From an uncultured bacterium (GTDB taxonomy: Bacteria > Omnitrophota > Omnitrophia > Omnitrophales > Aquincolibacteriaceae): a stretch of 64,000 nucleotides of DNA. A model generated the notes under the pieces. It had not been told where the DNA came from. It did not search any database and saw nothing but the letters and a program-made list of their open reading frames with translations. A program made the translations under genes and the position numbers. Location of the stretch: NCBI GenBank assembly GCA_964606385.1, contig CAZSFZ010000004.1, positions 47,344 through 111,343 on the forward strand, read 5' to 3'. Within the stretch, counting starts at the first letter, position 1, and each line of letters opens with the position of its first letter. Positions 1-64,000 of this stretch are shown here, one piece after another.

Positions 1-256
1 GGTCGTCTCGATCGAGGAAAAGATGATCCAGATCCAGGCCTATCTCGAGGAGAAGAAAAAAGTCTCTTTTAACGATCTTTTCTCGGAGCGTTGGACGCGG
101 AACGAGCTGATCGCGACATTTCTCGCGATCCTGGAGCTGGTGAGGACGCGTTTTGCGTGGGTGCGCCAGGACAAGCAGTTCGGCGAGATCCTCATTGAAA
201 AACGGGAAGAGAATGAGTATAAAAGCGTTCCGCTTGCAGACGGCGGCGTTTCTTAA
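1..256 (+). CDS. scpA: Segregation and condensation protein A, C-terminal part (5' end outside window)
   Basis: Translation ends ...NELIATFLAILELVRTRF..., typical ScpA C-terminus. Directly upstream of scpB. Confidence 0.6.
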   Translation, partial: VVSIEEKMIQIQAYLEEKKKVSFNDLFSERWTRNELIATFLAILELVRTRFAWVRQDKQFGEILIEKREENEYKSVPLADGGVS

Positions 257-304
257 TCAAGTCCGGACGGATTTTATCCAAAGCTCAGAAGGGGTATCAG
301 GACC

Positions 305-1171
305 ATGAAATTGACCGCGGCACAGGAACGGGAAAAACAGGCGAAGCTTAAGACCCTGCGCAAGGAGCTCGACCAGGAGATCCAGGAACAGCTGGAGGAA
401 AAGAACGCCCTTGAAAGCCTCACGGGCGCTCAGAAATTCCAGATCGAGTCTTTGCGGGAGGAAGACCTGCAAGACCCGAAGAAAGCGAAGCTCGTGGTCG
501 AAGCGCTGATCTTCGCGTCCTCCAAACCGCTGACCCCGGCCGAGATCCGCAAGGTCACAAAAGTGCTGAGCGTGGCCCAGATCGAGAAGATCGTGGCCGA
601 GCTTAAAGAGGATTACCAGAAGTCGGAACGTTGTTTTGAGCTTCTCGAGATCGCGGGGGGATACGAGCTTTCGACAAAGAAGGAATTCGCGCCTTGGATC
701 CTGAAGATCGAGTTGCAGCGCAAGGCGCGTCAGGCGACGCAGTCGGCGCTTGAGACGCTGGCCATCCTGGCATACAAGCAGCCGCTCACGCGCGCCGAGA
801 TCGAGGCGCTTCGCGGGGTGGACACAAGCGGTGTCTTGAGCACGCTGATGGAAAAGAATTTCATCAAGATCGTCGGAAAAAAAGAAGTCCCGGGACGGCC
901 GTTCATGTACGGCACGACGGAGAAGTTCCTAGAACATTTCGGTTTGAAGGAATTGCAGGACCTTCCGAGCATTGACGAGATCAAAAAGATGGTGGAAAGT
1001 TCCGTGAAAAAAGAAGAACTGATGGGAACCAAGAAGATCGTGGACATGCCGCAGGACCCGACGGGCGGCACGCCGCAAGAAAGCGGGGAAGAGCCGGGAG
1101 CGACACCCGCTTCCGAAACGCCGCAAACGGATGAAGGAACCAGTGCCAGCGACAGCGAAGGGAAAATCTGA
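305..1171 (+). CDS. scpB: Segregation and condensation protein B with acidic C-terminal tail
   Basis: ScpB signature VEALIFASSKPLTPAEI and a winged-helix pair. Follows scpA. Confidence 0.85.
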   Translation: MKLTAAQEREKQAKLKTLRKELDQEIQEQLEEKNALESLTGAQKFQIESLREEDLQDPKKAKLVVEALIFASSKPLTPAEIRKVTKVLSVAQIEKIVAELKEDYQKSERCFELLEIAGGYELSTKKEFAPWILKIELQRKARQATQSALETLAILAYKQPLTRAEIEALRGVDTSGVLSTLMEKNFIKIVGKKEVPGRPFMYGTTEKFLEHFGLKELQDLPSIDEIKKMVESSVKKEELMGTKKIVDMPQDPTGGTPQESGEEPGATPASETPQTDEGTSASDSEGKI

Positions 1172-1172
1172 T

Positions 1173-2252
1173 ATGGACCTGAGCCAGATACGTAAGAAGA
1201 TCGACGAGTTGGACCAGAAGATCATCGGGCTTTTGAACGAACGCACGGAGTGCGCGCGGGAAGTCGGCAAGAAAAAGACGGAAGCCGGCAAGGAGATCTA
1301 CGCCCCCGAACGGGAAAGCGAGATCTACCGGAAGATCGACGCGCTCGCGGCGAAGGGAATCCTGCCGAAAGACGCTCTGAAATCCATCTACCGGGAGATC
1401 ATGTCGGCGGCGCTCGCCCTCGAGAAGCCGCTCGCGATCGCCTACCTCGGGCCCGAAGCGACCTTCACGCATCTCGCGTCGCTTTCCAAGTTCGGCTCCA
1501 GCGTGGAATACCGTTCCTGCTCGAGCATCGGCGAGGTGTTCCGGGAGGTGGAACAAGGGCGCGCGGATTACGGCGTGATCCCGATCGAGAATTCCATCGA
1601 CGGGGCCGTGAGCCACACGCTCGATATGTTCATTGACTCGGACCTCAAGATCTGTTCCGAGATCTATTTTGAGATCGCGCAGAACCTGATGTCGAATGTA
1701 AGGAGCCTCAAAGACATCCGGCGTGTGTATTCGAAAGCGGAGGCCTTCGGCCAGTGCCGCATGTGGATCGAGTCGCATCTCCATCACGCGGAGCTCATGG
1801 AAGCGTCCAGCACGGCCGCGGCCGCGAAGCGCGCGGCGGATGAGGACGGGGCCGCGGCGATCGGTTCGAAGCTCGCGGCGACGCTTTATAACGTGCCGGT
1901 CCTCGCGGAAGGCATTCAGGATTTCGCGAATAATGTGACGCGGTTCCTCGTGATCGGAAAGCAGATCCCGGCGAAAACGAAGAACGATAAAACTTCGATC
2001 CTTGTTTCGATCCGCGACAAGGTGGGAGCCCTCTATGAGATGCTTCTTCCCATCAAGAAATACCGCGTCAACATGACCAAGATCGAATCGCGTCCTTCGA
2101 AAAAGAAGGCGTGGGATTATTTCTTCTACATCGACCTCGAGGGCCATGTGCAGGACCCGAAGGTCCGCAAGATGCTCGCGGAGATGGAAAAGAAGGTCAA
2201 GTTCCTGAAGGTGTTGGGTTCCTATCCCGCGGCAGGAAAAACAAAAGACTAA
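1173..2252 (+). CDS. pheA: Bifunctional chorismate mutase / prephenate dehydratase
   Basis: N-terminal CM helix (LDQKIIGLLNER), PDT core (IAYLGPEATFTH) and C-terminal ACT domain. ATG at 1173 preferred over the ORF-track start 1131, which overlaps scpB. Confidence 0.85.
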   Translation: MDLSQIRKKIDELDQKIIGLLNERTECAREVGKKKTEAGKEIYAPERESEIYRKIDALAAKGILPKDALKSIYREIMSAALALEKPLAIAYLGPEATFTHLASLSKFGSSVEYRSCSSIGEVFREVEQGRADYGVIPIENSIDGAVSHTLDMFIDSDLKICSEIYFEIAQNLMSNVRSLKDIRRVYSKAEAFGQCRMWIESHLHHAELMEASSTAAAAKRAADEDGAAAIGSKLAATLYNVPVLAEGIQDFANNVTRFLVIGKQIPAKTKNDKTSILVSIRDKVGALYEMLLPIKKYRVNMTKIESRPSKKKAWDYFFYIDLEGHVQDPKVRKMLAEMEKKVKFLKVLGSYPAAGKTKD

Positions 2253-2275
2253 TTTCAAATCTCAGATTTAAAAAT

Positions 2276-3376
2276 ATGATTCCATTTAAAAAACACATCC
2301 AGGACATCAGCCCCTACGAACCGGGGAAGCCCATCAAGGAGCTCCAGCGGGAGTACGGGATTCGTCATGTCACCAAGCTCGCCTCGAACGAAAATCCGCT
2401 GGGCCCCTCGGGAAAGGCGGTTCGGGCGATGCGGAAGGCGATCCGGGAAGTTCACCTCTATCCGGAAGGGAGCTGCTACTACCTTCTGACGCGTCTGGCC
2501 AAAGAACTGGATATCGATCCGGCGCATCTTATTTTCGGGAACGGGTCGAATGAGATCATCGAGCTTTTGGCGCGCGGATTTCTTTCCGAAGGCGATGAGA
2601 TCATTTCTTCCGAGATGACCTTTCTGGTCTACCCGATCCTTTCGCAGGTCTGCGGCGCGACTTTTAAGGCGATTCAGATGAAAGATTACCGGTATGACCT
2701 TAGACGGATCCTTGAGGCGATCACGCCGAAGACAAAGCTCATTTTTATCGCCAATCCCAATAATCCGACCGGAACTTATGTGACGGCAAGCGAAGTCGAG
2801 GACTTCCTTTCCAAAGTGCCCGATCATGTGGTGGTATGCTTCGATGAGGCGTATGTGGATTTTGTGGACGCGGAAGATTTTCCGAAGATGTTTAAATACA
2901 TCAAGGATGGGAAAAAGAACGTGGTGGTTTTGCGGACTTTCTCCAAAGCCTACGGCCTGGCCGGGCTTCGTATCGGCTATGGCGTGGCTTCCAGGGAAAT
3001 GGTCGCGTATCTCCATAAAGTACGCCAGCCGTTCAACGTGAATTCGATCGCCCAGGCCGCGGCCGCGGCGGCGCTCGACGATACTTTTTTTCTGTGGCGT
3101 ACCAAGTGGCTCGTGGTGCGCGGCCGGAAATTCTTTTACCGCAAGTTCAAACAAATGGGGCTGCAATATCTTCCGAGCCAGGCGAATTTTATACTGGTGC
3201 ATATGCCGGCGGACGGACAGGAGGTGTTCCAGTATCTCCTGCGTCAAGGCATGATCGTCCGGGCGATGGGGTCTTACAAACTCGGGGAGTGGATCCGCGT
3301 CACGATCGGCCGCCGGAGCCAGAATGTGCAACTGATCAAATTGTTGAAGGCGTATCTAAGCAAAAAAGCTGCTTAG
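2276..3376 (+). CDS. hisC: Histidinol-phosphate / aromatic aminotransferase (class II PLP)
   Basis: Motifs KLASNENPLGP, NPNNPTG and the PLP-lysine region TFSKAYGLAGLRIGY. Start at ATG 2276 (MIPFKKHIQD). Confidence 0.8.
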   Translation: MIPFKKHIQDISPYEPGKPIKELQREYGIRHVTKLASNENPLGPSGKAVRAMRKAIREVHLYPEGSCYYLLTRLAKELDIDPAHLIFGNGSNEIIELLARGFLSEGDEIISSEMTFLVYPILSQVCGATFKAIQMKDYRYDLRRILEAITPKTKLIFIANPNNPTGTYVTASEVEDFLSKVPDHVVVCFDEAYVDFVDAEDFPKMFKYIKDGKKNVVVLRTFSKAYGLAGLRIGYGVASREMVAYLHKVRQPFNVNSIAQAAAAAALDDTFFLWRTKWLVVRGRKFFYRKFKQMGLQYLPSQANFILVHMPADGQEVFQYLLRQGMIVRAMGSYKLGEWIRVTIGRRSQNVQLIKLLKAYLSKKAA

Positions 3377-3390
3377 ATAGGGCTATGGGA

Positions 3391-3478
3391 CACGGTCCAC
3401 GGGCCAAGAAAATCTTGGACGAGGGACAGAAATAACGCATAACAAACCGTGGGGCGTGGCCCGCAGAGCGTGGCCCGA
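3391..3478. repeat. Family-2 palindromic element (CACGGGCC ... GTGGCCCG units) upstream of DAHP synthase
   Basis: cacggtccacgggccaag-spacer-ccgtggggcgtggcccgcagagcgtggcccg. A GGCTAT-like unit (atagggctatggg) lies immediately 5'. Confidence 0.65.
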
Positions 3479-3495
3479 ATAGAGGAGCTTAAAAT

Positions 3496-4512
3496 ATGAT
3501 CATCGTTCTTAAAAAGACCGCGACACCGCAGGAGCTGGAACACATCTGTCAAAAAGTGCGGGAGCTCGGGCTGACCCCGAACGTGTCCCGCGGCGTGGAA
3601 CGCACCGTGATCGGTGTGATCGGGGATGAGGAGAAACTCCAGGTCCAGCCGCTTGAGGTTTTCCCCGGCGTCGAATCGGTGATGTCGATCCTCAAGCCCT
3701 ACAAGCTCGCGAGCCGTGATTATAAGGCCGAAAACTCCGAGTTCGACATGGGGAACGGCGTCAAGGTTGGGGGCAAGAAGATCGTCGTGATGGCTGGGCC
3801 CTGTTCGGTGGAAAATTACGACATGCTGCTGGATCTTGCCAAGACGGTTAAAAAATCTGGAGCCACGTTTTTGCGAGGCGGTGCGTTCAAACCCCGCACT
3901 TCACCGTACTCTTTTCAGGGCCTTGGTGAAGAAGGTTTGAAGTATCTGCGTCAGGCGGCGGATGAAGTGGGGCTTCTGGTCGTGACGGAAGTCATGGACA
4001 CGCGTCAGGTGGAGCTTGTGTCGCAGTACGCGGATATGCTCCAGATCGGTGCGCGCAACATGCAGAATTTCGACCTGCTTAAGGAATGCGGGATGACCAA
4101 GAAGGCGGTTCTCCTGAAGCGGGGATTGGCGGCCACCGTCAAAGATCTTTTGATGTCCGCCGAATACCTGCTCTCCAAAGGGAATTTTAAGGTGATGCTC
4201 GGCGAACGGGGTATCCGGACCTTCGAGACCTCGACGCGGAACACACTGGACCTTAACGCGGTTCCCGTACTGAAGAAAGAAACCCACTTGCCGGTTCTTG
4301 TGGACCCTTCTCACGGGACCGGGTATCGTGATTTTGTGGCGCCGATGGGCATGGCCGGTGTGGCGGCCGGATGCGACGGGCTGATGGTGGAAGTGCATCA
4401 GAACCCCGAGGAAGCCAAAAGCGACGGCGAACAGTCGGTATTGCCGGAACAATTCGACGAAATGATGAAAAAAGTCCGCCTGATTGCGCATGCCGTCGGT
4501 CGCGATATTTGA
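3496..4512 (+). CDS. aroF: 3-deoxy-7-phosphoheptulonate (DAHP) synthase, type I-beta with N-terminal regulatory domain
   Basis: KDO8P/DAHP synthase I-beta core (GPCSVENYDML...LRGGAFKPRTSPYSFQGLG). RBS GAGGAG upstream. Confidence 0.8.
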   Translation: MIIVLKKTATPQELEHICQKVRELGLTPNVSRGVERTVIGVIGDEEKLQVQPLEVFPGVESVMSILKPYKLASRDYKAENSEFDMGNGVKVGGKKIVVMAGPCSVENYDMLLDLAKTVKKSGATFLRGGAFKPRTSPYSFQGLGEEGLKYLRQAADEVGLLVVTEVMDTRQVELVSQYADMLQIGARNMQNFDLLKECGMTKKAVLLKRGLAATVKDLLMSAEYLLSKGNFKVMLGERGIRTFETSTRNTLDLNAVPVLKKETHLPVLVDPSHGTGYRDFVAPMGMAGVAAGCDGLMVEVHQNPEEAKSDGEQSVLPEQFDEMMKKVRLIAHAVGRDI

Positions 4513-4522
4513 TCGCGACCGC

Positions 4523-4578
4523 GGGAAACGGCGAACGTGGAACGATAAATGCTTGCGTTACCCGTTCCATGTTTCCCG
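4523..4578. repeat. Family-1 palindromic element: tandem GGAACG/GAAACG units, spacer, inverted CGTTCC/CGTTTC units
   Basis: gggaaacggcgaacgtggaacg-ataaatgcttg-cgttacccgttccatgtttccc, between the DAHP synthase and tyrA. Confidence 0.7.
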
Positions 4579-4619
4579 AAATAGCCTGATAGGCATTATC
4601 ACGGTAAAGAGGTGAATTT

Positions 4620-5471
4620 GTGTTTAGAAAAATAGCAATTATTGGACTGGGTTTGATGGGTGGCTCTTTGGCGGCGGCCTGCCGCAAGAGATTTCCTGGA
4701 GCCCGGATCATCGGGATCAGCCGGAGCCGCGATGCTCTCGCGCTCGCCAAGAAAAAGAAATGGGTCCATGAGGCCACCCGGGACGTGCTGGCCGGTGTTC
4801 AAGGCGCGGAACTCATCGTCCTCTGTACCCCAGTGAACACGTACTTTCCTTATCTGAAGGCCATTGACCAGGTTTGCGCGAAAAACGCTCTCGTGATGGA
4901 CGTCGGAAGTGTCAAAGGCGCTGTTCTGAAAGAAGTAAAATCGCGTGCCTGGAAGAATTTCTCATTTGTCGGGTGTCATCCGATGGTCGGTTCTCACAAG
5001 CGGGGGATCCAGGCTGTGAATCCGGATCTTTATAGGGGAGGTCTCGTGCTGATGACCCCCGACCGTAAAACCTGCTCCTGCGGCCTAAAAAAAGCCGCAA
5101 AGTTCTGGAAAACTTTTACGCCTCGGATCGTGACATTAACTCCCCAGTCCCACGATAAGCTCGTGGGAGAAGCGAGCCATTTACCGCACGCCGTCGCGGC
5201 TTGCCTTATACACACCGTATCGGATCCCGCTTTTAAGGTGGGTTCCACCGGGCTGCGGGATACGACTCGCATCGCGGCCGCGGCATCCTCCGTTTGGGAG
5301 CCTATCTTTACCTCGAACCGGAAGGTCGTGTTGGCCGCTATGAGCCGTTTTGAACAAAAGCTCCGGGCATTCAAGAAACTCCTCCAGGACCGTGATCCCA
5401 AGAAACTGGTCCGGTTCCTCGATCAGGCGCAGCAGAAGCGGAATTCACTGCGGGGAACGGGAAACGGCTAA
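4620..5471 (+). CDS. tyrA: Prephenate dehydrogenase
   Basis: Rossmann motif IAIIGLGLMGGSLAAA and a TyrA-like core. GTG start. The last codons (LRGTGNG*) are supplied by a family-1 repeat element. Confidence 0.8.
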   Translation: MFRKIAIIGLGLMGGSLAAACRKRFPGARIIGISRSRDALALAKKKKWVHEATRDVLAGVQGAELIVLCTPVNTYFPYLKAIDQVCAKNALVMDVGSVKGAVLKEVKSRAWKNFSFVGCHPMVGSHKRGIQAVNPDLYRGGLVLMTPDRKTCSCGLKKAAKFWKTFTPRIVTLTPQSHDKLVGEASHLPHAVAACLIHTVSDPAFKVGSTGLRDTTRIAAAASSVWEPIFTSNRKVVLAAMSRFEQKLRAFKKLLQDRDPKKLVRFLDQAQQKRNSLRGTGNG

Positions 5472-5514
5472 CGGATAACGTAAAAGCCTTTTTCGTTTAT
5501 CGTTCCCCGTTCAT
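5452..5514. repeat. Family-1 palindromic element overlapping tyrA 3' end
   Basis: ggggaacgggaaacggctaacggataacg...cgtttatcgttccccgttcatcgttc. The left arm encodes the tyrA C-terminus RGTGNG*. Confidence 0.7.
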
Positions 5515-5539
5515 CGTTCTGCGCTTAGGAAAAATCCCC

Positions 5540-5568
5540 TTCCCAAAACCGAAAGATATGCTATACTC
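5540..5568 (+). promoter_or_regulatory. Candidate sigma70-type promoter with extended -10 for rpsA (about 120-nt leader)
   Basis: TTCCCA-17 nt-TATACT, preceded by TG (TGcTATACT). Confidence 0.35.
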
Positions 5569-5687
5569 CTCAAGTTCGCATCGATTTCAGTCCTGGCTAC
5601 CGCCAGACTGAGAGGGAAAAACGGTGCGGACCCCCATTTTCATGCAATCCCAATGAGAAGGGGACTCTCAAGGAGGTTTTCCCTATT

Positions 5688-7250
5688 ATGCAATCCAATT
5701 TCGCAGAGCTGTACGAGAAGTCTTTTCAGGACATCAAGATCGGTGAGGTGGTTAAAGGCACCGTGATCGCGGTTCATGAACGCGATGTGGTGGTCGATAT
5801 CGCCTACAAAGCCGAAGGCATTCTGCCCAAGGACGAGTTTTCCCAGCCGGAACTTTTGACCGTCGGGTCCGAGGTCGAGGTGCTTTTCGAAGGGTTTAAT
5901 GATGTGGAAGGTACGGCTATTCTTTCTAAGCGCAAGGCCGACCGGCAGAAGACCTGGAACGACATTCTCTCCAACGCCACCGAAGGCGCTATTGTGGACG
6001 GACGCATCTCCCGCAAAGTTCGCGGCGGGTTCATGGTCGATATCGGCATGGAAGCGTTCCTGCCGGCGTCGCTCGTGGATATCAAGCCGGTCCGCAATCA
6101 GGACATGTTCATCGGCCTGCAGAGCAAGTTCCTCGTCGTCAAGATCAATCATAAGCGCAAGAACGTTGTGGTTTCCCGCAAGGACCTCCTCGAAAAGAGC
6201 CGCAACGAAGCCCGCACGGAAAAACTGGGCACCCTCAAGGTGGGCCAGCTCGTGAAGGGCAAAGTGAAGAACATCACCGATTTCGGCGTGTTCATCGATA
6301 TCGGGAACCTCGATGGTCTTCTCCATATCACGGACATGAGCTGGGGACGCATTTCGCATCCCTCCGATCTCGTGAAGATCGGCGACGACATTGAAGTTGT
6401 TGTGATCGCGATCGATCAGGTCAAGCAGAAGATCTCCCTCGGCCTCAAGCAGAAGGGGACGGATCCCTGGACTTCGGTCGGCGACCGTTACTCGATCGGC
6501 AATCAGGTCCGCGGCAAGGTGGTGAACATCCTGCCGTACGGCGCTTTCGTGGAACTCGAGCCCGGCATCGAAGGGCTGGTCCACATTAGCGAACTTTCCT
6601 GGACGAAGCGCGTCAACCATCCGAGCGAGATCCTCTCGATTGGCATGGAACTCGACGTAGTGATCCTGAGCCTGGATACCGCCGCGAAGAAGATCTCGCT
6701 TGGCGCGAAGCAGGCGCAGGAAAATCCCTGGACCCAGGCCGCCAATAAATATCAGGTCGGCAGCCGTGTGAAAGGGACGATTCGGAACCTCACCGATTAC
6801 GGCGCGTTCATCGAGCTCGAGCCCGGTATTGAAGGGCTGCTCCACGTGTCCGATATCTCATGGACCCACAAGGTCGCCAAGCCGTCGGATGTCCTCAAAA
6901 AAGGGGATGCCGCGGAAGTGATGATCCTGGCGGTCGATACCGACGCGAAGAAGATCTCGCTCGGCATGAAACAGCTGAGCGATGACCCGTGGACGGACCT
7001 CACGAAGAATTTCCTGACCGGCCTGGAACTTCAGGGTAAGGTCACGAGGATCGTGAATTTCGGAGTGTTCGTGGAACTGGATAACGGCCTCGAAGGGCTG
7101 ATCCATGTTTCCGAGATCCCGGATTGCACGGCCCAGGAGCTTTCGAAGCGTTTCAACGTAGGCGACACGCTTCGTTGCAGCATCCTGAACGTCGACCATG
7201 AAGGGCGCAAGATCGCGCTGACCTGCAAGAACGAGCCGATCACGGCCTAA
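5688..7250 (+). CDS. rpsA: 30S ribosomal protein S1 (multiple S1 domains)
   Basis: Repeated S1 RNA-binding domains (VKGTV..., GxV.NI.DFGAFV...). RBS AAGGAGG 8 nt upstream. Confidence 0.9.
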   Translation: MQSNFAELYEKSFQDIKIGEVVKGTVIAVHERDVVVDIAYKAEGILPKDEFSQPELLTVGSEVEVLFEGFNDVEGTAILSKRKADRQKTWNDILSNATEGAIVDGRISRKVRGGFMVDIGMEAFLPASLVDIKPVRNQDMFIGLQSKFLVVKINHKRKNVVVSRKDLLEKSRNEARTEKLGTLKVGQLVKGKVKNITDFGVFIDIGNLDGLLHITDMSWGRISHPSDLVKIGDDIEVVVIAIDQVKQKISLGLKQKGTDPWTSVGDRYSIGNQVRGKVVNILPYGAFVELEPGIEGLVHISELSWTKRVNHPSEILSIGMELDVVILSLDTAAKKISLGAKQAQENPWTQAANKYQVGSRVKGTIRNLTDYGAFIELEPGIEGLLHVSDISWTHKVAKPSDVLKKGDAAEVMILAVDTDAKKISLGMKQLSDDPWTDLTKNFLTGLELQGKVTRIVNFGVFVELDNGLEGLIHVSEIPDCTAQELSKRFNVGDTLRCSILNVDHEGRKIALTCKNEPITA

Positions 7251-7266
7251 AACCTGACTTCGACCG

Positions 7267-8517
7267 ATGACGAGCCCCAGGAACCGTAGAGTCGTCATCA
7301 CGGGCCTGGGGGTCGTCTCGTCGGTCGGTTTTGGCAAAGAAGCCTTTTGGGATTCCATCTCTCAAGGCAAGAGCGGTGTTTCCAACATCAGCTCCTTCGA
7401 CACCACCCCGTTCACCACCCATTTTGCCGGCGAGATCAAGAATTTCGATGCGTCGGCTTTTATCCTTCCCAAAAAACTCAAACGCATGGACCGCACGACC
7501 CAGTTCGCGGTCGTCGCTTCCAAAATGGCCGTGGCAGACGCGAAACTTGATCTCGAGGAACCTACGGTCCGCGAACGGACCGGAGTGATCATCGGGACGG
7601 CTCTTGCCGGGGTGGGCTATATTCTTGAGCAAGCGGTGATCCTGCAGCAAAAGGGGCCGATGCGGTTGAATCCTTTTACGGCGCTGGCATCTTTTCCGGA
7701 CGCTTGCGCGGGAAATGTTTCGATCGAATTGGGACTGAAGGGTCCGAGTTTTTCTCTCGCGACGGCCTGTTCCTCGGCGTCCGACGCGTGCGGGTATGCC
7801 TTTGATGCGATCCGGAGCGGCGATTTGGATTTTCTTATCATGGGCGGCGCGGAAGCGACGATCTTTCCAGGCATTGTCGCTTCCTTTTGCGTGGCTCGCG
7901 CGCTCTCCACAAGGAATGACGCTCCTGAAAAGGCGTCACGGCCTTTCAGCATGGATCGCGATGGATTTGTGCTCGGGGAAGGTGCCGGGATGTTCGTTGT
8001 CGAAGAATACGAGCATGCAAAAAAACGGGGAGCGCATATTTACGCGGAGATCCTCGGTCACGGTATGACCTGCGACGCTTATCACATGACGGCGCCGGAC
8101 CCGGAAGGGACCCAGGCCGCCCGCGCGATGCAACTTGCCATGGAAACGGCGGGCATTACGCCGGACGAGGTCGATTACATCAATGCCCACGGGACTTCGA
8201 CGCCTCTTAATGATAAGACCGAAACTCTGGTCATCAAAAAGATCTTTGGTCCGCGGGCCTATGAGATCCCGATCAGTTCCATCAAATCCATGATCGGGCA
8301 TTTGATCGGCGCGGCCGGAAGCGTCGAGCTGATCGCGACGCTCCTTGCCATGGAACATCAACTGATCCCTCCGACCATCAATTACAACTCCAAAGACCCC
8401 GAATGCGATCTGGATTATGTGCCGAATGTGGCGCGTCCCGCAAAGATCCGGATTGCGATGAAGAATTCCTTCGGCTTCGGCGGCAAGAATTCCATCCTTG
8501 TTTTAAAAAAGGTCTAA
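7267..8517 (+). CDS. fabF: 3-oxoacyl-ACP synthase II
   Basis: KAS II motifs (RRVVITGLGVVS, active-site ATACSSA, HGTSTPLND, GHLIGAAG). Confidence 0.9.
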   Translation: MTSPRNRRVVITGLGVVSSVGFGKEAFWDSISQGKSGVSNISSFDTTPFTTHFAGEIKNFDASAFILPKKLKRMDRTTQFAVVASKMAVADAKLDLEEPTVRERTGVIIGTALAGVGYILEQAVILQQKGPMRLNPFTALASFPDACAGNVSIELGLKGPSFSLATACSSASDACGYAFDAIRSGDLDFLIMGGAEATIFPGIVASFCVARALSTRNDAPEKASRPFSMDRDGFVLGEGAGMFVVEEYEHAKKRGAHIYAEILGHGMTCDAYHMTAPDPEGTQAARAMQLAMETAGITPDEVDYINAHGTSTPLNDKTETLVIKKIFGPRAYEIPISSIKSMIGHLIGAAGSVELIATLLAMEHQLIPPTINYNSKDPECDLDYVPNVARPAKIRIAMKNSFGFGGKNSILVLKKV

Positions 8518-8530
8518 ACCTTTTTTAAAA
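8501..8530. terminator. A/T-rich 13-bp inverted repeat spanning the fabF stop codon (candidate bidirectional terminator for convergent fabF/lpxA)
   Basis: ttttaaaaaaggt-ctaa-accttttttaaaa. The loop contains the fabF TAA. T-runs on both sides. Confidence 0.35.
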
Positions 8531-8545
8531 CAAGGACCGTTTCTC

Positions 8546-8596
8546 GGAGAACGTCAAGCGGTTAACGTTTGCGTTCAACGTTACCCGTTTCCCGCG
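8546..8596. repeat. Family-1-like element (degenerate) between convergent fabF and lpxA
   Basis: cggagaacgtcaagcgg-ttaacgtttgcgttcaacgttacccgtttcccgcg. Confidence 0.5.
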
Positions 8597-8600
8597 TAGT

Positions 8601-9461
8601 TCAGGCGAGTTCTTCTTCAACTTCCGAATCAGTTTCCGCGGTGGTGCGGTTCTTGCGGTGGGAGAGGGTTTCTACGGCGGAGCCATCGAGGATGCCGCGC
8701 TTGGAGGCTTCGATGAACTCCACCATATGCGCGACTTCCTTTGAGTGGAGATTCTTTCGGATCTCTTCGAGCGCCTGACTCACATTGAGACCGGAACGGT
8801 AAAGAAGCCGGTAAGCGTTTTTGATATCCATACGGGTCTCAGGACCGATGCCGGCGCGTCGCATGCCCACCACATTGATCCCTTGAGCCACACCCGGTCG
8901 TCCGCCACAGACCACATAAGGCGGGATGTCCTTGTTGATCGCGGTGAGCGCGCTGACCATTGCCAAAGTGCCGATGCGCGTAAATTGATGGAACCCGGTC
9001 ATACCGGAAAGGAATGCCCGGTCTTCGACGGTGCAATGACCGGTGAGGGAAGCCTGGTTCACCATGATGATATTGTTGCCCAACAGGCAGTTGTGCGCGA
9101 TATGGCAATAAGCCATGATGAAATTGGAGTCCCCGATCACGGTCGCGGTGCCTTCTTTGGTGCCGCGGTGGATCGTCACGAATTCCCGGATGACGTTCTT
9201 TGAGCCGATCTTCGTGAAGGTCGGTTGCCCCTGATAGGCGAGGTCCTGGGGCTCATGACCGATCACGGCGTTCATATGGATCGTGTTATGGTCGCCGATC
9301 TCGGTGCCTTGGCAGAGAAAAGCGCCGGCAAGGATCTTGTTATGGGCCCCGATCTTGACGCCGTCCTCGATCACCACATTCGGACCGATCGTATTGCCGG
9401 CCCCGAGGACAGCGCTCTTTCCGATGATAGCAGATGGATGGATGCTGGATGTAGGTGACAT
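8601..9461 (-). CDS. lpxA: Acyl-ACP--UDP-N-acetylglucosamine O-acyltransferase
   Basis: Left-handed beta-helix hexapeptide repeats and an LpxA-type C-terminal helical domain. N-terminus MSPTSSIHPSAIIGKSAVLG. Confidence 0.85.
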   Translation of the reverse strand: MSPTSSIHPSAIIGKSAVLGAGNTIGPNVVIEDGVKIGAHNKILAGAFLCQGTEIGDHNTIHMNAVIGHEPQDLAYQGQPTFTKIGSKNVIREFVTIHRGTKEGTATVIGDSNFIMAYCHIAHNCLLGNNIIMVNQASLTGHCTVEDRAFLSGMTGFHQFTRIGTLAMVSALTAINKDIPPYVVCGGRPGVAQGINVVGMRRAGIGPETRMDIKNAYRLLYRSGLNVSQALEEIRKNLHSKEVAHMVEFIEASKRGILDGSAVETLSHRKNRTTAETDSEVEEELA

Positions 9462-9491
9462 AGGCCGGAATTATATCACAAGGCCATAACC

Positions 9492-9508
9492 CGGGGAACG
9501 GGAAACGC
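9492..9508. repeat. Family-1 half element (GGAACG arm only) in lpxA/giant-gene divergent region
   Basis: cggggaacgggaaacg, followed 10 nt later by a perfect GC-rich hairpin. Confidence 0.5.
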
Positions 9509-9518
9509 ATTTTTCAAC

Positions 9519-9543
9519 CCACCCCACCTCGTAGGTGGGGTGG
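9519..9543. promoter_or_regulatory. Perfect 11-bp GC-rich hairpin in lpxA/giant-gene divergent promoter region
   Basis: ccaccccacct-cgt-aggtggggtgg. Neither flanking gene ends here, so it is not a simple terminator. Confidence 0.4.
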
Positions 9544-9792
9544 TCATTGGGGATGTTAATGGAGGCTATTCGATGCTATATCCTGCCATTGATAGCGGGC
9601 ATATTTCGTAAGTCGTTTCAAATAGGCATTTTACAGCTGAAAAAAACGTGATTTTTTTCGGTCCCAACCCTTGTTTTTTCGAATCTCATCAGTTATATTT
9701 TCGGCAACTTTCTAAAACCTGAGAAAAATCCGTTTAAATCTATTTCGAAATCAGGGAATCAAAATCCATTTCCGCAAAGGACAAACTGCTGA

Positions 9793-9888
9793 ATGAATTC
9801 GCATAAAACATTCAAAGCGTTCGTTGCTGGTTTTACGGCCCTCATTTTTACCGTTACAAGTTTCGGAATTTCACCCAACGCTTTTGCG
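9793..9888 (+). other. Predicted Sec signal peptide of giant protein (cleavage near AFA/AAA)
   Basis: MNSHKTFKAFVAGFTALIFTVTSFGISPNAFA|AAA: n-region with K, hydrophobic core, AxA site. Confidence 0.6.
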
Positions 9889-12800
9889 GCCGCAGCCATG
9901 CCTGAAGTGTCTCTGCCGTATCAGGCCGCGCTCGGCCAAAGCCTGAATCTTGCGGTCCCTCAAAAACTTGGCAAACTCGAACATTTCAACGCGGGGCAAA
10001 GCGATAAGCCCGCGATCTTCCATCTCCAGACAGCTCACGGGCATTATGAAGCCCAACAGCAGATCCGCGAGATCCTTCATTATCTTGATAAACAATACGG
10101 TGTGCGGACCGTGCTGGTCGAAGGTAGCGCTTTCAAGCTCGAACCCGAGCTCCTGAATTTTTTCCCCAAAGATAAAGCGCTGACGCAGAAGGTGAATGAC
10201 GCGCTTACAAAACGCGCGATCGTCAAAGGCCCCGAACTGTATTTGCTCGATATGCTCGGGGAACGGGGAACGGGGAACGCAAACGTTAACCGTTCCACGC
10301 ATGACGTTTCCCGCGCTGCCGCACCGGCAGCGTACGGCATCGAAGACCTCAATGCTTATCGCGAGAACGGCGTTTCATTTGTAAACGTGCTCGAGGAAAA
10401 ACAGAAGACCGAACAATTCCTCGCGGACATGAACCTCCAGATCGACCGGCTTGCGAGCCAGCTCCTGAACAAAGACCTCCGCGATTTTCTTCGTCGCGTG
10501 GATGCCTTTGAAAAGAACCAGATCCCGCTCGATACCTGGCTTGCCCAGTTGAAAGGGGAGGCCGCCAAGCGCCTCGAGATCGATCTCGCTTCTCCCACCC
10601 AGCAGTTGGATTGGCCGATGATGGTACGTCTTTTCAAGGCCCAGGAGTTGACCGCGAAAATTGACCGCGAAAAACTCCCGAAGGAACGTGAGGAGTTTCT
10701 GAAAGCGATCCGGCGTTTTATGCCGGGGAACGTAAAACGTGGAACGCAGAACGATCCGTCAACCGTTTCCCGTTCACCGTTCATCGCGATCGAATCGTTG
10801 CTTCATAGCGATTCGATAAGCGTCCAGCTTCCAGATCCTGAAACCGGCATGCTTTTTGAAGATATGGTCACGCAACTTCCCGCGAATTTCAATTATGAAG
10901 CTTTCCCGAATGTCCGCAATTTTATCGCGACCCTGCTCCTTCAAAGCGAGTTGAAAGCCGACCTGGTGATGTTGGAAGTCCAGAAACTTACGGCAGCGGT
11001 CACGGAAAAGCTGACCCGCAACAAGACCGAGAAAAAACTGGTGACGCTGCTTGCCGACCACCGGTTGTTGCAGAAGCTCTTTGCGCTGGAGCTCACGCCG
11101 GCCGATTACGAAGCAATCGCGGGACACGATCCACGGTCCAAGGCCCACGAAAAAACTTTAAAGCCCTCAGCGATCGTAGCGCGGTTTAAAAACGTGGCCC
11201 GTGGCCCGGGAGCCGTGGCCCGGAGCAAGGCTGTTCAATTTGAAAACGTTCAAGAACTTGATCAGCTCGACCAGTTATATGAAAGCGCGATGAAGTTCTA
11301 TGAGGGCGTCAAAGGGCGCGACGAGCTCATGATGAAGCGCGTTGAAGAGCGTCTCAAGGAGACGGGGGATCAGAAAGTCGCTGTGATTACCGGCGGTTTC
11401 CATTCCGAGCCTTTCCATAAATATTTTGCGAACAAGCAATACACCTATGCCCTTATTTCTCCGCGCATCTCAGGCGCTGACGACAAAGGCCACGTTGCCT
11501 ACATCGAAAGCGTCATGGGCATCACGAAACGCGCGACACGCGAGTCCGTTTCTCCGGCGGACCGGCAGGTGCTCGCGGCGGAGAATTTATACGGGGTCGA
11601 TCAGGCAGCCTACCGGAACCTGGTCCGGAAAGTCATCGCGGATGTGACGCGGCCCCACCTTGCAGAAGCAGACGCGGCTCGTTTGAAATTTGCGGCTGGG
11701 CTTGCGACGGCGGGGAATTTCCGCGCTGAAATGCGTCAGACCGTGCCGGGCACGCCTCAGAACACCGGGGAGACGGCGGCCATTACCTTTACGGAAGCCA
11801 AAGATATCGTAGAAGCCCGTAAAGCCAAAGCGCGGGTCCAGGGGACGCGCGGGGCTTGGCCCAGTCTCGACTCTGTTTTTCGCGATTCCTCTTTTGTGTT
11901 CATTCCAATCGCTGTCGGGTCCGAATTTGCTGGAAATTATTTTCTCCGAAGCCGCTCCGAAGCGAGAGCAAACGATGAGGGATTGATAGAGCAAATTGTG
12001 AGGGACCTTAAAGAGAACATTCAAGCGGGTCCCGACTTTATCTTGACTGCTCTTCAAAACCGGCGCAGCTTGCTGACCCTTGAGCTCAATTATTATGATA
12101 TTGCGGAGCAAATTTACCAGACGCTTTCAAAAACCGGGATGAAAAAGGTGGAAGCCGAGATTTTTTTCAGCAAAAACTCCGATGCTATCCGCCAGGCATT
12201 TTCCCGTTCCGAGGCCCGTACCGAGGAAGAAGAAAGAGCTTTGAGTGTCGATATCCTGCTTGGGCAGTCGCCTCAAAAGTTGCCCCAGGATGTTATTCAT
12301 AAGCTCAAAGAAAACGGTTTTCAGACGTTTGGGGACATTCTGACGGCTCTTGATGAGAAGCTTCGGAAAGGGAAGAGAAGGTTTTCTTTTCTGGATTGGG
12401 TGACAGAAGTTGAATTCCTCGTCGCTGTGAAGCGCGAGGCGCCCATCAGCTATGCCAAAATTCAGAAAATCCGCACCCCCAAAAGCCGTGCGGAAGTACG
12501 CGAAGCAAGCGAATTCGGGATTGAGGAAGATGACAAGTTTCCAATGACCGATGCCGAGGCGGATCTTTCCCTCGACGATATCATCGGGGAACTGTATGCC
12601 GTAGCGGATGCGGATGAAAGCGATTCCGGCGATGCCAAGGCTGAAGCGCTTCAGCATATTGATTTGATCCAGAGCGCCAAGCATAAAAATCAACTTCTTC
12701 CGGCTATCGTTGATGCTCAGAAATTCCTCCGCAGTCCCTTAGCGGCCAATCGATCAGAAGTTCGAATCGATCCGAAAGAGCTTGAAGCAAAATTCCCGAC

Positions 12801-15800
12801 TGCGGCCGAACTCGGCATCAAAAGACCCGCCAAATGGCAGTTCTGGATGCAAGATCCCGTGATCGAACGCATGAAAGCCTATGCGACCGAATATCTTGCT
12901 TTTTATGGGTATGCTCCCAAGGCTGCTTGGCTCAAGAGTTTTGTGGATATGTATCTCGCTGGGAGCCGCCACTCCTTTCAGGCTTTTCAGCGCATGCTTC
13001 CCGCTGACAAGCTGGATGCTTTTGTCTACATCGGTGATCTGAAGAAACTTCCCACAGCTCCTCAGCCCGCCGCTAAATCTGAAGTTCAGTCCGCGCTCAA
13101 GAAGCCAGGCGCCAAGCGATCCGAAATCCGGTTAACGCCTGAACAGGAGACGCGGCCATTAGATATCGTAAAAGACCAAGCTGCAATTAGTCATGTTGTT
13201 GTGACCGCTGAGTCCCTTTATAGGCAATGGTCTTCAAAATGGTTTTGGCAGTTACGCATGGGAGAATTTTCTAATGCAAAAAAGCAAATAAAAGCCCTTC
13301 TTGAAAACAAAAAACTTACTTATAAAGACCGGAACTTCTATGGTCTCAACAGACAACCAATTACCGAAGAAGCATTTATTCTACAAGTCATTGTTTTAGG
13401 GCGTTTGGGTTATGGTATTGACGCTTCGATTGTTACCAATAAAGAGATCACACGCTCAGTGAGCCGCGCTGGAAAACGTGACAGCTGGGAGACGTCAGAA
13501 GATGTTGAGCATTGGGGGCGCGACGTGGAAGTGGTGAGTCCGGCTTCGCACAATATTTATTTAGTAGCAACTGCTCGTTCTGAAGTTCGCTTGACGGATG
13601 CCGTGGATGTTTCGAATCAAGCTTTGTTTAATGATATCCGGTCGGTGGCGGAGAACCGGGGTGCTGAGGCCGCGCTGGAGTTCATTCATGCCTATGAGCC
13701 ACGCATCACGGGAGACCAGGACCGCGCCGCGCTTGAGGCTTATCGCAAAGCTTTAGAGCAATCGATGCGCTCAGAGCTACGTAACGCTGGAGAAAAAGAA
13801 GCTAAACGCCTCCAGTTAATGGAAGAGGCGAAAGCGCTGTCAGCGCAATCTGAGGCGATGGCCAAGGATCCTGATGAGGAACGGTACGCTCCTTTATATG
13901 AAGGCTATGCCCGCGAGAGATTGCGTCAGGCCGCGCAGCTTGAAGCTGAAATGGATGCTTCAGCCCGAGCTGAATTACGGGTTGGTGCAGTCATTCAACG
14001 TGTAGCAATCTTTGCGGCGGTGGCTGCGATGACGGGTCTTGTCGGATGCGCTACGAGTCAGCCAGGCCTTTATCATCCGCCGGTTTATTATCCCGCTTCT
14101 CAAAAGACACCCATCTATCATCCGCCGACCTTACCGTCCAACTACAGAGCTCCAAAAATCAATACGGCTCCTGTGGTTCCTCCGGGGGGTATCCGTGTGA
14201 CGCCTCCCCGCCCGTCTGTTCCGCCTGCGCCCAAGCCGCCGGTGATCCGTCCGGGACGTTCGGAGGTTCGTAGTGCGTTCCATCATCTCAAAGAAGCCAA
14301 GACGCCCGCGGAAGTCGGGCATTATCTGGCGCAGCTTTTGGTGACAGGCCAGTTGAACGGTCAGGATAAAAAGATCCTCGAGAAAGCCCTACAAGATGAA
14401 TTTGCTTCAGAAACATCCGGGGAAAAAGTCCAGGATCCTTCAAAGATCACACGTCGTTCCGAATTAAGGGGACACTTGGATCGAATTCGAAAGGCCCAGC
14501 AGAGGCTCGAAGAGGAACGGACCAGCGCCAAATGGCTTGTGATCCTTGGTTTGGCCGGACTTATTTTTATCCTGCACGCTCTCGAAAAATCTTCCTCAGG
14601 AGAAATTGATGAAGCGCAGACGCAAGCCCCTTTGCTTGATCTTGGGCAGGCCCAGCCGCGTTCGGAATTACGTGAAACAACGCAGGAAGCGCTGAGGAGG
14701 ATCCATGCGGACCTGGATGGTGTTGACCGGTTGATCACGGAACTTAAGCGCGACCGAAAAGCACCGAACCGAGAGACCCGTTTGAGGGTGTTGAATGCGG
14801 CTTACCGCGAACTCGAGCAGGAACGGCTTCGCTTGGAGATCGAAAAAGCGGTTAAAGATTTTTGGGGCGAAGAACTCATTCAGTTTCTTGGCTCGGTGGC
14901 GACCGTTTCTCCGGCGACACTTGGGCGCGCTTTAGTTCTGGGTGCGGTCATGCATCCCGCCATGATTCGGAATTTCACAAAGCTGGACCGTTCGGAAGTG
15001 AGGGCGGAAGCGGACGTGGCAACTGCGGCAAAGATCGCCGAACGATGGAAGAGGATCACTTATGTTGAAAGCGATCCGGAAGGCGCGAAGCTCAAGGCCG
15101 AAGCCGAAGAGAAAGGCGCTGGCTTCTTAAACAATGCCCAGACGACCGTCCGTAAAGTCGCAGCCCAGATCAAGCTCGATCCCAAAGTTCTTGAAAAGCT
15201 CCTCCAGTTTACGAAAGCGATTCAGATCAAGATTCCCCTGACGCTCGATGAAGGCGGGGAGACGCGTTACATTGACGGTTACCGTATTGGTCACGCTCCT
15301 TATCGCGGTCCTTACAAGGGCGGCATCCGTTACGCGATCGCGGTTGTGCTGTCCATGATCAAGGCGCTCGCGACGGAAATGAGTTTCAAGAACGCGATCG
15401 CGGGGCTTCCGTACGGCGGCGGCAAGGGCGGCGTGGCGGTCAACCCGAAGGAACTTTCCGTGAAGGAGCTTGCGCGCTTGACCCGCGGGTATGTTTCAGA
15501 ATGCCTGAAGCAGGATCCCAAAGCTTTCGGGCCCCTTGACGATGTTCCGGCGGGAGATATCGGAACTACTTCCCGTGAAATGGGCTGGTTCGCGGATGAA
15601 TTCTTGAAGATCACGCGTCCGGATCTTTTTACTTCTTCGGAGTTCCTTGAAAAACTTGCCAAGTCCGATGAAACCTCCACTCCTTATCTTGAATACTATA
15701 TGGAAGCTTATTACGGCAAGAGGCATATCGATATGAGTGAAGGTTCGCCCATCGCGACCGTGACGGCGAAACCCGAAGGGAAGGGCGGGGCTATGGGCCG

Positions 15801-18800
15801 TACGCCGGCAACCGGACTGGGACTCTATTACGTAACGCGTGAGGCGCTAAAGGTCTACGGCGAACGTCTTGGGATTGGAACAAGTGTGAAGGGACAAAGA
15901 GTCGCGGTGGAAGCCTACGGGAACGTCGGGAGTTACGCTGCCCGGAGTTTTTATAAAGACGGTGCTTCGATCATGGCTCTCAAAGAATATGTTCGCGGAC
16001 AAAATGTAGCGGTCACGGCCGTGAAAGATTCGGGCATCGATCTTGATGCGTTAGACAAGCATTTGGCTGAGAAAAATGCCGATGGAACTTCAAAGGGAAA
16101 TACGGTCCTGACCTATGCGGCGGCGCATCCGGAAGATGCGCGAGTGGTGGATGTCGATCAGTTCTGGTCAAGCGATGTGACGATCCTTGCATTGGCCGCG
16201 AAGGAAAAGACGGTCAATAAGGAAATAGCCGCTCTTATCAAAGCAAAGATCATCTCGGAGGGCGCAAACGGGCCTCTGGAGCTTGACGGCTCCGAGCAGA
16301 TCCTCCTGGATAAAGGCGCGATCATTCTTCCGGACGTGGCCACGAACGATGGCGGTGTAGCATTCTCGTCGCTGGAATGGCGGCAGAACAATATCGGGGA
16401 GCTTTGGCCGGAAGTCGCCGGGAACGGTCTCATGGAAGACAAAGTCGTAAGCGCTTTTTATGACATCTCCCGCGTTTCCGAATCCCAGAAGATCACCTTG
16501 CGCGAAGCGGCCTATCAGATCGCGATCAGCAAGATCGTGGACGCAATGCTTGCCGAGGATTCCGAGCTGGCGTCTCTTTTTGACGAGAGCCATCCTCCCT
16601 ATGTTATGGATGCGGGGGCGAAACGTTGGCGTCCGGAAACCCTGCCGCAACTGAAGCAGGTCGATTCGACCGCTAAAAGGATCGAGTTGATCGAACGGGC
16701 AGATAGCGTCATGAGCAAAAAGGTTGATGAGCTCGTGGCGGAGGCCCTTCGTGAGCTTCCCCTGAAACGAGGGAGCGTGATCCTCCTCGGCGGGCAGCGT
16801 GCGGCCGGAAAGCCGATGCTTGCCGGGCAGATTATGAACAAGATCCGCGAAAAGGGGATCAAGGCGGATGTTCTTGATTTGGATTATCAGACGATTGAAG
16901 ACGTATCCCGCGTGCTTCAGGGCAAGACTATTTTTGTGCGCAAAGAGAACGGTTTGAGCGGAGGGGCTTTCAACCTGGAAGATAAAGAGATCCTTGTGGT
17001 CCACGGTTATTATGCCTTAGGCGACGAGATCCTTCGATTCGTCAAGGCGATGGGAGGCAAGGCTTATCCTGTCATGGCTTATAGTTCACCCGACATCCTC
17101 CTCGCCAATAATTGGGCGCTGACCGCCTACGACCTGCGTTTGATGCGGGATATTTTAACAAGTGTGGCTGTTGGTGAGGAAAACAATGCCCAGGAAGTGA
17201 TCCGTCGGTGGCAATGGCAACGCGTTTCTGAGACTGAAGCTGTTATGGCGACCTGGAAGAATGCCAGGCGTGCGATCAATACGTACCTTCCTTATGAGCT
17301 TCCGTTCCTGAAATCCCTGATCGCTCCCATGATCCGTGTTGCAACGCAGCAGGAAATGAAACGTCCGGATAGCGACGTTTTCACCATGAATGTATTGCAT
17401 CATCTGGACAAGCTGTTGGTCGGCGTCGAGGGTTGGGATGTTTCACTTCTTGACGGCCATCATAATTCCGTGCTGTGGGAGTATGTACAACGCTATGCCC
17501 CGAATGGTATTTATGCGGAATCAGCCGACGACGATATCAAAAAAGTTGCGAACGCGTTGGTCAAGGAAGCCAAAGACACGGTTTTCCTTCTCACTAGCTT
17601 ACAAGACGCTGAAAATTTAACACAGTTGCCCGCGTGGCTCTCTGCCTCGATCGAGCGGATCCTGTTGGCCTTAGAAGTCCAGAAAGATGCCGCAAGCTGG
17701 TATGTCGAAAATCGCGGAAATCTAGTGAGGCTTTTGTCCGGCCGTTCGGAAATGAGGACGATGCCCGCTTTGGGGTCGCCCCACCAAGAACGCTCCGGGG
17801 CAAGGTTAAATGTGCTGATCCTCGGTCGGGGGAGTGATGCTGGGGTCCTGGGAGAGGATATTTGGAAGGGTTTGGGCCGTCCGGATCAAGGGATCTATAT
17901 GCCGGAGACGGAACGCGAAGCCAGAAGTGCTTTGCGGAATGTCCGCGGTTCATTTGATGCCGTGGTGGTAACGATCCCGGACGGAAATCAGACGCTTCCT
18001 CGATGGATGTTCGATCTTGTCCTGGAAATGCGCGGACAAATGCCCGAAATCCCCGTCTTGATCAGTGCGAGCGATAAAAGTATGGTCAGCCCCGCTGCGA
18101 TCTACACCATCAGGGCGCCGATTAAGCTGTTTGTGAAGACTCAAGGGTCTCCCGCGCTTGTTGCAACCCTGAAGGATATCCCGGCGCGTTCTGAAGCGCG
18201 GGCGATACCTGTGTTGGGGGCGACGCATCCGGAGTTGGAAGCCAAGTATAAAGATCAGGTGGAAGCCTCAACCCCCGCTTATGTGAAGCGGGGGAATCCT
18301 ATTTTTGATATCACAACCCCCGGGCAGTTCGAGGCCGTTTTGAAGTACGCGCATTTGTATGCGTACAAAAAAGACGTGGCTTTCGATCCTGCGAATCCCG
18401 GACCCAATGACGAGGGGCTCGGGCTCATGGCTTGGCTAGAGGACTATGAAGCCGAAGCCAAAGTGGCAACCGCGGGTATTCGTTTGACGCAGAATATTCT
18501 TTATCCTTGGGATACCCGGAACCGCATCAATGAGATCGGGATCGCATTCGCAACGCTCGCTAAAGCGTCGGTAAGTAAGGAACAGTTCTCCGGCAAGGAC
18601 CTGGAGAAACTAACGGGTGGGGAATCCCGTTATAACACCAAACGGTTCGTGGACATGATCGCCCGTATCCAGGCCGCACAGGGGATCAGGACCTATGTTC
18701 CCGTCAAACGCCATACGACACCGATCTGGATGGTGTCCATGCTGGCTTTTATGTTCGATCTTGTTGGTGCGGAACACGTGACCTCTTCTCACGCCGGCAG

Positions 18801-21800
18801 CAATTTTTCGGCGACCAAGGACATCAATAATCAAGGGAGCCAATACCTGCCTGAGGAATCAGGACGATTTGTCGCTAAGATCCGTGACATGTTCGAAGTA
18901 GCTAAAAAACAGGGCGAATTCCGTTTCGCGATCGCTGCAGCGAATGATCCTCTCATCGATGAAGAATTGATGAAAGCGACGGATGACGGAACGGATGTCT
19001 ATGTGGACTACCTGAAGAACGGTGTTGCGACGGGCGTCAATTTAGACCGCATCCGCAACGTCAAAGATAAGATCATTGTCGATAGTGTCGGAGGGTCCAT
19101 GTACCGGACCATGACGCGTATCTTTGCGAAACTCGGGATTGCGGACGCGTTCCAGTGGTTGCATACAGAAGAAGACCCGTTCTTTCACGGGATTGGTAAG
19201 GAATTGACCTCTGCGGGGAAGGTGAACGACTACACGCAGGACACGACGGTCATTAAACGTGACAAGAAAACCGGGGAAACGACTTCGATCCCTGTCATGG
19301 AACGTATGGGGTATGACACGCTTCTTAAGGACGCGCCGATCGGGAAAGTAGTGCTTATGACGGACCCGGATGGAGACCGTCTGGTAACGGGACAGGTGGA
19401 ATCCGCGGACCGTGCCGCATACTTGAAACAGCTTGGAGTGGAAGTCCTGAAGCTGGACGAGAATCGGATCCTCGCGGTCTACTCTCCAAACCAATCCTTT
19501 TTCATGTCGATGGTTTATCACGCGGATTCGCTCAAGGCCGCGGGACTGTGGGATAAGCACCCGCGTTTTATCATCATGACGACCGCTTCGTCGCCGGCGT
19601 GGCGCGAATGGGCCGAGAAGAACGGCGTCCAAGTCCTGAACGTGCCGGTCGGTTTTAAAGAGATCGCCGCGATGATGAAGAAGGTCGAATACCAGATGAA
19701 GAAAAATCCGGGAAAACCGGTCGTTGTGAAGGACGTCTTTGGGCGAGAAGTGAACCTGGGTTTGGACCCCCGGATGCTTTTTGCAGGAGAGGAGTCCGGC
19801 GGGATGATCATCGGGCCTGAAGAGCTTATCCAGAGCCGGAGCGGCCGTTTGGCGATCGCGATGCGGGAAAAGAGCGCGGGCGAAGCACTCGTGATCCAAG
19901 CAGCGATGGCGGCTTATTTGGAATCCAAAGGCCAGCCTTTGTCCGGTTATCTCAGTGAACTATTTGATAAGAACCGGATCGCAAGCCGTTTTGATGTGCG
20001 TCATGACCAGACTTTCTACAATCAAAGCGAGCCGGATCCCGATGAACTGAAGAAAGAAAAAGCGAAAGGCGAGATCGCCCGCGAAAAGAATTACGCGTTC
20101 TTTGTGAATATGGTGCTTTCGAAGCTTTCGGGGAAGACGACCACTCAACAGATCATCGAGATATTGAATGAGGTTTTCGCCCCTCAAGGGCTCCGCTTCG
20201 ATGATCTTCAGGACATGATCTTCGTGGGAGATGGTGTTTACCTTCAGTTTCCGGACAAAATCATGGAGATCCGGCCTTCCGGGACTGACGCGAAATCAAA
20301 ATCCTATGGTTACGGGAATGACAAGTTGCGTTTGGCGGTTTATGCGCAGGCCGTGGGTGCCTATAGCGGCGATCCGACGGCTCTTTACCGGCAGTATGTT
20401 GATATGAGCAATTTTGAAGAGGTTAGGGTCGTAAATGGGAAGCCTGTGTTTCGCGGCGAAGATGTTCGCTGGGAGCTTTATCAGGCTTATTACCGGGAGG
20501 GACTTCCGGAAGAGGACTATCAGCCGGCTATGGTTTCCGTCGGCTCAAATCTCGTGACCCCGGCTCAGTCGGAAATCCTGAAAGCGCGTGCGGAAATGCG
20601 TTCGAAACTTGATCTCGAGCAGGCCGCGAAAGCTATGACGATCTCGGCCGCGGTGATCTTGGGTCTTGTGGTCCTGGGCCAGCTCTCTGAAGTCGCTAAG
20701 CTGACGCTTGGCCTTGCCACACTCGGTCTTGCGGGAGCCTTCTGGAACATCCGGAATTTCAGCTTCAAACCGGAGGATCTTTCAAGCCGTTATCCTCAAG
20801 CGACTTCTCTGATCCGGGAGAAGATCCAAAAGATCCTCGCCATCGATCCGCATTTTACGGGTTATGCCTTGGACAGGATCGATTGGAAAAAGATCGATCG
20901 TGATCTTGTGGAGCTTGCTTCCTTAGAAGCGCTCATTGCGCATGGAAGTCAGCACGTTCTGACGGATAGCGGCATCAAGCTTGTTCGGGATGACCGCAAA
21001 GGTGCTGTGACGGTCTTTTCAGCGCAGTCCGTCCGTGACCAGCTCAAGAAGACAGGCGGGGAGATCGTTGAGGCGGGTCACCGGTACCGGCAAGCGGCGC
21101 GCGAACGCTATAGCGTTCAACTGGCTTCGCGTAGTGAGGCGCGCGCAGAAGGGGAAACAGAAGTAAAGCCTGCGGCAAACGCGGCCGTTTCGGCAGAGAA
21201 GCCGGTTGAGGAAAAGCCGGCGCCCAAGATCGATCCCACGAAACCGCTTTATGAAGCTACCTCGTCTCCTCGCGAAGAAAAATCTGCCGTGCTTGAAGGC
21301 GGGGCTATCTTGTTCTGGGGATTTATTGGCATTCTGACCGTGGCCGGATTAGTGGGCGCTCTGATCTTTATTCATAAGGAAGCGGCGCATGATGGTATGT
21401 CTCGCGCGATCATGGTCACGATCTATGGCGTGCTCGCGATCACCGGAACTGTCGCTGGGTGGTTAATCTATGGCATGAGTCGGGATAACCAAAAAATCGC
21501 GGGAGCGGAGGCGAGTTCCAAGTCTGAGGTGGTTTCTCCCGTTAAGGCAGGTAGTCAGCCGTTCCAGCCTTCCGATGCGCCCAAGATCCCCGCGGAAGCC
21601 GCGACGGAAAGCCGTTCCGAAGTGCGTCAAAACGTTGAACAGGAAATGAACGATCTTTTGTCCCGCCGGGACGACCTCATGAAAACCGAAAAATATACGG
21701 CCCAGGTTGCGGTCGAACTTCAGCAGGTCAACGACCGGATCGCGGAGATTCGCCGCAATGTTCAGCAATCCAGAGAGCGTTCGGAAATTCGTAATCCGGA

Positions 21801-24513
21801 AAAAACAATAGATCGAGAAATTGTTCCCGCCCTGATGAAAAGAATTGTCGACCGGGAAATGACGCTTCAAAAGATAGTGGTGGATGAAAAAACCCGTCTT
21901 GAAATAGAAGTTTCTTTGCGTGAACGCGCGATAAACGCTTATCACGCGATCTTTCCCGTTGCAGTCTCAAAAGGATTGGACCCCATAGCGGCTCTAAGGT
22001 TTTTTTATGGGCTGGTTCCTTCGGAAACGGATAGCGATAGAAAATTCATGGACGTCTATGCCGGATTTCTGGCGAAGGATGAAGAAAAGATTCGGGATGC
22101 GAACCGTCAAATATTCGGCACTCCGATCAAGGACCTGGCGACGGCTCGTGAGATCTTTGGGGAAAAATTCTCGTCATGGCTTGGCGTGTTGCTCGCTTTG
22201 CCTCAGGACCTTCTTGAGCAGCGGTTTGCCAAAAAGCTCAGCGGGGACCGCTATGAGCCGGTTGATGAAAATATCTCCGTAATGGCGAACTTCCTTGAGA
22301 ACTTGACGGGGCTTCGTTTGGGGGACGATCGCGAGGTTCTGATCGGGGAAGCCGGTCGGTTGTGGAATGCCTGGAATGATTGGGTCAATCCATCCCGGTC
22401 GATCCCGGTGGCGTCCCGTGTGCTCCAGGTGGGGGGCCTTCAGGTCGTCCAGCATTCCACAGGGTCTTTCATCGCGAAACGGTCTGAGACGCGGATCAAT
22501 CTTATGCAAGTGGCGCCTCAGTTACGGCCTGCGGCAGAATTTCTTGTGGCCACTTTGACGGCCGCAAAAGCAAGCCCGAGGATCGTGACCGCAACGGCTC
22601 GTGAAGTGAAGATCGGAATCACCGATCACGCGGAACGTCAGAATTTGGGGATCATCCTGGCTTATCATCCCGGGAAAACAGGGGTTCTCTATAACAATAG
22701 TGCTCAGCTGCCTGCCGCGGTGGATTTTGAGGTTCGCATTGAACGCGGGGCGGATGAAGCGGAAATGACCACATATGCTTTTGGAGCGGTCAGCGCCGAG
22801 GGCGACGCCCAGGCCAGGGATCTCGTGAATCAATCCTACAGATTGCTTGATACCCTGAGTAAGCTGGAACCTTCCTGGAGCAATGTGCTTCCGGATGGGT
22901 ACTACCCCGGGCGTGGTACCGAAACGGTTTCGCTGGGGACTGAAAAAGATGTCGGACAGACGCGCGCGGAAGTCCGCATCAATGATTTCCGCTATTCCAT
23001 AACCCCGCTGTCCGCGGATGAGAAACGGGTTCCGGGATCGATCAAACGTGAGATGAGTGATGAGGCCCAGCAACCCAATGTTCGCTGGAGCCGGGAGGAG
23101 CTCGAAGGTCTTTCCCAAAAGGTTGTGGATGCGATGAAATACTGGACCCCGAGGCTCTATACCTCCAAGGCTCCGGATGTTCAAACAGCCAAGATGGTTC
23201 AGGAACGGTTATACTCCGAACATTATAGCTATGAGATACCTCTCGCGGCCCATATGTTAAAGGAGATAGCCTTAAAAGCATTGGCCGGAAGAGGTCCTCA
23301 GATCAATGAACTGGGAGAAGGTGACTTGATGTGGGTGGCCAGGGTGCTTCGAGCAGGTGCCGAACATGGCCGCATCCTTCAGAAATACCGGGAAAACTAC
23401 CAGGGGTGGGGGAACTACGACCAGCTGGAATATCTGGCAAGCTCGTCCTCCTATCTGAGAAACGTTCTGAGGAAATTAACCGAGATTTATCAGGCAGAGG
23501 CGCGCCAGGCCGGATCGAATCAGCCCGTGGCTCCTTCCGCGACTGTTCGCTCGGAAGTCCGTGCCGAGGCTCAAGCGGTCTCGCCTGCCGATCAGGGGAA
23601 TTTCATCGTATGGCAGGATGTCCTCGAGGATGTCTACGAGGGTGTCCGTTATGAAGAGACGATCGTTGAAAAAGTGACGCGCTGGTTTCGCGCCGGCATC
23701 CTGCCGTTGCGTGTGGCGTTCTCAGCATCTTACCAGAGAGCGGTGGAGTTGTTGGAACGCATGGGGATCCGTAAAGATGAAGCCGTGGTGCTGGCGAGCC
23801 GTCTTACGGCGGAAGATATGCGGCTGCTTGAGGCGATCAATGCCAAGAGCTTGGCGATCCCCAGGGATCAGACAGGCAAAACCCTTGCCGGCGGTGTTGT
23901 GTTCATGGATGCCGAAGGGCTTCTGGGATTCGCTAAAAATGATAGCCGTGGTTTTTATGCCATGGTGGAAGAACTTGCCGCGGAACAGACGGCAAATGGC
24001 GTTACCGCTAAGCCGATCCTGACCGCGGGAGATGCCGCGTTGATCGGGAAGATCGCCCAAGTATTGAACAACAAGAATTCCGAACTTTTGCCGGCCGAAA
24101 AAGTAAAGGCCCAGGGCTTGATCGATCAAATCCTTCAGGTCGAGGCCCTCAAAGGGGATCAGGCCGCCACGATCAATGGATTGGCCGCGGCAAGACCCGG
24201 GGGGATGGTCACCGTTCTTTCTTCCGCAGAGATGCTGGCGGGCCTTAGCGAAGGAGCGAACTTCGCCTTCAAAGACCGCTTGGCCAAGGAGAACGTGAAA
24301 CTGGTCGTGCGGGCACTTTTGGGACGGATGAGAACGCTGGCAGCCCAATTGGATGGCGCTCCGGCCGCCGATCGGGTCAAGCTTCTTGAAGAGTTCAATG
24401 CGCGTCGCATGGGGGGTCTCAAGAAGACACAGGGCGGATTCGTTTTCGACAATGTCCTCTTGCTCGTCCAGAGCTTTCTCGCTCAGGAAAAAGCGACCGC
24501 GAAATCCGCATAA
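9793..24513 (+). CDS. Giant multidomain secreted/membrane protein, 4906 aa, with embedded amino-acid-dehydrogenase-like and phosphohexomutase-like domains and a recurring R-[SA]-E-x-R motif
   Basis: Uninterrupted 14.7-kb ORF, while neighbouring genes stop at TAA/TGA/TAG. N-terminal signal peptide. No similar-length antisense ORF. Internal enzyme-family motifs. See sub-features and findings. Confidence 0.85.
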   Translation: MNSHKTFKAFVAGFTALIFTVTSFGISPNAFAAAAMPEVSLPYQAALGQSLNLAVPQKLGKLEHFNAGQSDKPAIFHLQTAHGHYEAQQQIREILHYLDKQYGVRTVLVEGSAFKLEPELLNFFPKDKALTQKVNDALTKRAIVKGPELYLLDMLGERGTGNANVNRSTHDVSRAAAPAAYGIEDLNAYRENGVSFVNVLEEKQKTEQFLADMNLQIDRLASQLLNKDLRDFLRRVDAFEKNQIPLDTWLAQLKGEAAKRLEIDLASPTQQLDWPMMVRLFKAQELTAKIDREKLPKEREEFLKAIRRFMPGNVKRGTQNDPSTVSRSPFIAIESLLHSDSISVQLPDPETGMLFEDMVTQLPANFNYEAFPNVRNFIATLLLQSELKADLVMLEVQKLTAAVTEKLTRNKTEKKLVTLLADHRLLQKLFALELTPADYEAIAGHDPRSKAHEKTLKPSAIVARFKNVARGPGAVARSKAVQFENVQELDQLDQLYESAMKFYEGVKGRDELMMKRVEERLKETGDQKVAVITGGFHSEPFHKYFANKQYTYALISPRISGADDKGHVAYIESVMGITKRATRESVSPADRQVLAAENLYGVDQAAYRNLVRKVIADVTRPHLAEADAARLKFAAGLATAGNFRAEMRQTVPGTPQNTGETAAITFTEAKDIVEARKAKARVQGTRGAWPSLDSVFRDSSFVFIPIAVGSEFAGNYFLRSRSEARANDEGLIEQIVRDLKENIQAGPDFILTALQNRRSLLTLELNYYDIAEQIYQTLSKTGMKKVEAEIFFSKNSDAIRQAFSRSEARTEEEERALSVDILLGQSPQKLPQDVIHKLKENGFQTFGDILTALDEKLRKGKRRFSFLDWVTEVEFLVAVKREAPISYAKIQKIRTPKSRAEVREASEFGIEEDDKFPMTDAEADLSLDDIIGELYAVADADESDSGDAKAEALQHIDLIQSAKHKNQLLPAIVDAQKFLRSPLAANRSEVRIDPKELEAKFPTAAELGIKRPAKWQFWMQDPVIERMKAYATEYLAFYGYAPKAAWLKSFVDMYLAGSRHSFQAFQRMLPADKLDAFVYIGDLKKLPTAPQPAAKSEVQSALKKPGAKRSEIRLTPEQETRPLDIVKDQAAISHVVVTAESLYRQWSSKWFWQLRMGEFSNAKKQIKALLENKKLTYKDRNFYGLNRQPITEEAFILQVIVLGRLGYGIDASIVTNKEITRSVSRAGKRDSWETSEDVEHWGRDVEVVSPASHNIYLVATARSEVRLTDAVDVSNQALFNDIRSVAENRGAEAALEFIHAYEPRITGDQDRAALEAYRKALEQSMRSELRNAGEKEAKRLQLMEEAKALSAQSEAMAKDPDEERYAPLYEGYARERLRQAAQLEAEMDASARAELRVGAVIQRVAIFAAVAAMTGLVGCATSQPGLYHPPVYYPASQKTPIYHPPTLPSNYRAPKINTAPVVPPGGIRVTPPRPSVPPAPKPPVIRPGRSEVRSAFHHLKEAKTPAEVGHYLAQLLVTGQLNGQDKKILEKALQDEFASETSGEKVQDPSKITRRSELRGHLDRIRKAQQRLEEERTSAKWLVILGLAGLIFILHALEKSSSGEIDEAQTQAPLLDLGQAQPRSELRETTQEALRRIHADLDGVDRLITELKRDRKAPNRETRLRVLNAAYRELEQERLRLEIEKAVKDFWGEELIQFLGSVATVSPATLGRALVLGAVMHPAMIRNFTKLDRSEVRAEADVATAAKIAERWKRITYVESDPEGAKLKAEAEEKGAGFLNNAQTTVRKVAAQIKLDPKVLEKLLQFTKAIQIKIPLTLDEGGETRYIDGYRIGHAPYRGPYKGGIRYAIAVVLSMIKALATEMSFKNAIAGLPYGGGKGGVAVNPKELSVKELARLTRGYVSECLKQDPKAFGPLDDVPAGDIGTTSREMGWFADEFLKITRPDLFTSSEFLEKLAKSDETSTPYLEYYMEAYYGKRHIDMSEGSPIATVTAKPEGKGGAMGRTPATGLGLYYVTREALKVYGERLGIGTSVKGQRVAVEAYGNVGSYAARSFYKDGASIMALKEYVRGQNVAVTAVKDSGIDLDALDKHLAEKNADGTSKGNTVLTYAAAHPEDARVVDVDQFWSSDVTILALAAKEKTVNKEIAALIKAKIISEGANGPLELDGSEQILLDKGAIILPDVATNDGGVAFSSLEWRQNNIGELWPEVAGNGLMEDKVVSAFYDISRVSESQKITLREAAYQIAISKIVDAMLAEDSELASLFDESHPPYVMDAGAKRWRPETLPQLKQVDSTAKRIELIERADSVMSKKVDELVAEALRELPLKRGSVILLGGQRAAGKPMLAGQIMNKIREKGIKADVLDLDYQTIEDVSRVLQGKTIFVRKENGLSGGAFNLEDKEILVVHGYYALGDEILRFVKAMGGKAYPVMAYSSPDILLANNWALTAYDLRLMRDILTSVAVGEENNAQEVIRRWQWQRVSETEAVMATWKNARRAINTYLPYELPFLKSLIAPMIRVATQQEMKRPDSDVFTMNVLHHLDKLLVGVEGWDVSLLDGHHNSVLWEYVQRYAPNGIYAESADDDIKKVANALVKEAKDTVFLLTSLQDAENLTQLPAWLSASIERILLALEVQKDAASWYVENRGNLVRLLSGRSEMRTMPALGSPHQERSGARLNVLILGRGSDAGVLGEDIWKGLGRPDQGIYMPETEREARSALRNVRGSFDAVVVTIPDGNQTLPRWMFDLVLEMRGQMPEIPVLISASDKSMVSPAAIYTIRAPIKLFVKTQGSPALVATLKDIPARSEARAIPVLGATHPELEAKYKDQVEASTPAYVKRGNPIFDITTPGQFEAVLKYAHLYAYKKDVAFDPANPGPNDEGLGLMAWLEDYEAEAKVATAGIRLTQNILYPWDTRNRINEIGIAFATLAKASVSKEQFSGKDLEKLTGGESRYNTKRFVDMIARIQAAQGIRTYVPVKRHTTPIWMVSMLAFMFDLVGAEHVTSSHAGSNFSATKDINNQGSQYLPEESGRFVAKIRDMFEVAKKQGEFRFAIAAANDPLIDEELMKATDDGTDVYVDYLKNGVATGVNLDRIRNVKDKIIVDSVGGSMYRTMTRIFAKLGIADAFQWLHTEEDPFFHGIGKELTSAGKVNDYTQDTTVIKRDKKTGETTSIPVMERMGYDTLLKDAPIGKVVLMTDPDGDRLVTGQVESADRAAYLKQLGVEVLKLDENRILAVYSPNQSFFMSMVYHADSLKAAGLWDKHPRFIIMTTASSPAWREWAEKNGVQVLNVPVGFKEIAAMMKKVEYQMKKNPGKPVVVKDVFGREVNLGLDPRMLFAGEESGGMIIGPEELIQSRSGRLAIAMREKSAGEALVIQAAMAAYLESKGQPLSGYLSELFDKNRIASRFDVRHDQTFYNQSEPDPDELKKEKAKGEIAREKNYAFFVNMVLSKLSGKTTTQQIIEILNEVFAPQGLRFDDLQDMIFVGDGVYLQFPDKIMEIRPSGTDAKSKSYGYGNDKLRLAVYAQAVGAYSGDPTALYRQYVDMSNFEEVRVVNGKPVFRGEDVRWELYQAYYREGLPEEDYQPAMVSVGSNLVTPAQSEILKARAEMRSKLDLEQAAKAMTISAAVILGLVVLGQLSEVAKLTLGLATLGLAGAFWNIRNFSFKPEDLSSRYPQATSLIREKIQKILAIDPHFTGYALDRIDWKKIDRDLVELASLEALIAHGSQHVLTDSGIKLVRDDRKGAVTVFSAQSVRDQLKKTGGEIVEAGHRYRQAARERYSVQLASRSEARAEGETEVKPAANAAVSAEKPVEEKPAPKIDPTKPLYEATSSPREEKSAVLEGGAILFWGFIGILTVAGLVGALIFIHKEAAHDGMSRAIMVTIYGVLAITGTVAGWLIYGMSRDNQKIAGAEASSKSEVVSPVKAGSQPFQPSDAPKIPAEAATESRSEVRQNVEQEMNDLLSRRDDLMKTEKYTAQVAVELQQVNDRIAEIRRNVQQSRERSEIRNPEKTIDREIVPALMKRIVDREMTLQKIVVDEKTRLEIEVSLRERAINAYHAIFPVAVSKGLDPIAALRFFYGLVPSETDSDRKFMDVYAGFLAKDEEKIRDANRQIFGTPIKDLATAREIFGEKFSSWLGVLLALPQDLLEQRFAKKLSGDRYEPVDENISVMANFLENLTGLRLGDDREVLIGEAGRLWNAWNDWVNPSRSIPVASRVLQVGGLQVVQHSTGSFIAKRSETRINLMQVAPQLRPAAEFLVATLTAAKASPRIVTATAREVKIGITDHAERQNLGIILAYHPGKTGVLYNNSAQLPAAVDFEVRIERGADEAEMTTYAFGAVSAEGDAQARDLVNQSYRLLDTLSKLEPSWSNVLPDGYYPGRGTETVSLGTEKDVGQTRAEVRINDFRYSITPLSADEKRVPGSIKREMSDEAQQPNVRWSREELEGLSQKVVDAMKYWTPRLYTSKAPDVQTAKMVQERLYSEHYSYEIPLAAHMLKEIALKALAGRGPQINELGEGDLMWVARVLRAGAEHGRILQKYRENYQGWGNYDQLEYLASSSSYLRNVLRKLTEIYQAEARQAGSNQPVAPSATVRSEVRAEAQAVSPADQGNFIVWQDVLEDVYEGVRYEETIVEKVTRWFRAGILPLRVAFSASYQRAVELLERMGIRKDEAVVLASRLTAEDMRLLEAINAKSLAIPRDQTGKTLAGGVVFMDAEGLLGFAKNDSRGFYAMVEELAAEQTANGVTAKPILTAGDAALIGKIAQVLNNKNSELLPAEKVKAQGLIDQILQVEALKGDQAATINGLAAARPGGMVTVLSSAEMLAGLSEGANFAFKDRLAKENVKLVVRALLGRMRTLAAQLDGAPAADRVKLLEEFNARRMGGLKKTQGGFVFDNVLLLVQSFLAQEKATAKSA
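10256..10315. repeat. Family-1 palindromic element inserted in-frame inside the giant ORF
   Basis: ggggaacggggaacggggaacgcaaacgttaaccgttccacgcatgacgtttcccgcg. Translates GERGTGNANVNRSTHDVSRA without a stop. Confidence 0.7.
10724..10790. repeat. Family-1 palindromic element inserted in-frame inside the giant ORF
   Basis: ggggaacgtaaaacgtggaacgcagaacgatccgtcaaccgtttcccgttcaccgttcatcg. Translates GNVKRGTQNDPSTVSRSPFIA. Confidence 0.7.
11193..11223. repeat. Family-2 direct tandem (GTGGCCCG x3) in-frame inside giant ORF
   Basis: cgtggcccgtggcccgggagccgtggcccgg, translated VARGPGAVAR. Confidence 0.6.
13981..14260 (+). other. Predicted TM helix followed by a Pro/Tyr-rich low-complexity segment in giant protein
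   Basis: VGAVIQRVAIFAAVAAMTGLVGCA, then PGLYHPPVYYPASQKTPIYHPPTLPSNYRAPKINTAPVVPPGGIRVTPPRPSVPPAPKPPVIRPG. Confidence 0.55.
14527..14585 (+). other. Predicted TM helix in giant protein
   Basis: AKWLVILGLAGLIFILHAL hydrophobic stretch. Confidence 0.5.
15190..16560 (+). other. Glu/Leu/Phe/Val dehydrogenase (GDH-family) domain inside giant protein
   Basis: Family motifs in canonical order: PYKGGIRYA (substrate Lys), GGGKGG (catalytic Lys loop), DVPAGDIGTTSREMGWFADEF, and NAD(P) fingerprint AYGNVGSYAARSF. Confidence 0.75.
16770..16890 (+). other. P-loop kinase-like segment (degenerate Walker A) inside giant protein
   Basis: GSVILLGGQRAAGKPMLAGQIMNKIREKGIKADVLDLD resembles a uridine-kinase/PRK-type N-terminus, but GKP replaces GK[ST]. 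Confidence 0.3.
18430..20400 (+). other. alpha-D-phosphohexomutase (PGM/PMM)-like domain inside giant protein
   Basis: All four family motifs in order: Ser loop TSSHAGSN (~18790), metal loop TDPDGDRL (~19365), sugar loop AGEESGGM (~19790), phosphate loop IRPSGTDAKSK (~20275). Confidence 0.7.
20620..20752 (+). other. Predicted pair of TM helices in giant protein
   Basis: AAKAMTISAAVILGLVVLGQL...LTLGLATLGLAGAFWNI. Confidence 0.5.
21298..21480 (+). other. Predicted cluster of ~3 TM helices in giant protein
   Basis: GGAILFWGFIGILTVAGLVGALIFI...AIMVTIYGVLAITGTVAGWLIYGM. Confidence 0.5.
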
Positions 24514-24515
24514 TA

Positions 24516-24551
24516 CCGCGCAAAGCGCGGCGTGTTGCGAGGATTGTCCTC
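24516..24551 (+). terminator. Two short hairpins just after the giant-gene stop (weak terminator candidates)
   Basis: ccgcgc-aaa-gcgcgg, then gagga-ttgt-cctc. No clear U-tract. Confidence 0.25.
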
Positions 24552-24633
24552 ACACTAAGTCCTTTCCATTCCTGGGCTTCATTGCTAAAATACCTCTCCA
24601 GTTCGTAACTTGTTGAACAAAGGGGAGATAGCA

Positions 24634-25845
24634 GTGTTTCCATCCGTCCAAGAACAGCTCGAGATCTTCAAGGAAAATCTCGTCGAACTTATCTCTGAGC
24701 GAGAACTTATCACAAAACTTGAAGCCTCGATCAAGAAGAACCGTCCTCTTCGGGTCAAATACGGCGCCGATCCCTCCGCTCCGGACCTTCATTTAGGCCA
24801 TACTGTACCGCTTCGTAAGCTCAGGCAATTACAGGACTTAGGGCATACCGTCGTTTTCATTATCGGGGATTTTACGGCACGCATCGGGGATCCTTCGGGA
24901 AAGTCCGAGACGCGGCCGATGCTTTCCGAAGAGCAGGTCCATGCTAACGCAAAGACCTATCAGGAGCAGGTCTTCCGCATTCTTGACAAGAAAAAGACCG
25001 AAGTCCGGTACAACTCCGAATGGCTCGGAACGATGCGTTCCGAGGATTTCCTGAAACTGACGGCGCAATATACGGTGGCGCGGATCCTGGAACGCGATGA
25101 TTTTTCAAAGCGCTACAAGGCCGGGGAGCCGATCGCTCTTGTTGAGTTCCTTTATCCTCTGATGCAGGGGCATGATTCCGTGGAGATCGAATCCGACATC
25201 GAGATCGGGGGCACGGACCAGAAGTTTAATCTTCTCGTGGGGCGGGAACTTCAAAAGACCGACGGCCAGGAAGCGCAGGTCGTGATGACCCTGCCTTTGA
25301 TCGAAGGAACGGACGGCGTTCAAAAGATGTCGAAGAGCCTCGGGAACCATATTGCCCTTAAAGATACGCCGCGCGAAATGTTCGGCAAGGTGATGTCGAT
25401 CCCGGACGCGCTTATGGAGCGGTATTATCGTTACGTGGCGGCACTGCCTCCCGCGGAAGTCAAGACGATCCTGGCCCAGCTCAAGAGCGGGGCACTCCAT
25501 CCCCGTGAGGCGAAAGCGCAGCTCGCGGAGCGGATCGTCTCGCTTTTTCACTCGGAAGAAGAAGCGACGAAGGCGCGCGCGGAGTTCGACGAGATCTTCA
25601 AGAATAAAGGGACGCCGGATGAGATGCCTGCGGTCAAGATCCATCAAAAAACGATCGATATTGTGACCCTTCTGGCCGAGGCCAAACTTGTAACAAGTAA
25701 ATCCGAAGCCCGGCGCCTCATGGAGCAGGGGGGTGTGAAGATCGGCCACGAGAAGATCACGGACCCCAAGGCTGTGATCACGATTGGAGCGCCGTTCGTT
25801 TTGCAATGCGGCAAGCGGAAATTCGCCCGCATCGAACCCGCCTGA
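24634..25845 (+). CDS. tyrS: Tyrosine--tRNA ligase
   Basis: Class I motifs HLGHTVPL and KMSKSLGN, plus a C-terminal S4-like domain. GTG 24634 follows RBS AGGGGAG. The ORF track gives TTG 24610. Confidence 0.85.
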
Positions 25846-25854
25846 AACTTTCCT

Positions 25855-26838
25855 ATGACCGACACTCCGGATTCTTCCTGCGCGATCGAGTTTGAGCATG
25901 TGTCCAAAAAATACGGCTCGTTCTACGCGCTTCGCGACGTTTCTTTCGATGTCCGGGAAGGCGAGATCGTAGGATTTCTCGGGCCGAACGGCGCCGGGAA
26001 AACGACGGCCATGCGCATTCTTTCCGGGTTCTTTCCTCCGACGAGCGGGCGCGTCTCCATTTGCGGGACGAATATGTTCAAGAATCCTCACAAGGCCAAA
26101 CGTTTTTTGGGCTATCTTCCCGAGGTTGTGAGCCTTTATCCCGACATGAAGGTGATCGAATACTTGCGTTTTGTGGCGAAGCTTAAAGGGGTTCCGGCGC
26201 ATGAGATCAAGGGGCATGTAAGAAGTAAAATGAATTTCTGCGGACTCCAGGAGACCGGTCACCGTTTGATCGGGCGGCTTTCCAAAGGTTATCGCCAGAG
26301 GGTCGGCCTCGCGCAGGCGTTGATCGGAGACCCGCGGGTCCTGATCCTGGATGAACCGACGACGGGGCTCGACCCGACCCAGATCAAGGAGATCCGTGAT
26401 CTTATTCGTGCGTTGGGGCAGAACCGCGCGGTGATCCTTTCGACGCACATCCTTCCGGAAGTTTCCATGCTTTGCAGCCGGGTGATGATGATCAATCAGG
26501 GCGAGATCCTCGCGAATGGGACTGTTCCGGAACTGGCCTCCTGCCTGGAGGACCGTGAAGCGATCCACATCAAGATCAAGGACCGCAAAGACCAGGCGCG
26601 GGCGCTCAAGCTCCTGAGCGCGATCCCCGGCATTGAGGCCCTGAAAGTGGCGGAGGAGGTCCGAGGCGAGACCTTTATTTCCTTCGAAACTTCGCCCGAT
26701 CAGGACCTCCGGCCCCGCATCATGAAACTTTTTGTGGATGAGAAGATCTCGCTTGCGGAGATCCAGCGCGTTCAGTTGTCGCTCGAGGATATCTTTCTTG
26801 GGCTTTTGAAGAACGGGAAGCTCGGGAGGCGTTCGTGA
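25855..26838 (+). CDS. ABC transporter ATP-binding protein (ABC-2 / gliding-motility-associated type)
   Basis: Walker A GPNGAGKTT, signature LSKGYRQRV, Walker B LILDEPTTGLD. Confidence 0.85.
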   Translation: MTDTPDSSCAIEFEHVSKKYGSFYALRDVSFDVREGEIVGFLGPNGAGKTTAMRILSGFFPPTSGRVSICGTNMFKNPHKAKRFLGYLPEVVSLYPDMKVIEYLRFVAKLKGVPAHEIKGHVRSKMNFCGLQETGHRLIGRLSKGYRQRVGLAQALIGDPRVLILDEPTTGLDPTQIKEIRDLIRALGQNRAVILSTHILPEVSMLCSRVMMINQGEILANGTVPELASCLEDREAIHIKIKDRKDQARALKLLSAIPGIEALKVAEEVRGETFISFETSPDQDLRPRIMKLFVDEKISLAEIQRVQLSLEDIFLGLLKNGKLGRRS

Positions 26839-27611
26839 AAAAGGTCCTGACGATCGCGCGCAAGGAATTCGGGAGCTGTTTTCACTCCTGGCTGGGGGTG
26901 TTAGCATCGGGGCTTTTTTATCTGGCCTCCGGGATCTTTTTCGTAGTCTTGGTGCTCAGCTATGTCAAGATCTCCATGAACCCGCAGCAATACGGTCTTT
27001 CGAATTTCAGCGGGATCAACCAGACCCAATACGTTTTTGGATCCTTTTTCTCGAACATCAGCATTATGTTGCTTTTCCTAGTGCCGATCCTGACCATGCG
27101 CTCCTTTTCGGAGGAGAAGCGCCAGGAAACCCTCGAGCTGCTTTTCACGTACCCCCTGTCCGATTTTGAGATCGTTGCCGGCAAACAATTGGGGATCCTC
27201 TGGTTCTATGAAGCGATGATCCTGCCGCTTTTGGGCTATGTGGCGGTCTTTCACGGGATCGGCGGGGAATGCGACTGGGGGCCGGTCGTTCTCGGTTTTG
27301 TAGGCTTCTGGCTGCTCGGGTGTTCGTACCTGGCGGCGGGGGTCTTCATTTCAAGCCTCACGCGGAGCCCGGTCCTGAGTGCGCTCGGGACGTTCGGGGT
27401 CTTGCTCATGTTCTGGATCCTGGACTGGGTGGATGATATCTCGACGGGTTATTGGGCCCGCATTTTTTCCGAGCTGTCGCCGCTTGCGCATTACAAGAAT
27501 TTCACGCTCGGGATCCTGGACCTGAGGGATGTGGTCTATTTTGTTTTCTTTTTCTTTTACTTTGTTTTTCTGACACTCCGTTCGATCGAAACCCGGAACT
27601 GGAAAAGCTGA
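26835..27611 (+). CDS. ABC-2 family transporter permease
   Basis: Six hydrophobic segments. GTGA overlap with the upstream ATPase. Confidence 0.75.
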   Translation: MKKVLTIARKEFGSCFHSWLGVLASGLFYLASGIFFVVLVLSYVKISMNPQQYGLSNFSGINQTQYVFGSFFSNISIMLLFLVPILTMRSFSEEKRQETLELLFTYPLSDFEIVAGKQLGILWFYEAMILPLLGYVAVFHGIGGECDWGPVVLGFVGFWLLGCSYLAAGVFISSLTRSPVLSALGTFGVLLMFWILDWVDDISTGYWARIFSELSPLAHYKNFTLGILDLRDVVYFVFFFFYFVFLTLRSIETRNWKS

Positions 27612-28969
27612 TGCGGCAATTCCTTCTCAAATTTCAACTTTTATTCGAGGCGGTGATCCTTCTGGCGACGATCGCGCTCATTTATGTGGTGATCTATCCT
27701 TTTCCCGAACGCTGGGACCTTACCCATGAAAAGATCTATTCGCTCCCGCGCGCCACGACCGGTGTCTTGAGGGACCTCAAGGATCGCAGGGTCGAACTGC
27801 TTCTTTTCTTTGCCCAGGACGATCCCCAGCGCCAGGGGCTCGAGGTGTTCCTCAAAGAATGCCGCCGGCATCACCCCGACTTTCATTATGATTTTTACGA
27901 CCCGGTCCGACGCCCGCAATTAGCGCGTAAGTTCAGCATCTCGTCGCCAAAAACGGTGGTCTTCCGTTCGGAGGGACGTGAAGAACGTCTGGTCGGGCCG
28001 ACTGAGGAGGGTTTCACGAACGCTTTCCTGCGGCTGCTTTATCCCAAAGACCTGGATGTTTGTTTTGTCTCAGGGCATGGTGAGGTGGAGCTTGATGATG
28101 ATTCAACGGGTGGGTACCAGCGGTTCCGGGACACCTTGCAGGGATACAACGCCAAGGTTCACGGGATCGTTCTCACGCGTGACCATGTGCCGGAGGCCTG
28201 TCAGGTCGTCGTTTTGGGCGGTCCCCGGTGGGAACTGACACCCGAGGAATTCTCGGATTTGGACAAGGCCTTCGAAAAGGGTAAAGGTGTCATGCTCCTG
28301 ATCGACCCAATGGATCCGGGAGCGGGAAGGGCGTTTATGGAGTTCGCTCAAAAATACAGCGTGGCGCTCGGGCAGAACGTGATCGTGGACAAGGTCAGCC
28401 GTATGGTGGGAGGGGATTTTCTGATGCCTCTCGTGAGCCGGTATGTCATGACGCATCCGGCGACCAAAGCCATGAAGCAGGCGACGTTTTTTCCTCTTGT
28501 GCGTACGGTCCAGCCTTCTACCGATACGAATCCCGGTCTGGAGGTGACCCCTCTGGCCATGACAAGCGAGGGGAGTTGGGGAGAGACCGATCTCGTGGCT
28601 TTGGAGAACGGGAATGCTTCCTTTCAGATGCAAGCGGACATCGCCGGCCCCTTGCCGGTGATCGTGGCGGTCGAAAAGAGACAAGACGAAAAAACCGCGG
28701 GACGGATGATCATCGCCGGAGACGGGGATTTCCTGACAAACGGTTATATCGATCTTTCCGGGAACAAGGATCTGGGGCTCAGTCTGGTCCGCTGGCTTGC
28801 TAATGATGACCGTTTCATGGATGTAAAAAGGGCCGAGCTCCGTTTCAAGCCTCTTTTGCTCAACGTGACGCAGCGGGCCCGGCTGATGATCCTCCTGCTC
28901 GCCGTGTATCCGCTTTCATTTTTTGTCCTGGGCGGGATGTATCTTGTGATCCGCTTCAGAACGTCATAA
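27611..28969 (+). CDS. GldG-like ABC-transport auxiliary component
   Basis: N- and C-terminal TM anchors around a large periplasmic domain. ATG 27611 overlaps the permease stop (ATGA). The ORF-track start 27452 is rejected. Confidence 0.65.
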   Translation: MRQFLLKFQLLFEAVILLATIALIYVVIYPFPERWDLTHEKIYSLPRATTGVLRDLKDRRVELLLFFAQDDPQRQGLEVFLKECRRHHPDFHYDFYDPVRRPQLARKFSISSPKTVVFRSEGREERLVGPTEEGFTNAFLRLLYPKDLDVCFVSGHGEVELDDDSTGGYQRFRDTLQGYNAKVHGIVLTRDHVPEACQVVVLGGPRWELTPEEFSDLDKAFEKGKGVMLLIDPMDPGAGRAFMEFAQKYSVALGQNVIVDKVSRMVGGDFLMPLVSRYVMTHPATKAMKQATFFPLVRTVQPSTDTNPGLEVTPLAMTSEGSWGETDLVALENGNASFQMQADIAGPLPVIVAVEKRQDEKTAGRMIIAGDGDFLTNGYIDLSGNKDLGLSLVRWLANDDRFMDVKRAELRFKPLLLNVTQRARLMILLLAVYPLSFFVLGGMYLVIRFRTS

Positions 28970-28983
28970 GAGGTTCATGCCCG

Positions 28984-29994
28984 ATGAAGTTGATCCGCAC
29001 CCTTGTTTTCATGCTTGTCTTTGCCGCCGTTCTGACGGTTTATTTTATCCAGGTCCGGCTTGCCAAACAGACCTTGATGATCCTGCCCGACGAAGTGAAC
29101 CGCACGGTCAACATCTCCAAAAGCGATCTGGTCGATCGCGTGGAATTACGCGACCACGTCCAAAAAACCAAGATCGCGCTCAGGAAAAAGGACGGGGCAT
29201 GGATGATGGAGCGGCCCGTTCGCTATCCGGCCGAAAGCCAGATCGTCGAGGGATTCGCGGTCGCGGCGCGCATGGCTTCCCAGCAGGCGCGGTTGAGGGC
29301 CGAAAAAAACTGGGAGGAATACGGCCTCGAAAAACCGGAAATGGAAGTATTGTTCGGCCTGCCCGGAAAAAGGACCGTAACGCTGCTTTTTGGGGGGCCT
29401 TCGCCGATCGGGAAAGCTGTTTTCGCGCGCTGGAAGGAAGAACGGGGATTTTTCCTGCTACCTCCCGAAATGAAAGCCATGTTCCGTCAAACCGTTTATG
29501 CCCTGCGCCAAAAAAGTCTATTCCGCCTTTCTCCGGACCTGATCCGGAAGGTCACTGTCGAAATGGGCCCCAATATTTACCAGTGGAAGAAGGAAGGCGA
29601 CACATGGTATTGGCTTGAACCCGTATCGAGGTTCGGCCAAACGTTCCCGGCTGAGTCTATGGCCGCCGTGTTGGGAGGCCTGGGACATTTGAATGTCCGG
29701 GAATTCCAGGATCAGAACCAGAAGCCCAAGTCCGAGCTCGGGTTTTTCATGATCCATGACCTGATCCGCATCGAAGCGGAGGACGGCAAAAAAGAAACGT
29801 TCTATTTCGGTAACGAAGTGCCGGAGAAAAACGCCTATTACGGATTCCGCGAGGGGGAAGAGGCGGTCTTCCTCGTCGACCGGGCCAATGTGATCGCATT
29901 CATGGACCTCATCAAGATGGTTCAGACCGAGAAGCCGAAACTTGAAACAAAAGATCTGAGCGCGGCCACGCCAGAACAGCCGCCTGCGTCATGA
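28984..29994 (+). CDS. DUF4340-like membrane-anchored protein (partner of GldG/ABC-2 systems)
   Basis: N-terminal TM (LVFMLVFAAVLTVYFI). In operon after GldG-like. Confidence 0.55.
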   Translation: MKLIRTLVFMLVFAAVLTVYFIQVRLAKQTLMILPDEVNRTVNISKSDLVDRVELRDHVQKTKIALRKKDGAWMMERPVRYPAESQIVEGFAVAARMASQQARLRAEKNWEEYGLEKPEMEVLFGLPGKRTVTLLFGGPSPIGKAVFARWKEERGFFLLPPEMKAMFRQTVYALRQKSLFRLSPDLIRKVTVEMGPNIYQWKKEGDTWYWLEPVSRFGQTFPAESMAAVLGGLGHLNVREFQDQNQKPKSELGFFMIHDLIRIEAEDGKKETFYFGNEVPEKNAYYGFREGEEAVFLVDRANVIAFMDLIKMVQTEKPKLETKDLSAATPEQPPAS

Positions 29995-30680
29995 GCATCG
30001 CGCAAGCCATCAAGGATCTTCGGAATTCTATCAAGGAAACGGCGCTGCGCTCCGGCCGTGGCCCCGAAAGCATCCGGCTTGTCATTGTGACGAAGACCAT
30101 CGAACCGGAGCGCATTCTAGAGGCTTATCAGACAGGCGAGCGGGATTTCGGCGAGAACCGTGTCCAGGAGTGGCAGGAAAAGAAAGATGCCCTTCCGCAG
30201 GATATCCGCTGGCATTTGATCGGCCATCTGCAGACGAATAAAGTGAAGTACGTGATCGATCGGGTCGCGCTCATCCATTCGTTGGACCGGGTTGATCTCG
30301 CGGACGCTATTGAAAAGCAGGCGAAGGCCAGGGGGATCAAAGAGATCCCGTGCCTTGTTCAGGTGAATATGTCGGGAGAAGAAAGCAAGTTCGGTCTTGC
30401 TCCGGGAATGGCCGAAGATTTTGTAAGGCAAATGTCCTTGCGGCCTTCGGTCAAGATCTTGGGGCTCATGAGCATCGGACCCTTAACGGAGGATGAAGCA
30501 AGGATCCGGGAGTGCTTTCGTCAAACGAAGGCGCTCATGGAAGATCTGAAGAGACAATTCCCGCAACATGCCTGGGATATCCTGTCCATGGGCATGTCGT
30601 CAGATTATAAGATTGCCATTGAAGAAGGCGCAAATATGCTTAGAATTGGATCTTTAATCTTTCCGAGGGATACCAAATAA
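29991..30680 (+). CDS. yggS: YggS-family pyridoxal-phosphate homeostasis protein
   Basis: Alanine-racemase-N-like fold motifs (VTKTIEPERI, IGHLQTNKVKY). ATGA overlap with upstream gene. Conserved YggS-ProC-YggT neighbourhood. Confidence 0.8.
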   Translation: MSIAQAIKDLRNSIKETALRSGRGPESIRLVIVTKTIEPERILEAYQTGERDFGENRVQEWQEKKDALPQDIRWHLIGHLQTNKVKYVIDRVALIHSLDRVDLADAIEKQAKARGIKEIPCLVQVNMSGEESKFGLAPGMAEDFVRQMSLRPSVKILGLMSIGPLTEDEARIRECFRQTKALMEDLKRQFPQHAWDILSMGMSSDYKIAIEEGANMLRIGSLIFPRDTK

Positions 30681-31496
30681 ATGAAGACTTTAGGCCATAA
30701 AAGGATCGGTGTGATCGGCGTCGGCAATATGGGGGCCTCGATCCTGGAGGGTGTGCTCAAAAATCGCCTCACAACTCCTTCCCGCGTATGGGTTTATGAC
30801 AAGATCGAAGGAAAGGCAAGGGCTTTTGCCGCCCGATATCATGTCGGACGGGCTTCTTCCGTCCAGGAGCTTCTGAAGAAAGTGGACGTGGTGTTGCTCG
30901 CCATGAAACCCCAGGATTTTCTGAATTTTGCTATCGAGTGTCGCTCTTCGTTCAAGCGGGGACAGACCGTCCTATCCATTCTTGCCGGGATGACGACGGA
31001 GAGGATTCAAAAGGCGCTTGGGCGCCATGTCGTGGCTGTGCGGGCCATGCCGAATTTGGGGGCCCAGGTGGGGCAATCGATGACCGTTGTGTGCGGGAAA
31101 GACAAAACGGCGCTTTCTTTCGCTCAAAGACTTTTTGCGGGTTGCGGGGAAGTCGTGGTCCTTCCCGAGAATAAACTGGATCTTGTGACCGCCGTGAGCG
31201 GCAGCGGGCCGGCCTACTTTTTTCATTTGATGGAAATTTTAACGGACTTCGGCGTGAAACAAGGGCTTTCTCCTAAAGTTGCCCGCGTGCTGGCCGTTCA
31301 AACGGGGCTCGGGGCCGCGCTTCTCGCGAAACATTCCGAAACATGCTGCGGCGAGCTTCGCCAACGAGTCACTTCCAAAAAGGGAACTACGGAAGCGGCC
31401 CTCAAGACTTTGAAGCGGGGAAAGTTTTCGGGGCTTTTCCAACGGGCGCTTAAGGCGGCCATGGCCCGGAGCCGCGCGTTGCGGAAGGGGAACTGA
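30681..31496 (+). CDS. proC: Pyrroline-5-carboxylate reductase
   Basis: Rossmann IGVIGVGNMGASIL and a ProC C-terminal dimerisation domain (SKKGTTEAAL). Confidence 0.85.
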   Translation: MKTLGHKRIGVIGVGNMGASILEGVLKNRLTTPSRVWVYDKIEGKARAFAARYHVGRASSVQELLKKVDVVLLAMKPQDFLNFAIECRSSFKRGQTVLSILAGMTTERIQKALGRHVVAVRAMPNLGAQVGQSMTVVCGKDKTALSFAQRLFAGCGEVVVLPENKLDLVTAVSGSGPAYFFHLMEILTDFGVKQGLSPKVARVLAVQTGLGAALLAKHSETCCGELRQRVTSKKGTTEAALKTLKRGKFSGLFQRALKAAMARSRALRKGN

Positions 31497-31792
31497 TGTT
31501 CGTATTGGGCATTATTTTTCAAGGATTAGCGATGCTGGTGAACGGGATCTGCACGATCCTTTATTGGCTTCTTTTCGCGAGGATCCTTGTCTCGTGGTTC
31601 CCAGTCGATCCTTACTCGGGTCCAATGCAATTCCTGAGGCAGGTCACGGATCCGATCCTGGAGCCGCTCCGGCGGCTTCCGCTGCGGATCGGGATGATGG
31701 ATTTTTCACCCCTGGTCGCTTTTTTCATGATCTACGTGACGAACAAGGTGCTTGTTACGATCCTTATAAGGCTTGCCTACCAATTCCAATAG
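31496..31792 (+). CDS. yggT: YggT-family membrane protein
   Basis: ILYWLLFARILVSWFP...DPYSGP...LRRLP, typical YggT. ATGA overlap with proC. Confidence 0.75.
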   Translation: MFVLGIIFQGLAMLVNGICTILYWLLFARILVSWFPVDPYSGPMQFLRQVTDPILEPLRRLPLRIGMMDFSPLVAFFMIYVTNKVLVTILIRLAYQFQ

Positions 31793-31805
31793 GAGATATT
31801 TGATT

Positions 31806-32654
31806 ATGCCGATGAAACGCACTCAAAAACCCCAAGGCCCACTTTTGCAGAAGATCGATGCCTGTGTTGCGGCCATCCGGGAAAAAACGGATTTTGTCCC
31901 GGAGATCGCGCTGGTGCTTGGGACGGGGCTCGGGAATCTCGCGAAGAGGATCAAGGCGGAAAAGGTCCTGACGTATGAACAACTGCCGCATTTCCCGAAA
32001 TCGACCGTGGAATCCCATAAGGGACAGCTCGTGCTTGGTGAACTTTCCGGGAAAAAGATCGCGGCGATGGAAGGCCGGTTCCATTTTTACGAAGGATATG
32101 CCCTTGAGGATGTGACGTTCGGGGTGCGCGTTCTCAAACAACTGGGCGCCAAGACGCTCATTGTTTCGAACGCGGCAGGCGGACTCAATTTGAATTATAA
32201 AAAAGGCTCCATCGTCCTGATCAAGGATCACATCAATTTTATGGGTGTGAATCCGCTTGTGGGCCCGAATGAGAATAAACTGGGCCCCCGGTTCCCGGAC
32301 ATGTATGAACCTTATTCCCAGCGCTTGATCGATCTTACGGTGAAGGCTTCCAAGGAAGTTAAAGTGCCTGTGGAACAAGGCGTCTATATCGGGGTGACGG
32401 GGCCCTGCCTCGAGACGCGGGCGGAATACCGCATGATGCGTCAGTGGGGCGCGGACCTCGTCGGGATGTCCACGGTGCCCGAAGTGATCGTGGGCGTGCA
32501 TATGGGGATGGAGATCCTGGGTTTCAGTATTGTGACCGATACGTGTGACCCGGACCATCTGGAGCCCTGCAATATCCAAGAAATTATCAAGACGGCGAAC
32601 GAGGCCGGCCCGAAGCTGGATAAACTGATCACGGCGGCGATCGCGAAATTCTAA
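31806..32654 (+). CDS. punA: Purine nucleoside phosphorylase (PNP family 2 / PunA-type)
   Basis: LVLGTGLG, GRFHFYEGY and VSNAAGGLN motifs. Start uncertain (ORF-track 31773; ATG 31806/31812). Confidence 0.75.
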   Translation: MPMKRTQKPQGPLLQKIDACVAAIREKTDFVPEIALVLGTGLGNLAKRIKAEKVLTYEQLPHFPKSTVESHKGQLVLGELSGKKIAAMEGRFHFYEGYALEDVTFGVRVLKQLGAKTLIVSNAAGGLNLNYKKGSIVLIKDHINFMGVNPLVGPNENKLGPRFPDMYEPYSQRLIDLTVKASKEVKVPVEQGVYIGVTGPCLETRAEYRMMRQWGADLVGMSTVPEVIVGVHMGMEILGFSIVTDTCDPDHLEPCNIQEIIKTANEAGPKLDKLITAAIAKF

Positions 32655-32660
32655 AGCCCA

Positions 32661-32730
32661 GGAAACGGGAAATGGCGAACGGGAAACGGACTACAGCTTG
32701 CGTTCAACGTTCCCCGTTATCCGTTTCCCC
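32661..32730. repeat. Family-1 palindromic element between PNP gene and ileS
   Basis: ggaaacgggaaatggcgaacgggaaacgg-actacagcttg-cgttcaacgttccccgttatccgtttcccc. Confidence 0.7.
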
Positions 32731-32762
32731 ATTTAACATGTAAAGATTCAAGACCTGAACAT

Positions 32763-35591
32763 ATGGCAGAAGAAAAATCGTATAAAGAAACTTTGAATCT
32801 TCCCCAGACAAGCTTTCCCATGAAAGCGAATCTGGCCCAGCGTGAGCCGGAGATGCTCAAGGCCTGGGAAGCTCAGGACCTGCATGCGGCGATCCGCGCG
32901 AAGTCCGCGGGGAAGCCCAAGTACATCCTTCACGACGGGCCTCCTTACGCGAACGGACACATCCACATTGGTCACGCGCTGAATAAAGTGCTGAAAGACC
33001 TCATCGTGAAATACCAGACGATGCGGGGCCATGACGCGCTCTATGTGCCGGGCTGGGATTGCCACGGGCTTCCGATCGAGCATGCCTGTCTCAAGGAGAT
33101 GGGAAAGCGCAAGGAAGAAGTAGACCGGGTCGAATTCCGGAAACAGGCCCGCAAATACGCCGAAAAATTCGTCGGGATCCAACGCGAGGAGTTCAAGCGG
33201 CTCGGGATCTTCGGGGAGTGGGATGCGCCGTACCTCACGATGAACTACGGCTACCAGACCGCGATCGCGGCGTCTTTCCTGAAACTTTACGAAGACGGTT
33301 TTATTGAACAGCGTTTGAAGCCCGTTCCGTGGTGCCATGATTGCGATACGGCGCTCGCGGAGGCCGAGCTTGAATATGAAGACAAGATCTCCAAGTCGGT
33401 TTATGTGAAATTTCCCGTCGAACATACCTCAAGCTCTTTAAAACTTCCGTCCGGTGCTAAAGTTTATTTGCTGGTATGGACCACGACGCCCTGGACGCTC
33501 CCGGCCAACGTCGGTTCGGCCGTGCATCCCGAACTCGAGTACGGATTATTTCAGAAGGGCGACGAGTTTTACATCTTTGCCAAAGCGCTCGAGGCGAAGC
33601 TTAAAGAGAAGGTCGATCTTGCCGGATTCAATCTTGTGAAGACCCTGGCAGGTCAGGAACTCAACGGGATGGAGTACCATCATCCCTTCCTCGACCGTAA
33701 AGGAAAAGTGATCACGGCGGATTATGTTTCCAGCGAAGACGGCACGGGGATCGTGCATATCGCGCCGGGACACGGCGAGGACGACTACAAGCACGGGCAT
33801 CTCGAGCATGGGCTCGCGATCATTTCGCCGGTGGACCACCGCGGAAGGTTTACGGAAGAATTCCCGTTCTGCAAAGGCGAGCATGTTTTCAAGGCGAACC
33901 CCAGGATCACGGCGCTTTTGGCTGAAAAAGGGCTGCTTCTCAAGGAAGAGGATTACTCGCACAGCTACCCTCATTGCTGGCGCTGCAAAAAACCGATCCT
34001 TTTTCGCGCGACCACGCAATGGTTCATGAAGATCGACCACAAAGATCTCCGCAAACGCATGAAACACGCGATCGATAAGGATATCCAGTTCATTCCGGAT
34101 TGGGGAAGGAACCGCATCGGGGCGATGGTGGAAACGCGTCCGGAATGGTGCCTGTCGCGCCAGCGGTATTGGGGCGTGCCGATCCCGGTGATCCGCTGCA
34201 AAAATTGCTCCGGCGTTCATTTTGTGAAAGAGTCCAAGGCGAAGATCCTCGGGCTTTTCGAAAAAGAGGGGGCCGATGCCTGGTTCGCGCATCCGGCGGA
34301 GGCTTTTCTGCCTCCGGGGATCAAGTGCCCGAAATGTCACCGATCCGAATTTGAAAAGGAGAGTGATATTATCGATGTCTGGTTCGATTCGGGAGTGAGC
34401 CATCAGGCCGTGCTCCGCCGCCATCCGGGCTTGCGCTATCCCGCGGATCTTTATCTCGAAGGTTCCGACCAGCACCGGGGATGGTTCCAAAGCGCGCTCA
34501 CGACGGCGATGGCGCTCGAGAACAAGAGCTCGTTTAAAAGCGTCCTGACGCACGGGTTCGTGATGGACGGCCAGGGAAAGAAAATGTCCAAGTCCGCCGG
34601 GAATGTCGTGACGCCGCAGGATGTGATGAAGGAGTTCGGCGCCGACGTGCTGCGGCTTTGGGTGACCTCGTGCGATTATCAGTTCGATGTCCGGCTCTCC
34701 AACGAGATCCTGAAGCAGCTTGTGGACACGTACCGCAAGATCCGCAACACGTTCCGTTATTTTCTTTCGAACCTTTACGATTTTGAACACGTGAAGCATG
34801 CTGTCCCTTATGAAAAACTGCATCCGCTCGACCGATGGGCGATGGCTCGGGCGGATCATCTGGTCGCGTCGGTCACGGGACTTTATGAGCGTTTTGAATT
34901 TCATGAGATCTACCGCGAGGTCTACGATTTCTGCGTGGTAGACCTGAGCGCTTATTATCTGGACGCGCTGAAGGATACGCTTTATACCGCGGCGCCGGTT
35001 TCCTGGCTTCGCCGTTCGGCCCAGACGGCGTTTCTCTATATCCTTTCGAGGCTCGTGAAGATCGTGGCGCCGGTCCTGCCTTTTACGGCGGATGAGGTAT
35101 GGAAATCGTACAAGCTCGAGGAGGGAGTGACGACGGTGCACGCGAGCGCGTGGCCGGAAATATCGAAAGACAAGAACGCGAAGGAATTCCGCGATTGGGA
35201 ACATCTCCGCGAGGTCCGGAATGCCGTCACACCGTTCCTTGAAAAGAAGCGGGAAGCCAAGGAGATCGGCGCGGGACTGGAGGCGAAGGTGATCCTGACT
35301 GCAGAAGATCCGGAATCTGCCGAAATATTACATAGATATGAAAAAGAACTCGCTCGCGTTTTTGTCGTGTCCCAGGTCGCTCTGGAGACTCAGACCGTGG
35401 AGGGTATGGAGGCCGCAGAAAGTGTTTCCGCGGTGCTCCAGAAAAAGTTCGGACTGAAGGTCCTTGTGACCCGGGCCGAAGGCGCGAAATGCGCCCGCTG
35501 TTGGAATTATTCCTCCTTCCTCGGTCAGGATCCCGAACACGGGACGCTTTGTCCCAAATGCACCGAAGCGATCCGGGAAAGCCGTTCTTAA
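32763..35591 (+). CDS. ileS: Isoleucine--tRNA ligase
   Basis: HIGH motif (PYANGHIHIGHALN), KMSKS (KMSKSAGN), CP1 editing region, C-terminal Zn-finger (CARCWNY...CPKC). Confidence 0.9.
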   Translation: MAEEKSYKETLNLPQTSFPMKANLAQREPEMLKAWEAQDLHAAIRAKSAGKPKYILHDGPPYANGHIHIGHALNKVLKDLIVKYQTMRGHDALYVPGWDCHGLPIEHACLKEMGKRKEEVDRVEFRKQARKYAEKFVGIQREEFKRLGIFGEWDAPYLTMNYGYQTAIAASFLKLYEDGFIEQRLKPVPWCHDCDTALAEAELEYEDKISKSVYVKFPVEHTSSSLKLPSGAKVYLLVWTTTPWTLPANVGSAVHPELEYGLFQKGDEFYIFAKALEAKLKEKVDLAGFNLVKTLAGQELNGMEYHHPFLDRKGKVITADYVSSEDGTGIVHIAPGHGEDDYKHGHLEHGLAIISPVDHRGRFTEEFPFCKGEHVFKANPRITALLAEKGLLLKEEDYSHSYPHCWRCKKPILFRATTQWFMKIDHKDLRKRMKHAIDKDIQFIPDWGRNRIGAMVETRPEWCLSRQRYWGVPIPVIRCKNCSGVHFVKESKAKILGLFEKEGADAWFAHPAEAFLPPGIKCPKCHRSEFEKESDIIDVWFDSGVSHQAVLRRHPGLRYPADLYLEGSDQHRGWFQSALTTAMALENKSSFKSVLTHGFVMDGQGKKMSKSAGNVVTPQDVMKEFGADVLRLWVTSCDYQFDVRLSNEILKQLVDTYRKIRNTFRYFLSNLYDFEHVKHAVPYEKLHPLDRWAMARADHLVASVTGLYERFEFHEIYREVYDFCVVDLSAYYLDALKDTLYTAAPVSWLRRSAQTAFLYILSRLVKIVAPVLPFTADEVWKSYKLEEGVTTVHASAWPEISKDKNAKEFRDWEHLREVRNAVTPFLEKKREAKEIGAGLEAKVILTAEDPESAEILHRYEKELARVFVVSQVALETQTVEGMEAAESVSAVLQKKFGLKVLVTRAEGAKCARCWNYSSFLGQDPEHGTLCPKCTEAIRESRS

Positions 35592-35678
35592 AAAAAGGAT
35601 CGACCTATTTTTAAAAAACAAGCGTCTTTCCATATAAGAACTCCGAAGATCGTCCTGAAGAAAGTCCTGGTCGGGCTT

Positions 35679-37157
35679 GTGCTTTTTTCATTGGGAGCCT
35701 TGGCGGTCTACCTGCTGCCTTTTGTGATCCCCGCCTCCCGGGTTTCGGGCGCCTGGGTGCATCATCCGCTGCTCCCGATCCTTGTGATGACCGTGATCTT
35801 CCTGGCGGCGTATAAGCCCACCGAAAGGCTGGTCAAAAAATTCCTCGAGAAATACTTTTTCCACAAGAAAACATTCGCCCAAATGACCCTGATGGACCTG
35901 GCGGGCGACCTGGCCGTGAATCTGGACCTTCAGGAGATCGCGAACCTGGTAGTGAACACGTTCGGGGAAGTGCTGCAGCTGAAGACCGTGGCGCTTCTTG
36001 TTTCGGATCCGCTACAGAATAATTTTGAGGTCAGCTCCGCCTACGGATGGACGATCTCGGCTTCCAAAAGGGTGAGGCTTGGATCGGAGACGCCTCTCGT
36101 TCGGATGATCCATCAGACAGGGCACCATACCCTGGTGCGCGGTCCCGTGCTGCAAAGCCTGACCTGGCAGGAAGCCAACGCGCTCGCGAAGGACCTTGAT
36201 TCCTTGCAGGCTGCTTGGGTTACCCCGCTTTTCGTCAAAGGGGAGCTGGTGGGGCTTCTGGCGTTCGGGTCGCTTGTGCCGGACAGGGTTTTTGACCAGT
36301 GGGATTTTCAGTTCTTCCGGGAGTTCGCGGCCGCGATCGCTCCGTGCGTGCATAACGCGATGGTCGTAAAACGCCTGAGGCAGCTTAATTTCGAGCTTCA
36401 GGATACCCAATCGCATTGGGTCCAGAAGACCAAATTGAACGCGATCGAGAAACTGGCGGCAGGCATCGCTCACGAGATCCATAATCCGCTCGCGATCATT
36501 TCCGGAAAGGCGCAGGTCCTGCTCATGCAAAAAGGCCCCAGGCAGTTGGAGCCGAATGTCCAGGACGCCCTCAATACGATAGTGAAGCAAACGCGGCGGG
36601 CGGCCGATATAACTAGAAAGCTTCTGATGTATTCCCAAGGTTCCCGGGGTCCCCAAGAGTGGATCTCGCTCGAAAAGGTCCTGGATGAGACTTTGGCGCT
36701 TTTGGCGTACCAGGCGACGATCGATAAGATCGAGATCGTCAGGAACCTGGACCCGGAACTGCCGCAGTTCTTCGCGAACATGCAGGAGATCCGGGAGATC
36801 TTTCTGAACCTGCTTTTGAACGCCGTCGAGGCGGTGGGCTCGGAAGGGAAGATCGTCGTGGAACTCAAGTATTACCGGGATGAGGAAGTGATCGAGATCG
36901 TGTGTTCGGACACGGGGAGAGGGATCCCGGCCGATCATCTGGATAAGGTCTTTAACCCGTTTTACACGACGCGTCATGAGGCGGTGGGGCTCGGGCTTTT
37001 TGTGACAAAGCAGATCGTGCACCGTTACGGCGGTTCGATCCGGGTCGAGAGTCAGGTGGGGATCGGCAGCATGTTCGTTTTGCAGCTGCCCTGCACGGCC
37101 AAGGATGTTCCGGCCGCGGAAATTGAAAAAACGGGAGCGCAGGTTTCAGGTAATTAA
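35679..37157 (+). CDS. Sensor histidine kinase (membrane + GAF-like + HisKA/HATPase)
   Basis: H-box LAAGIAHEIHNPLAII. N, G1 and G2 boxes (LNLLLNAVEA, DTGRGIP, GLGLFV). N-terminal TM segments. GTG start, tentative. Confidence 0.75.
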   Translation: MLFSLGALAVYLLPFVIPASRVSGAWVHHPLLPILVMTVIFLAAYKPTERLVKKFLEKYFFHKKTFAQMTLMDLAGDLAVNLDLQEIANLVVNTFGEVLQLKTVALLVSDPLQNNFEVSSAYGWTISASKRVRLGSETPLVRMIHQTGHHTLVRGPVLQSLTWQEANALAKDLDSLQAAWVTPLFVKGELVGLLAFGSLVPDRVFDQWDFQFFREFAAAIAPCVHNAMVVKRLRQLNFELQDTQSHWVQKTKLNAIEKLAAGIAHEIHNPLAIISGKAQVLLMQKGPRQLEPNVQDALNTIVKQTRRAADITRKLLMYSQGSRGPQEWISLEKVLDETLALLAYQATIDKIEIVRNLDPELPQFFANMQEIREIFLNLLLNAVEAVGSEGKIVVELKYYRDEEVIEIVCSDTGRGIPADHLDKVFNPFYTTRHEAVGLGLFVTKQIVHRYGGSIRVESQVGIGSMFVLQLPCTAKDVPAAEIEKTGAQVSGN

Positions 37158-37226
37158 CGAGGGTGATAGGGGGGATCCATGTCCTTTATCAATATCGGCC
37201 ACAAGCACTCAGGGAGGAATCCGGGA

Positions 37227-37601
37227 ATGAATAAATTGTTGATCGTGGATGACGAGATCGAGATCTGTGAATTCTTAAAATCCTTTTTCGAGGACCGCGA
37301 TTTCAAGGTCGCGACCGCCTGTGATGGGAACAAGGCCCTGGAGCAAATGAACGTTTTTCAGCCCGAAGTCGTCCTTTTGGATATCCAGATGCCGGGGTTG
37401 GACGGTCTTCAAACCCTCAAAAGGATCAAGGAAGCTTATCCCAAGGTCAAAGTCATCATGGTGACCGCCGTCGAGACCCAGGAAAAGATCGAAGAGGCCA
37501 TGCGGCTCGGAGCTGATAATTACATCACGAAGCCCCTCAGCCTCGAATATCTGGAAAAAGACGTCCAGGACAAGATCGATATTTTGGCCAAAGGCTCTTA
37601 G
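37227..37601 (+). CDS. Single-domain response regulator (CheY-like receiver)
   Basis: KLLIVDDE...VLLDIQMPGLDG...KVIMVTA receiver motifs. RBS AGGGAGGA before ATG 37227. Confidence 0.8.
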   Translation: MNKLLIVDDEIEICEFLKSFFEDRDFKVATACDGNKALEQMNVFQPEVVLLDIQMPGLDGLQTLKRIKEAYPKVKVIMVTAVETQEKIEEAMRLGADNYITKPLSLEYLEKDVQDKIDILAKGS

Positions 37602-37677
37602 GTCCCGATCCTCGGACCGAATAGGCGTTCTCATCTTTCCAGGATGAGGACCCGGAAAGCGACCCCGCCAGCCGGGG

Positions 37678-38961
37678 ATGATCTTAATGCCGACAAAAGC
37701 GGATCCTCGCAGTACTCAAAAACTTGATTATCAGGAAGTTCTTCGGGATGTGGCCCGCAGCATGGTCCGCCTCAAACGCCCGGACCGGCTCCTCAAGCTG
37801 ATCACCCGGTTTATTGACCGTCAGTTCGGTCTGGTTCACGCCTCGCTTCTGATTTTCGACCCCAAAAAGGACCATTACTTTTTTGTCCATTCCAAGGGCG
37901 CCAAACGTCTGCCGATGGGCCTCGTGAAATTCGACGCCGACCACCCGTTGGTCCAGTGGTTCTCCGCGCCGCAGAAAAAACTTCCGGTCCAAAAAGAGTA
38001 CCTGTTCTTCTCCGATGTTAAGAAGATGCTGACGCGCGCCGAATTCCGCTTAGCGTCGAATTCCCGGGCCGATCAGCTTGAGGGGATCCGGAAGACCATG
38101 AAGAACCTGAAGGTCGAGCTGGTGGTCCCGGGTTACTTCAAGGACGCCCTGGTCGGGCTCCTGATGCTTGGGCCGCGCGTGAACGGCCGCTGTTTTACGG
38201 CTCAGGAAGTCACGTTCTTCCAGACACTCGCGCATGATTGTTCCATGGCCATCAAGACTGCCGAGTACAACCAGAACCTTGTGGAGCAGAACCATGAACT
38301 TGCCAAACGCCTTGAAGAAATTGAGCGGATGCGGAACAAGGAGCAACGGACTTATTACGAGATCATGCGGTCTCTCGCCGAAGAAGTCCACGCGAAAGAA
38401 CCTTACATCTTCGGTCATGTTTCGGAAGTGGAGCGCCTCGGCATGATGACGGCCCGAGAGATGGGGATGGACCTTACGGGTAAGACCAAGGACCTGCTTT
38501 CGGCGGCCCTCATCCTGCACGATGTCGGTAAGATCGGGATCCCCGACAATATCCTCTGCAAGCCCGGGCAGCTTACTCGTGACGAGTGGGAAGTCATGAA
38601 AACCCACGTCGAGAAGGGCGCGAGGATCCTTGAGCCGCTTACGGATTTCAAAAAAGTCCGAGAGATCATTATGGCTCATCATGAGCGTTTTGACGGAAGC
38701 GGTTATCCCCGCGGCCTCAAAGGGGACGAGATCTCGATCGAGGCGCGCATCATTTGCGTGGTGGACAGTTTTCACGCGATCGTGTCATCCCGCTGCTACC
38801 GGGAAGGCCGCTCGATCGACTCAGCGATCCATGAGATCCGGAATTGCGCCGGGACCCAATTCGATCCCGTTGTGGTGGACGCCTTCCTGCGGGCCCTTAA
38901 AAAAGAACTCCAGAAAAAAGGCGAAGTTCCCAAGGCGCTGGCCGAACTCGCCGTCGACTGA
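37678..38961 (+). CDS. GAF-domain HD-GYP phosphodiesterase (c-di-GMP related)
   Basis: HD motif LILHDVGKIGIPDNIL and HD-GYP signature HHERFDGSGYPRGLKG. Confidence 0.75.
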   Translation: MILMPTKADPRSTQKLDYQEVLRDVARSMVRLKRPDRLLKLITRFIDRQFGLVHASLLIFDPKKDHYFFVHSKGAKRLPMGLVKFDADHPLVQWFSAPQKKLPVQKEYLFFSDVKKMLTRAEFRLASNSRADQLEGIRKTMKNLKVELVVPGYFKDALVGLLMLGPRVNGRCFTAQEVTFFQTLAHDCSMAIKTAEYNQNLVEQNHELAKRLEEIERMRNKEQRTYYEIMRSLAEEVHAKEPYIFGHVSEVERLGMMTAREMGMDLTGKTKDLLSAALILHDVGKIGIPDNILCKPGQLTRDEWEVMKTHVEKGARILEPLTDFKKVREIIMAHHERFDGSGYPRGLKGDEISIEARIICVVDSFHAIVSSRCYREGRSIDSAIHEIRNCAGTQFDPVVVDAFLRALKKELQKKGEVPKALAELAVD

Positions 38962-39096
38962 TTCTCTTTCATTTTTCTGGACTTATCGCTTGCTTCTCCG
39001 GAGGCGCATCAGTATAATGCCGCCCTCGATTGAGTGAAAGCAGGCCTGCCCCAGAGGCGGTTGCCTTAATTTCCAAGGAAAGTGGGTTAAAATTTT

Positions 39097-39582
39097 ATGG
39101 CAAAAGCTAAAAAATCATCAAAGAAATCATCCAAAAAATCATCCCGGAAACCCGTCAAGCGGTCCGCTAAAAAGCCGGCCAAGGCGCCCAAGGCGTCTAA
39201 AGTTTCGCGTCTTTCCAAGAGGGATCTCGAACTTTACAAGAAAATGCTTCTCCACCTCCGCGGCAAGATCGCCGGGGACCTCCAGCAGATCGAAGGGGAC
39301 ACCCTCAGCGCGAACCAGCCCGGCAATACCGGAGAGCTTTCCGATGTGGCGGATATGGCCACTGACAATTATGACCGGGAACTGAATATCGGTCTTGCCA
39401 CCAATGAGCAGCAGCTCTTGAACGATATCGATATGGCCCTCAAAAAGATCGACGATGGCACCTACGGTATTTGCGAGATCTACGGGACGCCGATCCCCAA
39501 GAAGCGTCTCATGGCCATGCCGTATACCCGCCTTTCAATGAAGGCGCAGGAAGAAGAGGAGAAGAACAAACGTCATCAGTAA
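39097..39582 (+). CDS. dksA: DksA/TraR-family protein with Lys-rich N-terminal tail and degenerate zinc finger
   Basis: DksA coiled-coil and a C-terminal TYGICEIYGTPIPKKRL in place of CxxC...CxxC (one Cys only). N-terminal KKSSKKSSKKSSRKPVKRSAKKPAKAPKASK tail. Confidence 0.65.
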   Translation: MAKAKKSSKKSSKKSSRKPVKRSAKKPAKAPKASKVSRLSKRDLELYKKMLLHLRGKIAGDLQQIEGDTLSANQPGNTGELSDVADMATDNYDRELNIGLATNEQQLLNDIDMALKKIDDGTYGICEIYGTPIPKKRLMAMPYTRLSMKAQEEEEKNKRHQ

Positions 39583-40037
39583 TCTTCTTCTACGGCCTTG
39601 TCGGGTCTGTAGTTCTCATTGACCAGTTTTCCAAATTCTTCGCGCTTCGCTATCTTTCTCCTGAAAGCTCGGTCCCTGTCATTCCCCAGATCCTGGACCT
39701 GACGCTTGTCAGGAATTCCGGCGTTGCCTTCGGGCTTTTCAGCGGCTACGCGCCCGCGCTTTTCACGGTGATCACGATCAGCCTTGTTTTCCTTTTCATG
39801 ATCGCGAACCGTTCTCATGGCACAGCGGCCCATGGGACCTCGACGGTGGACCGGTGGGCGCTCAGCCTTATCCTCGGAGGCGCGATCGGCAACTGGATCG
39901 ACCGGCTCCGCTTTGAAGCCGTGATCGATTTCATCGACTTCCGCGTTTGGCCGGTCTTTAACATCGCGGACACCGCCATCACAGTCGGCGTTTGCCTTTA
40001 TTTTTTCCGCGTTCTCTTTCATAAAGAAAAAGCATGA
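39471..40037 (+). CDS. lspA: Lipoprotein signal peptidase II (N-terminus uncertain)
   Basis: LspA motifs VRNSGVAFGLF, IDFIDF and FNIADTAI. ORF-track TTG 39471 would overlap dksA by 112 nt. No canonical start lies near the first TM helix (VIFFYGLVGS). Confidence 0.7.
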   Translation: MRDLRDADPQEASHGHAVYPPFNEGAGRRGEEQTSSVIFFYGLVGSVVLIDQFSKFFALRYLSPESSVPVIPQILDLTLVRNSGVAFGLFSGYAPALFTVITISLVFLFMIANRSHGTAAHGTSTVDRWALSLILGGAIGNWIDRLRFEAVIDFIDFRVWPVFNIADTAITVGVCLYFFRVLFHKEKA

Positions 40038-40771
40038 AGCCCATCCTTTTTTCCTTCGGTTCGATCCACATTTATACCTATGGCCTGAGCGTGGCCCTCG
40101 GCGTACTTCTTTCGGTGTTCCTGATGCAGCGTCAAAGCCGCCGGACAGGGTTCCCGAAACCCGACGAAGTCTTTGATATGGCTTTTGTCGTGCTGGTGTG
40201 GGGATTTATCGGGGCCCGGCTTTTTTATGTGTTCCAGAACCTGTCTTTTTATCTGGAAGAGCCCTTCAAGATTTTTGCGGTGTGGGAAGGAGGGCTGATC
40301 TTTTACGGCGGCGCGGTCGCTGCATTCCTGGGCCTCTGGATCATGGGCCGGAAGAAAAAATGGCCTTTTTGGAAATCGCTCGATTTTCTCGCTCCGTACG
40401 CCGCCCTGTCCCATGTATTTGGCCGGATCGGATGTTTTCTGAACGGATGCTGTTTCGGCAAGGCCTGTGATCTGCCCTGGGCCGTCCGTTTTCCCGAAAT
40501 GTCCTACCGCGTGCATCCGGCCCAGATCTACGAAGCGTGTTATGACCTGTTGCTCTATGTTTTTCTCATCAAGCGCGCGAAGAAGGTCCGCTTCGAGGGC
40601 GAGATCATTCTGCTCTATTTTCTCTTTTACGGGATGGGCCGTTACACGATCGAATTTGTCCGGGAACCCAGCTGGACATGGATGGGGCTTACCTCGAACC
40701 AGTGGCTGAGCGTTGCCATCATGACCGCCGCTTTTGTTCTTTTTCAACGGCGCCGTTACAAAGCCTCCTAG
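40034..40771 (+). CDS. lgt: Prolipoprotein diacylglyceryl transferase
   Basis: Lgt N-terminus (IHIYTYGLSVALGVL), G-rich loop and the conserved H/Y residues. ATGA overlap with lspA. Confidence 0.85.
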   Translation: MKPILFSFGSIHIYTYGLSVALGVLLSVFLMQRQSRRTGFPKPDEVFDMAFVVLVWGFIGARLFYVFQNLSFYLEEPFKIFAVWEGGLIFYGGAVAAFLGLWIMGRKKKWPFWKSLDFLAPYAALSHVFGRIGCFLNGCCFGKACDLPWAVRFPEMSYRVHPAQIYEACYDLLLYVFLIKRAKKVRFEGEIILLYFLFYGMGRYTIEFVREPSWTWMGLTSNQWLSVAIMTAAFVLFQRRRYKAS

Positions 40772-40773
40772 CC

Positions 40774-41697
40774 ATGCCCAAGAACCGATTCACGGAGTTT
40801 ATCGTTGAGGATCAGGAAGCTGAGCAGCGCCTCGATATTTTTCTCGCCCAAAAGATGTCCAGCCAGCATTCCCGGGCACATCTCCAGAAAATGATCAAGA
40901 ACGGCGGTGTGCTTGTGGACGGGAAGAGCGTGACGCCGCATTACGCGGTCAAAGCGGGGGAGAGGATCCGCGTGGAGAAACTCGACATGCCGGTCGAGGA
41001 GCTTCCGGCGGAGGCGATCCCGCTTAATATTGTTTATGAAGACGATGACTGTTTGGTCGTGAACAAACCGGCAGGCATGGTCGTTCACCCGGCGATCGGA
41101 AATCCGCGGCATACGCTCGTGAACGCGCTTTTGTTCCACGTGCAAAATCTCGGGAACGCCGAAGATAAGGTTCGGCCGGGGATCGTTCACCGGCTCGACA
41201 AAGACACCTCCGGCCTTCTCGTGGTCGCGAAAAATGATTACGCCCATGACAAACTCGCCCGGCAGTTCAAAGAACACTCGATCGACCGTGTCTATAACGC
41301 GATCGTGCGCGGCGTGGTCCAGCATAACGAAGGGATGTGCGAAGAGCCGGTCGGCCGCGCCTTCCTGAACCGGAAAAAAGTGGTGATCCGCCCGTCCGGG
41401 GGGAAAGACGCCTTGACTTTCTTCCGCGTGCTGAAACGCTTCAAGAACGCGACGTTCGTGGAGATCCGTCCTCAGACCGGCCGGACGCATCAGATCCGCG
41501 TTCATTTCGCCCACATGGGGCATCCGGTCCTGGGCGATACGCTCTACGGAATCCCGTTCCCGCCGATCCGGCGCCAGGCGCTTCATGCCCTATCCATCGG
41601 CTTTGAACAACCCCGCACGAAGAAGTGGATCCATCTGACAAGCGAGCTCCCGGAGGACATGCAGGACCTCTTGCGCTTTCTTGAATCACACCCCTGA
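40774..41697 (+). CDS. rluD: 23S rRNA pseudouridine synthase (RluD family)
   Basis: S4 domain then catalytic HRLDKDTSGLLVVAKN. ATG 40774 chosen over overlapping ORF-track start 40678. Confidence 0.8.
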   Translation: MPKNRFTEFIVEDQEAEQRLDIFLAQKMSSQHSRAHLQKMIKNGGVLVDGKSVTPHYAVKAGERIRVEKLDMPVEELPAEAIPLNIVYEDDDCLVVNKPAGMVVHPAIGNPRHTLVNALLFHVQNLGNAEDKVRPGIVHRLDKDTSGLLVVAKNDYAHDKLARQFKEHSIDRVYNAIVRGVVQHNEGMCEEPVGRAFLNRKKVVIRPSGGKDALTFFRVLKRFKNATFVEIRPQTGRTHQIRVHFAHMGHPVLGDTLYGIPFPPIRRQALHALSIGFEQPRTKKWIHLTSELPEDMQDLLRFLESHP

Positions 41698-41825
41698 TTG
41701 GCTTATAATCAAAAGCCGTGAACCCCGTTCGATCTCTTGAATGACGGGGATGCCTTCCGGAGAATACATTTCTGTGGGATTTTCTTCCAAGGTCACAACT
41801 GCGGTGAATTAGGAGGTCTAACGGG

Positions 41826-42500
41826 GTGAACCCTGTTCATTGGTTTTTCCTCATCGGGACCGTCGGTGTCTCTCTGGTCTTCGCTCTCTACGGACAGTGG
41901 GTGCTCTGGAAATACAAGGCGCCTGCGTACAGCACGGCTGTGACCGGATGCGAGATCGCCCGGTTCGTTCTCGACAAGGCGGGCCTGGTCCAGGTTCCCG
42001 TGACCCCGATCAAGCCTTCGGAGGAATATCCCTCCACGGAAGGCCTGTTCCTGGGGGCCGGGATCTATGAAGGCCGTGATTTTCTTTCCATTCTTGAAGC
42101 CGCGCGCCAGGCATTCCTCAAGAGCCAGCTCTCGAACATGACCTTCTGGGTCCGTCTCAAGCGGCGCATGGCTTTTGTGATCCGTTTCACGGTGCTTGCG
42201 GGCTGGGTGCTCCTGATCCTTGGAAATGTTTCCCCCCTTCTCCGGTTTCTCGTGAACCTCGGGCTGGGTTGTTTTACCGTCGTGATGGCCCTTGTGATCT
42301 TCGACCTTCCGTTCGAGCTTGAGGTGGAGGAGAAAACCTCCAGGCTCCTTAAACATTCCGGGAACTTTCAGCCCAATGAGATCGTTCATCTCAAGAAGCT
42401 GAGCCAGGCGCTGGCGCTCTGGGGTCTTGCGGTGATCATCCGCTCGCCCTTTGATCAATATTTCCTCCTAAGAAAAAAGGGGATGGCCCATGGGTTATAA
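41826..42500 (+). CDS. YugP-like putative membrane zinc metallopeptidase
   Basis: N-terminal TM, then KAPAYSTAVTGCEIARFVLDKAGL, as in the YugP/Zn-dependent membrane protease family. Confidence 0.5.
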   Translation: MNPVHWFFLIGTVGVSLVFALYGQWVLWKYKAPAYSTAVTGCEIARFVLDKAGLVQVPVTPIKPSEEYPSTEGLFLGAGIYEGRDFLSILEAARQAFLKSQLSNMTFWVRLKRRMAFVIRFTVLAGWVLLILGNVSPLLRFLVNLGLGCFTVVMALVIFDLPFELEVEEKTSRLLKHSGNFQPNEIVHLKKLSQALALWGLAVIIRSPFDQYFLLRKKGMAHGL

Positions 42501-44043
42501 AAATCTAAGGGAATTCCTGAAAGCTTTGCGCGAAGCGGACGAGCTTGTCGAGGTGAAGGCTCCGGTGGATCCCGTGCTGGAAGTGACGGAGATCTACGAC
42601 CGCATCGTAAAGAAAGAAGGCCCCGCGCTGCTTTTTTCGAACGTGAAGGGGTCCTCGATCCCGCTTGCGATCAATCTCTTTGGTTCTCAAAAACGGATGA
42701 GCATGGCGCTCGGGGTGGGATCCATTTCCGAGATCGCGGAACGCATTCATTCCTTCCTGGACTTAAAACCCCCTCGCGGCCTTTTTGAAAAACTCGCGAT
42801 GATTCCCAAACTTTCGGAGCTGAACGCGGTACTCCCGAAATTCGTCAAACGCGCACCTTGCCAGGAAAAAGTGATCCTCGCGGGGGAAGGCAAGTCCAAT
42901 CCTCCATTAGAAAATTTAAAGGTTAATTGGACTAGTCCTGGCAACCTTCTACCAGAAGAAAATAGATGCCAGGGCAAGATGCTGGACGCGCTGCCTCTGA
43001 TTCAATGCTGGCCCAAGGACGGAGGAAAATTCATCACATTCCCGCTCGTGATCACCAAAGATCCCGAAACGAACCAGCGTAATTGCGGGCTTTACCGGAT
43101 GCACGTCTATGACGACCGGACGACCGGGATGCATTGGCAGATCCATAAGGACGGCGCGGAGCACTTCCGCAAGCTCGGTAAAGGAAGCAAGGGGCGCTTA
43201 CCGGTGGCTTGTGTGATCGGGGCCGATCCGGCGACCATGTTCGCGGCGGCCTGCCCGCTCCCGAGCGGTCTGGATGAGCTGATGCTTGCGGGGTTCCTGC
43301 GCAAGAAATCCGTGGAGCTTGTGAAATGCAAGACGATCGATCTGGAGGTGCCCGCGGAGGCTGAGATCGTGCTCGAAGGTTATGTCGAAGAAGGGGAGAT
43401 GCGGCTGGAAGGGCCTTTTGGCGACCATACGGGGTTTTACTCCCGCGCGAAAGATTTTCCGGTGTTCCATCTCACCTGCATAACGCACCGCAAGGACCCC
43501 GTCTACGTGACGACCGTGGTGGGCCGGCCCCCGATGGAAGACTGCTATATGGGCAAGGCCATTGAACGGATCTTTTTACCGATGATCCAGAAACAATTTC
43601 CCGAGATCACCGACATTCATCTTCCGTGGGAAGGGGCGTTCCACAATTGTCTGATCGTCGCGATCAAGAAAAGTTATCCCGAACAAGGCAAAAAGATCAT
43701 TCACGCGATCTGGGGCCTGGGACAGATGATGTTCTCCAAAATGATCGTGGTGCTCGACCACGACACGAACATTCAGGATCTGAAAGAAGTTTCATGGCGG
43801 GTGCTGAACAATATGGACCCGAAGCGCGACATTGTTTTCGGGGAAGGGCCGCTCGATGAGCTGGACCACGGGGCTGCCAAGGATTTCGCGGGCTCCAAGA
43901 TCGGGATCGATGCTACGCGTAAAAACGAAACGGAAGGGATGCAGCGTCCCTGGCCCGAAGATATCAGCATGACGGATGAGATCAAACGCAGGGTCGAGGA
44001 CCGCTGGCGCGAGTACGGGCTGGATGAAAAATATCTTCGCTAA
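42490..44043 (+). CDS. UbiD-family (prFMN-dependent) decarboxylase, menaquinone-pathway type (MqnL-like)
   Basis: UbiD N-terminus MGYKNLREFLKALREADELVEV. About 500 aa. Clustered with ubiX and ubiA homologues. Confidence 0.75.
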   Translation: MGYKNLREFLKALREADELVEVKAPVDPVLEVTEIYDRIVKKEGPALLFSNVKGSSIPLAINLFGSQKRMSMALGVGSISEIAERIHSFLDLKPPRGLFEKLAMIPKLSELNAVLPKFVKRAPCQEKVILAGEGKSNPPLENLKVNWTSPGNLLPEENRCQGKMLDALPLIQCWPKDGGKFITFPLVITKDPETNQRNCGLYRMHVYDDRTTGMHWQIHKDGAEHFRKLGKGSKGRLPVACVIGADPATMFAAACPLPSGLDELMLAGFLRKKSVELVKCKTIDLEVPAEAEIVLEGYVEEGEMRLEGPFGDHTGFYSRAKDFPVFHLTCITHRKDPVYVTTVVGRPPMEDCYMGKAIERIFLPMIQKQFPEITDIHLPWEGAFHNCLIVAIKKSYPEQGKKIIHAIWGLGQMMFSKMIVVLDHDTNIQDLKEVSWRVLNNMDPKRDIVFGEGPLDELDHGAAKDFAGSKIGIDATRKNETEGMQRPWPEDISMTDEIKRRVEDRWREYGLDEKYLR

Positions 44044-44884
44044 ATTCGATCTGTTTTTTGAGATGATCAAGTTCGAGCATTCGGTCTTTGCGCTGCCGTT
44101 CGCTTATCTCGGACTTTTCTTTGCGGAAAAGAAGGTCCCAAGTTTTTTTCTTTTCTTCTGGATCACGGTGGCGATGGTCAGTTTTCGAACGATGGCCATG
44201 AGCCTTAACCGGTTGCTGGACCGGGAGATCGACGCGGAAAATCCGAGAACCCGGGAGCGGGCGCTTCCACGGAAGAAAATTAAGACAAGTTTCGTATGGG
44301 CGGCCGCATTTCTTTCGCTCCTTGTTTTTGAATGGAGCGCCTGGCGGCTCGGGCTTTTGTGTTTCCGGCTTTCTCCCGTCCCGGTGGCGTTGGCGTGTTT
44401 TTATCCCTTCACCAAGCGTTTTACCTGGTTTTCGCATTTTGTGCTGGGGCTGATCCTCGGGATCGCGCCTTATGGCGCCTGGATCGCAAGCCGCCAGGCT
44501 TTCGGATGGGTGCCGGCATTCCTGACCGCGGGCGTGATGATGTGGGTTGCGGGTTTTGATATGATCTACGCGTTGCAGGACACCGAATTTGACCGAAAAC
44601 GGGGTCTTTACTCCGTGCCGGCAAAATTCGGTGAGAGCCGCACGCTCGGGTTCACCCCATTATTGCACGCCGCGACAGTACTTTGCTGGGCCATGGCCGG
44701 TTTTTTGAACGGTTCGGGTTGGATCTTTTGGCTGGGGCTGGTGCTGGTCGCGTATTTTTTGATCCGGGAACACCGGTTGATCCGTTCTTTCGGGATCGCC
44801 AAAATAAACGAAGCTTTTTTTGTGATGAACGCCGTGGTGAGTCTTATGATCTTCGCGGCCGCCGTTTTGGACATCCTTCTTTAA
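44024..44884 (+). CDS. UbiA-family polyprenyltransferase (MqnP-like)
   Basis: Asp-rich NRLLDREIDAENPRT, multiple TM helices. ATG 44024 overlaps ubiD-like stop. Confidence 0.75.
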   Translation: MKNIFAKFDLFFEMIKFEHSVFALPFAYLGLFFAEKKVPSFFLFFWITVAMVSFRTMAMSLNRLLDREIDAENPRTRERALPRKKIKTSFVWAAAFLSLLVFEWSAWRLGLLCFRLSPVPVALACFYPFTKRFTWFSHFVLGLILGIAPYGAWIASRQAFGWVPAFLTAGVMMWVAGFDMIYALQDTEFDRKRGLYSVPAKFGESRTLGFTPLLHAATVLCWAMAGFLNGSGWIFWLGLVLVAYFLIREHRLIRSFGIAKINEAFFVMNAVVSLMIFAAAVLDILL

Positions 44885-44898
44885 CCAGGGAGTCGATT

Positions 44899-45507
44899 TT
44901 GAAACCTTACATTATCGCGATGACAGGAGCAAGCGGGTCGACTTACGGAGTGCGGCTCCTGCAGACCCTCATTGAAATGAAAATCCCTGTGGAGTTTGTT
45001 GTTTCGGACACGGCGAAGATCGTTCTCAGAGAAGAGCCGGTGTATATTCCAGACCACCTCCGAGGTGTGTTTGATCGCACCTCGGAGGTGTCCGGGGTTC
45101 ATTGGAACGACTTTCATGACTTCACGGCGCCGATCGCGAGCGGTTCGTACCCGGCGGAGGGGATGGTCGTGATCCCGTGCAGTATGGGAACGCTTGGGGC
45201 GATCGCCTCGGGGCTTAGCCAGAATCTCATCCATCGCGCGGCGGACTGCACGATCAAGGAGGGGCGCAAGCTCATCCTGGTGCCGCGGGAAACACCGCTT
45301 TCAGCCATCCATCTTGAGAACATGCTGAAACTTTCGCGGCTCGGGGTCCGGATCGTTCCGGCAATGCCCGCCTTTTATTCAGGTCAGCAGACGGTGCAGG
45401 AACTTGTGGATTTTATGGTGGGAAAGACGCTCGATCAGATGGGGATCCCGCATGCGCTTTATCCCCGATGGGTCGGGAAAATACAGCCTATAGCTGATGG
45501 CCAATAG
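44899..45507 (+). CDS. ubiX: Flavin prenyltransferase UbiX
   Basis: Flavoprotein fold MKPYIIAMTGASGSTYGVRLL. TTG 44899 or ATG 44920 start. The C-terminal codons come from a GGCTAT-family repeat. Confidence 0.75.
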   Translation: MKPYIIAMTGASGSTYGVRLLQTLIEMKIPVEFVVSDTAKIVLREEPVYIPDHLRGVFDRTSEVSGVHWNDFHDFTAPIASGSYPAEGMVVIPCSMGTLGAIASGLSQNLIHRAADCTIKEGRKLILVPRETPLSAIHLENMLKLSRLGVRIVPAMPAFYSGQQTVQELVDFMVGKTLDQMGIPHALYPRWVGKIQPIADGQ

Positions 45508-45556
45508 CCGATAGCACCCGTTTTGCTATAGGCTATGAGCTGAGGGCTATAAGCTG
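45484..45556. repeat. Family-3 palindromic element (ATAGCC / GGCTAT units) overlapping ubiX 3' end
   Basis: cagcctatagctgatggccaatagccgatagcacccgttttgctataggctatgagctgagggctataagctg. Supplies the ubiX C-terminal codons and stop. Confidence 0.6.
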
Positions 45557-45567
45557 AAAAGGGTCTT

Positions 45568-46416
45568 ATGAAAACGCAAACCAAACTTCGGATCGGGAAG
45601 ATCCGGTATCTCAACTGCGTTCCATTCTTTTTCGGTCTCGAAGAAACGCTTCGGGCGAAAGGGCTCGAGATGGATATGAATTTTTTTGAGTCCTATCCGG
45701 TCGAAATCAATCAGGCGATGGAGCGGGGGGAGGTCGACGCGGCACCGGTCTCGTCCCTCGAGTACCTCCAGCATCAGGAGGATTATCTTCTGTTGCCGGA
45801 CCTCGCGATCGGAACGCGTCTTTTCGTGCGCAGCGTGCTCCTTCTCTCCAAGAAAAAGATCGAACAGCTCAATCACGCGGTGATCGCTCTTTCCAGGGAA
45901 AGCATGAGCTCCGCCGGGCTGGTGCGGATCCTTCTTTCAAAAAAATATGACCACCAGAACACTTTCGAGGTCACGGACCAGGATCCCGAGGCGATGCTTC
46001 AGAAATATCCGGCGGCGCTTGTGATCGGCGATCAGGCCCTTTTTTGCCAGCCTAAAGAATTGATCTATAAGTATGATCTCGGGGAGCTATGGCAATCCTG
46101 GTCGGGAAAACCCTTCGTGTTCTCGCTCTGGGTCGTGCGGAGGGACTTTGCCTCCAAAAATCCGGACATGCTGCGCGCCTTTGTCGACGGCTTGAAAGAG
46201 AACCTGCTTGGGAACCTGGCGGATCCGGAAGGCCTCCTGAAAAAAGCGCTCGGGATCGCCCCTTCCGATAAAAAATTCTGCCAGCTCCTGGGTTATCTTG
46301 TGAATCTTCAGTATACGCTCGATCAGGACATGAAAGATGGCGTCACGCGTTTTTTTGAGTTGGCCCATGGAGAAGGCCTCGCGCCGGCACCCCAGCCCCT
46401 GCAATTTTTTTCCTAA
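45568..46416 (+). CDS. mqnA: MqnA/MqnD-family protein (probable chorismate dehydratase MqnA, futalosine pathway)
   Basis: N-terminal LRIGKIRYLNCVPFFFGL is characteristic of MqnA-type proteins. Adjacent radical-SAM Mqn gene. Confidence 0.65.
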   Translation: MKTQTKLRIGKIRYLNCVPFFFGLEETLRAKGLEMDMNFFESYPVEINQAMERGEVDAAPVSSLEYLQHQEDYLLLPDLAIGTRLFVRSVLLLSKKKIEQLNHAVIALSRESMSSAGLVRILLSKKYDHQNTFEVTDQDPEAMLQKYPAALVIGDQALFCQPKELIYKYDLGELWQSWSGKPFVFSLWVVRRDFASKNPDMLRAFVDGLKENLLGNLADPEGLLKKALGIAPSDKKFCQLLGYLVNLQYTLDQDMKDGVTRFFELAHGEGLAPAPQPLQFFS

Positions 46417-47535
46417 ATGCCTGATTATCCGAGAATCCTTGAAAAACGCCTGAATGGCGAACGCCTTTCTCCGGAGGAGGGGCAGGAGCTTTATGGCTGC
46501 GATCTTTTAACGCTGGGTCAGGCCGCCCAAAAGCTTACCCGGCGGCTCATGCCAAATGCGGTGACCTTTGTCGTGGACCGCAATATCAGTTATACAAATG
46601 TTTGCACGATCGGCTGCGATTTCTGCGCCTTTCATTGTTCTCCCGACGCTCCTGAGGCCTATGTGCTATCCCGGGATCAAATTCTTGAGAAAGTCCGTGA
46701 GCTGGCCGAACTCGGGGGGACCCAGGTCCTGATCCAGGGCGGCATCCATCCGGATCTTGGTCTCGATGACTATCTTGATGTGGTCGGGGCCATTCATCAA
46801 AAATTCCCAAAGATCCACATTCATTCGTTTTCCGCGATCGAGATGGATGTGCTCGCGAAAAAAAGCGGCATTTCTTTACCCGAGCTTTTCCGGAGGTTCA
46901 AAGAGGCAGGCCTTAGTTCTCTGCCGGGAGGCGGAGCGGAGATCCTGGTGGAACGGGTCCGGAAACGGATCAGTCCCGCAAAGATATCCTCCGAGCGATG
47001 GCTGGAGGTCATGAGGACGGCGCATGAGGCGGGGCTGAAGTCGACGGCCACCATGGTATTCGGGCATGTCGAAACCAAAGAAGAACGCATCACGCATCTG
47101 GTCCGGCTGCGTGCATTGCAGGATGAAACGAAGGGCTTCCGGGCGTTCATTCCCTGGAGCTTCGTCCCACCCAAAAATACCTCCGAGGTGAAATCGGGTG
47201 AGCGGCACGCCACACCCCGGGGGTGGAGTATGGCGGGGCTGTCTTCCGTCGGGGGCGATGATTATCTCAAAACCGTGGCGATCTCAAGGCTCATGCTCGA
47301 CAATATCGAACACATCCAAAGCGGCTGGCTGACCGAGGGGATGAAGCTCGGGCAGATCGCGCTTGCGTTCGGCTGCGATGACATGGGCGGGACATTGATC
47401 GAAGATAAGGTGTTGGAGCCGACCGGCATCAAGGTCCGCACGCGCCGGGAAGACCTGATCCGGCTGATCCGGGATGCGGGTTTTATTCCGGTCCAGCGGG
47501 ATACCCACTATAACAAGGTCAGGATCTGCGGATGA
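46417..47535 (+). CDS. Radical SAM menaquinone biosynthesis enzyme (MqnC/MqnE family)
   Basis: CxxxCxxC cluster CTIGCDFCAF. About 370 aa TIM-barrel radical SAM. Context with mqnA. Confidence 0.7.
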   Translation: MPDYPRILEKRLNGERLSPEEGQELYGCDLLTLGQAAQKLTRRLMPNAVTFVVDRNISYTNVCTIGCDFCAFHCSPDAPEAYVLSRDQILEKVRELAELGGTQVLIQGGIHPDLGLDDYLDVVGAIHQKFPKIHIHSFSAIEMDVLAKKSGISLPELFRRFKEAGLSSLPGGGAEILVERVRKRISPAKISSERWLEVMRTAHEAGLKSTATMVFGHVETKEERITHLVRLRALQDETKGFRAFIPWSFVPPKNTSEVKSGERHATPRGWSMAGLSSVGGDDYLKTVAISRLMLDNIEHIQSGWLTEGMKLGQIALAFGCDDMGGTLIEDKVLEPTGIKVRTRREDLIRLIRDAGFIPVQRDTHYNKVRICG

Positions 47536-48026
47536 AGATCACGGCTGTATCGGGTCCTGAAGCGATTGAGAGGGTCTCGCGCCTGGCGGGGGAGATATGG
47601 CCGGAACACTATGCGCCGATCGTGGGGCCTGATCAGGTCGCGTATATGCTTCAAAAGTTCCAGACACCGGAGGCGATCGCCGCGAGTATCGAGGACGGCA
47701 CGCTTTATTATCTTGTTCAGATCCGCGGCAAGGATGCGGGATACCTCGCGGTCCGCGCCCAAAAAGATCAGGACGAATTATTCTTGAGCAAGATCTACCT
47801 GAGAGCGGATGAGCGGGGCGAAGGTTTCGGCCGCCGGATGCTGGATTTTGCGGAAACGCTCGCCGGGAAAATGAACCTGTCAAAGATCGGCCTGAAGGTC
47901 CATAAAAAGAACCCCAGCGTACGGATCTATGAGAAAATGGGTTTTAGGATCACCGAACCGGTCACCCAGGATATCGGGGGCGGGTTCATCCTTGATGATT
48001 TTAAAATGGAGAAGATCCTTTCATGA
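47532..48026 (+). CDS. GNAT family N-acetyltransferase
   Basis: Motif A region RGEGFGRRMLDFAE and a ~160 aa size. Confidence 0.6.
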   Translation: MKITAVSGPEAIERVSRLAGEIWPEHYAPIVGPDQVAYMLQKFQTPEAIAASIEDGTLYYLVQIRGKDAGYLAVRAQKDQDELFLSKIYLRADERGEGFGRRMLDFAETLAGKMNLSKIGLKVHKKNPSVRIYEKMGFRITEPVTQDIGGGFILDDFKMEKILS

Positions 48027-48733
48027 CAGAGCGGAATTATATTTCTCCCGATAAAAAATTTATCCGGGACGCTTTTGATTCGATCACGCCGCGTTATGAT
48101 CAGTTGAACCAGATCCTGAGTTTCGGGATGTCGGAGGCATGGCGCAAGAAATCCGCCAAGATCATTCTCGCCGATCCCGGTTTTTCTCCCAAAACGATCC
48201 TCGATCTCGGTTGCGGGACGGGGAAGTTCCTGGATTGTTTCCTGCGAAGCAGGTCCTGGGAAAACGCGACCGGGGTGGATTTTTCGGTCTCCATGCTTCA
48301 AAAAGCGCGCGAGACGGTCCGGGGGAATGTCCTGTGGCTTCAGGAAGATTTTGAAAGCCTGCCATTCCTTGAATCGAGTTTTGATCTCGTGATCTCAGGG
48401 TTCACGCTCCGCAGTGTTCAGAAGCTTCCCGAATTCCTGACGGGTGTTCACCGTGTCCTGACCCCGGGTGGGAAGGCGGCATTTCTCGACCTGACAAGAC
48501 CCAGGAATTTTTGGATCCGGCTCTTTTTTTATCCTTATGTGAAATTCATCCTACCGTTCTTAGGTTGGCTTATCTCGGGTCAGCTGAAGGCCTATGGCTT
48601 TCTTTCGGGATCCGTCCGGCAATTCCAGCCTCCGGAAGAAACGGTCAAGGCGATGCAGGCGGCCGGATTCAGGGACCTTACGACTAAAAGCTTTGCTTTT
48701 GGGTCCGCTACGCTTATCATAGGGCGAAAATAA
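48023..48733 (+). CDS. ubiE: Class I SAM-dependent methyltransferase (UbiE/MenG-like demethylmenaquinone methyltransferase)
   Basis: SAM motif I ILDLGCGTGKF. N-terminal FDSITPRYDQLNQILS, typical of UbiE/MenG. Confidence 0.7.
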   Translation: MTERNYISPDKKFIRDAFDSITPRYDQLNQILSFGMSEAWRKKSAKIILADPGFSPKTILDLGCGTGKFLDCFLRSRSWENATGVDFSVSMLQKARETVRGNVLWLQEDFESLPFLESSFDLVISGFTLRSVQKLPEFLTGVHRVLTPGGKAAFLDLTRPRNFWIRLFFYPYVKFILPFLGWLISGQLKAYGFLSGSVRQFQPPEETVKAMQAAGFRDLTTKSFAFGSATLIIGRK

Positions 48734-48741
48734 CCCCGAAC

Positions 48742-49200
48742 ATGACGACTCCAGACGAAAAAATCACACAATTGGGACTGTCTTTGCCCCCCGCGCCGAA
48801 ACCTTTGGGGATCTATAAGCCATTCGTGGTTTCAGGAAAACTGGCATTCCTGAGCGGCCAGATCTCCAAAGACGCCGACGGCAAGGTTTTGACTGGGAAG
48901 GTTGGGAAAGAACTTTCCTTGGACCAAGGAAAGGCGGCGGCGAGACTTGCGGCGCTCAATGCCTTGAGCATCATGAAGCACTTGATCGGTTTTGAAAAGA
49001 TCGAACGGGTCGTCAAAATGACGGGTTTTGTGAATGCCGCGCCTGATTTTTATGAGATCCCCGCGGTAGTCAATGGAGCCTCGGAACTATTGGCGGAGGT
49101 TTTCGGGGAAGCGGGGTCTCATGCACGGTCGGCCGTTGGGATGGCCAGCCTTCCGATGAACGCCGCGGTCGAGATCGAGCTTGTCGTAGAACTCAAATAA
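48742..49200 (+). CDS. ridA: RidA/YjgF-family protein
   Basis: About 150 aa with the RidA C-terminal region (ARSAVGMASLPMNAAVEIE). Confidence 0.7.
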   Translation: MTTPDEKITQLGLSLPPAPKPLGIYKPFVVSGKLAFLSGQISKDADGKVLTGKVGKELSLDQGKAAARLAALNALSIMKHLIGFEKIERVVKMTGFVNAAPDFYEIPAVVNGASELLAEVFGEAGSHARSAVGMASLPMNAAVEIELVVELK

Positions 49201-49214
49201 CAGAAAGGTCTTTC

Positions 49215-50099
49215 GTGAAAGGTTTTTTAAAATTCATTGCGATCTTTGGGGCGATCTTGATCCTGAGCGCGGCTTTGGCGCCGCTTTTTTACTATTTTTT
49301 CCAGACATTCCATCCCTACAAATTCGAGCGGATCTTCCAACGGATCGTGATGATCCTCTCTCTTGTCGCGGTCGCCTTTTTCGTCCGGGTCAAAAAAGAA
49401 ACCCTCGTAAGCTACGGGATCCTCTGGAAGCCGCAAAGCCTTGGGCTTCTTTTGAAGGGATTCCTGCTCGGCATGCTCGTCTTGGGAACGGTGGGAGTGC
49501 TCCGGGTGATCTTCGGCAAAGCGGTTTTTGATCCCGACACTTTTACCGTATGGCAATGGGCCGGGAAATTCTTTGCGGCGCTGGCGACCGGCCTTTTGAT
49601 CGGGGTCATGGAAGAGTTCTTCTTCCGGGGTTTTATTTTCCGCTCGCTCATGCATCTCCTGAAGAACCGCGTGTTCCTGAGCGTTCTCATTACGACTTCG
49701 TTCTACGCGATCATTCATTTCATCGGGATGAAAAAGATCTTTGTCGATTCCACCCCGGATTTCATCGATGGCCTGCGACTGATCGGCGCGCCTTTTCTCT
49801 CGCTCGCGCAATGGCCGCAATTTTGGCCGGAGGCGGTCGGTCTTTTCATGTTCGGCCTGGCCCTGAACGGCGCCGCCTACAAAAGCGGCTCTCTTTATCC
49901 GTCGATCGGGCTCCACGCGGGTTGTGTTTTTTTTGTGAAGCTTGACGATTCCTTTCTTCAGTTCCATTCTGACCGGACTTTTTTCTGGGGCTCCAAGATC
50001 CTCTATGACGGTCTCATGGGATGGCTCTTTTTGGGATTGATGGCGCTCATCCTGTGGACGATGCTCAAACCCTCCGGGTCTTCGGCTCCCCAAGGCTAG
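49215..50099 (+). CDS. CPBP-family (CAAX) intramembrane metalloprotease
   Basis: Motif 1 GVMEEFFFRGF, motif 2 FYAIIHF, multiple TM helices. GTG start. Confidence 0.7.
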   Translation: MKGFLKFIAIFGAILILSAALAPLFYYFFQTFHPYKFERIFQRIVMILSLVAVAFFVRVKKETLVSYGILWKPQSLGLLLKGFLLGMLVLGTVGVLRVIFGKAVFDPDTFTVWQWAGKFFAALATGLLIGVMEEFFFRGFIFRSLMHLLKNRVFLSVLITTSFYAIIHFIGMKKIFVDSTPDFIDGLRLIGAPFLSLAQWPQFWPEAVGLFMFGLALNGAAYKSGSLYPSIGLHAGCVFFVKLDDSFLQFHSDRTFFWGSKILYDGLMGWLFLGLMALILWTMLKPSGSSAPQG

Positions 50100-50101
50100 C
50101 C

Positions 50102-51142
50102 GTGACCACTTTCAACAAGATCACCCGCGAGAAGATCCTCGAGTGCCTGAAAGGCGTTCAAGAGCCTGTGCTCAAGGATGACATTATCTCCCTGGGGCTT
50201 GTGCGCGAGATCGAGATCGATAAGAACCGTGCTTTTATTCATCTGGAATCCTCGCTTGAGGATCCGGAGCTTGTCGAGAGGTTACGCCAGGCGATCTTGG
50301 ATACCGTGCGCGCCGCCGGGGCCAGTGAATGCGATGTTCATTTTTCGGGGCCATCTGAAAAGCAGAATGATAAATCGAAATGCGGCGTGAGCGCTTCCGC
50401 GATCCAGCCGATCCCCGGGGTGAAGCACGTGATCGCCGTCGCGAGCGGGAAGGGCGGTGTCGGAAAATCGACCGTGGCCGTGAATCTGGCGCTTGCTTTA
50501 AAACAGCTGGGCGCCAGGGTGGGTTTGATGGACGCGGATATCTATGGCCCGAATATTCCCATCATGCTGGGGATCTCGCCGGACAAGCGTCCTGGCGGGG
50601 ATGTCCAAGCGAAGATCCTGCCGCTTGAGGCGCATGGCGTGAAAGCGATCTCGATCGGATTTTTTACGAACCCCGAACAGCCGGTGATCTGGCGCGGGCC
50701 CATGCTTCACAAGACAATGGAGCAGTTCCTGCACCGGGTCGATTGGGGAGAGCTTGATTATCTTGTGGTGGACCTACCGCCAGGGACGGGGGATGTGCAG
50801 CTTTCCCTTTCGCAATGGGTCCATTTGTCGGGCGCGGTGGTGGTGACCACGCCGCAGGAAGTGGCTTTAAGCGATGTGCGGAAAGCCGTGAACATGTTCC
50901 GTCAGTTGGAAGTTTCGATCCTGGGCGTTGTGGAAAATATGACCGGTGCGATCTTTGGGCGCGGCGGCGGAGAAAAGATGGCGGAAGTATTCCAGATCCC
51001 TTTTCTCGGGGATATTCCTCTCGAGGCGCAAGTGCGGGAATGCGGGGATTCGGGGCTTCCGGTCGTGGCGGGGTATCCCAAAAGTTCTGTCAGTGAAAAG
51101 TTCGTGAAGATCGCGGAAGCGGTCCGTAAAGTCTTAAAATAA
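50102..51142 (+). CDS. apbC: Mrp/NBP35-family Fe-S cluster carrier ATPase (ApbC)
   Basis: N-terminal DUF59-like segment, then deviant Walker A VASGKGGVGKSTVAVNLA. GTG 50102, just after the CPBP stop, is preferred over ORF-track 50021. Confidence 0.8.
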   Translation: MTTFNKITREKILECLKGVQEPVLKDDIISLGLVREIEIDKNRAFIHLESSLEDPELVERLRQAILDTVRAAGASECDVHFSGPSEKQNDKSKCGVSASAIQPIPGVKHVIAVASGKGGVGKSTVAVNLALALKQLGARVGLMDADIYGPNIPIMLGISPDKRPGGDVQAKILPLEAHGVKAISIGFFTNPEQPVIWRGPMLHKTMEQFLHRVDWGELDYLVVDLPPGTGDVQLSLSQWVHLSGAVVVTTPQEVALSDVRKAVNMFRQLEVSILGVVENMTGAIFGRGGGEKMAEVFQIPFLGDIPLEAQVRECGDSGLPVVAGYPKSSVSEKFVKIAEAVRKVLK

Positions 51143-51157
51143 AATCTCGAGGATCCC

Positions 51158-51748
51158 ATGAAAAAACAAAAGAATTCGCAGGGTGAGGATAAATTTGAAG
51201 GATTGGTCCGGGACATGCTCAGGCTTTTGGGCGAGGATCCCAAACGTGAGGGCCTGCAAAGGACCCCAGTGCGCGTCGCAAAGTCGCTTCGGTACCTGAC
51301 CCAGGGCTATCAGAATGATGCCAAGGAGATCCTGGCTCACGCGGTCTTCAAGGAGCCTTACGATGAAATGGTGATCGTGAAGGATGTCGAGATCTTCTCA
51401 CTCTGTGAACACCACCTGCTGCCTTTTTATGGTAAAGCCCATGTTGCTTATATTCCCAACGGAAAGATCATCGGGCTTTCCAAGATCCCGCGCCTTGTCG
51501 AGGTGTTCTCGAGGAGGCTTCAGGTCCAGGAACGGCTTACGACCCAGATCGCGGAATGCCTGATGGATGCCTTAAAACCCAAGGGGGTGGCGGTCGTGAT
51601 CGAGGCGCTGCATCTTTGCATGTCCATGCGCGGCGTCAAAAAAGCCGACGCTTATACCATCACGAGCTCCATGCTTGGAGCCTTCCGCAGGGACGCCCGC
51701 TCCCGAAGTGAGTTCTTGAGCCTGATCCGGCTGAAAAGGGAAGAGTAA
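51158..51748 (+). CDS. folE: GTP cyclohydrolase I
   Basis: [35 protein letters not shown] core motif. Confidence 0.9.
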
Positions 51749-51754
51749 ATATCA

Positions 51755-51806
51755 GTGCCACGGGCGCACGGGCCAAGGTCCACGACGTGGTGCGTGGATC
51801 GCGGGG
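51755..51806. repeat. Family-2 palindromic element between folE and lpxD (convergent)
   Basis: gtgccacgggcgcacgggccaaggtccacgacgtggtgcgtggatcgcgg. Confidence 0.6.
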
Positions 51807-51813
51807 AGGATCT

Positions 51814-52857
51814 TTAGGAAGTTTTTTCTAGTTTCTTTTCCAATTCCGCGACTTTTTTCTTGAGAGCGCGGACATCCTCGAGGGTTTCCGCGGCGCGAAG
51901 CTGGGCGCCGATCTGGCGGCGGGCTTCGGCGTAAGGGCGCGCGGGCTGACCGAAGACGATCTGCTTGCCGGGGACTTTCTTGTTGGAAGGGAATCCGGCG
52001 CCGGCTCCGACCATGGTCCAGTCGCCGATCTCCACGTGATCTCCTACCCCGACACTGCCGCCCATCGTGACGTGGGAACCGATCTTGCAGCTTCCCGAAA
52101 TGCCGGTTTGAGCCGAAATGACCGTGTGAGGTCCCAACACGACATTGTGGGCGATCTGCACGAGGTTGTCGATCTTGCAGCCTTTGCCGATACGCGTGGA
52201 GCCGATCGCCGCGCGATCCACCGTGACACAGGCGCCGATCTCCACATCATCTTCGATCACGACGTTACCGATCTGAGGGAGCTTTTCATGCGCGGCCGGT
52301 GTCGCGACATAACCGAAACCATCCGCTCCGATGACCGAACCTGCGTGAATGATGACCTTCGCACCCAACTCACAGTTCTCATAGAGCGTCACATTCGGGT
52401 GGATCACGGAATCCGCGCCGATCTTGACGTTCTCACCGATGAAGACATGCGAACAAAGGACCGTGTTGTCGCCGATCACGGCATTTTCACCGATCGTGAC
52501 AAAAGGTTCGACCGTAACGTTCTTGCCGAGTTTTGCCGTTTTGGCGATGGAGGCTTGAGGGGAGACCGTCCCCGGGAATTTCCGGGCAGGGAAGAGCTCC
52601 CGGAGGATCTGCGCCCAGGCCCGCTTGGGGTACTCGACCTGAATAAGGACTTTGGAAGATTTCGCGATCTGCTTGGGGACGATCATGCAGGCGATCTCGG
52701 AGGATTCAAGGGCATTGAAGCCGCGTTCGTCCTGCACAAATGAAATATGCCCTTTGAGCGGGTTTTCGAAGTTCGTAATACCTTCGATCACCATGGAGGC
52801 ATTCCCGATCACCGTACCGCCGATAAGGTCCGCGAATTCCTGAACAGTTTTTTTCAT
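51814..52857 (-). CDS. lpxD: UDP-3-O-acylglucosamine N-acyltransferase
   Basis: LpxD N-terminal domain ([11 protein letters not shown]) then a long hexapeptide-repeat beta-helix. C-terminal coiled coil. Confidence 0.85.
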
Positions 52858-52976
52858 AGGGGAGCAAGTATAACAAGAAGAACAGACGTCTTCAAAATGA
52901 ATTTTATATAAAGAGTTATGGTTTTAATCTATAATTCAAATCGTCTTTAACAATATTTAAATCGGAGGAAATTGAA

Positions 52977-53249
52977 ATGACCAAAGAACAGATTAACTAT
53001 CTGCTGGCGCTCGCAACGCTTTTTGTCGTCTGGCTTTATTTCAATACTTTTTATGCTAATGCAGCAAAGAGGGGGTATAGTGGGAATCCTCTTGCTGGAT
53101 TAAAAGCCGTTGTCGCTAAAGCTCCTAATGCTCCTGTCTTTCCCAAAATTCCTGAGGCACCTTTCACGAAGATATCCCAAGTCAATAGAGCTGACGCGCC
53201 AGCGTCTGCAATCCCCGTGATGCCAGCCGGCGACGCGGATAAAAGCTAG
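52977..53249 (+). CDS. Small membrane protein of unknown function (90 aa)
   Basis: Strong RBS GGAGGA 8 nt upstream. One TM helix (LLALATLFVVWLYF), then a Pro/Ala-rich tail. Confidence 0.45.
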   Translation: MTKEQINYLLALATLFVVWLYFNTFYANAAKRGYSGNPLAGLKAVVAKAPNAPVFPKIPEAPFTKISQVNRADAPASAIPVMPAGDADKS

Positions 53250-53325
53250 TTTCTTTTTTAACGTTGATTTATGAAGGGACCCAAAGAAGTTAAAAAGCGG
53301 CAGGCTGGATTTTCGGCCTGTTTTG

Positions 53326-54000
53326 CTAAGGGTTGTTTTCTTCCGGAGAATCGGAGTTAGAAGGTTCTTCCTGGGGAGCTTCGGGAAGGGCAAGATAATC
53401 TTCCAGATTGGCGCGGTTGTTCACGTCACTCGTCCACGTCATGAAATCGAGTCGTTGTTTTTCGGCCGCCTCTTCCTTGGCCTTTGTGTCCGTCAGTTGG
53501 TCGTAGCCCGGAGGGACAAAACTCGCGATCTGGATGCGTAAGAGTTTCTGGATGCGCATGAACTCCCGGAGCCCTTCCTCGAATTCCCGCGGGGAGATGT
53601 GCAGGGTCCGGGTAAGCCAGATCTTGTACTGTTCTTCGTTCGCGTTGACCAATCCCTGGTCCTTCAGGATCTTGGCGATCTCTTTCTGGACCTCGTCATC
53701 CGAGATCTTGATGCCTTTCCGTTTGGCTTCACGCGAGTAGATGATGTTTTGCCACGTGTAATCACGCAAGATCTCGGGGTCGTCAGCCGCTTTTTCGGTG
53801 GGCATGAAAAGCTGCGTGGAGCGGTAGAATTGGTTGTATTCCTGGAATGTGACCGGCTTGCCGAAGGCCTTGCCCGCGTATCGGCCGTCCTTCTTGTTCG
53901 TGACCAGGTCCACAATCGAGCCAGCCCCAAAGAGAAGGGCAAGCGCCACGACCGTGATCCAGACAATGGCTTTTGTGTTGCTGCGTAGCACCTTGAGCAT
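53326..54000 (-). CDS. SurA-N-domain (PpiD/SurA-like) periplasmic chaperone, membrane-anchored
   Basis: N-terminal anchor (AIVWITVVALALLF) then a SurA_N-type helical domain. Internal ATG at 54000 (MLKVLRS) chosen. The ORF-track extension to 54105 translates AT-rich promoter DNA. Confidence 0.6.
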   Translation of the reverse strand: MLKVLRSNTKAIVWITVVALALLFGAGSIVDLVTNKKDGRYAGKAFGKPVTFQEYNQFYRSTQLFMPTEKAADDPEILRDYTWQNIIYSREAKRKGIKISDDEVQKEIAKILKDQGLVNANEEQYKIWLTRTLHISPREFEEGLREFMRIQKLLRIQIASFVPPGYDQLTDTKAKEEAAEKQRLDFMTWTSDVNNRANLEDYLALPEAPQEEPSNSDSPEENNP

Positions 54001-54155
54001 AACTGCGGATACTGTAGCATAAGAAAAAATGCGGAGAAAGTAAAAATATGTAGAAAGTATGCGAAAAAAGTGCCGAAAACAACTTAGTATGTATTTCCAT
54101 AGCAACTTTCGATAAAACTATTGAAATGGTCTTGGGGGCCATATATCATTACTGT

Positions 54156-54638
54156 ATGAACGCTAAAGGGTTATCGCTTGTCGAGATCGTTGCGAGCATC
54201 GTCGTTTTGTCAGTCATTGCCCTCGGAGCCACAGCGACAGTTACGGTAGTGAATAGTGATCAGGTTCGGATGGCCGGGGGCAGCACCCTTGAACTTCAGG
54301 CGCTCAGTTTCGCGCGACAAACGATTGAAGAGCTTCGAAACGATGTGAGGGGCACGACTGAAGAGATGTGGTATGCGAACAATTCCACGGCTTGGAGTTT
54401 GGCCGATAATAGTTACGCGATACCGTGCACTTCAGCTCTTGGTCAACCATGCGGAGTGGGGACATGGTATACCCCCCAGGGTGCTGGATTTGTGAACGGG
54501 CTTCCCCCGGGCAACCTCGCGACTCGCGGAGGCCGGAGGCGTTATCTTGTACAAGATATGTCTACCGGGGTCGGTACTGCCGGCATGGACGTTGCATATA
54601 AACGAATCATAGTGCAGGTGGACCAATGGGCCGATTGA
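54156..54638 (+). CDS. Prepilin-type (type IV pilin / pseudopilin) protein
   Basis: Short basic leader MNAK, then G|LSLVEIVASIVVLSVIAL (class III signal, Glu+5). Confidence 0.65.
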   Translation: MNAKGLSLVEIVASIVVLSVIALGATATVTVVNSDQVRMAGGSTLELQALSFARQTIEELRNDVRGTTEEMWYANNSTAWSLADNSYAIPCTSALGQPCGVGTWYTPQGAGFVNGLPPGNLATRGGRRRYLVQDMSTGVGTAGMDVAYKRIIVQVDQWAD

Positions 54639-55246
54639 AGAGAGCCTCCTCAGGTTTTACTCTCCTGGAGCTGGTCATTGCTTCGACGTTGGCTTTCATA
54701 GTGATCCTTGCAGCTTCCAACCTTCTCATCAACTTTGGCCGCTTTACTTCCACGACCATCCGCGCGGAAGCCACTCTGATGGATGCCGCTCTTGCCGCAG
54801 TTGAAGATGTTGTGGCTTGCATCAATGGGGCGAACGCGGTATCGATTATTCCGGACGGTCAGCTTGCCGCCCGCCCCGCCGGCTGCGTCGGCAGTAGTTG
54901 CATTCAGGTCCGAACGGATCAAAAAATGCCGCTCGGGTGTGTTGGTAACAACTGCAGTTACTCCCCAACTGATTTCACGAATGATGTGGTTCACACTTAT
55001 TGGCGGGAGTTTCTTAACAACAATTGGGCCATACGGTATTCATCGCGGAATTTGGTGAATAATACAACTGTCGGGCCGATCTCTCTAGCCGATAGAGGCA
55101 TTACAAGCCTCAGTTTTGCGCGCAACGCGGCGGACAGGAACAAAATCACGATCACTTTAATAGTACAAGCCGCCAGCGGTCCGTCAGGCGCCCTGTCTAC
55201 TGAGAACCTGGTTACGACTGCTACGATGCGGGGGGCGACGGGATAA
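54626..55246 (+). CDS. Prepilin-type protein
   Basis: MGRLKRASSG|FTLLELVIASTLAFIVIL. 4-nt overlap with the upstream pilin gene. Confidence 0.65.
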   Translation: MGRLKRASSGFTLLELVIASTLAFIVILAASNLLINFGRFTSTTIRAEATLMDAALAAVEDVVACINGANAVSIIPDGQLAARPAGCVGSSCIQVRTDQKMPLGCVGNNCSYSPTDFTNDVVHTYWREFLNNNWAIRYSSRNLVNNTTVGPISLADRGITSLSFARNAADRNKITITLIVQAASGPSGALSTENLVTTATMRGATG

Positions 55247-55250
55247 ACTT

Positions 55251-55610
55251 ATGTCCAGAGGTTTTGCTTTGATCACTGTTTTGGCTGTTGCGATCATGGT
55301 TGCGTTGGGAGCCGCCACGGTGCTTCAGTCCATGTCAAGCTATGGCGTCATGAAAGCGACGACCATTAAAGAGACGCAATTTAAATACCTTGCTGAGGCG
55401 GCCATGCAGCATGCTCTTTATCGATGCAGGACCAATACGAACGGTTGTGCCGCGGGATTATTGACTTGTTGTGTTAATGAGTCTAATTTTACTGTCAATA
55501 CCACCGTGAACGGCGTTTCTGTTAATATACCGGCACCTATTTCAATTGCGAATGTGGGCTCGGGTACGAGAGAAGTGAATACTACAATTCAATATGCGGA
55601 GAGTTACTAA
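55251..55610 (+). CDS. Pilin-like protein lacking Glu+5 (GspK/PilX-like minor pseudopilin?)
   Basis: MSRG|FALITVLAVAIMVAL hydrophobic N-terminus without the conserved Glu. Four Cys in the C-terminal part. Confidence 0.5.
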   Translation: MSRGFALITVLAVAIMVALGAATVLQSMSSYGVMKATTIKETQFKYLAEAAMQHALYRCRTNTNGCAAGLLTCCVNESNFTVNTTVNGVSVNIPAPISIANVGSGTREVNTTIQYAESY

Positions 55611-55652
55611 CGGGGCGAAGAACGACTAAAACCACCTTAAGGGGAGGAAGTT

Positions 55653-56048
55653 ATGAGCGTCCGGAGAGGGTTCACGTTAACTGAAATTATCGTCACCATC
55701 GCCATCGTGGCTGTGATCGCGGTGGTCGCATTGCCCAATTTCACCAAAGCCCGGCAGAGAGCCTCGGCAAGGCAAGCGGCGGATTATTTGCGGACTATCG
55801 CCACCGCTGAGAAGCTGTATTACGCAAAATGGAAATCGTTTATTGGCCTCCCCAATGCCGCTACAATTCAGGGGCTGACCGGCGCGGAAGTCAGTTCAAG
55901 AGATTTTAACTTTGCGGTAGCAGCAACTCCCACCAGCTTTACCGCAACGGCTACGAGGATAGGCGGTAGCGGCGGGACGATTACGTTAAATCAGAACGAT
56001 GCCTGGGGAGCAACAGGTTCTGAATCGAGATATTTGCCGCAAGGGTAA
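55653..56048 (+). CDS. Type IV pilin (PilA/GspG-like)
   Basis: MSVRRG|FTLTEIIVTIAIVAVIAVVALPNF. About 130 aa. Confidence 0.75.
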   Translation: MSVRRGFTLTEIIVTIAIVAVIAVVALPNFTKARQRASARQAADYLRTIATAEKLYYAKWKSFIGLPNAATIQGLTGAEVSSRDFNFAVAATPTSFTATATRIGGSGGTITLNQNDAWGATGSESRYLPQG

Positions 56049-56114
56049 GACCCAAAGCGGAATTTTGAAAAGGATATTCGCGGTCTATTCCCCGCGAAGG
56101 AAGCGGGGGCGCGC

Positions 56115-56522
56115 ATGATGAAAATGAGGAGCAAAATGAAAAAAGGATTCACGCTGACGGAGATTCTGATAACGATATGTATCTTGGCGATCATGGCCGC
56201 GATCGCCGTCCCGACCTTCAATGCTGCCAGAACGAAGAACCAGGCGGCTCAAGCGATGTCTTATCTTCGTGCGATCCGTATGGCGGAAATGATGAATTAC
56301 TCGAAATGGGGGACCTACCAGTCCAACATCGCATCGTTGGGGGTTGAAACAGCCGGTTCTCCCTACGCTTTCACTTATCAGGTGTTGAACGCCGGAAATC
56401 CTACGGCCATTCCTCCTGTAAGACCGAGTTTTCGCCTTACTGCGACGGGGCCCGGAGGAACGATTACGCTCGATTCGGATGGGACTTGGGGCGGGACTTA
56501 CGCCCCATTGCCTGCGGCCTGA
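56115..56522 (+). CDS. Type IV pilin (PilA/GspG-like)
   Basis: ...MKKG|FTLTEILITICILAIMAAIAVPTF. Paralogue of the preceding gene. Exact start among four nearby ATGs is uncertain. Confidence 0.75.
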   Translation: MMKMRSKMKKGFTLTEILITICILAIMAAIAVPTFNAARTKNQAAQAMSYLRAIRMAEMMNYSKWGTYQSNIASLGVETAGSPYAFTYQVLNAGNPTAIPPVRPSFRLTATGPGGTITLDSDGTWGGTYAPLPAA

Positions 56523-56627
56523 CGATTGATCAAAGGTGGGGTCCTACAAGACGGCTTCATCTTGCGGTAAGGTGACTCAACGCGGGTTTTGAGTTTTTTT
56601 ATGAGATTCAAAATTGAGGGGAAAAAG

Positions 56628-57263
56628 ATGTTCTATCGGAATATTGGGATTTTAGCGGCTGTGTCCGTGTTTTTGTTTCTTGCTACTGCCCAAGCTGCCC
56701 GCTTGGAAAGGACAACGCAATACCCCTCTCCTGAGGGGGACTATCGAAGTTTGCTGACTACGGATCAGTCGTTTTTCATGACCAATAATACCGCGGGCAC
56801 GAGTTTGGGGATTGGGACCTCGGCCCCGACGAATATTACCGCCAATGATGGCGGTGCCAATGTTGATCTGCATATTACCGGGTCGATAGTTCAGGACGGA
56901 TGGGTGAATGTCATTGATGCTGGCGCGCCGAACTTCCAAAACAGTTGGACGGATTGTGCAAGCGCCTTGGGTTTCAATTCGGCCGGTTATTTCAGGGACA
57001 GAAATGGGATCGTCCACCTGAAGGGGGCCGTGCGGGGGGGAACGATCGATTCGACAATATTTACGTTGCCAGCCGGTTTCAGACCGAGCATGAACCAACT
57101 CTTTATTGTGCCTGTTCAGGCCTCAGGATCGACGTGTGCCGGTTATCGATACGGACGGCTTACTGTACTAACCAACGGCCGAGTGTACGCGGAACATCCC
57201 GTCGGAGTGACGCCCGTTGCGTTTGGCTTGGACGGAGTCACATTTAGAGCCGATGGATATTAA
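56628..57263 (+). CDS. Secreted protein, paralogue 1 of a tandem triplet (unknown family)
   Basis: RBS GAGGGG before ATG 56628. Signal peptide ending AQA. Conserved blocks GIGT.AP.NI..ND, GIVHLKG, LPAGFRP, LDGVTFRADGY shared with the next two genes. Confidence 0.65.
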   Translation: MFYRNIGILAAVSVFLFLATAQAARLERTTQYPSPEGDYRSLLTTDQSFFMTNNTAGTSLGIGTSAPTNITANDGGANVDLHITGSIVQDGWVNVIDAGAPNFQNSWTDCASALGFNSAGYFRDRNGIVHLKGAVRGGTIDSTIFTLPAGFRPSMNQLFIVPVQASGSTCAGYRYGRLTVLTNGRVYAEHPVGVTPVAFGLDGVTFRADGY

Positions 57264-57309
57264 AACCATGGGAAACGGCAAAAAAGGTTTTTTAGGAGGA
57301 TCCAAAGAA

Positions 57310-57933
57310 ATGCCTTGGAAGAAGATGTTTATAGCATTCAAGATATTTGTGATATTTGTGCTGCCAGCCGGCCTTGCGGATACAGGAAGCGTTGATGTTG
57401 CGACGTACTATCCTTCGTCGGATGCGACATATCCGACATTGCTTACCACGGGAACAACAACGATCGCCACGGACAATTCTTTCGGGAGAAACGTCGGCAT
57501 CGGGACCGCAGCGCCCGGAAATATTGGTGAGAACGACGCAGGAGGGGCTGGGGTCGATCTCAATGTGACCGGGACGATAGTTCAGGAACCGTGGACAAAT
57601 ATCGGTGCTATCAGTGCACCCGCCTTTCAGGGCGCTTGGGCTAATTATCCCGGTGCAACCTGGAATCAGGCCGGTTTTTTTCGTGATAAAAGCGGTATTG
57701 TGCATTTGAAGGGGTTGATCCGTTCAGGGGTTGTTCCTTCAACGGTCTTTAATTTGCCTGCAGGATATCGCCCTGCGCGAGAGGAGCATTTTTTCGTTTT
57801 GTCGCACAACAATTTAAACTATATAGACGGTCTGGTTGTTGTTTCGTCTGCGGGGGCCGTTTCCGTGGATTGCGGGGCCAGCGCCAATTTTGTTTCATTG
57901 GACGGTATTTCGTTTCGGGCAAATGGATATTAG
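57310..57933 (+). CDS. Secreted protein, paralogue 2 of a tandem triplet
   Basis: RBS AGGAGGA 8 nt before ATG 57310. Signal peptide. Same conserved blocks, ending LDGISFRANGY. Confidence 0.65.
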   Translation: MPWKKMFIAFKIFVIFVLPAGLADTGSVDVATYYPSSDATYPTLLTTGTTTIATDNSFGRNVGIGTAAPGNIGENDAGGAGVDLNVTGTIVQEPWTNIGAISAPAFQGAWANYPGATWNQAGFFRDKSGIVHLKGLIRSGVVPSTVFNLPAGYRPAREEHFFVLSHNNLNYIDGLVVVSSAGAVSVDCGASANFVSLDGISFRANGY

Positions 57934-57971
57934 CAGATAATTTCGCGATGGTTTGCGACTTGAGGTGGAAA

Positions 57972-58583
57972 ATGTCGTTTCGGAGCTTTGCTTGGATGAT
58001 CGTTTTGGCGTTGATGCTGCCGGCGCGAGGATGGGCCGGTTCGGTGGAACTGACCACCTATTTGCCCATGCCGCATGGCCGTTATAAGCGAGTGACCACC
58101 ACGGGGCAAACCAATTTTGCGACCGGTAATAATGCGGGACAAGCCGTTGGCATCGGGACTGCGACCCCTACGAATATTGCGGCGAACGATAGTGTTCCTA
58201 ATATCGATCTGCACATTACGGGAAATATCATGCAGGAGAATTGGAAGCTTATCGGAGCCGCGGGGCAGCCGGGTTTTCAAAGCGGTTTTGAAAATTGTCC
58301 CTCGGGATGGGGTTATAATTCAGCGGGTTTTTTTCGGGATAAAAACGGGATCGTGCATCTGAGGGGTTTGGTGCGAGGACCGCTTAACAGTACGGTTTTT
58401 CAATTGCCGGCGGGATACACGCCGGCGAGGAATGAACTTTTCGCTGTGATGTCCGCCGGTTCCGGTTCTCATAGCTGGTCGCGCCTTACGGTTCAATCCA
58501 ATGGGGTCGTGCTATTTCAGCACAACGGAGGCCCCGATTGGTACTGTCTGGATGGCATTACGTTTCGGGCGAGCGGATATTAG
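57972..58583 (+). CDS. Secreted protein, paralogue 3 of a tandem triplet
   Basis: RBS GAGGTGG before ATG 57972. Signal peptide (ARGWAGS). Same blocks, ending LDGITFRASGY. Confidence 0.65.
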   Translation: MSFRSFAWMIVLALMLPARGWAGSVELTTYLPMPHGRYKRVTTTGQTNFATGNNAGQAVGIGTATPTNIAANDSVPNIDLHITGNIMQENWKLIGAAGQPGFQSGFENCPSGWGYNSAGFFRDKNGIVHLRGLVRGPLNSTVFQLPAGYTPARNELFAVMSAGSGSHSWSRLTVQSNGVVLFQHNGGPDWYCLDGITFRASGY

Positions 58584-58655
58584 GATTTTCAAAGGCATTT
58601 GATTTTTTGAGAAGTAAAGTAAGGGTGAAGTTCCGTCCTTTTTATTTTGAGTTTG

Positions 58656-58684
58656 TTGACATTCCCGAAGTGCTTTTGTATGAT
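58656..58684 (+). promoter_or_regulatory. Near-consensus sigma70-type promoter upstream of guaB-like/guaA
   Basis: TTGACA-17 nt-TATGAT, about 110 nt upstream of ATG 58796. Confidence 0.5.
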
Positions 58685-58795
58685 ACCGCAAATGGGACAC
58701 GAATCATTTCGAGTTACTCACCTTTTTAAGCAAAATTCCGCAGGTGTTTCTTCTGCCCGCTCACTACTTTTTCACGACTAAGGGAGGAATCTGTC

Positions 58796-59956
58796 ATGTC
58801 AGTTTTTATCGGTAAGGACCGCAAAGCACGCAGGGCCTATGGTTTTGATGAGATCGCGCTCGTCCCGGGGGATATCACCATCAACCCCGAGGAAGTGGAT
58901 ATTCAGATGAAGATCGGGAAGATCATCTTTGATATCCCGTTCCTGGCATCCGCCATGGACGGTGTGGTGGACCCGAAATTCGCCGTTGCGATGGGGAAAC
59001 TTGGGGGTTTAGCCGTGCTGAACCTCGAAGGCATCTATACTCGCTACGACGATTATGAGACGATCTTGGATGAGATCGCGAAATCGTCCCCGGAAAAAGC
59101 GACGGAGCTTGTCCAGAAGCTCTACGTGAAGCCGATCGACGAGAAGTTGATTGCCAAGCGTATCCGGGAGATCAAAAAGGCCAAAGTGCCGTGTGCCGTG
59201 AGCGCGATCCCGCAGCGTGCTGAGAAATTCGGCAAGATCGCCGAAGAGGCCGGGGCGGATATCTTTGTGGTGCAGTCGACTGTTACGACGGTGCATCACA
59301 TCGCGAAAGCCTACAAGGTCGTGGATTTCAAGAAACTTTGTAAAGGGATGAAGATCCCCGTGATCCTCGGGAACTGCGTGACTTACAAGGTCGCGCTGGA
59401 ACTCATGGAAACCGGTTGCGCGGGACTTTTGGTCGGGATCGGGCCCGGTTCGGCCTGTACGACGCGCGGCGTGCTCGGGATCGGCGTGCCGCAGGTGACG
59501 GCCATCGCGGATTGCGCGGCGGCCCGCGAATTCCATCACAAGAAGACCGGTAAGTATGTTTCCATCATCGCGGACGGCGGCATGTCCACCGGCGGCGATA
59601 TCTGCAAATCCATCGCTTCCGGTGCGGACGCGGTGATGGTGGGATCCGCTTTTGCCCGCAGCAAGGAAGCGCCGGGCCGTGGTTTTCACTGGGGGATGGC
59701 GACACCGCACGCGAATCTGCCGCGCGGCACCCGGATCCGGGTTGGGACGACGGGGACGCTTGAAGAGATCCTGGTCGGGCCCGCGAAACTGGATGACGGG
59801 ACGCAGAACCTTGTAGGAGCGCTCCGCACTTCGATGGGGAACGTCGGCGCCCAGACCATCCGTGAGATGCAGCTGACCGAGATCGTGATCGCTCCGGCCA
59901 TCAAGACCGAAGGCAAAGTGTTCCAGTCCGCTCAAAAATTAGGAATGTGTAAGTAA
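58796..59956 (+). CDS. IMP dehydrogenase-family protein lacking the CBS subdomain (GuaB-related)
   Basis: IMPDH/GMPR TIM-barrel motifs (catalytic loop GIGPGSACTTR, phosphate loop GGMSTGGDICKSIASGADAVMVGS). Only 386 aa, so no room for a CBS pair. Confidence 0.7.
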   Translation: MSVFIGKDRKARRAYGFDEIALVPGDITINPEEVDIQMKIGKIIFDIPFLASAMDGVVDPKFAVAMGKLGGLAVLNLEGIYTRYDDYETILDEIAKSSPEKATELVQKLYVKPIDEKLIAKRIREIKKAKVPCAVSAIPQRAEKFGKIAEEAGADIFVVQSTVTTVHHIAKAYKVVDFKKLCKGMKIPVILGNCVTYKVALELMETGCAGLLVGIGPGSACTTRGVLGIGVPQVTAIADCAAAREFHHKKTGKYVSIIADGGMSTGGDICKSIASGADAVMVGSAFARSKEAPGRGFHWGMATPHANLPRGTRIRVGTTGTLEEILVGPAKLDDGTQNLVGALRTSMGNVGAQTIREMQLTEIVIAPAIKTEGKVFQSAQKLGMCK

Positions 59957-59958
59957 AA

Positions 59959-60034
59959 CAGGGACACGAGCTTCGGGCCACGCACCCCCTAGAACAAAGA
60001 GTGATCGTGGCTCGTGGATCGTGGCCCGTGGACC
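59959..60034. repeat. Family-2 palindromic element between guaB-like gene and guaA
   Basis: gggacacgagcttcgggccacgcacc-spacer-cgtggctcgtggatcgtggcccgtggacc. Confidence 0.65.
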
Positions 60035-60045
60035 GAGAAAATATT

Positions 60046-61584
60046 ATGGAAGAAACCATCGTCGTTCTGGATTTTGGATCGCAATACACGCAGCTCATTG
60101 CCCGCCGCGTTCGTGAGAACAAGGTCTTCTCGAAGGTCTATCCCTATTATGTGCCTTTTGAGCAGGTGCTTGCGGACAAGCCGAAAGGGATCATCTTTTC
60201 AGGGTCACCCGCCAATGTGTACGCCAAGAACGCTCCGATCCCGGACCGGCGTTTTTTTGTAAGCGGGATACCGATCCTCGGGATCTGCTACGGCATGCAG
60301 CTGCTTTCCCACAAGTTGGGCGGCCGGGTTCACAAATCCAAGAAGCGTGAATACGGCCTCGCCAAGCTCCATGTCGCCGGGAAAAGCCCTCTTTTTTCCG
60401 GGGTCCCAAAGGCCATCAATTGCTGGATGAGTCATGGAGATAAACTGGACCGCCTGCCCACGGGTTTTGAACGGCTGGCGTATACCGAGAACGCGCCCTT
60501 TGCCGCCATGGGGAACGCGAAGCTTAAAACATACGCGATCCAATTCCATGCCGAGGTCGTGCACACCGAATTCGGTTCCAAGATCCTTGGGAACTTCCTG
60601 ACCGGGATCTGCGGCTGCCGCCGGCACTGGACCCCCAAATCTTTTATCAAGGAAAGCGTTCGGAAGATCCGCCAGCAGGTCGGCAGCGACCGCGTCGTGC
60701 TCGGGCTTTCGGGCGGCGTGGATTCATCCGTCGCCGCGGGGCTGATCCATAAAGCCATCGGGAAAAAACTGACCTGTATCTTTGTGGATAACGGGTTGCT
60801 TCGCATGAATGAGGTCGCCCGGGTCGACAAGACCTTTCGCGGGCATTTCAAAATGAACCTCAAGGTGGTGGATGCCGAAAAGATCTTTTTGAAGCGCCTG
60901 AAGGGCGTGATCGATCCCGAGAAAAAACGGAAGATCATCGGAAAGACCTTTATCGATGTGTTTCAAAAGGAAGCCAACAAGCTCGGGAAGGTGCCGTTCC
61001 TCGCGCAGGGGACGCTTTATCCGGACGTGATCGAGTCGGTATCCTATTTTGGCGGGCCCACGAGCACGATCAAAAGTCATCACAACGTCGGCGGACTTCC
61101 CAAAGACATGAAGTTCAAGCTTGTCGAACCCCTCAAAGAACTTTTCAAAGACGAGGTTCGCGCGGTGGGATACGCGCTTGGGATCGATAAGGATATTGTC
61201 GGGCGCCAGCCTTTCCCGGGTCCAGGGCTTGCGGTGCGTATCCTGGGCGAGGTCCGCAAGGACCGTTGCGATCTTCTCCGGAAGGCCGACTGGATCGTGA
61301 TCGATGAGATCAAAAAGGCCGGCTATTATGACAAGGTATGGCAGTCTTTCGCCGTGCTGCTTCCGATCCAGAGCGTCGGTGTGATGGGGGATGAACGGAC
61401 CTACGAGAACGCCGTGGCGGTACGCGCCGTGACCTCCCAAGATGGCATGACCGCGGATTGGGCCAAACTGCCCCCGGAACTTTTGGGCAGGATCTCCAAC
61501 CGCATCATCAACGAAGTCCGCGGCATCAACCGCGTCTGTTACGATATCTCCTCAAAGCCCCCGGCCACGATCGAGTGGGAGTAA
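60046..61584 (+). CDS. guaA: GMP synthase (glutamine-hydrolysing)
   Basis: GATase N-terminus IVVLDFGSQYTQLIARRVRE, PP-loop SGGVDSSV, C-terminal dimerisation domain. ATG 60046. Confidence 0.9.
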   Translation: MEETIVVLDFGSQYTQLIARRVRENKVFSKVYPYYVPFEQVLADKPKGIIFSGSPANVYAKNAPIPDRRFFVSGIPILGICYGMQLLSHKLGGRVHKSKKREYGLAKLHVAGKSPLFSGVPKAINCWMSHGDKLDRLPTGFERLAYTENAPFAAMGNAKLKTYAIQFHAEVVHTEFGSKILGNFLTGICGCRRHWTPKSFIKESVRKIRQQVGSDRVVLGLSGGVDSSVAAGLIHKAIGKKLTCIFVDNGLLRMNEVARVDKTFRGHFKMNLKVVDAEKIFLKRLKGVIDPEKKRKIIGKTFIDVFQKEANKLGKVPFLAQGTLYPDVIESVSYFGGPTSTIKSHHNVGGLPKDMKFKLVEPLKELFKDEVRAVGYALGIDKDIVGRQPFPGPGLAVRILGEVRKDRCDLLRKADWIVIDEIKKAGYYDKVWQSFAVLLPIQSVGVMGDERTYENAVAVRAVTSQDGMTADWAKLPPELLGRISNRIINEVRGINRVCYDISSKPPATIEWE

Positions 61585-61588
61585 AACC

Positions 61589-61670
61589 GGGGGAACGGGG
61601 AACGTTGAACGGGCAACGTTAAAAAACCTATGATAAAATCTTTTTTTCGTTCCCCGTTAGCCGTTCCCCG
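61589..61670. repeat. Family-1 palindromic element between guaA and dnaE
   Basis: ggggaacggggaacgttgaacgggcaacgtt-A/T-rich spacer (aaaaaacctatgataaaatcttttttt)-cgttccccgttagccgttcccc. Confidence 0.7.
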
Positions 61671-61685
61671 AGAGACGCGTCAGTT

Positions 61686-64000
61686 ATGAGCCACAGCGAT
61701 TTCGTCCATCTTCACTGTCACACCGAATACAGCCTTCTTGACGCCACCTGCAAGATCCATGAGCTCATGACGCGCGCCAAGGAGCTCCGTTTTCCGGCGC
61801 TCGCTATGACCGACAACGGCAATCTCTTCGGCGCCATCCAGTTCTATTCCAAGGCCATGAAAGAAGGGGTCAAGCCCATCATCGGCATGAGCACCTACGT
61901 CGCGCCCGGTTCCCGTTTGGAGAAACAAGCGCACGGGATCAAGGAAGCCTCCTTTCACCTCACGCTTTTGGCGACGGATGAACAAGGTTATAGAAATCTG
62001 ATGAAGCTTGCGAGCATCGGGTACACCGAGGGCTTTTATTACCGTCCCAGGGTCGATAAAGAGGTCTTAAAAGAATACTCGAAGGGCCTTATCGCGCTTT
62101 CCGGCGGCCTGAAGGGCGAAGTCCCGTATTATCTTTATCATGATGAAATGCACGACGCGCGGAAAGTCGCGGAGGAATACGCCGGGATCTTCGGCAGGGA
62201 CCGTTTTTTCCTCGAGATCATGGAACACGGCCTCGAACCCCAAAAGAAGGTGATCCAGGGCTCCCAGAAGCTCGCCAAAGACCTCAAGCTCGGCATCGTG
62301 GCCACCAATGACGTGCATTACATTCACCAGAATCAGGCCATGGCGCACGACGCGTTGATCTGTATCGGGACCGGCGCGAAGCTCGATGAGCCGAACCGCA
62401 TGCGTTACCAGGGGGACCAGTATTACCTCCGGTCCGCGGAAGAAATGAAAAGCCTTTTTAAGGACATCCCGCAGGCGATCAGATCCACGATCGAGATCGC
62501 GGAGCGCTGTAACCTGGAACTCGATTTTAACAAGATCTTTCTTCCGCAGTTCGCGCCGCCGGACGGAAAGACGCAATCCCAGTACATGGAAGAACTTTGC
62601 TTCCGCTTCCTGCGCGAGCGTTTCGGCGGCGATATTCCTCCTGAGTATGAAGCGCGTCTCCGGACCGAGATCACGCTGATCAATAAAATGGGCTATATCA
62701 GCTACTTTTTGATCGTCTGGGATTTTATCCGGTTCGCCCGGGAAAAAGGGATTCCCGTGGGCCCGGGCCGCGGCTCCGCGGCGGGAAGTCTGGTCGCTTA
62801 TTCGCTCCATATCACGGATATCGATCCGATCAGGCACCATCTCTATTTTGAGCGGTTCCTGAACCCCGAACGCGTCAGCATGCCTGATATTGATATCGAT
62901 TTTTGCTATGAGCGCCGGGATGAAGTGATCGATTACGTGAAACGCAAATACGGGACCCAGAACGTCGCGCAGATCATCACGTTCGGGACGATGGCGGCCA
63001 AAGCGGCCGTGCGGGACGTGGGACGCGTGATGGGGATCCCTTATGGGGAAGTGGACCGGATTGCGAAGTTGATCCCGCTGGAGCTCAAGATCACGATCAA
63101 ACAGGCGCTGGAGCGTGAACCGGCGCTTAAAGAAATGGTTTCTTCGGATGCCCGGGTCGCGCAGCTCGTAGAAACATCCCAGGCGCTTGAGGGGCTTTCG
63201 CGCCACGCATCGATCCACGCGGCGGGTGTGGTGATCTCGGATGTGCCGCTCACGGAACATGTGCCGCTCTACAAGACCGAGGACCAGATCTGCACGCAAT
63301 ACACGATGAAGGACCTCGAAAAGATCGGCCTTCTCAAAATGGACTTTTTGGGCCTTAAAACCCTTACGGTGATCAGCGAGGCCGTGAAGATCGTTCAGAA
63401 GATGCGCGGCGTGAAGGTCGATATTGATCACCTCCCGGAAGACGATCCCGAGACCTACGAGATGCTCGCCAAGGGTGATGCGTTAGGCGTGTTTCAGCTT
63501 GAAAGTTCGGGGATGCGGGACCTGCTCAAGAAGATGAAACCGAGCCGTTTTGATCACTTGGTGGCCCTCCTTGCGCTTTACCGTCCGGGGCCTCTCGGAA
63601 GCGGCATGGTGGACGATTTCATCAAGCGCATGCGGGATCCCAAGCTTATTAAATATGATCATCCGGCCCTCGAGCCGAGCTTAAAGGAAACTTACGGCGT
63701 GATTCTTTACCAGGAACAGGTCATGCGCATCGTCAGCGACCTGGCCGGTTTTACGCTGGCCCAAGCCGACTCCTTGCGACGCGCGATCGGGAAAAAGATC
63801 CCGGAGGTCATGGCCAAGGAAAAGAAAGCTTTCATGGACGGCGCCATGAAGCGGGGCGCGAAGGAAAAGGTCGCGGAAAAGATCTGGGAACTTATCGATT
63901 ACTTTTCAGGATATGGTTTTAATAAATCCCATTCGACCGCGTACGCGGCGGTATCTTATCAGACCGCTTACCTTAAAGCGCATTTTCCCGTGGAATTTAT
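61686..64000 (+). CDS. dnaE: DNA polymerase III alpha subunit, N-terminal part (runs out of window)
   Basis: PHP domain MSHSDFVHLHCHTEYSLLD, then polymerase core motifs (GPGRGSAAGSLVAYSLHITDIDP). No stop before 64000. Confidence 0.85.
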   Translation, partial: MSHSDFVHLHCHTEYSLLDATCKIHELMTRAKELRFPALAMTDNGNLFGAIQFYSKAMKEGVKPIIGMSTYVAPGSRLEKQAHGIKEASFHLTLLATDEQGYRNLMKLASIGYTEGFYYRPRVDKEVLKEYSKGLIALSGGLKGEVPYYLYHDEMHDARKVAEEYAGIFGRDRFFLEIMEHGLEPQKKVIQGSQKLAKDLKLGIVATNDVHYIHQNQAMAHDALICIGTGAKLDEPNRMRYQGDQYYLRSAEEMKSLFKDIPQAIRSTIEIAERCNLELDFNKIFLPQFAPPDGKTQSQYMEELCFRFLRERFGGDIPPEYEARLRTEITLINKMGYISYFLIVWDFIRFAREKGIPVGPGRGSAAGSLVAYSLHITDIDPIRHHLYFERFLNPERVSMPDIDIDFCYERRDEVIDYVKRKYGTQNVAQIITFGTMAAKAAVRDVGRVMGIPYGEVDRIAKLIPLELKITIKQALEREPALKEMVSSDARVAQLVETSQALEGLSRHASIHAAGVVISDVPLTEHVPLYKTEDQICTQYTMKDLEKIGLLKMDFLGLKTLTVISEAVKIVQKMRGVKVDIDHLPEDDPETYEMLAKGDALGVFQLESSGMRDLLKKMKPSRFDHLVALLALYRPGPLGSGMVDDFIKRMRDPKLIKYDHPALEPSLKETYGVILYQEQVMRIVSDLAGFTLAQADSLRRAIGKKIPEVMAKEKKAFMDGAMKRGAKEKVAEKIWELIDYFSGYGFNKSHSTAYAAVSYQTAYLKAHFPVEF

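Follow-up and report, generated by a model that had tools for sequence, protein, structure and literature searches.

In the 64,000-nucleotide stretch of DNA that we analyzed (here called the window), a type IV pilin cluster is followed by three consecutive genes for small proteins that have a signal peptide and a C-terminal domain with the predicted fold of a phage receptor-binding protein (RBP) head. Given this combination of an RBP head and a pilin-cluster setting, the most likely explanation for these proteins, which we call p1, p2, and p3, is that they are adhesins of the cell surface that derive from phages. The reading that we prefer, with a probability of roughly 0.5, is that they are domesticated, probably trimeric, phage-RBP-like surface adhesins that have a functional link to a type IV filament, on which they would be displayed or by which they would be secreted.

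The window is probably from a bacterium of the Omnitrophota; this assignment is based on the MAG labels of related contigs, which are in conflict (Omnitrophota versus Kiritimatiellales). Omnitrophota are abundant, uncultured, ultra-small bacteria for which a life attached to hosts or prey has been proposed. In the search for how they recognize their partners, giant proteins and, more generally, pili have so far received most of the attention. p1 to p3 are small and tractable candidates (~180 amino acids [aa]) for this recognition: the job of their fold in phages is the specific recognition of cell-surface receptors, and their genes occupy the usual position of genes for pilus-tip adhesins. In Omnitrophota, type IVa pili are almost universal and have been proposed to mediate host attachment (PMC10066038).

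Three tandem paralogues and the predicted fold of their heads

56628 to 57263, plus strand: paralogue 1 (p1), 211 aa; signal peptide at aa 1 to 23, N-terminal motif TTQYPSPEGDY, GIGT neck at aa ~57 to 92, phage-RBP-like head at aa ~93 to 211
57310 to 57933, plus strand: paralogue 2 (p2), 207 aa, with the architecture of p1; the most divergent of the three
57972 to 58583, plus strand: paralogue 3 (p3), 203 aa, with the architecture of p1; N-terminal motif TTYLPMPHGRYK

The triplet was originally proposed in a sequence-only reading, and open reading frames with these ends are indeed present on the plus strand. The ATG starts of p1, p2, and p3 are preceded by ribosome-binding sites (GAGGGG, AGGAGG, and GAGGTGG, respectively) and agree with the N termini of orthologues at other loci. 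Pairwise BLASTP identities are 40% for p1/p2 (E, 3e-42), 47% for p1/p3 (E, 9e-64), and 47% for p2/p3 (E, 5e-53), which is far above chance; the proteins are thus related as had been claimed, at identities slightly higher than the 35 to 45% estimated by eye. The motif blocks listed in that reading are invariant or nearly invariant columns in the alignment of p1 to p3 and are still conserved in an alignment of 16 family members, and in both alignments the variable segments and indels lie mainly outside these blocks. The local GC content is slightly lower than that of the surroundings (0.51 versus ~0.55).

Each protein also has its own signal peptide, as had been proposed, with a basic n-region, a 12-aa hydrophobic core (Kyte-Doolittle value, 2.4 to 2.9), and an AxA-like predicted cleavage site (AQA-A, GLA-D, and GWA-G for p1 to p3, with the hyphen marking the cleavage point). 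Residues 2 to 20 are modeled as a helix by AlphaFold2 (AF2). Sec-type signal peptides are kept across the family, and the cleavage site after AFAG is aligned. The absence of a prepilin motif was likewise borne out: p1 to p3 lack G-FTLxE and have no match to Pfam N_methyl or TIGR02532. A class III signal peptide, G-F(T/S)LxE followed by a hydrophobic N-terminal helix, is missing from all three, and they are not type IV pilins or pseudopilins. Neither a lipobox Cys nor a membrane anchor is found in their sequences. Scans of p1 to p3 against Pfam, NCBIfam, and PADLOC give no match, and therefore we rejected a characterized enzyme or defense family.

No model in Pfam or NCBIfam covers the family, but its fold is not a new one: the AF2 model predicts a phage RBP head, a C-terminal beta-sandwich/beta-barrel of ~100 to 125 residues. 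The head is modeled with a pLDDT of 85 to 98, and the N-terminal 60 mature residues are modeled with low confidence (pLDDT, 55 to 65). A Foldseek search of the head against the PDB finds 6r5w (E, 1.8e-5), and 55 phage tail, RBP, or BppU proteins in BFVD match at E<=1e-3 by structure, with identities of up to 36%. PHROG minor-tail and virion families match p1 to p3 with E values of 2e-8 to 1e-5. The neck and head of p1 align with the last ~190 aa of an 851-aa fibre (34% identity; E, 4e-26) encoded in Methanoperedens, whose gene lies downstream of two Baseplate_J genes and a Tail_P2_I gene. More distant single-domain relatives are located in phage tail modules, where most relatives are found. 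Taken together, these sequence matches establish homology of p1 to p3 to the fibre tips of phages and contractile injection systems (CIS). Identity to solved RBPs is 8 to 20%, and PDB sequence-profile searches with profiles A1, A6, and A7 give only insignificant matches (e.g., Zav_19 at E 0.12).

The sequence-only reading had likened these proteins to lectins, tail-fibre tips, or C1q-like jelly rolls. The tail-fibre tip is supported by the Foldseek match to 6r5w, by PHROG, and by the Methanoperedens fibre, while the C1q part did not survive. A C1q/TNF/Pgp3 assignment was prompted by tandem-repeat relatives of the head domain, some of which weakly match PF05475 (best E, 5e-8), the Pfam family of the C-terminal TNF-like trimer domain of Chlamydia Pgp3; this domain and the C1q/TNF jelly rolls are likewise secreted and form trimers of beta-sandwich heads carried by a fibre-like stalk. 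Pfam and fold searches led us to reject it for p1 to p3, which neither match the PF05475 profile nor have a TNF/C1q jelly-roll among their best structural neighbors.

By analogy, p1 to p3 are probably trimeric. The solved RBPs with a head of this kind are all homotrimers that bind cell-wall saccharides (PMC7291167), and the Pa223 needle is a trimer too. Among relatives, the head domain often occurs in 3 or 6 tandem copies within one chain. A concatenated three-head AF2 model, built with natural 3x-tandem homologues as the alignment, has a pTM of 0.55 and a mean pLDDT of 70, with low-confidence disordered linkers.

The upstream pilin cluster

54121 to 54149, plus strand: sigma-70-like promoter match (10/12 consensus), candidate operon promoter, upstream of or overlapping the start of pilin-like gene 1
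54126 to 54638, plus strand: pilin-like gene 1, minor-pilin type (Pfam N_methyl, E 1.9e-4; TIGR02532)
54626 to 55246, plus strand: pilin-like gene 2, 206 aa, minor-pilin type (Pfam N_methyl, E 3.7e-5), SGFTLLELVIAS
55251 to 55610, plus strand: pilin-like gene 3, 119 aa, with a hydrophobic N-terminal helix without Glu5, GspK- or PilX-like
55653 to 56048, plus strand: pilin gene 4, 131 aa, type IVa major-pilin type (N_methyl, E 2.7e-6; TIGR02532, E 1e-7)
56115 to 56522, plus strand: pilin gene 5, 135 aa (128 aa from the ATG at 56136), major-pilin type (N_methyl, E 6.9e-6; TIGR02532, E 5e-7), KKGFTLTEILIT
58621 to 58640, plus strand: terminator-like hairpin with a T-run, candidate operon end, 38 bp past the p3 stop

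The earlier count of five prepilin genes is about right, since four of the five pass Pfam N_methyl; it is only approximate because the third lacks Glu5 and its sole match is a weak one to the NCBIfam T2SS_GspK N-terminal model (E, 1.6e-3), far under the cut-off. The position and size of this third gene are nevertheless kept at loci L004, L011, and L026. Pilin-like gene 1 likely starts at the in-frame ATG at 54156, which gives MNAKG-LSLVEI. Pilin-like gene 2 has weak matches to GspH and to a prepilin-peptidase-dependent protein, and a PDB search with it finds no sequence relative.

The gaps are 105 bp between pilin gene 5 and p1, 46 bp between p1 and p2, and 38 bp between p2 and p3. There is no G+C-rich terminator between pilin gene 5 and p1, and we rejected an attenuator or terminator in this gap, which holds just an AU-rich hairpin (z = -1.5). 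The promoter-like and terminator-like sites bracket all eight genes, i.e., the five pilin genes and p1 to p3. Both are weak evidence, the promoter match because the regional count of such sites is not above shuffle expectation, and the hairpin because the regional fold is no better than that of shuffles. By gene layout, p1 to p3 are thus non-pilin, Sec-exported proteins of what may be a minor-pilin operon, which is the setting of PilY1/PilC.

One alternative is that the five pilin-like genes encode pseudopilins (GspG/H/I/J/K-like) of a type II secretion system (T2SS) and that p1 to p3 are its substrates, which would be exported by Sec, fold and trimerize in the periplasm, and exit through the secretin to act as free or loosely bound lectin-like binders rather than as tip components. 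Three minor subunits and one or two major subunits suit a pseudopilus equally well, and the pilin-like genes have weak NCBIfam GspG-, GspH-, and GspK-like N-terminal matches. In keeping with this alternative, p1 to p3 combine Sec signal peptides with the absence of a membrane anchor, lipobox, or pilin motif. In addition, the gene for a T2SS substrate can lie next to gsp genes, as pulA does next to the pul genes. However, every Gsp match is far under its curated cut-off, and the best PDB sequence matches of pilin gene 4 are type IV major pilins (Thermus PilA, 6xxd, E 1e-7; geopilin; Myxococcus PilA), with GspG far weaker (E, 0.13). Genes for gspD/E/F are absent nearby; against our preferred reading, in turn, the 64-kb window contains no pilus assembly genes (ATPase, platform, secretin, or prepilin peptidase). 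The conserved N-terminal peptide and the fibre neck also suggest attachment, not release. We consider it unlikely that p1 to p3 are T2SS cargo.

Synteny, copy number, and ancestry of the locus

At every locus recovered with flanking sequence, the layout is five pilin genes, then one to three family copies, then an IMPDH-like gene. The window and the loci L004, L008, L011/L012, L009, and L026 all retain the order of five pilin genes followed by the family gene(s), and the same-strand arrangement is conserved in at least 6 related loci. L026 is from a more divergent relative that has one family copy and still keeps the five-pilin order. Copy number varies among loci (1, at least 2, or 3), and the pilin set is constant at five.

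Positional orthologues of p1 to p3 are 48 to 70% identical across species and ~40% identical across clades. The positional orthologue of p2 is L004 gene 2 (89% bootstrap) and that of p3 is L004 gene 3 (100% bootstrap); the R/K-Y-K-N form of the p3 N-terminal motif is common to gene 3 of the other clade. The proposal that the triplet is diversifying by duplication must be tempered: positional orthologues in other species show that the copies are old. In a bootstrap neighbor-joining tree, the six proteins of the window and L004 are grouped at 94%. This grouping and the single copy in L026 indicate that the triplet is not an ancient universal feature; the genes were apparently triplicated separately in two clades, or once with later homogenization. 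In view of the same two observations, an obligate heterotrimer is unsupported. Other contigs of the same species, which we inspected for strain-level selection, are 100% identical over the locus.

The conserved layout could also mean less than it seems to. The whole region, from FolE, LpxD, and a SurA-like gene to the IMPDH-like gene, GuaA, and DnaE, is collinear in all related contigs, so pilin adjacency is not independent evidence of a functional link and may be historical. p1 to p3 could then be binding proteins that merely neighbor the pilins in a collinear core-genome region: RBP-like trimers, at the surface or in the periplasm, anchored in some other way (e.g., by the N-terminal peptide to an outer-membrane protein or peptidoglycan), with the three copies providing three ligand specificities, comparable to the multiple MAT fibres of Bdellovibrio (see below) or to multi-RBP phages. 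Consistent with this are the changing copy number beside a fixed pilin set, the 105-bp gap with its AU-rich hairpin, and the variability outside the invariant motif blocks, which is the pattern expected for changing specificity. On the other hand, the pilin and family genes lie on the same strand with short gaps and no G+C-rich terminator, and their association persists at ~40% protein identity and through copy-number change. Moreover, a second Omnitrophota member of the family, at a nonsyntenic locus (L013), also adjoins a gene for an N_methyl pilin-like protein. Independence from the pilus therefore seems improbable to us.

A leftover of a prophage or CIS tail-fibre module without cellular function would account for the homology of head and neck to fibre tips and for the tail-module location of most relatives, but it is highly improbable given that other phage, CIS, integrase, and tRNA-flank features are absent among neighbors that are housekeeping genes, that the open reading frames are intact with ribosome-binding sites and acquired Sec signal peptides, that positional orthologues are kept across species and clades, and that the local GC content is only slightly lower.

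Proposed role and comparison with known fibres and adhesins

If p1 to p3 are adhesins tied to a type IV filament, they would be Sec-exported miniature tail fibres of ~180 aa after signal-peptide cleavage. The predicted mature protein consists of a short N-terminal peptide that is strongly conserved (consensus VELTTYYPxPxGxYxxL) and may be a docking element, a single fibre-shaft/neck repeat (VGIGTxxP...DLxITGSIxQDxW), and a C-terminal beta-sandwich head like that with which siphophage RBPs and contractile-tail fibres form their trimeric receptor-binding tips. The proteins would fold into trimers in the periplasm, and the type IV filament of the five upstream pilin genes, putatively three minor-pilin-like genes as in a tip/priming complex and two major-pilin-like genes, would deliver them to the cell surface and hold them there. 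The heads would bind a glycan or protein on the surface of another cell, a role analogous to that of PilY1/PilC at the tip of the pilus, filled here by a domesticated phage receptor-binding module. More tentatively, and with more doubt than confidence, we suggest that the phage head has been domesticated in Omnitrophota as a type IV pilus tip adhesin proper, in which TTYYPxPxGxY plugs the trimer onto a three-minor-pilin tip complex and the gene was tripled, with the three chains forming a C1q-style heterotrimer or serving as alternative tips.

Siphophage RBPs (Listeria PSA gp15, PDB 6r5w; lactococcal TP901-1 ORF49/BppL, phage p2 ORF18, and bIL170) share with p1 to p3 the order of N-terminal docking element (putative in p1 to p3), neck, and C-terminal receptor-binding head. 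In contrast to these RBPs, p1 to p3 have a Sec signal peptide and a ~20-aa motif at the N terminus, with no shoulder, stem, or BppU-type baseplate-docking domain, and their genes are chromosomal, downstream of pilin genes and without phage genes nearby. Because they lack a baseplate-docking region and their neighbors are pilin and housekeeping genes, p1 to p3 cannot be called phage RBPs, even though they have the head domain. The fibre of the P2-like contractile tail/injection system of "Ca. Methanoperedens nitroreducens" (L010:8135-10690) is a true homologue over its last GIGT repeat, its ISGxIxQExW neck, and the whole head. However, it has at least 8 GIGT repeats, ends in a Pro-rich extension, and lacks a signal peptide, whereas p1 to p3 have one GIGT repeat and the head, plus a signal peptide and the YYPxPxGxY motif.

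The accessible portions of a study of Bdellovibrio (PMC10769870) describe Sec-exported, phage-fibre-like trimers that are used in prey recognition. These mosaic adhesive trimer (MAT) fibres of Bdellovibrio bacteriovorus resemble p1 to p3 in being cell-encoded, signal-peptide-bearing, and phage-tail-fibre-like, with multiple paralogues that differ in their tips. According to the same portions, MAT fibres are ~1,000 aa long, with a conserved beta-rich N-terminal domain of ~130 aa, long beta-helices, and often an S74 chaperone/protease end, and pilin operons are not mentioned there. In contrast, mature p1 to p3 (~180 aa) have in place of the N-terminal domain and long trimeric beta-helix only a ~20-aa motif and one neck repeat. 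The tip folds also differ, and the match to the Bd2133 tip in our PDB profile searches is insignificant (E, 0.6).

PilY1/PilC and p1 to p3 are alike in that they are Sec-exported, are not pilins, and have their genes at the end of a minor-pilin cluster. PilY1 is a protein of >1,000 aa with vWA-like and beta-propeller domains. p1 to p3 are ~200-aa, RBP-like, and present in three copies, and they have no sequence or fold similarity to PilY1/PilC; a C-terminal beta-propeller is not found by Pfam, NCBIfam, or fold searches, which give no match and an RBP head, respectively. The likeness is thus confined to gene position and hypothesized role. For PilY1/PilC, in the fimU-pilVWXY1Y2E arrangement, the accessible portions of two sources propose a pilus-tip adhesin and priming factor (PMC5979040, PMC11525922).

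If the link to the pilus is true, p1 to p3 would represent a new way to arm a type IV filament and would be a clear example of a receptor-binding module that passed from phage to cell by domestication. They would also provide a handle for finding hosts, e.g., with tagged recombinant heads as probes of environmental samples. Should they be tip adhesins, a host-dependent, ultra-small bacterium would become able to recognize hosts in the swappable manner of phages, by means of a retractable fibre. If the link is false, p1 to p3 would be a compact new family of cellular phage-RBP-like lectins, a modest addition to the Bdellovibrio MAT findings. The head domain itself is very common, with ~17,900 cluster representatives, and the architecture that joins a signal peptide to "TTYYPxPxGxY" is rare, with ~12. 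Some relatives carry PF27455 and PF26696.

The paralogous genes and their pilin-like neighbors

The three paralogues (p1 to p3) are consecutive plus-strand open reading frames (ORFs), each with a ribosome-binding site (RBS), as the sequence-only reading had described; Shine-Dalgarno-like (SD-like) sites precede all three, and their ATG starts match the N termini of orthologues on other contigs. Together with five pilin-like genes upstream (pilins 1 to 5), they make up a set of eight genes with the following features.

54121 to 54149, +: promoter-like site at the upstream edge of the eight-gene set
54126 to 56522, +: five pilin-like genes, upstream of p1
56585 to 56615, +: 13-bp AU-rich hairpin (GUUUUGAGUUUUU...AUUCAAAAU) in the gap between pilin 5 and p1, adjoining the RBS
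56628 (ATG) to 57263 (ORF end), +: p1, 211 aa, SD-like GAGGGG
57310 (ATG) to 57933 (ORF end), +: p2, 207 aa, SD-like AGGAGG
57972 (ATG) to 58583 (ORF end), +: p3, 203 aa, SD-like GAGGTGG
58621 to 58640, +: terminator-like hairpin at the downstream edge of the eight-gene set

Pairwise identity among the three proteins is 40 to 47% (BLASTP, E values of 3e-42 to 9e-64), and the shared motif blocks first picked out by eye are invariant or near-invariant columns in the alignment of p1 to p3 and are kept across a 16-member family alignment. The three N termini are Sec-like, with a basic n-region, a hydrophobic core (Kyte-Doolittle 2.4 to 2.9 over 12 residues), and small-x-small cleavage sites (AQA/A in p1, GLA/D in p2, and GWA/G in p3), and inspection of these N termini found neither a lipobox Cys nor a prepilin motif. 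This agrees with the earlier proposal of a putative signal peptide, and no prepilin motif, on each protein. Assignments of p1 to p3 as pilins or as PilY1 homologues were ruled out.

All five upstream genes had been taken for prepilin genes. Four of the five pass the Pfam N_methyl model, and for these the description holds; it does not hold for pilin 3, in which Glu5 is missing and the sole match, at the N terminus, is weak and GspK-like. The gaps are 105 bp (pilin 5 to p1), 46 bp (p1 to p2), and 38 bp (p2 to p3), and no G+C-rich terminator was found between the pilins and the triplet. The promoter-like and terminator-like sites at the two edges belong to classes that are not enriched relative to shuffled sequences. 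The AU-rich hairpin, whose fold is not significantly better than that of shuffles (z = -1.5), could affect read-through or translation. The 64-kb window contains no pilus assembly genes.

Fold and homology of the encoded proteins

Searches of Pfam, NCBIfam, and PADLOC returned no matches for p1 to p3, and residues ~90 to 210 match PHROGs families annotated "minor tail protein" or "virion structural protein" (E values of 2e-8 to 1e-5). An AlphaFold2 model of p1, built from a 66-sequence alignment, has a mean pLDDT of 80. Residues ~88 to 211 form a nine-stranded beta-sandwich (pLDDT 85 to 98), and the 60 residues that follow the signal peptide are modeled as unstructured (pLDDT 55 to 65), as would be expected of a part that folds only inside an oligomeric fiber.

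Structural neighbors of the p1 model (entry; score)
Listeria phage PSA receptor-binding protein (RBP) gp15 (6r5w; 13.5)
Pseudomonas phage Pa223 tail needle (9nxp; 13.2)
Lactococcal phage bIL170 RBP head (2fsd; 10.5)
Lactococcal phage TP901-1 RBP (2f0c; 8.3)
Zamilon Zav_19 (7qrj; 8.2)
Lactococcal phage p2 RBP (2wzp; 7.1)
Adenovirus fiber knobs and reovirus sigma1 heads (several entries; 5 to 7)

Foldseek concurs, finding 6r5w at an E value of 1.8e-5. In addition, 55 predicted viral structures match at E≤1e-3 with up to 36% identity, and those with a name are for the most part minor tail, tail spike, RBP, BppU, or baseplate proteins. The sequence-only reading had seen a likeness both to tail-fiber tips and to C1q-like jelly rolls; RBP and fiber structures bear out the former, while the best structural matches include no TNF, C1q, or Pgp3 chain. 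A C1q-, TNF-, or Pgp3-like assignment is not demonstrable.

A contig of "Ca. Methanoperedens nitroreducens" (L010) carries an archaeal contractile-tail/injection-system-like module (positions 2402 to 10690), in which two Baseplate_J genes and one Tail_P2_I gene are followed by an 851-aa fiber. This fiber has eight "GNVGIGTTTPSERLEINGTVKA"-type repeats and ends with "GKVGIGTTTPSERLEINGNMVISGEIIQESW" and then the same head (YFRDKNGIVHLRG ... SLDGITFLA), and p1 is 34% identical to its C-terminal end (E value of 4e-26). One of its GIGT repeats also matches a Chlorovirus glycoprotein repeat, and several metallopeptidase-like (HExxH) proteins follow it. Based on the fold matches and the homology to this fiber, we conclude that each of p1 to p3 amounts to a signal peptide and a ~20-residue motif joined to the end of a tail fiber, namely its last shaft repeat (or neck) and its receptor-binding head. 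This head falls within the phage RBP-head fold class and is sequence-homologous to tail-fiber tips. Lacking a baseplate-docking domain and lying outside any tail module, the three proteins are not themselves phage RBPs.

Distribution and conservation of the locus

An exhaustive HMMER search over 1.84 billion cluster representatives put the number of proteins with the head domain at 17,899 for E≤1e-3 and at 7,502 for E≤1e-10; many of these proteins have three or six tandem copies per chain. Remoter single-head relatives without a signal peptide are in phage tail modules, adjoining an SU10 adaptor or tape-measure gene. Hundreds of secreted proteins of 330 to 450 aa (P0009 to P0126, e.g., P0013, P0010, and P0014) have three, or in some cases four or six, tandem heads; a few of the multi-head proteins weakly match Pfam Pgp3_C (PF05475). 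These chains may be single-chain pseudo-trimers of a normally trimeric domain. For p1 to p3 themselves, a model of the three concatenated heads, aligned with natural triple-head proteins, has a pTM of only 0.55 and low-confidence linkers. In a further relative, P0008 (220 aa), the same head is immediately preceded by a collagen-like Gly-X-Y stretch (GPAGPAGAQGAAGTPGAPGEPG), an architecture like that of C1q or BclA, but with an RBP-type head.

Full-length matches (profile positions 1 to 208), in contrast to the head, are limited to about a dozen representatives with a common consensus, from Candidatus Omnitrophota MAGs and one Kiritimatiellales MAG where the source is named. The Kiritimatiellales locus (L008) differs very little from an Omnitrophota locus; L008 and the Omnitrophota-labeled L009 come from one study, and the IMPDH-like genes and family loci of L008 and L009/L016 are near-identical, so that one bin is probably contaminated or misassigned. 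From these labels, together with a 4,906-aa ORF in the window, the source is a probable Omnitrophota bacterium.

Wherever a related contig is long enough for the gene order to be read, that order is the same: FolE, LpxD, a small ORF, a SurA-N-like gene on the opposite strand, five pilin-like genes, the family gene or genes, an IMPDH-like gene, and GuaA. There are three family copies in the window, L004 to L007, L008, and L011/L012, at least two in L009, and one in the more divergent L026 (271 aa, with an insert between N-terminal motif and neck). In a bootstrap neighbor-joining tree, the positional orthologue pairs of the window and L004 (genes 1, 2, and 3) have 100, 89, and 100% support, the positional groups of the second clade have 95 to 100%, and the six proteins of the window and L004 group together as a clade (94%). 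Because the tree supports both the positional pairs and the window/L004 clade, the gene would have tripled either twice independently or once with later homogenization; an "(R/K)YKN" form of the N-terminal motif, common to gene 3 of both clades, hints at the latter.

Neither the fold nor the general concept of phage-fiber-like adhesins encoded by cells is in itself new. Four points are: the architecture is pared down to a signal peptide, a 20-aa motif, a single neck repeat, and the head; it is confined to a lineage associated with Omnitrophota; it holds a fixed position as the last element of a pilin cluster; and it recurs in three copies.

The small ORF of this layout (52977 to 53249, +; 90 aa) lies between the LpxD and SurA-N-like genes and encodes an N-terminal hydrophobic helix; its gene call and position are kept in L001/L002 and L011 (101 aa there), and it has no Pfam match on record. 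Directly downstream of p3, and followed by GuaA, is a 386-aa IMPDH-family protein (58796 to 59956, +); compared by eye with its counterparts on related contigs, it is highly conserved. Canonical CBS-containing GuaB is longer than this, and the protein may be a CBS-less IMPDH/GMP-reductase-type enzyme.

Proposed role and alternatives

The RBPs with this head whose structures are solved form homotrimers, in which the N terminus docks into a larger structure and the head, beyond a neck, binds host cell-wall saccharides (PMC7291167); in the 208-residue Pa223 needle, an N-terminal ~50 A plug in the tail hub is joined by a linker to a trimeric core. By analogy, p1 to p3 would be exported by Sec, would trimerize via neck and head, and would be attached to a cell-surface structure by the conserved N-terminal peptide; the heads would then bind partner cells through a surface polymer. 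The best candidate for that structure is a filament of the co-encoded pilins, three of which are minor-pilin-like and resemble a tip/priming complex. Gene structure, paralogy, fold, homology, and gene order are shown; export, trimerization, attachment to a pilus, and the ligand are inferred. Such pilus attachment would fit the proposal that type IVa pili serve Omnitrophota in attaching to hosts (PMC10066038). The mosaic adhesive trimer (MAT) fibers of Bdellovibrio are Sec-exported, phage-fiber-like adhesins and thus a parallel to the proposed role (PMC10769870), but p1 to p3 are not MAT fibers, from which they differ in N-domain, size, and tips.

Conserved adjacency to pilin genes is weaker evidence than it looks, because the whole region is collinear in related genomes, and p1 to p3 could instead be pilus-independent surface lectins that are merely neighbors of the pilins. 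Alternatively, the pilin-like genes could be pseudopilins and p1 to p3 type II secretion cargo released from the cell; Gsp-like matches to the pilin-like genes do exist, but they fall far under the cutoff, and pilin 4 resembles a type IVa major pilin, its nearest solved relatives being of that class. A remnant of a phage or contractile injection system is very unlikely, because the genes are intact, have acquired signal peptides, have housekeeping neighbors, and are retained across species. What makes p1 to p3 worth following is their possible use at a pilus tip and, through it, a connection to how an uncultured phylum may recognize its hosts.

A second association with pilins is seen at positions 783 to 4424 of L013 (Omnitrophota MAG contig Ga0180007_10020152), in a locus that is not syntenic with the window locus. 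The order there is P0204, a family member of greater length that is truncated by the start of the contig, then a DUF6701/Ig-like protein of 753 aa, and then one of 402 aa that carries a prepilin N_methyl motif.

Elsewhere in the window is a giant ORF of 4,906 aa (9793 to 24513, +), in which Pfam sees only ELFV_dehydrog_N and ELFV_dehydrog (the Glu/Leu/Phe/Val dehydrogenase core; aa 1809 to 2254, E values of 1e-38 to 1e-43) and PGM_PMM_III (aa 3243 to 3392). It looks like an enzyme core set within a very long, otherwise unannotated protein.
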